From a virus (lineage: Duplodnaviria > Caudoviricetes): a stretch of 35,312 nucleotides of DNA. The notes under the pieces were generated by a model. The model was not told where the DNA came from. It saw only the letters and a program-made list of their open reading frames with translations, and did no database searches. Positions 1 through 35,312 of this stretch are shown piece by piece. Position 1 is the stretch's first letter. Every line of letters begins with the position of its first letter. The translations under genes and the position numbers were made by a program. Location: positions 1 through 35,312 of IMG/VR virus record IMGVR_UViG_3300032327_000237; one strand, 5' to 3'.

Positions 1-123
1 GTTTGCAGCTTTTGAGTCAGCAACAAACGAAAAATTCACCGCTTATGAGTCTAAATTTGCTCAATACGAAGCTAAATTAGGCCAAGCAAACAAAGTAATT
101 GAAGGCCTTATGCAAATTAGCAA
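1..123. repeat. 123-bp direct terminal repeat (left copy), assembly overlap of a circular genome
   Basis: 1-123 (gtttgcagct...aaattagcaa) is identical to 35190-35312. Confidence 0.97.
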
Positions 124-247
124 AATGCTAGTTGAGGCACCACAAAGCGCACCGGATGCTGGTGTTAAAACAAGCAATGCTTTTGCAGACGAAAAATTAG
201 ATGCAAAGAGCGAGTTCGAGAAATTCTCAAAATCAATTTGTTCATAA
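2..247 (+). CDS. Putative capsid scaffolding protein, 3' part
   Basis: Frame continues FAAFESATNEKFTAYESKFAQYEAKLGQANKVIEGLMQ...KFSKSICS to TAA at 245-247; acidic, coiled-coil-like. Confidence 0.75.
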   Translation, partial: FAAFESATNEKFTAYESKFAQYEAKLGQANKVIEGLMQISKMLVEAPQSAPDAGVKTSNAFADEKLDAKSEFEKFSKSICS

Positions 248-264
248 ACTAAAAATTATAAAAA

Positions 265-1224
265 ATGGCATTATCATTCAGCGGCATAAGCGCATATACT
301 AAAGAGCAGATTGCGCCCTTATTAACCGAAGCAGTATTTGCTGCAAAAACACAGACTTTATTAAAGTCTGGTGGTATCTTATTACCTAAGACAAAATCAA
401 GCGTAAAAATCCCTAAGTTAGCTACTAATGCAAACTTTCAAGTTGATGCGTGCGGTTGGTCTCCAAGTGGTACAACAACTTTAACGCAAGCTAGTGTTAC
501 CGTTGGTAAAATCAAAATTGAGGAAACAATTTGTCCTAAAGATTTTGAAGCTTATTTCTCTCAAGAAGCTTTAAAAGCTGGTTCTACTTACGAAGATTTC
601 GGATGGACTGATTTTCAAACTAAGTTCACAGAACAAAAAAATAAAGTTATTGCTAAGCAATTAGAAGTTGCAATTTGGCAAGGTGATACTACAAGTGCAA
701 ATCTTAACTTAAAGAGTTTTGATGGTTTACAAAAGTTAATCGACGCTGGTTCTCCAGTTGATGCTAACGTTTCTGGTTTTGTATCTGGTGGACCGATTGC
801 AACAGTTACAGCTGCTAACGTAGTAAGTATTTTGAATGCAGTTTACAAAGCTATCCCAGTTGAAATCATCGACGCTGACGATTTAAAAGTTATGGTTGGT
901 AACGATGTTTATAGATTAGCAGTATTAGCTTACCAACAATTGAACTTGTTTAACTACAAGGTTGATGGTGATATGAATCAAACATTCATTATCCCGGGTA
1001 CAAATGTAGAATTAGTAGCAGTTAACGGATTAAACGGAACTGGTGACATTTACGCAACAACTTTGTCTAATATCGCAATGGCGTTTGACTTAGAAGCTGA
1101 AGAAGAAAACTACATGATTTGGTACTCTAAAGATAATAACGAGGTTCGTTACAGAGTAGCTTTCAAATTAGGAGTTGGCTTAGCTTATACACAATTAGTT
1201 GTGAAGTTTAAATCAGCAATCTAA
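265..1224 (+). CDS. Major capsid protein (HK97-like fold)
   Basis: 319 aa, follows protease and scaffold, QLEVAIWQGD...FDGL motif typical of Bacteroidota phage capsid proteins, strong codon bias, followed by a terminator. Confidence 0.85.
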   Translation: MALSFSGISAYTKEQIAPLLTEAVFAAKTQTLLKSGGILLPKTKSSVKIPKLATNANFQVDACGWSPSGTTTLTQASVTVGKIKIEETICPKDFEAYFSQEALKAGSTYEDFGWTDFQTKFTEQKNKVIAKQLEVAIWQGDTTSANLNLKSFDGLQKLIDAGSPVDANVSGFVSGGPIATVTAANVVSILNAVYKAIPVEIIDADDLKVMVGNDVYRLAVLAYQQLNLFNYKVDGDMNQTFIIPGTNVELVAVNGLNGTGDIYATTLSNIAMAFDLEAEEENYMIWYSKDNNEVRYRVAFKLGVGLAYTQLVVKFKSAI

Positions 1225-1240
1225 TTAAATTATAAACTAT

Positions 1241-1271
1241 AAAAGGCGGTTAAATAAGCCGCCTTTTTTTT
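1241..1271 (+). terminator. Rho-independent terminator
   Basis: GGCGGTT-aaata-AGCCGCC stem-loop followed by a T run, directly after the capsid gene. Confidence 0.85.
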
Positions 1272-1283
1272 AAACTTTTTATT

Positions 1284-1802
1284 ATGCCATGCGCCATCAC
1301 TAGCGGTTATTCCATCGACTGCCGCGAAAATATCGGGGGATTACAAGCCGTATTTTTAGCCGAGTTCGGCAATATTTCTGGAGTTACTGAAGTAAGCGGT
1401 TTAGTTACCGGCATTACTAAAGCTACCGGAAAAAGATTTTACAAGTTTGAGGTGCCACGTGCTACCGCAAATACAAGTTCAAATGCAACTGCGTCCGAGG
1501 AAAACGGCTCAGTATTCTATACACACCAAGTAGTATTCCCTTTAAACAAAAGAGACTCTACAACTGCAAACATTGTTCGCACTTTAGCTAAAAACAAGCT
1601 AATGGCGGTTACTTTAGATATGGACGGAAATTACAGAATGTATGGTAAAGCAAATGGCTTATTCTTAGCTTCTACTGAGTCAATGAGTGGTACCGCAGCT
1701 GGTGACAGAAACGGATATAACATTACTTTGACTGGTATTGAAAAAGACGATTTTTTACAAGTGTCTAATGCAGTAGGATTAGCGCTTGAGACTGCTGGGT
1801 AA
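1284..1802 (+). CDS. Putative major tail tube protein
   Basis: 172 aa, MPCxITSGxxIDCxxxxGG N-terminus and SGTAAGDRNGYxITL motif typical of Bacteroidota siphovirus tail tube proteins; flanked by terminators. Confidence 0.65.
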   Translation: MPCAITSGYSIDCRENIGGLQAVFLAEFGNISGVTEVSGLVTGITKATGKRFYKFEVPRATANTSSNATASEENGSVFYTHQVVFPLNKRDSTTANIVRTLAKNKLMAVTLDMDGNYRMYGKANGLFLASTESMSGTAAGDRNGYNITLTGIEKDDFLQVSNAVGLALETAG

Positions 1803-1827
1803 TTCTACCTATTAGTTATTTAATTTG

Positions 1828-1860
1828 ACCCTACCTACAATTGAGTAGGTAGGGTTTTTT
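1828..1860 (+). terminator. Rho-independent terminator
   Basis: Perfect 11-bp stem ACCCTACCTAC-aattga-GTAGGTAGGGT followed by Ts. Confidence 0.9.
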
Positions 1861-1873
1861 AATTTATAAGCAA

Positions 1874-2245
1874 ATGTTGCATATTTATAAAGGTGTTGAT
1901 AATAATTTAATATTTTCTGGCTTAGAATTGGCAACAATTACTAATCCGAAATATTTGTTTATTTTTACAAGTGCTACCGAACAAAATGTTATATTTGTAG
2001 GAACTAATTTAAGTACTGACAATAGATATCAAAAAGTATTAGTATCAAAGTTGATATTTGAAAATCAAGAATGTGGCACTTGGAGGTATAAGATTCGCGA
2101 ACAAGTAAGTGCTACAAATAAAAAAGAGGCCTTAAGTGGTGCCATAGTTGAGGAAGGCTTTATGTATTTGCATGAAGTAACAGATTGTGAAGACACGCAG
2201 TATGCGGAACAATGTAACGAATTTAAAACCTATTCAAGTGAGTAA
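1874..2245 (+). CDS. Hypothetical virion protein (possible head closure/neck)
   Basis: 123-aa ORF in the structural operon, GxWxYKIREQ..VEEG motif. Confidence 0.6.
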   Translation: MLHIYKGVDNNLIFSGLELATITNPKYLFIFTSATEQNVIFVGTNLSTDNRYQKVLVSKLIFENQECGTWRYKIREQVSATNKKEALSGAIVEEGFMYLHEVTDCEDTQYAEQCNEFKTYSSE

Positions 2246-4358
2246 AGCTTATAACATTATTAACGTCCAATTTGACCAAGCGCAGCAACCTAAATTTGAA
2301 GAGAAAAGGGGCCGCAATTACATAGAATTTGGAGAAAAAAATAATTACCCTAATTACTTAATAGACCTTTATGGCGAAAGTCCAAAGCATGGTGCTATTA
2401 TTAAGGGAAAAGTAAATTATATTTATGGTAAAGGCTTTGAGGATATAAACCAAAAAGCTAACACCCATGGTGAAACATGGAATCAAATATTAAAGCGTTC
2501 TATATTAGACGATGAGTTGCATGGCGGATTTTACTTACAAATTATTTATAATGCGCTAGGTAAGATTAAAGATGTATTTCATATTGAGTTTCAGAAAGTA
2601 AGAGCAAGCAAAGACTTGACTTGTTTTTATGTTAAGAATGATTGGACCTTAAGCGACTTTAAAGAAAAAGCTAGAGAATATCCGGCTTTTAATATTAATG
2701 AGCCTAAAGGCACTCAAATACTTTTTGTTAAGCAATATAACCCTAAGAGTGATGTTTACCCATTACCAAGTTATTTTCAAGGTTTAAACTATATCGAGAG
2801 TGATATTCAAGTAAGTAGACACATTTTAGGTAATGCAAAGCATAACTTTGTCGCTACTAAGTTAATTAATTTTAATAACGGATTACCTCAAGAAGAGGAA
2901 CAAGCCGACGTTGAAATGGATTTAAAACGTAAGTTTACTAATCACGATGGCGACCGCGTAGTTATTGCTTTTAACCCAAGTAAAGAAAACGCAGTAGACA
3001 TTGTAGACCTTGGAGAAACAAGTTTAACAAAAGAAGACTTTACTAATGTCAATAATTTAATACAACAAGAAATATTTAGTTGTCATCAAGTTACAAGCCC
3101 TATGTTGTTTGGTATTAAAACCGAAGGACAATTAGGAGGCCGTAGCGAAATAAGAGACGCATACCAGATATTCCAAAATACATATGTTAACGAGCGCCAA
3201 CAAGAACACGAGCAAACTTTTAGTAAGCTTATGAATTTAGCTGGCATACAAGGTGAACATACCATTATACCAGTTGAGCCGTTAAGCTTTGAATTTACCG
3301 AGGCTATTATGGCTGCTAACTTAACTAAAGATGAAATAAGAGAGTTAATGGGAAAAGAAGCTTTAGACCCAAGTATTAAAACACAAGCGCAAATCATTAG
3401 CGATAATATTAATTCATTAAGTCCATTAGTAGCTAATAAGGTTTTAGAAAGTATGACAAGCGACGAAATAAGAAGCTTAGCTGGTTTAGTCCCTAAAGAT
3501 ATTACAATAGATGCAAGTGGTAATACTATTACGCCACAACCAATAACGGCTGCAAATGAGTCTATTAAGAACTTAACCGGACGTCAACACCAGAACGTAA
3601 TGCGCATAGTGCGTCAATTTGCAAATGGTAAGATTAACAAGGCGCAAGCAAGCTTAATGCTTAAGAGTGGATTTGGATTTACCGACGACGATGTTAATAC
3701 TTTCTTAGGCGTTGACGATGACCCAGCAACCGAGCAAGCTTTTGCATCAATGCAAGACGAATTGTTATTAAGTGAGTTTGCAGCGTGTGGCGATAATGTT
3801 AATGATTTTGACGTATTAGAAACGCATGAAGCTAAAAACTTTGAACAATTTGCGGATGCTGAAATTAACAAATTAAAAGCCAACGTTTTAGACCTTATAA
3901 GCAAAGATAAGCGCATTACTCCGGAGACTATGGCGATTGTATTAGGTAAAGAAGTAAGTGCTATTAACGTGGCTTTAAAGGCCCTACAAGCGGAAGGTTA
4001 TTTAAGTGTCATAGGTAGCGCAATAAATATATTAAATGCTAACTATAAACCTATTGTTCGTCAACTATTACAACCATTAGATAAGATTCCGGGTGGTGAT
4101 AAAACTACAACGACCGAGGTGCTTTTAAGATATACTTACTATGGGCCAGAGGATGATAAAAACAGACCATTTTGCGCTAGAATGTTACAATTAGCAAAGA
4201 CTAAGGTTTGGAGTCGTGCTGACATAGAAAACATAAGCGAGCGTTTAGGTTACTCTGTTTGGGATAGAAGAGGTGGTTGGTTTACAGAACCAAACGGAAC
4301 ACACCGACCATATTGCCGCCATCGTTGGAATGTAAAAATAGTAACTAGAAAAAAATAA
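2238..4358 (+). CDS. Portal protein with C-terminal extensions (wHTH-like and MuF-like domains); start probably GTG 2238 rather than 2187
   Basis: Portal-like motifs SPKHGAIIxGK..IYGxG, YPLPSY, GQLGGRSEIRDAY, LTKDEIRELMG; C-terminal RPFC...CRHRW; GTG overlaps the upstream stop. Confidence 0.8.
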   Translation: MSKAYNIINVQFDQAQQPKFEEKRGRNYIEFGEKNNYPNYLIDLYGESPKHGAIIKGKVNYIYGKGFEDINQKANTHGETWNQILKRSILDDELHGGFYLQIIYNALGKIKDVFHIEFQKVRASKDLTCFYVKNDWTLSDFKEKAREYPAFNINEPKGTQILFVKQYNPKSDVYPLPSYFQGLNYIESDIQVSRHILGNAKHNFVATKLINFNNGLPQEEEQADVEMDLKRKFTNHDGDRVVIAFNPSKENAVDIVDLGETSLTKEDFTNVNNLIQQEIFSCHQVTSPMLFGIKTEGQLGGRSEIRDAYQIFQNTYVNERQQEHEQTFSKLMNLAGIQGEHTIIPVEPLSFEFTEAIMAANLTKDEIRELMGKEALDPSIKTQAQIISDNINSLSPLVANKVLESMTSDEIRSLAGLVPKDITIDASGNTITPQPITAANESIKNLTGRQHQNVMRIVRQFANGKINKAQASLMLKSGFGFTDDDVNTFLGVDDDPATEQAFASMQDELLLSEFAACGDNVNDFDVLETHEAKNFEQFADAEINKLKANVLDLISKDKRITPETMAIVLGKEVSAINVALKALQAEGYLSVIGSAINILNANYKPIVRQLLQPLDKIPGGDKTTTTEVLLRYTYYGPEDDKNRPFCARMLQLAKTKVWSRADIENISERLGYSVWDRRGGWFTEPNGTHRPYCRHRWNVKIVTRKK

Positions 4359-4361
4359 GCA

Positions 4362-4934
4362 ATGAGTTTAAACATACTTTTTATAAACGAGACTTTAATT
4401 AAAAGCCGAACTGCTATAAGTGATGCAATTGATGGCAAGCAAATAAAGCCATTAATTAAATTAGCGCAAGATAAATTTATTTTACCGGCTTTAGGTAGCA
4501 CGTTTTATAATAGATTACAAGATGGCATTGAAATTGGTGACTTAAGCCAAGATGAAAAATACTTACTTGATAACTATATAACAGATGCTTTAGTATGGTT
4601 TACAATTGCAGAAATGGTTGTAAGTACAAGCTTTCAATTTTTTAGTAAAGGTGTATTGCAAAAGAGTAGTGAAGAGAGTAATTCACCAAGTAAAAGCCAA
4701 TTGGATTTATTAGAACGTAAATATATGAGTAATGGCGAATTTTATAAGCAAAGATTAATAGATTATTTAAGAGAAAATTGCACAAAGTTTGAAGAGTATA
4801 TGAACGTCGGCTCTGGCTTAGATGTAATTAACCCACAAATTCAAGCTTATACCTCTCCTATTTTTTTAGGTAGAAAAAACAATATGCGCAAAATTAGTAA
4901 CCTAGATTTTCCTTATGAAAGCAAGAAGCTATAA
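4362..4934 (+). CDS. Putative head-tail connector/adaptor protein
   Basis: 190 aa helical protein after the portal, AQDxxIxPALG and FYxxRLIDYL motifs. Confidence 0.6.
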   Translation: MSLNILFINETLIKSRTAISDAIDGKQIKPLIKLAQDKFILPALGSTFYNRLQDGIEIGDLSQDEKYLLDNYITDALVWFTIAEMVVSTSFQFFSKGVLQKSSEESNSPSKSQLDLLERKYMSNGEFYKQRLIDYLRENCTKFEEYMNVGSGLDVINPQIQAYTSPIFLGRKNNMRKISNLDFPYESKKL

Positions 4935-4969
4935 ACGCGAGTTTTTAGACAAAGTAAAACAGAAATTCA

Positions 4970-5407
4970 ATGACTTACAACCAAGTAATAAAGACTATAA
5001 AAGCGATATTAAGCAGTCACGCAATGATAAAGAGCGTAAAGGGGGCAACACCTCGCGAGTGGCTTTACGAGGATAGCCATCCGGTTTTTCCAGTTGCTTG
5101 TTATGCCGTTAATACTGGTAGTTTAAATATAGGACGTGAGCAAGTATATAACTTAACGCTTTGGTTCTTAGATAAATCTGGTATGGAGCGTGAATTTGAG
5201 GACGATGTAACTAGCGACCAGTTGCAAATATGCGCCGACATTATTAGTAAGCTAAGAAATGGTGATAACAATTGGATAATAGATGACAATATAACATATA
5301 ATTTAATAAGCGATAAATTTGAAGACTATTTAGCTGGTGTTGAAATTAGTTTCGACATGACTACTTTTTCTGATTTTGACGCTTGCGATATACCATTAAA
5401 CCCATAA
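4970..5407 (+). CDS. Putative tail terminator/completion protein
   Basis: 145 aa, acidic, SDQLQIxxDI and DKFEDYLAG motifs, neck-module position. Confidence 0.55.
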   Translation: MTYNQVIKTIKAILSSHAMIKSVKGATPREWLYEDSHPVFPVACYAVNTGSLNIGREQVYNLTLWFLDKSGMEREFEDDVTSDQLQICADIISKLRNGDNNWIIDDNITYNLISDKFEDYLAGVEISFDMTTFSDFDACDIPLNP

Positions 5408-5410
5408 ACA

Positions 5411-5782
5411 ATGAGTTGCAATACTAGCACTACGGCTGACTTAAGGCCAGCACAATATAATGTAAAAATATGGCGTAATGACTCATGGAGTCAAGTTTTT
5501 GCAATTCTTGCAGACACTACGCCAGTAGATTTAAGCGGTTCCACTATTTTAATACAAGTAAGACCAACGCCATCAAGTACAACTATTTCAATGACTTTAA
5601 GTAGTGCAAATAGTAGTATAAGTATAGGCGGTGTAAGTAGAAATCAAATAACTTTAAATAAAAAAGTTGACGTTGCAGCTGGTTCATACGTGTATGATAT
5701 GAATGTGACGTTCCCTAGCGGAGAGGTTAAAACATATCTTTGGGGTAATTTTATTATAAGTGAGGACATATCTAAACCATAG
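5411..5782 (+). CDS. Small beta-sandwich virion protein (fibre attachment/adaptor-like)
   Basis: PVDLSG...GSYVYDMNVTFPSGEVKTYLWGNF motif, immediately upstream of the fibre gene. Confidence 0.55.
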   Translation: MSCNTSTTADLRPAQYNVKIWRNDSWSQVFAILADTTPVDLSGSTILIQVRPTPSSTTISMTLSSANSSISIGGVSRNQITLNKKVDVAAGSYVYDMNVTFPSGEVKTYLWGNFIISEDISKP

Positions 5783-5787
5783 TAACA

Positions 5788-8700
5788 ATGGAAATATTAA
5801 ACGTGACGGAGCAAATTATTAATGTAAATGCTACGGATGAAATAATAGACATAAATGTAACTGAGGAAATAATAGATATAAATGTAACTGAAGAGGTCAT
5901 TAATATTATTTCTCAAGCTGGAGCTTATCCATTGCCAAGTAATGTATTTAGCGTATTTGGTAGAGCTGGAAATGTAGTTGGTCAAGTTGGTGATTACACA
6001 ACAAGCATAGTAGGTGAGGGAACAAATCTTTATTATACTGAAGCCAGAGTTGATGCAAACACAAATGTTGCTGCTAATACGGCTGCAAGGCATAACGCAG
6101 TTACAATAGGTACTGGAAATGGTTTAAGCTTAAGTACTCAAGCTTTAAGCTTAGCACTTGCTAGTACAAGTACAACTGGTGCTTTAAGTAGTACTGATTT
6201 TACTACATTTAATAATAAATTAAGTACTTCTACGGCTGCTTCTACTTATGTACCTTATACTGGTGCAACTAATAATCTTAATTTAGGTACTAAAAACTTA
6301 TTAGCTACTAATGCTTTTTTAGGATTTACTTCTTTAACTGCATCTGGGACACAATTAGTTTTAACAATAACTTCAGCTCCAACGTATATAGTAAACGGCT
6401 CCGGAGGCCAAACGATTAAACTACCAGATGCAACAACTTTGCCTAATGGGGCTAATTATGTTTTTAATAATAATCAAAGTAGTGGTGCAATTTTAGTAAA
6501 TAATAATTCTAATACTTTAGTAGTATCTATTCCATCTGGTGGTTATTGCACTTTAGAATTAACTGATAATACAATTGCAGCTGGTTCTTGGGATAAACAT
6601 TTTGAAACACCAAGTAACGTAAGTTGGTCTACAAATACTTTAGATTATGCTGGTTCTATTATTAATGCGACATGGAACGGTGTTGCAATTGCGCCAAATA
6701 GAGGCGGAACTGGACAAAGCACTTATACAGATGGTCAATTATTGATAGGTAATTCTACTGGTAATACTTTAAGTAAAGCTAATTTATCCGCTGGTACTGG
6801 TGTAAGTATTACAAATGGTGCTGGTACTATATCAATTGCTTCTACAATTACTCAATATACAGACGCTTTAGCAAGGGCAGCAATAAGCTTAACAACAACT
6901 GGTACAAGTGGTGCGGCTACTTATAATTCAATTACTGGTGTTTTAAATATTCCTCAATATAGTGGCGGAGGTGGCTCTATGGTTTATCCAGCGGCTGGAA
7001 TTGCACTTTCTACTGGTACTGCATGGGGAACTTCTATAACTGATAATTCAACTAACTGGAATACTGCTTACACAAATAGAATAACAAGTTTAACTACTAC
7101 CGGAAGCTCTGGAGCTTCTACATTAATTTCTAACGTTTTAAATATTCCTAGTTATACTTTATCTGGATTAGGTGGACAAGCATCTTCTACAAATTTAACT
7201 TCATTATCTGGTTTAAGTTATGTTTCAACTTCATTTGTAAAAATGACTGCGGCCGGAACTTTTACTTTAGATACAAATACTTATTATTTAAATTCAAATC
7301 CAAGTGCATTTATTGCGTTAAGTTCCGCTATTACTGGTTATACAATTGGAACTAATACGGCTTTAGTTGCAACTGATACTTTGAATACTGCTTTAGGTAA
7401 ACTACAAGGTCAAGTTTCAGCAAGACAAGCTGCATTAAGTGGTACAATTAATACTATTGCTTATTGGGATTCAGCTACAAGCATATCAAGTTTAGCAGTA
7501 GCAACTTATCCTACATTAACAGAGTTGTCTTATGTTAAAGGTGTTACAAGTGCTATTCAAACGCAATTAACTAATAAGCAAGGTACACTAACTTTAACTA
7601 CAACTGGTACAAGTGGTGCTGCTACATTAGTTGGAAATACCCTTAATATACCTCAATATGCTGGTGGTGGCTCTATGGTTTATCCAGCGGCTGGCATAGC
7701 ACTTTCTACTGGTACTGCATGGGGAACATCTATAACTGATAATTCAGCTAATTGGAATACTGCTTACACAAATAGAATAACAAGTTTAACAAATACTGGT
7801 ACTTCGGGTGCTGCTACTTTGATAAGCAATGTTTTAAATATACCTAGTTATACTTTAGCTGGTTTAGGTGGTCAACCATTAGCGACAAACTTAACTTCAT
7901 TAGCGGCTTTAAGTTATGCTTCAGCTTCATTTGTTAAAATGACTGCGGCCGGAACTTTTGCATTAGATACTAATACTTATCAAGGTACTTTAACTTTAAC
8001 TACAACCGGTACTTCGGGAGCGGCTACATTAGTAGGAAACACTTTAAATATTCCTCAATATACTGGAGGCGGAGGTTCTATGGTTTATCCTAGTGCTGGT
8101 ATAGCAGTTTCTACTGGTACTGCATGGGGTACTTCATTAACAGATAATTCAGCTAACTGGGATTCAGCATATACAAATAGAATAACAAGTTTAACAACTA
8201 CTGGTACTTCGGGTGCGGCTACACTTGTTGGAAATGTTCTTAATATTCCTCAATATAGTGGTGGTGGTGGTATGTCTATTGGTGGTACTATTACAAGTGC
8301 AACGGCTGGTAGTATTTTATTTGCCGGTGCAAGTGGTGTACTTGCTCAAAACAATGCAAACTTTTTTTGGGATAATACTAATAGTAGATTAGGAATTGGT
8401 AGTACAACTTTAGGTTCATCTTTACAAATTAATGGTAACGCTGCTATTGGTTACTTAGCAAGTACGGCTGCTCCAGTTAATGGATTATTAGTATCTGGAA
8501 ATACTGCTATTGGGTCAACTACTGCAACTTCAAAATTTAGTGTTGGAAATAAACTATTAATGTGGGATTCAAGACCAACAAATGCTCCGGTAGAGACAAC
8601 TATGGGGTATATGTTTAATGTAGCTACTCCATCTGGTTTAATTAATGAAGACACACTTGCTGGTCAGCCTATTTTAACCCTTGCAGTAAATGTACCACAA

Positions 8701-9570
8701 GTAGGTACAAGAACAACCAGTATTGTTGGTGGTATGTTTAGACTTGACACAAGAACCGCAGAACAAAGATTTGTTGTTTTGGGATACCCAACTGGAGGTT
8801 CAGTTGCAACCGAAAGAATATCTGTAAACTTACAAAATGGTGCTACATATTTTAACCCAGCTGAAGGCAATACTGGAATAGGATTAGCAGTAGCTACCTC
8901 TTTATCTTCAAAATTACAAGTAAATGGAAGCGCTGCTATTGGTTATTCAGCAAGTACAACTGCACCTACAAACGGATTGGCGGTTAATGGTACTGCAAAC
9001 TTTGGTAGTACTGGTACAACAACTATTCAAACGGTAATTAATAATGGTATAGTTATAACTGGAGCTTCAACAACTGGTACTCCAGTAGTTGCTTTAAATG
9101 CAACTGGTGCTGCAAATAATAATCAAAGTTTTGATTTTAGAGTTTCTGGTGCAACAAAATTTGCATTTGGTTATACTCAAGCAACTACTAATAGATTTTT
9201 TATATATAATGCAGTTACATTAAATGATGGAATTAGAATAGTAGAGTCGACAAATAACGTATCAATAGGAAATTTTAATGCACTATCAACACTAGAGGTA
9301 GGAGGTAATATGGCTATTGGGTTTTCTGGAGTCTCAGCGCCTACTAATGGATTATCAATTTCTGGTACAACTAATATAGGTACAAATACGTCAGTAACAA
9401 CTGCAAAATTACAAGTATCTTCAACTACTCAAGGTTTTTTGCCACCAGTAATGACTACAACGCAAAAGAATGCGATTGTTTCACCGGCTACCGGATTAGT
9501 GGTATTTGATTCTACATTAGGTAAACTATGTGTATTTAGTGGTACATGGCAAACAATAACTTCAGTATAA
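5788..9570 (+). CDS. Long tail fibre / receptor-binding protein with internal repeats
   Basis: 1260 aa, very T/S/G/A-rich; SVFGRxGxV, EGTNLYYT and repeated LTTTGTSGAATLxxNxLNIPQY motifs; C-terminal STTQGFLPPxMTTTQK motif. Confidence 0.8.
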   Translation: MEILNVTEQIINVNATDEIIDINVTEEIIDINVTEEVINIISQAGAYPLPSNVFSVFGRAGNVVGQVGDYTTSIVGEGTNLYYTEARVDANTNVAANTAARHNAVTIGTGNGLSLSTQALSLALASTSTTGALSSTDFTTFNNKLSTSTAASTYVPYTGATNNLNLGTKNLLATNAFLGFTSLTASGTQLVLTITSAPTYIVNGSGGQTIKLPDATTLPNGANYVFNNNQSSGAILVNNNSNTLVVSIPSGGYCTLELTDNTIAAGSWDKHFETPSNVSWSTNTLDYAGSIINATWNGVAIAPNRGGTGQSTYTDGQLLIGNSTGNTLSKANLSAGTGVSITNGAGTISIASTITQYTDALARAAISLTTTGTSGAATYNSITGVLNIPQYSGGGGSMVYPAAGIALSTGTAWGTSITDNSTNWNTAYTNRITSLTTTGSSGASTLISNVLNIPSYTLSGLGGQASSTNLTSLSGLSYVSTSFVKMTAAGTFTLDTNTYYLNSNPSAFIALSSAITGYTIGTNTALVATDTLNTALGKLQGQVSARQAALSGTINTIAYWDSATSISSLAVATYPTLTELSYVKGVTSAIQTQLTNKQGTLTLTTTGTSGAATLVGNTLNIPQYAGGGSMVYPAAGIALSTGTAWGTSITDNSANWNTAYTNRITSLTNTGTSGAATLISNVLNIPSYTLAGLGGQPLATNLTSLAALSYASASFVKMTAAGTFALDTNTYQGTLTLTTTGTSGAATLVGNTLNIPQYTGGGGSMVYPSAGIAVSTGTAWGTSLTDNSANWDSAYTNRITSLTTTGTSGAATLVGNVLNIPQYSGGGGMSIGGTITSATAGSILFAGASGVLAQNNANFFWDNTNSRLGIGSTTLGSSLQINGNAAIGYLASTAAPVNGLLVSGNTAIGSTTATSKFSVGNKLLMWDSRPTNAPVETTMGYMFNVATPSGLINEDTLAGQPILTLAVNVPQVGTRTTSIVGGMFRLDTRTAEQRFVVLGYPTGGSVATERISVNLQNGATYFNPAEGNTGIGLAVATSLSSKLQVNGSAAIGYSASTTAPTNGLAVNGTANFGSTGTTTIQTVINNGIVITGASTTGTPVVALNATGAANNNQSFDFRVSGATKFAFGYTQATTNRFFIYNAVTLNDGIRIVESTNNVSIGNFNALSTLEVGGNMAIGFSGVSAPTNGLSISGTTNIGTNTSVTTAKLQVSSTTQGFLPPVMTTTQKNAIVSPATGLVVFDSTLGKLCVFSGTWQTITSV
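6889..8268 (+). repeat. Three related long modules inside the fibre gene (about 6889-7284, 7594-7980, partial 7996-8268)
   Basis: Near-identical peptide LNIPQYxGGGSMVYPxAGIAxSTGTAWGTSxTDNSxNWxxAYTNRITSLT occurs three times. Confidence 0.9.
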
Positions 9571-9586
9571 ATTTAAAAAATATAAT

Positions 9587-9868
9587 ATGAAAATTCAACC
9601 TATTCAAACATGGTTTAACGGCCAATTAGAAACTGCATCAAACTTTACATTAAGAAGCATTGCAGACGATTTTACAACAAATGCGGTACTTTATTATGAA
9701 CTTCAAAAAGAGGTAGTAAGCGTAGAATCAGTAAGCTACGAAAATCTAGTTACTGCAACGCTAGAAATTAATGGTAAAGATTATCAAGAATGGTCAGCCA
9801 CACCAGATGCTAACACTTATATTTATAATTGGGCTGCTAATAAGCTTAAATTAACTTTAATTGCTTAA
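9587..9868 (+). CDS. Hypothetical protein (possible fibre assembly chaperone)
   Basis: 93 aa directly after the fibre, DYxxW...YIYNWAAxKLxLT C-terminus. Confidence 0.6.
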   Translation: MKIQPIQTWFNGQLETASNFTLRSIADDFTTNAVLYYELQKEVVSVESVSYENLVTATLEINGKDYQEWSATPDANTYIYNWAANKLKLTLIA

Positions 9869-9889
9869 ATTTGTATAAAAATTAAAATT

Positions 9890-10036
9890 ATGTTACAACT
9901 TAACGAAACACACCTAACAGACTTAAAGGCATTTATTAACAAGATTCCTACGGAATTTGGCCTCCCTTTATTAACTTTTTTCAGTCAGCTTGAGCAAGAG
10001 CAAAAGCCTAAAGAAGAGCCTAAAAACGAAGACTAA
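9890..10036 (+). CDS. Small hypothetical protein (48 aa)
   Basis: Read by hand: MLQLNETHLTDLKAFINKIPTEFGLPLLTFFSQLEQEQKPKEEPKNED; A-rich leader, fills the gap. Confidence 0.65.
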   Translation: MLQLNETHLTDLKAFINKIPTEFGLPLLTFFSQLEQEQKPKEEPKNED

Positions 10037-10038
10037 AA

Positions 10039-10212
10039 ATGACTCAAGATAGCAGCCAAGCCCTAATTAATACCGGCGTATCAATGACCGCCGCGACATT
10101 GTCAGTAACCCAAGCGCAACCTTTTGTGACTCTTATGGCTGGCTTGGTTGCTATTGTTTCTGGTTTTATGGCAATACGTTATTACTACAACGCCACAAAG
10201 AAAATAAAATGA
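10039..10212 (+). CDS. Holin-like small membrane protein (57 aa)
   Basis: Read by hand: MTQDSSQALINTGVSMTAATLSVTQAQPFVTLMAGLVAIVSGFMAIRYYYNATKKIK; hydrophobic helix with basic tail; ATGA overlap with next gene. Confidence 0.6.
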   Translation: MTQDSSQALINTGVSMTAATLSVTQAQPFVTLMAGLVAIVSGFMAIRYYYNATKKIK

Positions 10213-10397
10213 AATTCTTAAATAGTATTTATGGGTCATGGCTTAAGCTTGTCTTAACGGCAATACTTACCATGATTATAAGTAAGGGAAATATTTACGA
10301 GGTAACGCTTGAAGAGTGTATAAGTGCCGCCGTAATATCTATTTTACCTATTATCATTAACTGGCTTAATCCACACGACACACGTTATGGGAAATAA
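10209..10397 (+). CDS. Putative holin
   Basis: 62 aa with two hydrophobic segments, ending LPIIINWLNPxDTRYG; in the lysis cassette. Confidence 0.65.
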   Translation: MKFLNSIYGSWLKLVLTAILTMIISKGNIYEVTLEECISAAVISILPIIINWLNPHDTRYGK

Positions 10398-10887
10398 AAC
10401 TAAATTGTTTTTAATTTACCTAGCTATACTTTTAGCCGTATTAATTACCGCTTGTAACCCATTACATAAGGCCGAGCGTTTAGTTTTAAACAATAGAGAC
10501 GCTAGCAATAGAGTCTTTAACACCTTGGCCCTAGAGCGTCCATGCGCTAACGATACCACAATTGTAACCCTTAGCGATACCACGATATTACAAGACACCA
10601 TTGTACACTACAAACGTGACACGATAAACAATGTAATTACCTTAACTGAGAAAGGTAAGACCATTGTTAAAACTATTAAGGTAGTAGACATTAAAACTGC
10701 TTATGTGCAAGATACTCGCATGGTAGGGATTCTTGCTGATTCGGTGCGATTCTACAAGGTATTATATCAAACAGAAAATAAGTACAAGCAAAAGGCCGAG
10801 AGCCGATTTTGGTGGCTTATAATTGGAGTAGCAGCTATATTCATTTTAAAGCGTTATTTATGGTCATTTCTCAACACCTTGTCTTAG
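10387..10887 (+). CDS. Putative unimolecular spanin (lipoprotein with C-terminal TM)
   Basis: Signal peptide with lipobox LITA-C, C-terminal FWWLIIGVAAIFIL-KR anchor, located between holin and endolysin. Confidence 0.65.
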   Translation: MGNKTKLFLIYLAILLAVLITACNPLHKAERLVLNNRDASNRVFNTLALERPCANDTTIVTLSDTTILQDTIVHYKRDTINNVITLTEKGKTIVKTIKVVDIKTAYVQDTRMVGILADSVRFYKVLYQTENKYKQKAESRFWWLIIGVAAIFILKRYLWSFLNTLS

Positions 10888-11309
10888 CCGAACTTATTAG
10901 GTCCGAAAGCGCTAAGCGTAACGGCATTAATAATATGCCGACACCAGAACACATTGAAAACTTAAAGGCCTTGGCCGAAAATATCTTTGAGCCTATCCGT
11001 ATTGAGTTTAGAGTTCCGATATATATAAGCAGCGCTTATAGGTCCGCAGCACTTAATAAACTAATAGGAGGCGTAAAAAATAGCCAGCATAATTTTGGCG
11101 AAGCGATTGATATTGATATGGATGGCCACTCGCACGATATTACCAATAAAGATATATTCGACTTCATTGTAGCTAAGCTACCATTTGACCAAGTAATTAA
11201 CGAGTTTAATTATTCTTGGGTCCACGTAAGCTATAAAAAAAACGGCCCACAAAGACACCAAGTCTTGCGAGCCGTTAAGAATAATAGTGGGGGAACTATT
11301 TACCAATAG
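10860..11309 (+). CDS. Endolysin, peptidase M15A family; start probably ATG 10860
   Basis: ISSAYRSxxLNxxIGGxxNSQHxxGEAIDI...WVHVS zinc peptidase motifs. Confidence 0.88.
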   Translation: MVISQHLVLAELIRSESAKRNGINNMPTPEHIENLKALAENIFEPIRIEFRVPIYISSAYRSAALNKLIGGVKNSQHNFGEAIDIDMDGHSHDITNKDIFDFIVAKLPFDQVINEFNYSWVHVSYKKNGPQRHQVLRAVKNNSGGTIYQ

Positions 11310-11658
11310 AATGTGATATTGTAGCATGATTTCTACCTAAGTACCTAGCTATTTCAATAGGTCTAAACCCATTTAAATAAGCATTTTTTACATAAATATC
11401 GCGTGCGTCTACAACTTCTTGTAATCGTCTACGTTGACTTATATATTTAAAAGACGTATTATTATCTAAGAAATATTTTTCGCTCCATATTTCAAGTGTA
11501 ATCTTTGGCTTTTTTGCTCTGGTTAATACTCTGTCAATATGAATAACTTTTTCTATTATCTTAGGCTCAAGTCTAGGCTCAAGCATTGCCTCAATTCTTT
11601 TTAAAGCGTGGTCATTACAACCAGTATAAAGCTTAATGTATTTAAGAATTTCCTTCAT
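11296..11658 (-). CDS. DNA-binding protein with DnaA C-terminal (domain IV)-like HTH
   Basis: RRxQEVVDARDIY...EIARYLGRNHATISHS resembles the DnaA-C signature R....ARQI...IG..FGRDHTTV.HA. Confidence 0.65.
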   Translation of the reverse strand: MKEILKYIKLYTGCNDHALKRIEAMLEPRLEPKIIEKVIHIDRVLTRAKKPKITLEIWSEKYFLDNNTSFKYISQRRRLQEVVDARDIYVKNAYLNGFRPIEIARYLGRNHATISHSIGK

Positions 11659-11824
11659 TGTTAATTTTTACTTCGTCAAATAATCCGATTATTTCACTTA
11701 TGTTTATCCACTTTATAAAAGTCTCAAAACTTTTTTCATCGTTTTGCAAAAGGTGCGTTAGCTGACCTACTAACTTAACTTTTTCAATAATAGTAAGGTC
11801 TTGCCATTGTTGGTGATTTGCCAT
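11642..11824 (-). CDS. Small hypothetical protein
   Basis: 60-aa ORF overlapping its neighbour, preceded by AACCAATAACC. Confidence 0.6.
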   Translation of the reverse strand: MANHQQWQDLTIIEKVKLVGQLTHLLQNDEKSFETFIKWINISEIIGLFDEVKINNEGNS

Positions 11825-11826
11825 GG

Positions 11827-11943
11827 TTATTGGTTTTTTAATTTTGAAATAATACTAGCGATTAAAAATAATGTAATTGCTAGCGGAAATGATATGAACG
11901 TAAAAAATAATAGTTCATAAATAAAAATAAAATACTTGCTCAT
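11827..11943 (-). CDS. Small single-TM protein (38 aa)
   Basis: Read by hand: MSKYFIFIYELLFFTFISFPLAITLFLIASIISKLKNQ; ATGA overlap with the upstream gene, exactly fills the gap. Confidence 0.5.
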   Translation of the reverse strand: MSKYFIFIYELLFFTFISFPLAITLFLIASIISKLKNQ

Positions 11944-12068
11944 AAGTTTTGCATTATAGCGGTTACTAAAAATGCAAATAGTACAATGATAAAAGCATAC
12001 ATAGGATTTATGCTTTCTTGAGCGTAATGCTCATTTGCTTTTTGTTGTGGTGTTTTTAAACGATTCAT
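11940..12068 (-). CDS. Small single-TM protein (42 aa); start probably ATG 12068
   Basis: MNRLKTPQQKANEHYAQESINPMYAFIIVLFAFLVTAIMQNL; preceded by AACCAATAACCAATAAC; this start avoids overlap with the upstream ORF. Confidence 0.55.
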   Translation of the reverse strand: MNRLKTPQQKANEHYAQESINPMYAFIIVLFAFLVTAIMQNL

Positions 12069-12084
12069 GTTATTGGTTATTGGT

Positions 12085-12372
12085 TTATAAATATTTAATA
12101 ATTTTTGGTAGTGTTTCATAACTTCCGCCATCTTGTGTATGAAATTGTGATGAAAAAGATAAATCATGAATTAAACCAGTATTATAGTTATAATGTACGT
12201 CAACAACTTCTCCAGCAAATATACCTTCAGTACAAGTATAAATGTCGTGATGAATCATGCAATCATCATGCTTTAAAGATTTTGTTGATAAATAGCATTC
12301 AAAACCTTTTGAATATAAAAGATTTGTAATGTTGTTAAGATTCATTTTACAAGATAAGGTTGCATTTTTCAT
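12085..12372 (-). CDS. Hypothetical early protein
   Basis: 95-aa ORF just downstream of a TAnnTTTG promoter. Confidence 0.55.
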   Translation of the reverse strand: MKNATLSCKMNLNNITNLLYSKGFECYLSTKSLKHDDCMIHHDIYTCTEGIFAGEVVDVHYNYNTGLIHDLSFSSQFHTQDGGSYETLPKIIKYL

Positions 12373-12403
12373 AACGTTATTTTTTTTGGTTTGTTTGATG
12401 AAT

Positions 12404-12411
12404 CAAAGATA
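12404..12411 (-). promoter_or_regulatory. Bacteroidota primary-sigma -7 element (TATCTTTG)
   Basis: Matches TAnnTTTG, about 30 nt upstream of the ATG at 12372, in an AT-rich intergenic region. Confidence 0.7.
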
Positions 12412-12493
12412 TAAGTATTTTATTAATAAAAAAATATTTTTATTATATTTTTTTAAAATAATTTTAACCTACTATAAATCAAGCAGTTACAAC

Positions 12494-13720
12494 CTAAAAT
12501 AATTTCTTAAAATGACTTAAAGTAAAGTCTTTTTTGTTTTGGACCATGCTATAAATGCGGTCTTCTATGCCACCGGTGGTGAATATCCAGTAAACTTTTG
12601 ACGCTTCGGTGCGGTCTTTTGTTTGCATTCTGGCTCTACTTTGCCAATAACTAACGGCGCTAAAGTCTATATTATACATAACAAGCGCATCGGCGGTGCT
12701 TAAGTTTATACCCTCCCGGCCGCTTTGTATCTGGCTTATAAAGACTGCGTCGCCAGATGCCTCGTTAAAAGCCATTGGGTCCTCAATAATACGCCCTACA
12801 AAGTCAACCCTTAGCTGCATACCTTCGGCAATATACTTATAAAATATGGCTATCTTTTGGCCTTTAAAACGTTCTTTAATAAACTTGGCTTTTGTATCGT
12901 CAAACATGATAGCGTTGCCGTCCTCGGTCTTTACGGACCCACTACATATTTGGTGTATCTTTTGCATTTCTTTAACTGAGGTATCGGCTAAAACTACGGC
13001 TCCGTCTTTGGTTTTAAATAGCTTATCCTTCTTAATCTTATCTACGGCCCATTTAATTTTATCCGACATAGGTACGTATAAAATAACCTCTTCAACCAAA
13101 GATTCAAAACCGGCCTCTTCTTGCGTATATGTCAATAATAAGTGTTGTATTTCGGTCTGGATTCTTTCTTGTTTAACATGAGTATAATCTGGCACTTGCA
13201 TATTGTATAAGAACTTTGTCTTAGGTATTCCATACTCTTTATGCCATCCGTAAAAGTTTTTAAATTCTTTAAAAGGGCTAAAGCTACTCACATAAAATTG
13301 GTGGTAAAATTGAGAGTATGTTTCCGGTGATGGTGTGCCGCTTAAATATATTACCGGCTTACCTATGCAAATAGTTTTTAAGTCAGTTACACGATTACTT
13401 GGCTTTGGGAATTGACCTAAAGCATGAGCCTCGTCTACTATAATTAAATCGTAATTATGTGTTATCTTATGTAAGCTTTCGTAGTTTATAACAAGTAAAT
13501 CATATAAACAATTGGACTGCTTAAAGTCATCTTCAATGCTGCTTATAGCTTTTTTCTTAGTTACAAATAAAACTTTCTTAGCACCATATAAACTAGCAAT
13601 GTGCAAGCTGGTGATTGTCTTACCAGTACGTACTTGCATCGCTAAATATACTAGCTTAAATTCCTTAAGTATATTTATGGCTTGCTCCGCTATGTCTATT
13701 TGGTATTGTCTTAACTGCAT
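12494..13720 (-). CDS. Superfamily 2 (SNF2/DEAH-like) helicase
   Basis: LRQYQ Q motif, RTGKT Walker A, IIVDEAH, LSGTP, SGREGINL, QSRAR. Confidence 0.9.
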   Translation of the reverse strand: MQLRQYQIDIAEQAINILKEFKLVYLAMQVRTGKTITSLHIASLYGAKKVLFVTKKKAISSIEDDFKQSNCLYDLLVINYESLHKITHNYDLIIVDEAHALGQFPKPSNRVTDLKTICIGKPVIYLSGTPSPETYSQFYHQFYVSSFSPFKEFKNFYGWHKEYGIPKTKFLYNMQVPDYTHVKQERIQTEIQHLLLTYTQEEAGFESLVEEVILYVPMSDKIKWAVDKIKKDKLFKTKDGAVVLADTSVKEMQKIHQICSGSVKTEDGNAIMFDDTKAKFIKERFKGQKIAIFYKYIAEGMQLRVDFVGRIIEDPMAFNEASGDAVFISQIQSGREGINLSTADALVMYNIDFSAVSYWQSRARMQTKDRTEASKVYWIFTTGGIEDRIYSMVQNKKDFTLSHFKKLF

Positions 13721-13909
13721 ATTAAATGATTCAAAAAGTCAAGTTATTGACTTGCTTTTTTATAACGTGTGTCAATTTATAGCTTTACTTATCCGTATTT
13801 ATACGCAAATTGATACGATAAAAGATAAGGCCGGCATTCCCGTAATTACTATAAACTTCCTACCGGCCTTTTGCCAAATCATATTTAATTGGTCAATGGC
13901 AATCCAATT

Positions 13910-14182
13910 CTATATTAAGCCATCTTGTAGCGGCTCATCTTCTTTTTGGTCTACACGTCGGTAGCCCTCTTTCCAGAGTATGCGAGTAAGCATAACCGAG
14001 TTTTTAACTATGGTAGCTTCGGAGTTCCGAGGATATAGTAAATGTAATATTTCATGAATTAATATTTCAAGGTGCTTTTTTCCTTTAAGTCGTTCGTCTA
14101 TTTCTATAACGCCGTCGCTACTAGCAAGGCCATGCGCTTGCTCGCGTCCAAGTTTACGATATATAATTTTTATCTTAAGCAT
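13910..14182 (-). CDS. Small HExxH metallopeptidase-like protein
   Basis: G-LA..G.IEID.RL....LEILIHEILH motif. Confidence 0.6.
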   Translation of the reverse strand: MLKIKIIYRKLGREQAHGLASSDGVIEIDERLKGKKHLEILIHEILHLLYPRNSEATIVKNSVMLTRILWKEGYRRVDQKEDEPLQDGLI

Positions 14183-14372
14183 CTTTCTTTAAATCTATTT
14201 CATCAAGCCTATCCAGTTCATCACTTGGAGTAAATATTACTTGACCGCCACGCACCTTAGCTAAGTATCTTCTTATTTCTAATTCTATGCCATGCACCTC
14301 GGCAAGCTTATTTGTAAGCCACGTTTCTTGTTCCGATAATTTCATTTTGTTAAATAACTTTGGTAGTTTCAT
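14175..14372 (-). CDS. Hypothetical protein
   Basis: 65-aa ORF overlapping both neighbours in the operon. Confidence 0.6.
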   Translation of the reverse strand: MKLPKLFNKMKLSEQETWLTNKLAEVHGIELEIRRYLAKVRGGQVIFTPSDELDRLDEIDLKKDA

Positions 14373-14589
14373 ACTCTAGTTTTATAAGTAGGTCAATATA
14401 ATGCCTAGCTTTTTTTAAATCTTCGATGCCGTTTTTATTTTTATGTCTACAAACATACTTAATAATGTTTCCTTCAATAAAAGGAATACTATTAGTGTGT
14501 ATAAATTCGGTAGGCTGAATTTTATATATTGTATAATGGTCGCCTCCTACTTGTCCGTCTTGCGGTGATACTTTCCACACGTCTTGCAT
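14350..14589 (-). CDS. DUF3310 (SaV-like / T7 gp1.7 nucleotide kinase-like) protein
   Basis: QVGGDHY...IQPxEFI...FxEGNIIKYVCR...KNGxEDLKKARHY signature; exact start uncertain. Confidence 0.85.
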   Translation of the reverse strand: MQDVWKVSPQDGQVGGDHYTIYKIQPTEFIHTNSIPFIEGNIIKYVCRHKNKNGIEDLKKARHYIDLLIKLEYETTKVI

Positions 14590-15278
14590 TTGTAAATTAA
14601 TTTTATTGTTCCGCTTGCTAATATTTGTCTACTATGTTTTAGTAAATCATCTGAGCCACACTCTGGACAAGTACCTTTATACTCACCAAACACAACGCCA
14701 AAGTGCGTCTTAGCTGGTATATGATTATTTAAAATCTTATGAACTTTCTCTAAAAGTATTACGTCCATAATACAATACTTAACCATTTTAGCAAGTGCAA
14801 CCTTATCATTTTTTAAAGCAATATCTTTCCATAAATCAAATTCAGTTTTAATCTTTTGTCCAATACCTAAATATTGCGCAATATAATTAAGCTTATTACT
14901 ATTAAATTTAAACTTACTACGTGCAACTTTTAAAGTATCAATCGTTGTATAACTGGGGAACATATCTATTCCGTGAAATAAACAACGAGTGCGGACCCAA
15001 GCAAGGTCAAACTTATCGCCGTTGTGTCCAATCGTTTCGTCGGCGGTGTTAAGTACTTTAATAAATTCAGTAAGCATTTTTTTGTCATTCTGTTTACTAT
15101 CCCAAGTAAGTGAGTGAGTTTCTTTTTCATCCTCCCACTTATAACAGATGCAAATAATTGCACGCTCTTTAATAATATTTTGCGGACCAATGTTAAGCTT
15201 ATACCCACTTTGCCAAAAGAAACCGATATTCGCTGAGGTTTCAATGTCAAAGTATAATCGTTTTCTTTTGGTTGTCAT
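14547..15278 (-). CDS. RNase H-like/DnaQ-type 3'-5' exonuclease with C-terminal Zn ribbon
   Basis: FDIET, GHNGDKFD, IDTL, YCxxDV motifs; CPECG...CKTCG. Confidence 0.85.
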   Translation of the reverse strand: MTTKRKRLYFDIETSANIGFFWQSGYKLNIGPQNIIKERAIICICYKWEDEKETHSLTWDSKQNDKKMLTEFIKVLNTADETIGHNGDKFDLAWVRTRCLFHGIDMFPSYTTIDTLKVARSKFKFNSNKLNYIAQYLGIGQKIKTEFDLWKDIALKNDKVALAKMVKYCIMDVILLEKVHKILNNHIPAKTHFGVVFGEYKGTCPECGSDDLLKHSRQILASGTIKLIYKCKTCGKYHRKTDK

Positions 15279-15291
15279 GGCGCTAAGTTAA

Positions 15292-16044
15292 TTACTTTTT
15301 ATGAGAAAGTTGATAACTAAATTCTTTTGGCTTGTCTCCTTCATGTTCAGCGTGCCATAATTGTTGGACCGCTTGGAATAAGGACCATTGCTTCGTAGTG
15401 TCAATTTCGGTAACCATTTGCCATCCTTTACCTTGCACGTCGCCTTTTTTACCGCTTGTCCTTGTTTTAGAGTTAAGCCATAAAATAGCCACTCCGTCAA
15501 CTTTTGGTAAGCTGGATGATAGCTTAGATGCACATTTCATATATAGTTCACGATAAGCCGCCAATTGCAGCCAGTAGCTATTATAGATGCCGTTACTTGT
15601 TTTAATGTCAAGTACGTAGGTTTTGCCATCTATTGTGCAAATGCGGTCAATGGTTCCAGCAAAGCCTAGGCCACCGCCTATGAATGTTTGCTCAATCAAA
15701 TGGTGTTCTGGCTTATGGTTAACGCTAAATTCAACGTAACGCTCAAACATTGACCATTCGTCCAATGAGTATTTTGGCTTGCCAGATTCGTCTAGTAATG
15801 TGCATTCTATGCCATTGTCGTAATCTTCAGTTAATTGGTGAACGGCACTACCACGCTTGCCGGCTGCGTCTCTTATTTCGTCGGCCTTATTGCCTACCTC
15901 TTTCATCCACATAATAAGTTGCGCTGGCTTTGGGTATGCCTCAAGTAAAGTAGTGGCACTTGGAAAATAGTTGCCGTCTTCGTCAGTATAAAAACGGCCG
16001 TCCTTAAAAGTAAGTTGGTTTGATTGTAGGTTTTTGATTAACAT
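15292..16044 (-). CDS. PD-(D/E)XK (Cas4/RecB-like) exonuclease
   Basis: PSATTLL, RGSAVH, FAGTIDR...LDIKTS...LQLAAY motifs. Confidence 0.85.
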   Translation of the reverse strand: MLIKNLQSNQLTFKDGRFYTDEDGNYFPSATTLLEAYPKPAQLIMWMKEVGNKADEIRDAAGKRGSAVHQLTEDYDNGIECTLLDESGKPKYSLDEWSMFERYVEFSVNHKPEHHLIEQTFIGGGLGFAGTIDRICTIDGKTYVLDIKTSNGIYNSYWLQLAAYRELYMKCASKLSSSLPKVDGVAILWLNSKTRTSGKKGDVQGKGWQMVTEIDTTKQWSLFQAVQQLWHAEHEGDKPKEFSYQLSHKK

Positions 16045-16229
16045 ATAATTTCTTTTATGGTGATTTCGTCAGCTTTTTCCTTGCCTCCAGCTGCAATTAA
16101 TTTTGTTGCAAATTCGTCGGCTAATTCTAAAGTTGAAAATCCTTTAATAAATTTAGTGTCTATGTAAACAAAGTATCTGTCTTCATTAAAAATTAAATCT
16201 GTTTGTTTTGTGATTTTTACTACTGGCAT
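16038..16229 (-). CDS. Hypothetical protein
   Basis: 63-aa ORF overlapping the exonuclease start. Confidence 0.6.
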   Translation of the reverse strand: MPVVKITKQTDLIFNEDRYFVYIDTKFIKGFSTLELADEFATKLIAAGGKEKADEITIKEIIC

Positions 16230-16247
16230 AAAAAGTTTTTATTGGTT

Positions 16248-16279
16248 TAAAAAGTGTGGCTCTTTGTCCGGAAGCCACA
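16248..16279 (-). terminator. Terminator-like hairpin after the SSB gene
   Basis: Minus strand TGTGGCT-11 nt-AGCCACA followed by CTTTTT. Confidence 0.55.
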
Positions 16280-16303
16280 AACCGGTAACCAATAATCATC
16301 CAA

Positions 16304-16900
16304 CTAAAATGGTGTTTCGTCGTCGTCATGCGGCGCCGTTGATAAATCTTTTAAGACCTCTTCAAATAAGTTAATGGCCATATTCTCAAGAAAAATCATC
16401 ATGTCTGAGTCATCCCATTGCTCTTTACCTTTTACCTTAATTTTAACCATTTGAGGTAATCCTTTAGGGTCATCTTTAGTATAGTATGGAGCTATTTTTT
16501 CGCCGTCTTGATATAGTGTAATACCAGTAATAGTTTTAGTAGGGTCAATCTTATCCTTCATGGCCCATGGCATAAACCTAAGTTCTTTGTCTAAGTCAAT
16601 ATTAGGCAAAGCTTTTAAGAAACTAGATGCGTAACGACTTGAATAAGGTAAGCTAATAACATAGTAATCGCCTTGGTCTTGGAATCTTACTTGCCATTGC
16701 TTGCCGTAATCATTCTCACGCGTAGTAATGTTATCTAGCTTTGCGGTTAAGTCTTTAAACTTTTCCTCAAAGACTAGCTTGCCGGTTTTTGTTAAGCGCT
16801 CCGATGTGCGCTCGGTTGGTTGTTTGTGTTGGCGTACTAAGTTGCCATCCGCAACACTGAGGTAAATTGTGTTAACACCTCCTAAATTTGATAAAGCCAT
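16304..16900 (-). CDS. Putative single-stranded DNA-binding protein
   Basis: 198 aa ending in the acidic tail DDDETPF; next to exonucleases; first gene after a promoter. Confidence 0.65.
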   Translation of the reverse strand: MALSNLGGVNTIYLSVADGNLVRQHKQPTERTSERLTKTGKLVFEEKFKDLTAKLDNITTRENDYGKQWQVRFQDQGDYYVISLPYSSRYASSFLKALPNIDLDKELRFMPWAMKDKIDPTKTITGITLYQDGEKIAPYYTKDDPKGLPQMVKIKVKGKEQWDDSDMMIFLENMAINLFEEVLKDLSTAPHDDDETPF

Positions 16901-16933
16901 AATATAAAATGTAGTTTGTTTTGACTACAAGGA

Positions 16934-16941
16934 CAAAGCTA
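16934..16941 (-). promoter_or_regulatory. Leftward Bacteroidota -7 element (TAGCTTTG)
   Basis: TAnnTTTG match about 33 nt upstream of the SSB ATG. Confidence 0.7.
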
Positions 16942-16989
16942 AAGTATTTATTTTGAATAAAAAAACTTTTTTTTTAAATTTATTTTATC

Positions 16990-16997
16990 TATGTTTG
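16990..16997 (+). promoter_or_regulatory. Rightward Bacteroidota -7 element (TATGTTTG)
   Basis: TAnnTTTG match about 20 nt upstream of ATG 17017; divergent from 16934-16941. Confidence 0.7.
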
Positions 16998-17016
16998 CAG
17001 CAAATCAAAAAATATT

Positions 17017-17157
17017 ATGAAAAAAGAAACACGCGGCCGTAAGGCGCTACCAGTAAACGAGAAAAAAAAGCCATTATATATAATGGTAAAACAAAAGTTT
17101 ATTAAAGAAATTCATCCAAAACTTAAAGAACTTGAGAGAGAGTATTCTACAAAGTAA
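17017..17157 (+). CDS. Small basic putative DNA-binding regulator (46 aa)
   Basis: Read by hand: MKKETRGRKALPVNEKKKPLYIMVKQKFIKEIHPKLKELEREYSTK; RGRK hook followed by strand-helix; first gene after the promoter. Confidence 0.6.
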   Translation: MKKETRGRKALPVNEKKKPLYIMVKQKFIKEIHPKLKELEREYSTK

Positions 17158-17380
17158 AGTAATCCGTCACTTTGAGTTACTCGGTTGGTATGTTGTAAAG
17201 ATAATACAATGCAACAAAAACGGAATGCCAGACCTTATGCTGCTTAAAGATGGTAAAACATTCTTTATAGAATGTAAGGCCGAGAAAGGTAGGCTTAGTG
17301 AACTGCAAAAATACCGGCATGAGCAACTACAAGAATTAGGATTTGAGGTAAGAACAATTTATAAAATGCAAGAAATTTAA
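17132..17380 (+). CDS. VRR-NUC domain nuclease (Holliday junction resolvase-like)
   Basis: ExxLQ...GMPDL...FFIECKAEKGRLSELQ motif. Confidence 0.88.
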   Translation: MRESILQSKVIRHFELLGWYVVKIIQCNKNGMPDLMLLKDGKTFFIECKAEKGRLSELQKYRHEQLQELGFEVRTIYKMQEI

Positions 17381-17383
17381 CCA

Positions 17384-19870
17384 ATGATTAAAGCAGCCAA
17401 CTATTACAAAAAGCAAGGATTCTCTGTTATACCAATCGGAGAAAACAAACGCGCCGTTTTTCCTTGGACAGAGTTCCAGACGTCAATCATGGACGATGCA
17501 ACTATTAAGGCCCAGTTTACAAATGAACGTTGTAAGAATATCGCCATTATCGGAGGCGGTGTTTCTGGAGGTTTAGAAATTATAGACGTAGACCTTAAGT
17601 ACGATGTAAGCGGTAACCTATGGGAACGTCTTAAAGAATCCCTTACCGACCTTATGCCATTACTATATGTAGTACGTACTAAGTCCGGAGGTTACCATCT
17701 TTACTATCGTTGCGAGCTGGTTGAGGGTAACCAAAAGCTTGCTATGCGTCACGCTACAAAAGAAGAGTTAATAGATACACCACACGCCAAAGAAATAGTT
17801 TTAATAGAAACTAGAGGCGAGAGAGGTTATGTACTGGCTCCACCAAGTGATGGTTATACAAAGGAAAAAGAGTTTGTTATTAATACAATAACCTTAGAGC
17901 AACGAGACTCAATCTTATCTATATGCCGTTCATTTAATGAGGTAATAAAAGAAATAAGAACGCAAATAGTATCAGACTCCGAAGCCTATGCGACTACGCC
18001 GTGGGACGACTATAATTCTAAGTGTGACGTTGTAGCATTACTAGAGTCTAATGGTTGGACTTGGATTGAGACTAGAGGTGAGCGAGACTTTCTTAAACGT
18101 CCGGGCAAGACGGACTCACACATAAGCGCTGACTATCATAAAGGCCTTGGATTATTTAAAGTATTTAGCACCTCGACTCAGTTTGAGACCGGACGAGGTT
18201 ATAAACCTTTTGCCATCTATGCCACGCTTGAACATAACGGAAACTTTAGCGAAGCTGCTAAGCAACTTATTAAAGACGGCTACGGCGAAGGACGTAACAA
18301 AGTTAGTGTTAACATTAAAAAAGACTATTTAATTAAAAAAGACGAAGGTGTAGACTCAGAAAATATCGCAGCTTTTATAAGCCAAAAGCATAAGCTTGAT
18401 ATTAACAGAGCCAATCAATTAGTGTCAGACCTTGACAACGATAGTGATACCGAACTAAATACATTTTGGTCCGTAGCTAGAGGCGTTATTACAATTGATA
18501 GGTATAAGTTAATAAACCTACTAAGTAGTGAGGGTGGGTTTTATCTTTACTATTATGACAAGAAGCTAAACTATCAACTTGTAAGAATAGTAGATAACTT
18601 TGTTAGCGAGACAAACATGGAGCAAATTAAAAAGTTTTTAATTAACTACATAGACTCTATTCCTTACGATAACTTTGACGGAATTAATAAAAACCGACTA
18701 CGTGAAATAATATACAAGGGAGCCGACGCTTACTTTAATAAAGGTCTATTTGAGTTTATGACTAATATAGAGTTAAAACTTCTTAAGCATACTAAAGACT
18801 CGGCTTACTATCCATTTCTTAACGGAGTAGTACACGTAACAAAGAATAAAAAAGAGTTACTTAAATATGGTGCTATTAATATGCACGTATGGCGAGAGCA
18901 AGTTATACCTTACGAAATTAATATAGACCAAGACTTAGACCTTAGCAACGTAGCATATCTTAAGTTTATACAAAAGATTAGCAACGACGAGGCCGCACGT
19001 ACTGATTATACTAAAGCGCTTATTGGTTATCTTTTACATACTTATAAGGACCCGACTAAGTCTTTTGCTATTATATTAGCTGAAGAGACCGAAGATGAAT
19101 CCGAAGGCGGCGGCGCTGGTAAAGGTTTATTCTTTAAAGCAATAGGAAAGCTTATAAACTTAGTGTCGATTGATGGTAAAAACTTTAAGCTTGACAAGTC
19201 TTTTGCATTCCAAAGAGTTGAGTTGTCAACCCAATTAATAGTCATTGAAGATTGCCGTAAGAACGTAGACTTTGAAGGTTTTTATTCTAAGATTACTGAA
19301 GGCGTAACCATTGAAAAAAAGAACAAAGACGAAATATATATAGGTTATGAAGATGCGCCAAAGTTTGGTTTTACCACAAACTATACTATTAACTACTCCG
19401 GTGGCCATGGTAAGCGTAGGGTTAAGGTCCTTGAGTTTAGTAACTTTTTTAACCATAATAACACACCTTTAGATTTCTTTGGTGGCAAGGCCATGTTTAG
19501 CACCGACTGGGACCGAGACGAATGGAACCGATTTTATAACTTTATGATTGACTCGGTGCAAAACTATCTTTTAAACGGAATACCTAAAATAGATAATAGT
19601 CAAACTATCAATCGTAAGAATATTAAGCTTAACTTTGGCGAAGACTTTTTAGAATACTTTGAACTTATAGAGTTTGAAAAGTGGATTGAGTTTGGCAATG
19701 AGTACTTAAACTTTTTAAATACTAACGATTTAGAGAAAAAAGATTATAGCCAGATAAAGTTTAAAAAAGGTCTTAAGGTAGCTGCGGATATATTTAACAT
19801 AAATCTTGAAACAAGACGTAATAATCAAAATAATAACAAAAATGAATTTAAAATTTCTATTAGAATTTGA
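17384..19870 (+). CDS. Bifunctional primase-polymerase fused to an SF3-like helicase
   Basis: N-terminal Prim-Pol motifs (GFSVIP, IIDVD, TKSGGYHLYY, RGxxGYVLAPPS), RPGK domain, C-terminal GGAGKG Walker A and IVIED Walker B. Confidence 0.88.
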   Translation: MIKAANYYKKQGFSVIPIGENKRAVFPWTEFQTSIMDDATIKAQFTNERCKNIAIIGGGVSGGLEIIDVDLKYDVSGNLWERLKESLTDLMPLLYVVRTKSGGYHLYYRCELVEGNQKLAMRHATKEELIDTPHAKEIVLIETRGERGYVLAPPSDGYTKEKEFVINTITLEQRDSILSICRSFNEVIKEIRTQIVSDSEAYATTPWDDYNSKCDVVALLESNGWTWIETRGERDFLKRPGKTDSHISADYHKGLGLFKVFSTSTQFETGRGYKPFAIYATLEHNGNFSEAAKQLIKDGYGEGRNKVSVNIKKDYLIKKDEGVDSENIAAFISQKHKLDINRANQLVSDLDNDSDTELNTFWSVARGVITIDRYKLINLLSSEGGFYLYYYDKKLNYQLVRIVDNFVSETNMEQIKKFLINYIDSIPYDNFDGINKNRLREIIYKGADAYFNKGLFEFMTNIELKLLKHTKDSAYYPFLNGVVHVTKNKKELLKYGAINMHVWREQVIPYEINIDQDLDLSNVAYLKFIQKISNDEAARTDYTKALIGYLLHTYKDPTKSFAIILAEETEDESEGGGAGKGLFFKAIGKLINLVSIDGKNFKLDKSFAFQRVELSTQLIVIEDCRKNVDFEGFYSKITEGVTIEKKNKDEIYIGYEDAPKFGFTTNYTINYSGGHGKRRVKVLEFSNFFNHNNTPLDFFGGKAMFSTDWDRDEWNRFYNFMIDSVQNYLLNGIPKIDNSQTINRKNIKLNFGEDFLEYFELIEFEKWIEFGNEYLNFLNTNDLEKKDYSQIKFKKGLKVAADIFNINLETRRNNQNNNKNEFKISIRI

Positions 19871-19908
19871 CAAATGGATTAAGAAAAACCCTAAAGGTGG
19901 CATTTTCA

Positions 19909-20105
19909 TACACGATTTACTTAATTTGAAAGTTTCCATACGCGATTTGAAAAGTCATAACTAATTGATAACCAATAGGCGCTACTCAATATACTCGATT
20001 TACTTAATTTATTTAACTTTTAGGGGGGGGGGGGGGTAAAATAAAAAAAAAGAAGAGGGTATAGATAAAACACTAAAAAAACGAGTAAATTAAGTATATT
20101 GCGTA
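19909..20105. repeat. Iteron-like 9-bp repeat cluster, putative replication origin
   Basis: Direct TACACGATT, TACTTAATT, TACGCGATT, TACTCAATA, TACTCGATT, TACTTAATT and three inverted copies at 20079-20105, flanking a G14 run. Confidence 0.65.
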
Positions 20106-20118
20106 ACAACCATTGAAA

Positions 20119-20649
20119 ATGAACAAGTTAGATAAAAATAAAATAATAGAGTTTTTGTATAATCACGTCGACATTAACCGACTTATTAATTCTGTGGACC
20201 CGGAACACGTTAGAGACGATTTAAGACAAGAAACATTCCTAGCGTTACTATCTATGCCGGATGACAAAATAAGCGAAATTTGGGCCTCTAATGGCCTTGT
20301 AGGGTTTACTATAAAGATTATTACTAACATGGCATTTTCTAGCACGTCACCATTTTATAAGAAGTTTAGGAAAAATGACTATCAAAAAGCTTTAGAATAT
20401 TACCGGAGTCAACAAAAACTACCGGAACTTAACCTTAACTTTGCTAATATTGCTAATAAACGCTTGGCTATGAAATACCATGAAGACGAATTGCAAGCAC
20501 ACGAAGCCATATTGTTTACCAAATATGTTGAATTAAGAAGCTGCAAAAAGGTAGCCGACTTTTATACCATACCAGAAAAACACGTTAAAGACATAATCCG
20601 TAAAACAAAACTTGAACTAAAGAATATTTGCTTAAATAATAAAAATTAA
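20119..20649 (+). CDS. ECF-like RNA polymerase sigma factor (probable late-gene activator); start ATG 20119 or TTG 20113
   Basis: Region 2-like DDLRQETFLALL and region 4-like HTH SCKKVADFYTIPEKHVKDIIRKTK. Confidence 0.7.
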   Translation: MNKLDKNKIIEFLYNHVDINRLINSVDPEHVRDDLRQETFLALLSMPDDKISEIWASNGLVGFTIKIITNMAFSSTSPFYKKFRKNDYQKALEYYRSQQKLPELNLNFANIANKRLAMKYHEDELQAHEAILFTKYVELRSCKKVADFYTIPEKHVKDIIRKTKLELKNICLNNKN

Positions 20650-20653
20650 ACTT

Positions 20654-20890
20654 ATGATTGAAACAAATTCTATTCATCAAGGATGGGAATGTCCTAAATG
20701 CAATAGGGTATATTCTCCAACAATAATTATGTGTATTCATTGTCCTACTAGAAAAGTAACAACTAATGGAACTAGTAGTATTTCTTTTACACATTCATTT
20801 TCATCTAATATACCAAGTCCAACAAACAAAACTAAATGCAGTATATGTGGATTAGAAAAATGGCAGCACCCTAATATTTCAAATACATAA
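20654..20890 (+). CDS. Small zinc-ribbon protein
   Basis: GWECPKCNRVYSP...CIHC and CSICG...H motifs. Confidence 0.7.
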   Translation: MIETNSIHQGWECPKCNRVYSPTIIMCIHCPTRKVTTNGTSSISFTHSFSSNIPSPTNKTKCSICGLEKWQHPNISNT

Positions 20891-20943
20891 AATAAAATAT
20901 GTTACAATTTTATATAAAAAAGTAACAAAATAAAAAACAACTT

Positions 20944-21183
20944 ATGATTACTATTTCACTAGCAGCTTTCTTTTTTGCCTATTACTTTGTGGAAGTGGCC
21001 AAAATAGTTTACGTTATAAAAAAGGTATGGAAAATTCCTTTTGACAAAAGAATGAAGCCGTTTGACTGCGTTACTTGCTTAAGCGTTTGGATGGCAGTCT
21101 TATTTTATTTTATGCCGTTTGAGGTCGTACAATTTATTTGTATTATATTTGGGGCTGGATTCATTGGACAAAAAATTAAATAA
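20944..21183 (+). CDS. Small membrane protein with CxxC (DUF1360-like)
   Basis: 79 aa, about three hydrophobic segments, KPFDCVTCLSVW motif. Confidence 0.65.
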   Translation: MITISLAAFFFAYYFVEVAKIVYVIKKVWKIPFDKRMKPFDCVTCLSVWMAVLFYFMPFEVVQFICIIFGAGFIGQKIK

Positions 21184-21184
21184 T

Positions 21185-21418
21185 ATGACACCAGTAATAC
21201 TACCGCTACTTTGCCACAACGATAATACAATTTTATTTGATGAACTTGGCATAGATTACAACTACGAGAATTTAACGAGCGTTGAGTTTATGTTTTTTAA
21301 TATTGACTATGCTTGTAGCAATATCAAAAACAATAGAGAGTTTACAGAAATTGTCAGCACTGGCGAAAGCTTTGTCGTTGACTTAAGCTGGGATGAATTT
21401 AAAAAATTGTTTAAATGA
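21185..21418 (+). CDS. Hypothetical protein; start probably ATG 21185
   Basis: MTPVILPLLCHND..., acidic 77 aa, ATGA overlap with the next gene. Confidence 0.6.
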   Translation: MTPVILPLLCHNDNTILFDELGIDYNYENLTSVEFMFFNIDYACSNIKNNREFTEIVSTGESFVVDLSWDEFKKLFK

Positions 21419-22422
21419 TACAAGTATTAGGCATAACCCAAAAAGGTAGTGGCTGCGGATGGCATAGAGTCACAATGCCGCTTGCGTATATGGATGATGC
21501 TTATAACCATGTTACTAATGTACCTAGCAAAGAAATACTAGAAGAGCGACGATTTGATATATTGTTATACAATAGGTTTAGTCCTTTTGATAATGCTTGG
21601 GATGAAACTAAGCAGCACTTTAAAGTTGTTTTAGACTTAGACGATGACTGGGAGTTACCATATAGCCACCCACTTTATCCATTTTATGAAGCGCAAAAAA
21701 ATCGTTTATTAATTAACTTGCTTAACGCGGACCTTGTTACTTGCACTAACGAGCGCATTGCAGACAAAGTAAGTAAGTACTGCAAGAATATTTTAATACT
21801 ACCTAATTGCATACCACTAGGAGAGCAACAATACACCGACCATAGACACGAAAGCGATTTAGTTCGTATATTCTGGGCCGGAGGTAGCACACACCTAGAA
21901 GATATAAGGCTACTTGCTAATCCTTTAAAAAGGTTAACTGCGTCTAAAGGTTTTGAAATGATATTAGGTGGGTACACCGATAGCGACCCAGTAAGTAAAG
22001 CTTATTGGGACCAAGTGCATAGTATGTTTACCTTTGGTGGAAAGTTTCCTAATAGAAAACTTGCAAGCACTTTGCCCAATAATTATATGAGCCATTTTGA
22101 GCACGCCGACATAATGCTTATTCCTTTGCAAGAAAGCGATTGGCACGCGTGTAAAAGCAATCTAAAGATACTAGAGGCTGCAAGCAAACGCATAGCGGTA
22201 ATATGTAGCCACGTCGAACCATATAGCAAAGATAGCGACGCACCGGTGCTTTGGGTAAAGACTCAAAGCGACTGGTATAAACATATAAACTATTTATTAA
22301 ACAATCCACTAGAAAGGATAAAGCTAGGTGAAGACCTTTACGAGTGGGCAAAAACAAAGTACAACTATGAGTCAATCGGAGCAACTAGACGCGAAGCATT
22401 TGGAAACCTTGTTAAAGCATAA
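21415..22422 (+). CDS. Glycosyltransferase (GT-B fold, GT4-like)
   Basis: SGCGWHRxxMP, DLDDDW, ADLVTCT, WAGGSTHxED, DIMLIPL...KSNLKILEA motifs. Confidence 0.82.
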   Translation: MIQVLGITQKGSGCGWHRVTMPLAYMDDAYNHVTNVPSKEILEERRFDILLYNRFSPFDNAWDETKQHFKVVLDLDDDWELPYSHPLYPFYEAQKNRLLINLLNADLVTCTNERIADKVSKYCKNILILPNCIPLGEQQYTDHRHESDLVRIFWAGGSTHLEDIRLLANPLKRLTASKGFEMILGGYTDSDPVSKAYWDQVHSMFTFGGKFPNRKLASTLPNNYMSHFEHADIMLIPLQESDWHACKSNLKILEAASKRIAVICSHVEPYSKDSDAPVLWVKTQSDWYKHINYLLNNPLERIKLGEDLYEWAKTKYNYESIGATRREAFGNLVKA

Positions 22423-22609
22423 ACACTTCTACGATTTGTTTATTGTTTCTGGCGAGTTAGTAGCATTTACTAACGAAATACAAAACGAACTATTAGAGGT
22501 CATGCGCACACGTGATGCATACTATACGTATAACAACCGCTGCGGTGCTTGTATCGGAACCTTTTTAACTAACGTATATAAAACATTCAATGAGCAACTT
22601 CATTCATAA
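22367..22609 (+). CDS. Small soluble CxxC protein; start probably ATG 22367
   Basis: 80 aa, helical, single RCGACI motif near the C-terminus. Confidence 0.6.
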   Translation: MSQSEQLDAKHLETLLKHKHFYDLFIVSGELVAFTNEIQNELLEVMRTRDAYYTYNNRCGACIGTFLTNVYKTFNEQLHS

Positions 22610-23075
22610 GACGGCCATAGTAGGGCCAAACGTAACACTTGGAGACAATGTTTATATTGGTCCTTATTGCGTAATAGGCGAACCAGCCGAACATAAGCTA
22701 TTTTGGAACGCACCACTAGGCCAAGTGGTAATAGGCGACGACTGCGTAATAACTGGCCATGTAACTATCGACGCTGGTACTACTGAAGTGACAACCATTG
22801 GCGCTGGTACATGGATGCTAAAGCATAGTCACGTCGGACACGATTGTAAAATAGGTACTAATGTAACTATAAGCTGCGGCGCAAAGATAGGTGGCCACAC
22901 ACGTATTGGCAACCATTGTAATATAGGACTTAACGCAGTCATTCACCAAAAGCAAGTAATAGCTCCGGGCTGCATGATTGGTATGGGTGCCGTTATTACA
23001 CGTAAGCTTTATACAACACATTCCACAAAGTATGCTGGGAATCCAGCTAAAGAAATAGGAAAAAATATAATATAA
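22590..23075 (+). CDS. LpxA-like hexapeptide-repeat (left-handed beta-helix) acyltransferase
   Basis: IHKTAIV, IGPYCVIG, SHVGHDCKIG, IGMGAVIT, AGNPAK. Confidence 0.88.
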   Translation: MSNFIHKTAIVGPNVTLGDNVYIGPYCVIGEPAEHKLFWNAPLGQVVIGDDCVITGHVTIDAGTTEVTTIGAGTWMLKHSHVGHDCKIGTNVTISCGAKIGGHTRIGNHCNIGLNAVIHQKQVIAPGCMIGMGAVITRKLYTTHSTKYAGNPAKEIGKNII

Positions 23076-23677
23076 TGAAAGTACTAATTGCCGGCTTAGT
23101 ATATGGAGAAAGGCCAATAGACGCTTTGGTAAATAACCTAGCAAACTTAAATTATGAGGATGCTACCTTTTATGCTATAAATAAAGAAGGTATAGCAAAC
23201 GCTATGAATGAAGCTATTGACATTGCTTTAATGGATGGCTTCGATGCGATTGCTTATTTAGCAAACGATATAATTGAGCCAGACAATTGGCTTAACAAAA
23301 AGGTAGAAGCTTTAAAAACTTATCCTAAAGCTGGCATTGTGGCAAGTAGTTTAGATAGGGTAAGAATTGGCATTAATAGTGAACACATTATAAGCAACTG
23401 GTTATTAAGTATGGACGTAGTTAATACAATAGGTATCTTCAATGAGTCAATGTTTCCGTATGGACCTATTGACTTAGACTATTGCGAGAGGGCCAACCTA
23501 GCTGGATTTAATACTTACTATGTGAAAGATTGTCTTGCCGAACATTTAGGAGGTCATGCTAGCGGTAACGAGTATGGCTACGACAAGGCCGAATTATTAC
23601 AAAAGAATTGGTCTAAACATGAAGCGGATATAAAAGGCTATCGTGAAGGCACTAAAGATATAACAATATGGATGTAA
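23075..23677 (+). CDS. Glycosyltransferase (GT-A fold, GT2-like)
   Basis: GIANAMNEAI, YLAND, IGIFNE..YGPIDLDYCERA, EH motifs. Confidence 0.78.
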   Translation: MKVLIAGLVYGERPIDALVNNLANLNYEDATFYAINKEGIANAMNEAIDIALMDGFDAIAYLANDIIEPDNWLNKKVEALKTYPKAGIVASSLDRVRIGINSEHIISNWLLSMDVVNTIGIFNESMFPYGPIDLDYCERANLAGFNTYYVKDCLAEHLGGHASGNEYGYDKAELLQKNWSKHEADIKGYREGTKDITIWM

Positions 23678-24096
23678 GAGAAAGCGTAACAAGAAAGTTT
23701 AAAGACATAGACGAAGACAAACTAATGGAGTTGGCCTTTGCCTATTGCGACAATTGTATGATGGGACAAAAGCAAGTTGCTACCGGTAGCGGTAAGATAG
23801 TAGAAATACGCGACCGCTTTGTGCCGACAATAGATTACTTTTTAGACCATTGGCTTAGAAAGCATGACTTTGAATTTTATACAAGAATGGGTCTTTGGAA
23901 AATTAGACAAGACCAGACACACCCTTATCATGAGGTGGCAAACAGAATAGTTACAATGTTTAAATCATTAGCTATTGATATTGTTGCTAACGAAGGTAAA
24001 GCTATTTTCTATGCTAAGAATGCATTAGGAATGACCGATAGGGCCATGACTGAGAATACAAACATAGACACCATCACAATCAAGTATGAATCTTGA
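23668..24096 (+). CDS. terS: Terminase small subunit
   Basis: 142 aa immediately upstream of terL; PTIDxF and IFYAKNALGMTDR motifs. Confidence 0.7.
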   Translation: MDVRESVTRKFKDIDEDKLMELAFAYCDNCMMGQKQVATGSGKIVEIRDRFVPTIDYFLDHWLRKHDFEFYTRMGLWKIRQDQTHPYHEVANRIVTMFKSLAIDIVANEGKAIFYAKNALGMTDRAMTENTNIDTITIKYES

Positions 24097-25252
24097 TATA
24101 AAGCTATGTAAGCCGCACCCAGCACAAAAGCAAGTCTTGGACTCCGACGCTCGTTTTAGGGTTATGATGTGTGGGCGTAGGTTTGGTAAGTCATTAATTA
24201 GTCAAAACATATCTATTGAGACGGGCCTACAAAGAAAGCACGTAGCCTATATAACACCTACTTACCAATTAGGTAAGATGTTTTTTAAGGAAATATGTAA
24301 GCTTTTGCCAGATAAGGTTTATAAAAAGAACGAGACCGATTTACTTATCGACTTTGTTACTGGTGGCTCTGTAAGGTTTTATACCGGAGAGCGTTTAGAT
24401 GCTATGCGTGGAACCAAATACCATTTAGTTATTATAGATGAGGCCTCGTACATACCTAATTTAGAAGAGGGATGGAATAATAGTATAAGGCCAACACTTA
24501 CCGACTTTAAAGGTAAGGCAATATTCTTAAGCACGCCACGTGGCAAAAACTATTTTTATAGCTTATTCATGCGTGGCGGTGAGCCTAACTGGGAGTCTTT
24601 TAAGTTTACTACTTACGATAACCCACATATAGACCCTACGGAAGTTGACGCAGCTGCGGCCCAATTGCCATCGGTAGTATTTAAGCAAGAATACCTTGCA
24701 GACCCTATGGAGAATGCAGCCAACCCTTTTGGCTCCGAGTTTATCTATGCTTGCACTAAAGAGACTAAAGGCGTAGCGGCTTACTATGGTATTGACTTAG
24801 CTAAGTCGGTCGATTGGTCCGTTATAATTGGTATGGACAAGCAAGGTAATGTCGTGCATTTTGAAAGGTTCCAAAAAGACTGGATGCAAACTAAAGAGAC
24901 AATATTAAGGTTGCCAAAGAACATACCGATAGTAATTGACTCAACTGGCGTAGGAGACGCCATAGTAGAAGACCTACAAAAAAAGTTTAACAAAATGTAT
25001 GGGTTTAAGTTTACGGCTACAAGCAAGCAGCAACTACTTGAGTCATTAAGTAGCGCTATACAGACTAAAAGCATTAGCTATCCAGATGGACCGATTAAAC
25101 AAGAACTAGAAGTGTTTGAATATACCTTTACACCAACTGGTGTAAGATACTCGGCACCACAAGGATTCCACGACGACTGCGTTATTGCTTTGGCTTTGGC
25201 TAACAAGTGCCGTATTGAGCACAAAGAGGTAGGCAAGTACCACGTTATTTAA
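24086..25252 (+). CDS. terL: Terminase large subunit
   Basis: GRRFGKS Walker A, IIDEA Walker B, LSTPRG, QEYLA, GIDLA and HDDCVIALA nuclease motifs. Confidence 0.95.
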   Translation: MNLDIKLCKPHPAQKQVLDSDARFRVMMCGRRFGKSLISQNISIETGLQRKHVAYITPTYQLGKMFFKEICKLLPDKVYKKNETDLLIDFVTGGSVRFYTGERLDAMRGTKYHLVIIDEASYIPNLEEGWNNSIRPTLTDFKGKAIFLSTPRGKNYFYSLFMRGGEPNWESFKFTTYDNPHIDPTEVDAAAAQLPSVVFKQEYLADPMENAANPFGSEFIYACTKETKGVAAYYGIDLAKSVDWSVIIGMDKQGNVVHFERFQKDWMQTKETILRLPKNIPIVIDSTGVGDAIVEDLQKKFNKMYGFKFTATSKQQLLESLSSAIQTKSISYPDGPIKQELEVFEYTFTPTGVRYSAPQGFHDDCVIALALANKCRIEHKEVGKYHVI

Positions 25253-25271
25253 AAACTATATTTATAATAGT

Positions 25272-25910
25272 ATGAAGCTAACAATTGAGAAATTCCAAAA
25301 ACTGCAAGACTTATCAATACTTGAGGAAAGCGAACAAGATAAGTCAAGCCGTATTATTCAAATACTCTTAGATAAAACTATGGAGCAAGTGGATAAAATG
25401 CCGGAAAAGAAGTTTAATAAGCTTTGCTTAAGTATTAAAAACTTATTTGAATTAGAGGTTGAGAATGCAGTAACAAGTAAGCCGCAAAGATTAATTAAAG
25501 CAAATGGCAATTGGTATAGATTAAACTTTGAAATTAAAAGGCCTTTTAATGCTGGTAGGTATATAGAGGTCTTGACATTTAGTAAAGGCAATCCAATAGT
25601 TGATATGCACAATATCCTAGCTAGTATTTGCACACCTTTAAAATGGAGTTGGAAAAGGTTTAAATTAATCAACCAACCATACGATGCGCTAAGCCACGAA
25701 AAATATGCAGACGATTTCAAGCAAGCAGACTTTAAACATGGTTATCATGCTATGGTTTTTTTTTGCATACTATTAACCAATTTAACGAGCAATACAAGGG
25801 CTTATTCGGCTCAAGAAGTAATGAGGATAATGAGCAATCAAAAGAGGTTAAGAGTATTGAAGAGAAATTTCAAGAAGATTTTGGATGGGTTTACAACGCA
25901 TCAAAAGTAG
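25272..25910 (+). CDS. Putative tail assembly chaperone (0-frame product)
   Basis: Contains the slippery run ATG GTT TTT TTT TGC at 25752-25766. Confidence 0.6.
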   Translation: MKLTIEKFQKLQDLSILEESEQDKSSRIIQILLDKTMEQVDKMPEKKFNKLCLSIKNLFELEVENAVTSKPQRLIKANGNWYRLNFEIKRPFNAGRYIEVLTFSKGNPIVDMHNILASICTPLKWSWKRFKLINQPYDALSHEKYADDFKQADFKHGYHAMVFFCILLTNLTSNTRAYSAQEVMRIMSNQKRLRVLKRNFKKILDGFTTHQK

Positions 25911-26047
25911 CAGACTTTGAGAGAATACCACTAGACTTGGTATACGATTTGCCGGTAATACAATTTTTAAACGATTTGAGCTATTTAAAACAAAAACTAA
26001 GTGTAGATGAGTATCAACATAAGCAGCGCACAAAAGAAGGCACTTAG
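25763..26047 (+). CDS. -1 frame extension of the tail assembly chaperone (G-T type fusion)
   Basis: ORF opens at the T9 run in the -1 frame; YKGLF...FGWVY...LPVIQFLNDLSY looks like a genuine protein. Confidence 0.65.
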   Translation: MHTINQFNEQYKGLFGSRSNEDNEQSKEVKSIEEKFQEDFGWVYNASKVADFERIPLDLVYDLPVIQFLNDLSYLKQKLSVDEYQHKQRTKEGT

Positions 26048-26663
26048 CGAAGGTTTTGACTTTGGCGGTGAGGACCTATCACAATTTGGAGTAATAAGTA
26101 ATGTATTAGAGCAATATGGCAACTTGTTTCTTGAGAATATAGACAAGTATGCAGACGAATTAAGTGTTACCAGTAGTGGTAGCTTACTTAAGTCTATGAG
26201 TGCTGAAATCAAAGACTCTAATAACATTAAGTCATTCACACTCAAGCTTTTAGATTATTACGATTATCCAAACGAAGGAGTAAAAGGTGTTGATAGTAGC
26301 AATAACGCTCCCGACTCACCATATCAATACAAAAACTACGGAATGCCACCGGAGGCCCTAAGTAGCTTAAAAAAATACATACTTAGTGGAAAAGCTAAAA
26401 TTGCTAGTGTTAAAAATGACAAAGCACTAGGAATTGGACAAGAAAAGAAAGGATTAAAGCAAAGAGACAAAAAAGCACTTATAGAACGTCAAGTGTTGAC
26501 TATGGCTTATTTGATTAAAAAATATGGTATTAAAGCAACGCACTATTTTGACCTAGCTTTTGAAGATACGTTTAAAGATTTTGACGACGTAATGACAGAG
26601 GCGCTTGGTGAGGATGTGCAAATAACAATAGACTTAATGAGCAAGAAATATGGCAATAACTAA
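26007..26663 (+). CDS. Putative neck/tail completion protein (HK97 gp10-like)
   Basis: SSGSLLKSM, YYDYPNEGVKG, IKKYGIKATHYF motifs. Confidence 0.6.
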   Translation: MSINISSAQKKALSEGFDFGGEDLSQFGVISNVLEQYGNLFLENIDKYADELSVTSSGSLLKSMSAEIKDSNNIKSFTLKLLDYYDYPNEGVKGVDSSNNAPDSPYQYKNYGMPPEALSSLKKYILSGKAKIASVKNDKALGIGQEKKGLKQRDKKALIERQVLTMAYLIKKYGIKATHYFDLAFEDTFKDFDDVMTEALGEDVQITIDLMSKKYGNN

Positions 26664-27786
26664 TTTAGCTTACCCAAGTGGTAGCCCATCGTTACAAGAT
26701 AGCTTGTGGCACATTTTTGATAGCAACATTACAAGCACCGACTTAAAATATGTCGTTGATTTGTTCGTAGGCGGAGTGCAACAAGTAAGAGTTAAAATAT
26801 ATCCAGAGCCACTAAGTGGATTAGGTTATTTTGATGCTGGACCTATTGTTCGTAATACTATTACTTATCAATGGTTTACACCTAAAGAAGAGTTATTAGT
26901 TTGTGAGCCAAACGTAAGCGGTGAAGTAGCGCAAACTTACCAATATAGAATAGGTGATGAAGCAAGCGGTATAACTAATTTAAATTTAGCTAGTGGTAAT
27001 GTTACGGCTTATAATTGGACGGCTCCAGTATTTAAAAGAAAGGTAAGTGATATTAGCACTTATAACGGAAAAGCATTTACTAATAGACCTAGCACAATTG
27101 ATTTAAATTTAACAGATAATTTATACATAGGAGCTAAGCAAGTAAGCGGCGTAACTATTGCGACTTATAATGAAAGCAACACATTAATAACCAGCACTAA
27201 TTTAACATTAACTACATTAAGACAATTTGTTCAATTAAACATTGGACCTAATGCTTTAAATACAACTTACGGAAGTAGTTTAATAAATAGCTCGGTTAAA
27301 TATTATATGGTTACAATTGGAACAAGTATTTTTAGAGTTAATGTTTTATGCAATCCAAAATATGAAAGTAATAACTTACACTTTATTAATCATTTAGGAG
27401 TTTTTGATACCGCCGTATTTGATTTATCTAGTAGGTTAATGATGGACGTACAAAGAAAAGGTTTTGAAAAAAGGGATTATACCTATGGCGCAACGTCTGT
27501 TAATTACTTTGATGCTAATAAAAAATATGTTGATAGCAAAGTAAACTACTTAAATATTAAAGACCATAGTTATAAACTTACAATGAATGCGCCAACAGAC
27601 GCTGACTACGAATGGCTTGCAGAATTAATAGACTCACCTCAAGTTTATTTTGAGTTAGATGGTTATTATTATCCAGTAAGCATTAAGAATAATAATTACG
27701 AGTATAGTAAATACATAAATAATAGACTTAGAGTTTTTGAGGTTGAAATTGATATTAACCAAACGCGTTATAGCCAATTAAGATAA
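26650..27786 (+). CDS. Tail structural protein (distal tail/baseplate-like)
   Basis: 378 aa beta-rich; FINHLGVFD and WLAELIDSPQVY motifs; upstream of the tail tip gene. Confidence 0.6.
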   Translation: MAITNLAYPSGSPSLQDSLWHIFDSNITSTDLKYVVDLFVGGVQQVRVKIYPEPLSGLGYFDAGPIVRNTITYQWFTPKEELLVCEPNVSGEVAQTYQYRIGDEASGITNLNLASGNVTAYNWTAPVFKRKVSDISTYNGKAFTNRPSTIDLNLTDNLYIGAKQVSGVTIATYNESNTLITSTNLTLTTLRQFVQLNIGPNALNTTYGSSLINSSVKYYMVTIGTSIFRVNVLCNPKYESNNLHFINHLGVFDTAVFDLSSRLMMDVQRKGFEKRDYTYGATSVNYFDANKKYVDSKVNYLNIKDHSYKLTMNAPTDADYEWLAELIDSPQVYFELDGYYYPVSIKNNNYEYSKYINNRLRVFEVEIDINQTRYSQLR

Positions 27787-27787
27787 C

Positions 27788-30700
27788 ATGACAAGAATTT
27801 TTATTGAAGGATACGAACTGGATTTAACGCAAGGCATAAGTAATCAAATTACTTATGCTATTGATGATTTGCATAACTTAGATAGTAAAAGTACAAGCTT
27901 TAGTAAAACAATTGTATTACCCGGAACTGCTAAAAATAATAAGCTTCTAGGTAATATCTTTGATTTTAATAATGCAAACTTTGATAATCCTTTAGAGCCT
28001 AACGTATTGCAAAACTTTAACGCAGCACGCAACGCCATTGCTCGTATTGAAGTAGACGGATTACAGATTATAAAAGGAGTTTTAAGACTACTTGAAATAA
28101 TAAACTTAGACGATGCAATAGAATATGAGTGCGCAATATTTGGAGAATTAGGCGGATTTATTAACGCACTTGGAAATAAAAGATTAACTGGTAATGATAA
28201 TCCTTTAGATGACTTAGACTTTAGTATTTATAACCATACTTATAGTTATGCTAATATTGTAAGTAGTTGGGACACGTCTGGTAGCACCGGTTATTGTTAT
28301 CCACTTATTGATTATGGTAATGTTAGTACTGGAGCTTATGGTATTGCTAAAAAAGATTTTCAATACAATACATTTAAACCAGCTTTATTTGTAAGAGAAT
28401 ATTTAAATAAAATATTTAATGCTAGCGGATATACTTACGAATGTGCTTTATTTGATACTACAATTTTTAGAAATTTAGTTATACCATGTAATCAAAAGAT
28501 AATTACAAAAGAAACAAGTAACGTTCTTAACTTAACTAAGTCAATAGGTCAGTCAATGAATACTGGTGGCACGCAAGACTTTATTAGTTATGAAACTAAA
28601 GTAGGTGCTTTATTTACTGCAAGTGCTGGTGATACTATATTTACTTATACTGGAACGCCAACATTAACAACAACTTTAAATATTGAAATACAAGGAGAAT
28701 ATAGTTTAAGTGTAAGACCTTTAACAATAGCAGTACTTAAAAATGGTACAATTATACCCGGCTCAAGTGTAACATATAATGGAAGCGATTTGCTTTATTA
28801 TAATAAAACTTTGTCAGTATCACTAGCTACAAGTGACTCATTAAGAGTAAGGACAAGTCTAGTAATTAATGGGGGAGATTTTGTGCAAGTTAATGAAAGT
28901 ACAATAAGTATAATTAATAGCGTTGCAACAACTGCGCCAATTGGACTAGGTGAAACAATGCTTATAAATAATACTATTCCGAGAGGTATTTTTCAAAAGG
29001 ATTTTGTTACCTCTATTATGAAAATGTTTAACTTAATGATTGTAGAGGATAAATATAAAACTAATCATTTAATAATTAAACCTTATATAGACTTTTACGA
29101 TGGTACTATTATTGATTGGTCCGACAAATTAGATAGGAGTAAACCTATTAAAATAAAACCTATGAGCGAAATAAACGCTCGATATTATAATTTTAAATTT
29201 AAGCAAGACAATGATTTCTACAATGAAGATTATACTAAGAAATTTAATGAGGGATATGGTGATAGGATATACGATAATGGTTTGGAATTTGCAAAAGATA
29301 CTGAAAGCGTTGAAGTAATCTTTGCATCAAGTCCTTTATATGGTACAAATACAACAGATAAAGTTTTCCCAGCTATTTATAAGAAATCTAGCGAAAATAC
29401 AAAAGAGGACCCAATGGACCATATTATACGTATACTACAAGTAAAGAAATTAAGTGGTGTTGCAAGTTGGTCTATTTATAATTTATTTACTAACTTAGGA
29501 AATAATACTAGTTATCTTTATGGTGGTCATTTAAACGACCCAATTACACCTAGCATAGATTTAAACTATGGGGCACCGCAGCAATTATTTTTTAATTTAA
29601 CAAGTGGTAACTTAAGTAATAACTTATTTAATACTTACTACTCACCTTATATGTCGGAAATTACCGATAAAGATAGCCGTTTACTAACTGGCTTTTTTGA
29701 TTTAAAACAACTTGATATTTATAATATAGACTTTGCTAAGTTTATTTATATAGATGGCGGATTATATAGAATAAGTAAAATAAGTGATTATAGCACCGAA
29801 GGTAATGAAACTACAAAAGTAGAGTTATTACGTGTAATTGATAAGTTTACTATTGTTATTGATGTAACGCCAAATTGGGTAAGTCAAGGATTTAATACTT
29901 GTAGCAGTTGTGCTAATTACTTAGTTTATAGAGACATTAATCCAAGTAGCCCTACTTATAATAACTATCAAGTTAATGGAGTTAATGTAGGTAATACGGC
30001 TCCAGCAAATGGAAATTGTGTTACTACTGGATTTTGGACAAGTCAATCTTATACTACTTGTATTGATTGTGCTAATTTAGACGTTCAAAGAGACACTAAC
30101 GCTTGTAGCGCAACATATAATCAATATAGAGCTGGAGGCGTTGTATTAGGCCTTACCGCTCCAGCAAGTGGCCTTTGTAATGTAACACCTAATTTTGTTA
30201 GTCAATCTTATAATACTTGCGTTGATTGTGTTAATTATCTTGTTTATAGAGACACAACACCTTGTAGCCCTACTTATAATAATTATAGAGTTAATGGAGT
30301 TAATGTAGGCCTTACCGCTCCAGCAAATGGAAATTGCGTTACTACTGCTACTTGGACGAGTCAAGCTTATAATACTTGTATTGATTGTGTTAATTATTTA
30401 GTTTACAGAGACACTAATCCTTGTAGTGCTACTTTTAATAATTACCGAGTAAACGGAGTTAACGTAGGTAATACGGCTCCAGTAAATGGAAATTGCAATA
30501 CTACTGCTACTTGGACAAGTCAAGCTTATAATACTTGCGTTGATTGTACTAATTATCTTGTTTATAGAGACACTAATCCTTGTAGTGCTACTTTTAATAA
30601 TTATAAGGTTAACGATGTTAACGTAGGTAATACCGCACCAACAAACGGAAATTGTGTTACTACTGCAAGATGGGTAAGAGACGGCGATGAATTTTGTTTT

Positions 30701-31783
30701 AACTGCGTAGCTTATCAACCTCAAAGAGACACTAATCCTTGTAGTGCTACTTACAATACTACAAGAAATTTAAATCAAGGTGCATCTTCACCTTGCGTTT
30801 ACGATGCTACTTGGACAAGTCAAGGTTATAATACGTGCGTAAGTTGTGTTAACTATTTAGTTTATAGAGATACAAATGCTTGTAGTGCTACTTATAATAA
30901 CTACCGAGTAAACGGAGTTAACGTAGGTAATACGGCACCAGCAAACGGAAATTGTGTTACTACTGCTAATTGGGTTAATAATGGAGCTACATTTTGTTCT
31001 AGCTGCGTAGCTTATCAACCTCAAATAGATAATAACCCTTGTAGTGCAACTTACAATACTACAAGAAATGTAAACTTAGGCGCTGCGGCACCTTGTAATT
31101 ATACCGCAAACTATGCAACAAATGTAGGAAATTTATATGTGTGCAATGTTCCAAATGGTGGCGTTAATACATACATAGTATATCAAAATACAAATGCTTG
31201 CTTTACTGGTAATCAATTCTATGCAAATGGTAATAGTTACGCAACTAATCCTAGTAATAGTTATCCAGATACTACACAAAATTGGGTTTCAAATGGTGCT
31301 AACTATTGCGTAGGTGTTGATTTATATCAACCTCAAAAACAAAATAATCCTTGCGCAGTTAATTACAATGGAGTAAGAGACCAATTAATACAAGCTAATT
31401 CTCCAACTTGTTCCGAAAGTTATACAATGAGTAATTGCTTAGGTGGTGGCGGCACTACATATAGCGCAACTTACGTATTAGGTAGCTTTAGTATTAATGA
31501 GCGAGTAACAAGTAGTGGAGTAACTTATGTTATTACTGGTACTACAACGCCAACTGCGGGTATATCAATAACAACTACTGGATTAACTGGATGTCCACAA
31601 TATACCCAGTTTACCGATTTATGTACAAGTGCAACTTATTACATACTTGGAACTGGTTATAGCAGCGTTGGAACAAGTAGCGACATACCGGATGCGTGTT
31701 TGCAACCAACCGGCACAACGTCAACACCAACTGGAACCCAAATATATAATTTCACTAGCAACCCAAGTTGTGAGTGTGTATAA
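27788..31783 (+). CDS. Tail tip/baseplate hub protein with C-terminal Cys-rich repeat extension
   Basis: N-terminal FSKTIVLPGTxKNN, YPLIDYG, KMFNL, DWSDKLD motifs; about 10 Cys-rich repeats after aa 694. Confidence 0.75.
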   Translation: MTRIFIEGYELDLTQGISNQITYAIDDLHNLDSKSTSFSKTIVLPGTAKNNKLLGNIFDFNNANFDNPLEPNVLQNFNAARNAIARIEVDGLQIIKGVLRLLEIINLDDAIEYECAIFGELGGFINALGNKRLTGNDNPLDDLDFSIYNHTYSYANIVSSWDTSGSTGYCYPLIDYGNVSTGAYGIAKKDFQYNTFKPALFVREYLNKIFNASGYTYECALFDTTIFRNLVIPCNQKIITKETSNVLNLTKSIGQSMNTGGTQDFISYETKVGALFTASAGDTIFTYTGTPTLTTTLNIEIQGEYSLSVRPLTIAVLKNGTIIPGSSVTYNGSDLLYYNKTLSVSLATSDSLRVRTSLVINGGDFVQVNESTISIINSVATTAPIGLGETMLINNTIPRGIFQKDFVTSIMKMFNLMIVEDKYKTNHLIIKPYIDFYDGTIIDWSDKLDRSKPIKIKPMSEINARYYNFKFKQDNDFYNEDYTKKFNEGYGDRIYDNGLEFAKDTESVEVIFASSPLYGTNTTDKVFPAIYKKSSENTKEDPMDHIIRILQVKKLSGVASWSIYNLFTNLGNNTSYLYGGHLNDPITPSIDLNYGAPQQLFFNLTSGNLSNNLFNTYYSPYMSEITDKDSRLLTGFFDLKQLDIYNIDFAKFIYIDGGLYRISKISDYSTEGNETTKVELLRVIDKFTIVIDVTPNWVSQGFNTCSSCANYLVYRDINPSSPTYNNYQVNGVNVGNTAPANGNCVTTGFWTSQSYTTCIDCANLDVQRDTNACSATYNQYRAGGVVLGLTAPASGLCNVTPNFVSQSYNTCVDCVNYLVYRDTTPCSPTYNNYRVNGVNVGLTAPANGNCVTTATWTSQAYNTCIDCVNYLVYRDTNPCSATFNNYRVNGVNVGNTAPVNGNCNTTATWTSQAYNTCVDCTNYLVYRDTNPCSATFNNYKVNDVNVGNTAPTNGNCVTTARWVRDGDEFCFNCVAYQPQRDTNPCSATYNTTRNLNQGASSPCVYDATWTSQGYNTCVSCVNYLVYRDTNACSATYNNYRVNGVNVGNTAPANGNCVTTANWVNNGATFCSSCVAYQPQIDNNPCSATYNTTRNVNLGAAAPCNYTANYATNVGNLYVCNVPNGGVNTYIVYQNTNACFTGNQFYANGNSYATNPSNSYPDTTQNWVSNGANYCVGVDLYQPQKQNNPCAVNYNGVRDQLIQANSPTCSESYTMSNCLGGGGTTYSATYVLGSFSINERVTSSGVTYVITGTTTPTAGISITTTGLTGCPQYTQFTDLCTSATYYILGTGYSSVGTSSDIPDACLQPTGTTSTPTGTQIYNFTSNPSCECV
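29870..31411 (+). repeat. Ten tandem Cys-rich repeats (mostly 53 aa/159 bp; short variants about 47 aa)
   Basis: Consensus WxSQxYNTCxxCxNYLVYRDTNPCSxTYNNYRVNGVNVGNTAPxNGNCxTT. Confidence 0.95.
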
Positions 31784-31796
31784 AAAATAAAAAATA

Positions 31797-33782
31797 ATGG
31801 CAAAAAAGACAAAAGTAATAGGCGCAAAGATTGAAGTTGATACCTCGGGTGCCAGTAAATCTGTAAGTGAATTAGGAAAAGAATTAGGTAGCTTATCACC
31901 AGCTGCAAAAAAAGCTGGTGATGCTGCAAACCTTTTTAATAATGCTTTAAATATTATTAGGGCAAACCCAATAATTGCAGTAGTTACAACCCTTGTAGGA
32001 GTGGTAACAGCACTATTCCAGCCATTTAAAAAAATGGAGGGTGTAAGTGATGCGCTTGGTAAATCTTTTGGAATCTTAAGCGGTATATTTACTACGTTTA
32101 TAACCAAAATACTTACTCCATTAATAGACGGATTTATACAATTTACCGAAGTTATTAATAATGGTTTAATAGGTGCGCTTGATGCGTTAGGTATTTCAAG
32201 TAAAGCAACAAGTGAACGCTTTGGAGAAATTACAGAGGCCCTAGATGACCTAGACGATGCGCAAAGAAATTCAGCTTTAGCAACTGCGGAATCAAATAGA
32301 AAATTACAAGAAGCTAGAGAAATTGCAGCGGATGCAAATAGACCAATAAAAGAAAGAGTTATAGCTTTAAAAGAAGCAGCAAGAATAGAAAAAGAAGAGA
32401 CAGACAAAGTCATAGCTATTAATAAGCAAAGGGCTTCTTTATTATTAGAGCAACTTGCACTAGAACTTGGAGCACGTGAAAATGTTTTAAAAGTTATTAG
32501 AAGTGGAACTTTAGAGAATTTAAAGATAGCACGTGCCGAGTTAATGGGTATGAAAAACATTGACAAAGATAAGCTTGCGGCTATTGATGCACTTATTATT
32601 GCCGCTGAAGATGCCGGCGCACAAAGTGCTAAAATTGCAAAGCGCACGCAAGGTCAAGTTAATGCAATAGAAAAAGAAGGACAAGCAAAAGCACTAGAAC
32701 AAAAAAATAAGGCATTTGAAGATAAGCTAAAGCTTATGGAGGCAAACGATAAGCTTGACATAGCAGCGCTTGATAAGCAAAAAGCTATTGCTTTAAATAC
32801 TGCTAAGAGTGAGCAAGAAAAACTAGACATAGAGATTTTATATGCAAAAAAATCTTTTGATTTAAGAAATAAAGATTTACTAGATAAGCAAGGACTTTAT
32901 AAAAAAGATAGCTTAGAATACAAAACATTGCAAGCAGAAATTATAAAGCTTGGCACAGAAAACATAGACAAGCAAACAGAGCTTGCGGATAAGCAAAAAG
33001 TAATAGATACTAAAATTACAGATGATAAAAAGAAAGCTTTAGAAGATAGATTAAAGTCTCAACAAGAATGGGACGCTTTTTATTATAAACAATTAGAAGA
33101 TTTAAAAAAACTAGAGCAAGAAAGACAAGACTCAATTCTTGCAATCAATATAGCAATTAGTCAAAGCTGGATTAATTTAGGTACTAATATAGCTAATACT
33201 ATTGGTAATCTTAATAGTGTATTTGCTGAAGGTAGCGACTTAGCTAAAGTATTTGGAATTGCTCAAGTTGCAATTTCTACGGCTGCAAGTATAGGCTCAA
33301 TTTTACAAAGTGGCAGACAACAACAAGCGGAATATAACAAAGCTATTGCCGCTGGTAATGCTACAATTGGTATAGGTATTGCTAATGCTTTTATTCCGGG
33401 AATGCAAGGCTTAGCAGCTTCGCAAATATTATCTGGTAAAGCCGCGGTCGGTGCCGCAATGGTAGGAAAGGGAGTTTCTAAAGCTAATACAATAGCTCAA
33501 GCAGTTGGTGCCGGTGTATCTGGTGCGGCACAAATAGCAGCTATTTTAGCAGCTGGTAAAAGCAAAAGTGCGCCATCAACTGGAGGCGGAGGTGGTGCGG
33601 ACGGAGGTAGTAGCGTAGTTGCAAGCGCTCCATTGTTACCAATGGCATCAACAACAACTTTAAACCAAGCGCAAGTTAACCAAATGGGCAACCAGTCACA
33701 AAGGGCCTATGTAGTTGAAAGCGACATAAGCGGCAATCAAGAACGTATTATAAGGCTTAACAGAGCGGCAAGAATAAACTAA
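31797..33782 (+). CDS. Tape measure protein
   Basis: 661 aa, Ala/Lys/Glu-rich helical; ANPIIAVV motif, long coiled coil, hydrophobic Gly/Ala C-terminal part, RAYVVESDI end. Confidence 0.8.
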   Translation: MAKKTKVIGAKIEVDTSGASKSVSELGKELGSLSPAAKKAGDAANLFNNALNIIRANPIIAVVTTLVGVVTALFQPFKKMEGVSDALGKSFGILSGIFTTFITKILTPLIDGFIQFTEVINNGLIGALDALGISSKATSERFGEITEALDDLDDAQRNSALATAESNRKLQEAREIAADANRPIKERVIALKEAARIEKEETDKVIAINKQRASLLLEQLALELGARENVLKVIRSGTLENLKIARAELMGMKNIDKDKLAAIDALIIAAEDAGAQSAKIAKRTQGQVNAIEKEGQAKALEQKNKAFEDKLKLMEANDKLDIAALDKQKAIALNTAKSEQEKLDIEILYAKKSFDLRNKDLLDKQGLYKKDSLEYKTLQAEIIKLGTENIDKQTELADKQKVIDTKITDDKKKALEDRLKSQQEWDAFYYKQLEDLKKLEQERQDSILAINIAISQSWINLGTNIANTIGNLNSVFAEGSDLAKVFGIAQVAISTAASIGSILQSGRQQQAEYNKAIAAGNATIGIGIANAFIPGMQGLAASQILSGKAAVGAAMVGKGVSKANTIAQAVGAGVSGAAQIAAILAAGKSKSAPSTGGGGGADGGSSVVASAPLLPMASTTTLNQAQVNQMGNQSQRAYVVESDISGNQERIIRLNRAARIN

Positions 33783-33817
33783 AAGTACATTAAGCACAAA
33801 AAAGATATTTATTAAGT

Positions 33818-34846
33818 ATGGACTTACCTATTTACGAACTTAAGATTCAAGAAGAGTTGCAAGACGATGCCGAGGTTTCGTTTATTGCACTTGTAGACAA
33901 GCCGGCCATTCAGCGTGATTTTGTAGCATTTACTCAAGATTTTATACAACCAAATAAAGGCGAAGGCAAAGATGCATTTTTACCTAGGTGCATAAGCTAT
34001 GTAATTAATGAAGGTAAAGAAAGTGAGCAAGCAGTAGCTATTTGTAATTCTATGTGGGAACAACACTTTGCAGCTGCTAAAGTTTCATTTGATTATGATG
34101 ATACCTTAAGTACTGATAGGGGCAAAGAAATGGCTAAAAGAGCAATAGCAGCTGGAAATACGCTTTATATTATTTCAGCTAGACAAGATAAAGAAGGAAT
34201 GCTAAGCGTAGCTAAAGAATTAGGCATACCAGAAAGCAGAGTTTATGCAACTGGCTCAAATAAAGCTAAAGTTGAAAAAATTAAAGAACTTGGAATTTCT
34301 AAACATATAGATAATAATGCAGACGTAATTAAAGAACTTGGACCAATTGGCTCTAAGTTTAATTTTGAAATGTTTGCTATTCAAGATGAAGATAAGCATA
34401 TTATAAGTGGACCATTAATGTTAGCGGATAAACCTATTTATAGAAATAATAGCAAATTTGGAGAACATTATGTCGTATTTAGTGCCGACACTATTAAAGA
34501 TATTGCGATTAAATTTAGCAAAAAAGGCTACCAAGGTAACGTTAATTTAATGCATGACCAAGATATGCAGCTAGATGGTCTTATAATGTTTGAAAGCTTT
34601 TTAGTTGATAAAGCTAGAGGTATACACCCAATGTCGGGGTTTGAAGATGCAAAAGATGGTAGCTGGTTTGGTAGCTTTTATGTAGAAAATCAACAAGCTT
34701 GGGATTTAATTAAACAAGGTAAAGTAAAAGGTTTTAGCGTTGAGGGTTACTTTGAATATCCTACCGAAACTAAAGCTCCTACTTATGCAGAACAAAAGCT
34801 AGCAGAACTAGCAGAACTATTAAAAGTACCTTTAACACATAAATAA
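33818..34846 (+). CDS. Prohead maturation protease (XkdF-like serine protease) with inserted HAD-like domain
   Basis: IALVDKPAI, GPLMLADKPIYR, NLMH, GSWFGS, WDLIKQGKVKGFSVEG; insertion with FDYDDTL. Confidence 0.8.
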   Translation: MDLPIYELKIQEELQDDAEVSFIALVDKPAIQRDFVAFTQDFIQPNKGEGKDAFLPRCISYVINEGKESEQAVAICNSMWEQHFAAAKVSFDYDDTLSTDRGKEMAKRAIAAGNTLYIISARQDKEGMLSVAKELGIPESRVYATGSNKAKVEKIKELGISKHIDNNADVIKELGPIGSKFNFEMFAIQDEDKHIISGPLMLADKPIYRNNSKFGEHYVVFSADTIKDIAIKFSKKGYQGNVNLMHDQDMQLDGLIMFESFLVDKARGIHPMSGFEDAKDGSWFGSFYVENQQAWDLIKQGKVKGFSVEGYFEYPTETKAPTYAEQKLAELAELLKVPLTHK

Positions 34847-34857
34847 TATATATAAAC

Positions 34858-35312
34858 ATGGAACAAGCACAAAACATTCTTAACAAAGTTTCTATGTTCT
34901 TTGCAGAACTTGTAGGAAACGAAGCAATGCCAATGCCTAGCGGAGAAACTGCGGCACCGGTAAAAATGATGCAAGCTAAATTATTAGACGGCACCATTGT
35001 TGAAGTAAGTGATTTAGCAGTAGGTGGAATTGTTACTATTGATGGTCTACCAGCTCCGGTTGGTGAACATACTTTAGAAACAATGGACACTATTGTTGTT
35101 GGTGACAATGGCGTTATTATGGAAATTAAGCCTAAAGTTGAAGATATGCCAACAATGGAAGTTCCAGTAGTTGAAGACATGAGCGCAAAGTTTGCAGCTT
35201 TTGAGTCAGCAACAAACGAAAAATTCACCGCTTATGAGTCTAAATTTGCTCAATACGAAGCTAAATTAGGCCAAGCAAACAAAGTAATTGAAGGCCTTAT
35301 GCAAATTAGCAA
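34858..35312 (+). CDS. Putative capsid scaffolding protein, 5' part (joins to 124-247; about 192 aa total)
   Basis: ATG at 34858 (MEQAQNILNKVSMFFAELVG...), open to the window end, lies between protease and major capsid genes; missing from the ORF track because it spans the join. Confidence 0.75.
   Translation, partial: MEQAQNILNKVSMFFAELVGNEAMPMPSGETAAPVKMMQAKLLDGTIVEVSDLAVGGIVTIDGLPAPVGEHTLETMDTIVVGDNGVIMEIKPKVEDMPTMEVPVVEDMSAKFAAFESATNEKFTAYESKFAQYEAKLGQANKVIEGLMQIS
35190..35312. repeat. 123-bp direct terminal repeat (right copy)
   Basis: Identical to 1-123; lies inside an ORF that continues across the join. Confidence 0.97.

What the first reader, a model, noticed from the sequence alone, without database searches (positions are those of the whole stretch)
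29870..31783. Cys pattern of the tail-tip repeats implies a disulfide-stapled chain
Seen: internal units 2-8 each have four Cys (C1xxC2...C3...C4). Unit 1 lacks only C3 (NPSS at 29939-29950). Unit 10 lacks only C2 (NYCVGV). Divergent unit 9 keeps just two Cys (YVC, NAC). The C-terminal cap has six Cys, giving 42 in total by my count. Inference: every Cys is accounted for if C1 pairs with C4 within a unit and C2 of unit n pairs with C3 of unit n+1. The first unit then needs no C3, the last needs no C2, and unit 9 has lost the C1-C4 pair together (taking its YVC as the C2 equivalent). This favours disulfides linking neighbouring units over one Zn site per unit, which is unusual for a protein assembled in a reducing cytoplasm.
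Basis: partly seen in the sequence, partly recalled or inferred. Interest (0 to 1): 0.8.

Follow-up and report, generated by a model that had tools for sequence, protein, structure and literature searches.

The report
Disulfide-stapled repeat arm on phage tail
A tail-module protein of an uncultured phage ends in ten cysteine-rich repeats whose cysteines are lost and gained in matched pairs across hundreds of related proteins, so the repeats likely form a rod held by disulfide bonds within each unit and between neighbouring units, a building block that no family library searched here describes.

Summary
Homologues strongly support the pairing rule. Across 889 junctions between adjacent units (244 proteins), the Cys total over C1/C2/C4 of unit n plus C3 of unit n+1 is even in 888: two in 157, four in 608, six in 123. 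Whole arrays keep only C1+C4. Other proteins alternate units lacking C3 and units lacking C2. This fits disulfides C1-C4 and C2(n)-C3(n+1) and fits a four-Cys metal site poorly. The unit also occurs in apparently secreted Bacteroidota proteins and beside DUF5977 stalk repeats. No Pfam or PDB match. 'Tail tip' is likely, not shown. Disulfides in phage virions are already known (Pam3, Milano), so the reducing-cytoplasm surprise is smaller than claimed. This scan earlier noted a related Cys-rich protein on other DNA, but not the pairing. Verdict: real, an undescribed disulfide-linked stalk repeat, new variant of a known kind.

The parts
27788..31783 (+). 1331-aa tail-module protein, likely the tail-tip hub, carrying the repeat arm
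   Evidence: ORF; lies between a 378-aa ORF and a 661-aa tape-measure-like ORF, order conserved in L005; no Pfam or PHROG hit at the limits used
27788..29866 (+). Conserved N-terminal domain (res 1-693), 4 Cys; res 240-381 form a TNF/C1q-like jelly roll
   Evidence: 3534 relatives; model pLDDT 59; Z 13.9 to BclA C-terminal domain, rmsd 3.3 over 127 aa, and Z 13.3 to a cyanophage A4 tail chain; weak Foldseek hit to lambda gpJ, E 1.5e-4, TM 0.12
29867..30019 (+). Unit 1: C705, C708, C744; no C3
30020..30655 (+). Units 2-5, 53 aa each, four Cys each
30656..30796 (+). Unit 6, short 47-aa type, four Cys
30797..30955 (+). Unit 7, 53 aa, four Cys
30956..31096 (+). Unit 8, short 47-aa type, four Cys
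31097..31273 (+). Unit 9, long-hairpin two-Cys type: C1119 (C2-like), C1138 (C3); Tyr1117 at the C1 place, no C4
31274..31411 (+). Unit 10, terminal type: C1174, C1189, C1208; no C2
31412..31600 (+). Cap domain 1 (res 1209-1271), small beta domain, C1217 and C1269
   Evidence: model strands; weak Tudor/SH3-like matches, best Z 4.5; 53 matches in 51 proteins
31601..31783 (+). Cap domain 2 (res 1272-1331), C1279, C1304, C1328, C1330; candidate binding tip
   Evidence: 34 proteins

Best explanation
The 3' third of this phage gene encodes ten small repeats and a two-domain cap, predicted to be all-beta, whose 42 cysteines likely form 21 disulfides, C1-C4 closing each unit and C2 of one unit bonding to C3 of the next, so that the chain would be a covalently stapled arm projecting from what is likely the tail-tip hub. 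Shown: the Cys pattern, its pairwise gain and loss in homologues, the variable unit number (7-14 on the same N-terminal domain) and the spread of the unit to unrelated phage proteins and to apparently secreted Bacteroidota proteins. Predicted: each unit is a beta-hairpin (W...C1, tight turn holding C2, return strand), a loop with C3, a third strand and C4. Inferred pairs: 705-744, 708-773, 758-797, 761-826, 811-850, 814-879, 864-903, 867-932, 917-956, 920-985, 970-1003, 973-1032, 1017-1056, 1020-1085, 1070-1103, 1073-1138, 1119-1189, 1174-1208, 1217-1269, and two among 1279/1304/1328/1330. Inferred function: a stalk that works like the stalk repeats of fibrillar adhesins, holding the cap out from the tail to reach host surface glycans or proteins. 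Every standard unit donates one Cys forward and accepts one from behind, so units can be added or removed by recombination without leaving a free thiol. Inferred timing: the units fold with reduced thiols in the cytoplasm and oxidise when the virion meets air and periplasmic oxidants at lysis.
For: Junction table, 889 junctions in 244 proteins, the window's own protein left out: spare Cys in n and C3 in n+1, 857; spare Cys without C3, 0; no spare Cys but C3, 1; neither, 31. Junction totals 2:157, 3:1, 4:608, 6:123; 10,000 shuffles gave at least 49 odd totals against 1 observed. C1+C4-only junctions: 30, in 12 proteins and 7 of 43 lineage clusters. All 11 internal units with an odd Cys count have even junctions on both sides; P0200, P0208 and P0209 alternate C3-less and C2-less units, and in P0147 loss of one tail Cys is followed by a C3-less unit. 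0 of 241 last units keep CxxC with no downstream Cys, which is what C1-C2 pairing would predict. DUF5977-like repeats have 2 Cys before another such repeat (37 of 37) and 3 before a C3-bearing unit (10 of 10, one gut-phage family). Cys from a C3-less first unit to the C-terminus is even in 101 of 114 proteins, upstream control 53 of 114. Unrelated C-terminal extensions on the same N-domain have even Cys in 66 of 68, N-domain control 41 of 104. The unit occurs in 9 proteins with signal-peptide-like starts, one with a T9SS sorting domain above cut-off (P0188) and one named from a Chitinophagaceae genome (P0208). Model of units 6-10 plus cap: pLDDT 93.5, all beta. Virion disulfides are documented in Pam3 and Milano.
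Against: No S-S distance was measured (model coordinates not delivered) and no chemistry exists. The C3 window was widened to -1..+3 after I had seen the exceptions; the raw table was 853/7/7/31 of 898. Junctions are not independent: 195 of 245 proteins chain into one cluster. 648 of 659 internal units are also even within the unit, so the inter-unit claim rests on array ends and 11 odd units. In 50 of 106 C3-bearing first units the nearest upstream Cys is at the C4 place (W-6), so C3 can probably pair with C4 too and the four sulfurs sit close together; 12 of 106 have no Cys within 12 residues upstream. 13 of 114 proteins have odd totals. His takes the C1 place in 25 of 128 two-Cys units, 24 of them in one family. 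The profile nearly requires a Cys at C1, so units with no head Cys are under-detected. The unit also occurs in gut phages, where oxygen is scarce. The signal-peptide screen was a crude hydrophobicity test (11 flagged of 245, 9 kept by eye).
Confidence: 0.78

Rival explanations
1. One metal site per junction: C1, C2 and C4 of unit n plus C3 of unit n+1 bind Zn (or Fe), either permanently or as a folding aid in the cytoplasm that is released when the thiols oxidise at lysis.
For: CxxC plus two distant Cys is a typical Zn signature (own knowledge). The end pattern of unit 1 fits. The four sulfurs appear clustered. Tail-tip Cys4 Fe-S sites exist in lambda gpL (PMC10721106). His at the C1 place in 25 of 128 two-Cys units.
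Against: 157 junctions keep exactly two Cys and 123 have six; one of 889 has three. Lost Cys are replaced by V, G, T (C2) and N, Y, S (C3), with His in 2 cases at C2 and none at C3. Whole arrays run on C1+C4 alone. Units occur in apparently exported proteins. A transient Zn-loaded precursor is not excluded by any of this.
Confidence: 0.1
2. Disulfides, but in another register in standard units: C1-C2 across the turn and C4(n)-C3(n+1).
For: In 50 of 106 C3-bearing first units the nearest upstream Cys is at the C4 place.
Against: C2 and the next C3 are lost together while C1 and C4 stay (30 junctions). No last unit keeps CxxC without a downstream Cys (0 of 241). Two-Cys units lack C4 yet the next unit keeps C3 (127 junctions). 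The model's strands put the turn at 15-18 of the unit, not 14-17 (my reading of the strand limits).
Confidence: 0.07
3. The C2-C3' bond links different chains of a trimeric tail fibre, giving a cross-linked three-stranded rod.
For: The N-domain has a TNF/C1q-like fold; such folds and tail hubs are usually trimers (own knowledge). Covariation cannot tell intra- from inter-chain pairs. Inter-chain disulfides occur in Pam3 and Milano.
Against: The single chain models at pLDDT 93.5. The unit works in many unrelated backgrounds, including apparently secreted cell proteins.
Confidence: 0.05

Closest known systems
DUF5977 (PF19404), listed as a stalk domain of fibrillar adhesins (10.1101/2020.12.07.414375, passages read)
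   Same: Cys-bearing tandem repeat of Bacteroidota and their phages; found interleaved with this unit in the same proteins; gains a third Cys when it precedes a C3-bearing unit
   Different: No PF19404 hit on the window protein or its units; shorter unit (46-59 aa against a 65-position model), different motif
Disulfide networks of cyanophage Pam3 (PMC9942802) and Agrobacterium phage Milano (PMC10811340), passages read
   Same: Disulfides in tail proteins of phages assembled in the bacterial cytoplasm
   Different: Those are mainly inter-subunit links in the baseplate, sheath and fibre anchors of myophages; here a regular, likely intra-chain staple in a modular repeat, about 21 bonds per chain
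Lambda gpL tail-tip Cys4 iron-sulfur site and gpJ central fibre (PMC10721106, passages read)
   Same: Cys cluster in a siphophage tail-tip protein; weak fold hit of the N-domain to gpJ
   Different: gpL has one four-Cys site; here Cys come and go in twos and are repeated ten times
Thrombospondin type 1 repeats of properdin (features recalled)
   Same: Small elongated three-stranded, Trp- and Cys-bearing modules strung into rods; weak matches Z 2.7-2.8, rmsd 3.7-3.8 over 44 aa, Foldseek E 0.019
   Different: Scores are at background level; no Pfam TSP hit; an analogy only

Membership tests
DUF5977 (PF19404) | Match to the Pfam model | tested here: not met
   No hit for the whole protein at E 0.01 or for the repeat region and single units at E 1
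Fibrillar-adhesin stalk repeat (works-like) | Tandem domains less than 35 residues apart | tested here: met
   Ten abutting units; criterion from 10.1101/2020.12.07.414375
Fibrillar-adhesin stalk repeat (works-like) | Occurs with anchor and adhesive domains in surface proteins | tested here: met
   Homologous units with BACON, Ig, cadherin-like, VWA, LRR domains and a T9SS sorting domain; the window's own cap has no known adhesive family
Fibrillar-adhesin stalk repeat (works-like) | Elongated rod that projects a binding tip | not testable with these tools
   Model coordinates not delivered; pTM 0.56 leaves the inter-unit geometry uncertain
Cys4 zinc or iron-sulfur site | Four ligands kept together, or replaced by His/Asp | tested here: not met
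   Junction totals 2:157, 3:1, 4:608, 6:123; His rare at C2 and absent at C3
Cys4 zinc or iron-sulfur site | Tetrahedral SG geometry and bound metal | not testable with these tools
   No coordinates, no chemistry
Siphophage tail-tip hub (Tal/BHP, gpJ/gpL, pb3) | Gene next to tape-measure and distal-tail genes | tested here: inconclusive
   Flanked by a 378-aa ORF and a 661-aa Ala/Lys-rich helical-looking ORF, order conserved, but neither neighbour matched a family
Siphophage tail-tip hub (Tal/BHP, gpJ/gpL, pb3) | Hub-domain fold HDI-IV | tested here: inconclusive
   Model poor outside res 240-381; Foldseek hit to gpJ 8xcj_F E 1.5e-4, TM 0.12; VIA lists filled by the TNF-like domain
Thrombospondin type 1 repeat | Pfam match or clear fold match | tested here: inconclusive
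   No Pfam hit; Z 2.7-2.8 only
DsbB/VKOR-type membrane thiol oxidase (for ORF 20944-21183) | Invariant CxxC at the start of a membrane helix | tested here: met
   CxxC in 120 of 120 listed homologues, followed by a hydrophobic segment; the DsbB/VKOR placement is recalled
DsbB/VKOR-type membrane thiol oxidase (for ORF 20944-21183) | Family model match | tested here: not met
   No DsbB or VKOR hit in Pfam or PDB; one of 14 members hit DUF1360 at E 0.13; PF07098 found nothing in 27 records
DsbB/VKOR-type membrane thiol oxidase (for ORF 20944-21183) | Four-helix quinone-binding fold and oxidase activity | not tested

The most novel reading that the evidence does not exclude
These phages build disulfide-rich virion arms inside the cytoplasm with a redox relay of their own: a 79-aa membrane protein (20944-21183) whose invariant CxxC is predicted to face the cytoplasm, and an 80-aa soluble CxxC protein (22367-22609), both core genes and adjacent in the more distant relatives. 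That would be a bacteriophage counterpart of the poxvirus cytoplasmic disulfide pathway (recalled). Co-occurrence does not support it: both genes are kept in relatives with no large Cys-rich protein and were not found in other repeat-bearing phages.
Probability: 0.12. Interest if true: 0.85.

Novelty: new variant of a known kind. Interest (0 to 1): 0.58.

Why it matters
It defines a repeat family (1237 units in 245 proteins found here) that has no Pfam, NCBIfam or PDB match, with an unusually clean rule for how its cysteines pair. If right, it is a small modular rod of adjustable length, shared between Bacteroidota surface proteins and several unrelated phage groups. The even Cys counts in 66 of 68 other extensions suggest that this abundant phage family decorates its tail with disulfide-rich modules in general. 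That makes a neglected question directly testable: when and how do cytoplasm-made phage proteins get many correct disulfides, and does infectivity depend on them?

Tried and rejected
SG-SG distances: the model file is not delivered to the script machine. Trimer test of units 6-8: the complex predictor was not available, so intra- versus inter-chain stays open. Family libraries: nothing for the repeat in Pfam, PHROGs (best E 0.002, no passing stretch), NCBIfam, PDB sequences or ESM Atlas. Fold search of the arm: no PDB match at E 0.001, best Z 4.5; two BFVD hits at E under 1e-4, uncharacterised or unnamed. No cultured phage holds the N-domain; the repeat hit one gut phage record. Within-unit C2-C3 pairing rejected by array ends and 11 of 11 odd units. 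C1-C2 pairing disfavoured. Cys counts per cap domain were spoiled by envelope overlap and are not used. Phage thiol-oxidase idea: ORF 20944-21183 is in 22 of 22 near-complete relatives and ORF 22367-22609 in 15 of 15 tested family members, but both also occur in G017/G019, which have no Cys-rich ORF of 250 aa or more (the 80-aa gene of G017 seen in L058), and neither was found in 8 other repeat-bearing records of 10-67 kb or 12 gut-phage records (narrow profiles, one handle not held). Literature searches found no description of the repeat; none for a phage CxxC relay. PMC12750041 and PMC13370021 (passages) had nothing on it. The library lacks most subscription papers and no supplements were read.
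Full report
Setting. The window is a whole phage genome: it has a 123-base terminal repeat and is held as a virus record of 35312 bases. It encodes a large terminase, portal, head protease, primase-polymerase, helicase, endolysin and two glycosyltransferases. Relatives of the tail protein were found in 3 of 185,579 species genomes, two Chitinophagaceae and one Bacteroidota MAG, so the host is likely a Bacteroidota; contigs in MAGs can be contaminants. The finding lies in ORF 27788-31783 (1331 aa), between a 378-aa ORF and a 661-aa tape-measure-like ORF; that order recurs in L005.

Observation.

What carries the repeats. Residues 1-690 form a conserved domain with 3534 relatives among 7999 candidates scored. 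Many relatives end at about 680 aa; others carry unrelated extensions with Thr-rich linkers, small Cys domains or Ig-like domains. Of 138 stored proteins with this domain 27 carry the repeat, with 7 to 14 units; 222 repeat-bearing proteins lack the domain. So the repeat is a mobile add-on. The N-domain model is poor overall (pLDDT 59). Residues 240-381 are a TNF/C1q-like jelly roll (Z 13.9, rmsd 3.3 over 127 aa to BclA; Z 13.3 to a cyanophage A4 tail chain), a fold common in phage receptor-binding parts. The only hub-like signal is a weak Foldseek hit to lambda gpJ (E 1.5e-4, TM 0.12). I put 'tail-tip hub' at about 70%.

Covariation. Searches gave 131 proteins (best 120 listed) and 145 cluster representatives, 246 in all. 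An iterated profile found 1237 units in 245 of them. For each pair of adjacent units I counted head Cys (C1/C2 region), tail Cys (C4 region) and the next unit's C3. Raw table, window included: 853 spare-Cys-and-C3, 7 spare-without-C3, 7 C3-without-spare, 31 neither, of 898. Thirteen of the 14 misfits went away when C3 was allowed from one residue before to three after its column; after that change, made once I had seen them, and with the window's protein left out, the table is 857/0/1/31 of 889. Junction totals are 2 (157), 3 (1), 4 (608), 6 (123); shuffling the C3 labels 10,000 times gave a mean of 61 and a minimum of 49 odd totals. These are related sequences, so the p-values overstate; the C2/C3' co-loss class falls in 12 proteins and 7 of 43 lineage clusters, one of which is a loose chain of 195 proteins.

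Within or between units. 648 of 659 internal units are also even when counted within the unit, so ordinary units do not decide. The ends and the odd units do. In 25 of 25 relatives with the same architecture the first unit lacks C3 and the last has one head Cys. All 11 odd internal units have even junctions on both sides. P0200, P0208 and P0209 alternate a C3-less unit with a C2-less unit; in P0147 the unit that lost one Cys of its three-Cys tail is followed by a C3-less unit; P0163 shows C2 loss followed by C3 loss twice. In P0009 an internal C2-less unit has gained a Cys two residues before C4. DUF5977-like repeats, picked by a regular expression, have two Cys before another such repeat in 37 of 37 distinct cases and three before a C3-bearing unit in 10 of 10 (7 proteins of one gut-phage family); six looser cases gave 3 to 5.

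Which head Cys goes with C4. Arrays that keep one head Cys and C4 have it mostly at W+7 or W+8 (26 of 31), the C1 place (565 of 590 standard units). Two-Cys units have theirs at W+10 (109 of 128), next to C2 (W+11 in 524 of 590), with Tyr (89), His (25) or Trp (7) at the C1 place. The model agrees: unit 7 and unit 9 have the same first strand length, which puts Tyr1117 where C1 is and Cys1119 in the turn. Of 241 untruncated last units none keeps CxxC without a downstream Cys within 32 residues (that Cys may sometimes belong to a cap). Against a fixed register: in 50 of 106 C3-bearing first units the nearest upstream Cys sits at the C4 place, and 12 of 106 have none within 12 residues. The four sulfurs are therefore probably neighbours.

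Disulfide or metal. A four-Cys site across the junction explains unit 1 but not 157 two-Cys and 123 six-Cys junctions with a single three. Lost Cys are not replaced by His at C3 (0 of 179) and rarely at C2 (2). The 25 His at the C1 place are 24 from one family plus one and come with loss of C4. Whole-arm parity is even in 101 of 114 proteins against 53 of 114 upstream. Other extensions on the same N-domain are even in 66 of 68, against 41 of 104 for the N-domain itself (7 of 111 proteins dropped for lack of the boundary motif; many share 14 Cys by descent). The unit also sits in proteins that look exported: 9 with signal-peptide-like starts, one with a T9SS sorting domain, one named from a Chitinophagaceae assembly with a 7.6-Mb contig. 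Exported proteins of Gram-negative bacteria pass an oxidising periplasm (established knowledge). A Zn-loaded cytoplasmic precursor remains possible.

Structure. Units 6-10 plus cap model at mean pLDDT 93.5, pTM 0.56, all beta, from 87 sequences. No solved fold matches.

How the bonds could form. The protein has no signal peptide and assembles in the cytoplasm. Disulfides in such particles are known: Pam3 has intra- and inter-subunit bonds in wedge and fibres, some confirmed by MS (PMC9942802, passages); Milano has a network in sheath and baseplate (PMC10811340, passages; the searched passages did not say how they form). Oxidation at or after lysis is the plain reading (inference). The genome has two small core genes with invariant CxxC: a 79-aa membrane protein (CxxC in 120 of 120 listed homologues; mean 5.7 Lys/Arg in the loop before it, which by the positive-inside rule puts it on the cytoplasmic side) and an 80-aa soluble protein. 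They are present in 22 of 22 and 15 of 15 near-complete family members, also where no large Cys-rich protein exists, and were not found in other repeat-bearing phages. So the relay is a lead at about 12%.

Comparison and verdict. It works like a fibrillar-adhesin stalk (DUF5977 is listed as one in 10.1101/2020.12.07.414375, passages) but is not a DUF5977 member. Seven paper searches found no account of the repeat or of a phage CxxC relay. Real, well supported by sequence evidence, unproven chemically. New variant of a known kind; interest 0.58.

Noticed in passing
window 20944-21183 (+) and 22367-22609 (+): Two small unannotated core genes with invariant CxxC, one a membrane protein with the motif predicted on the cytoplasmic side, one soluble; adjacent in more distant relatives. 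Possible redox pair or shared metal site.
   Followed up: partly
window 21415-23677 (+); P0247-P0317 C-terminal extensions: Two glycosyltransferases and a hexapeptide acyltransferase in the genome, while relatives of the tail protein carry long Thr-rich, mucin-like linkers between small even-Cys domains. Virion glycosylation is a possibility.
   Followed up: no
window 28505-28930 (+), res 240-381 of the 1331-aa ORF: TNF/C1q-like jelly-roll domain inserted in the N-terminal domain; candidate receptor-binding part.
   Followed up: partly
   Followed up: partly
L007:3079-7590 (OR575929.1); L089-L168: The unit interleaved with DUF5977 and BACON domains in roughly 150-kb gut phages; a reverse transcriptase gene lies about 2.3 kb upstream in OR575929.1.
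   Followed up: partly
P0199, P0200, P0207, P0208, P0209, P0225, P0246: Large Bacteroidota proteins with signal-peptide-like starts, some named YD-repeat proteins, end in C1+C4-only or alternating arrays of the unit.
   Followed up: partly
window 5788-9570 (+): A 1260-aa tail-fibre-like protein (phrog_31660) with internal repeats and only 2 Cys, so Cys richness is specific to the arm.
   Followed up: no
window 24086-35312 and 1-5782: Gene order puts the tail-tip and tape-measure-like genes between terminase and head genes, with the portal after the capsid and tube genes; conserved in L005 as far as the locus reaches.
   Followed up: no
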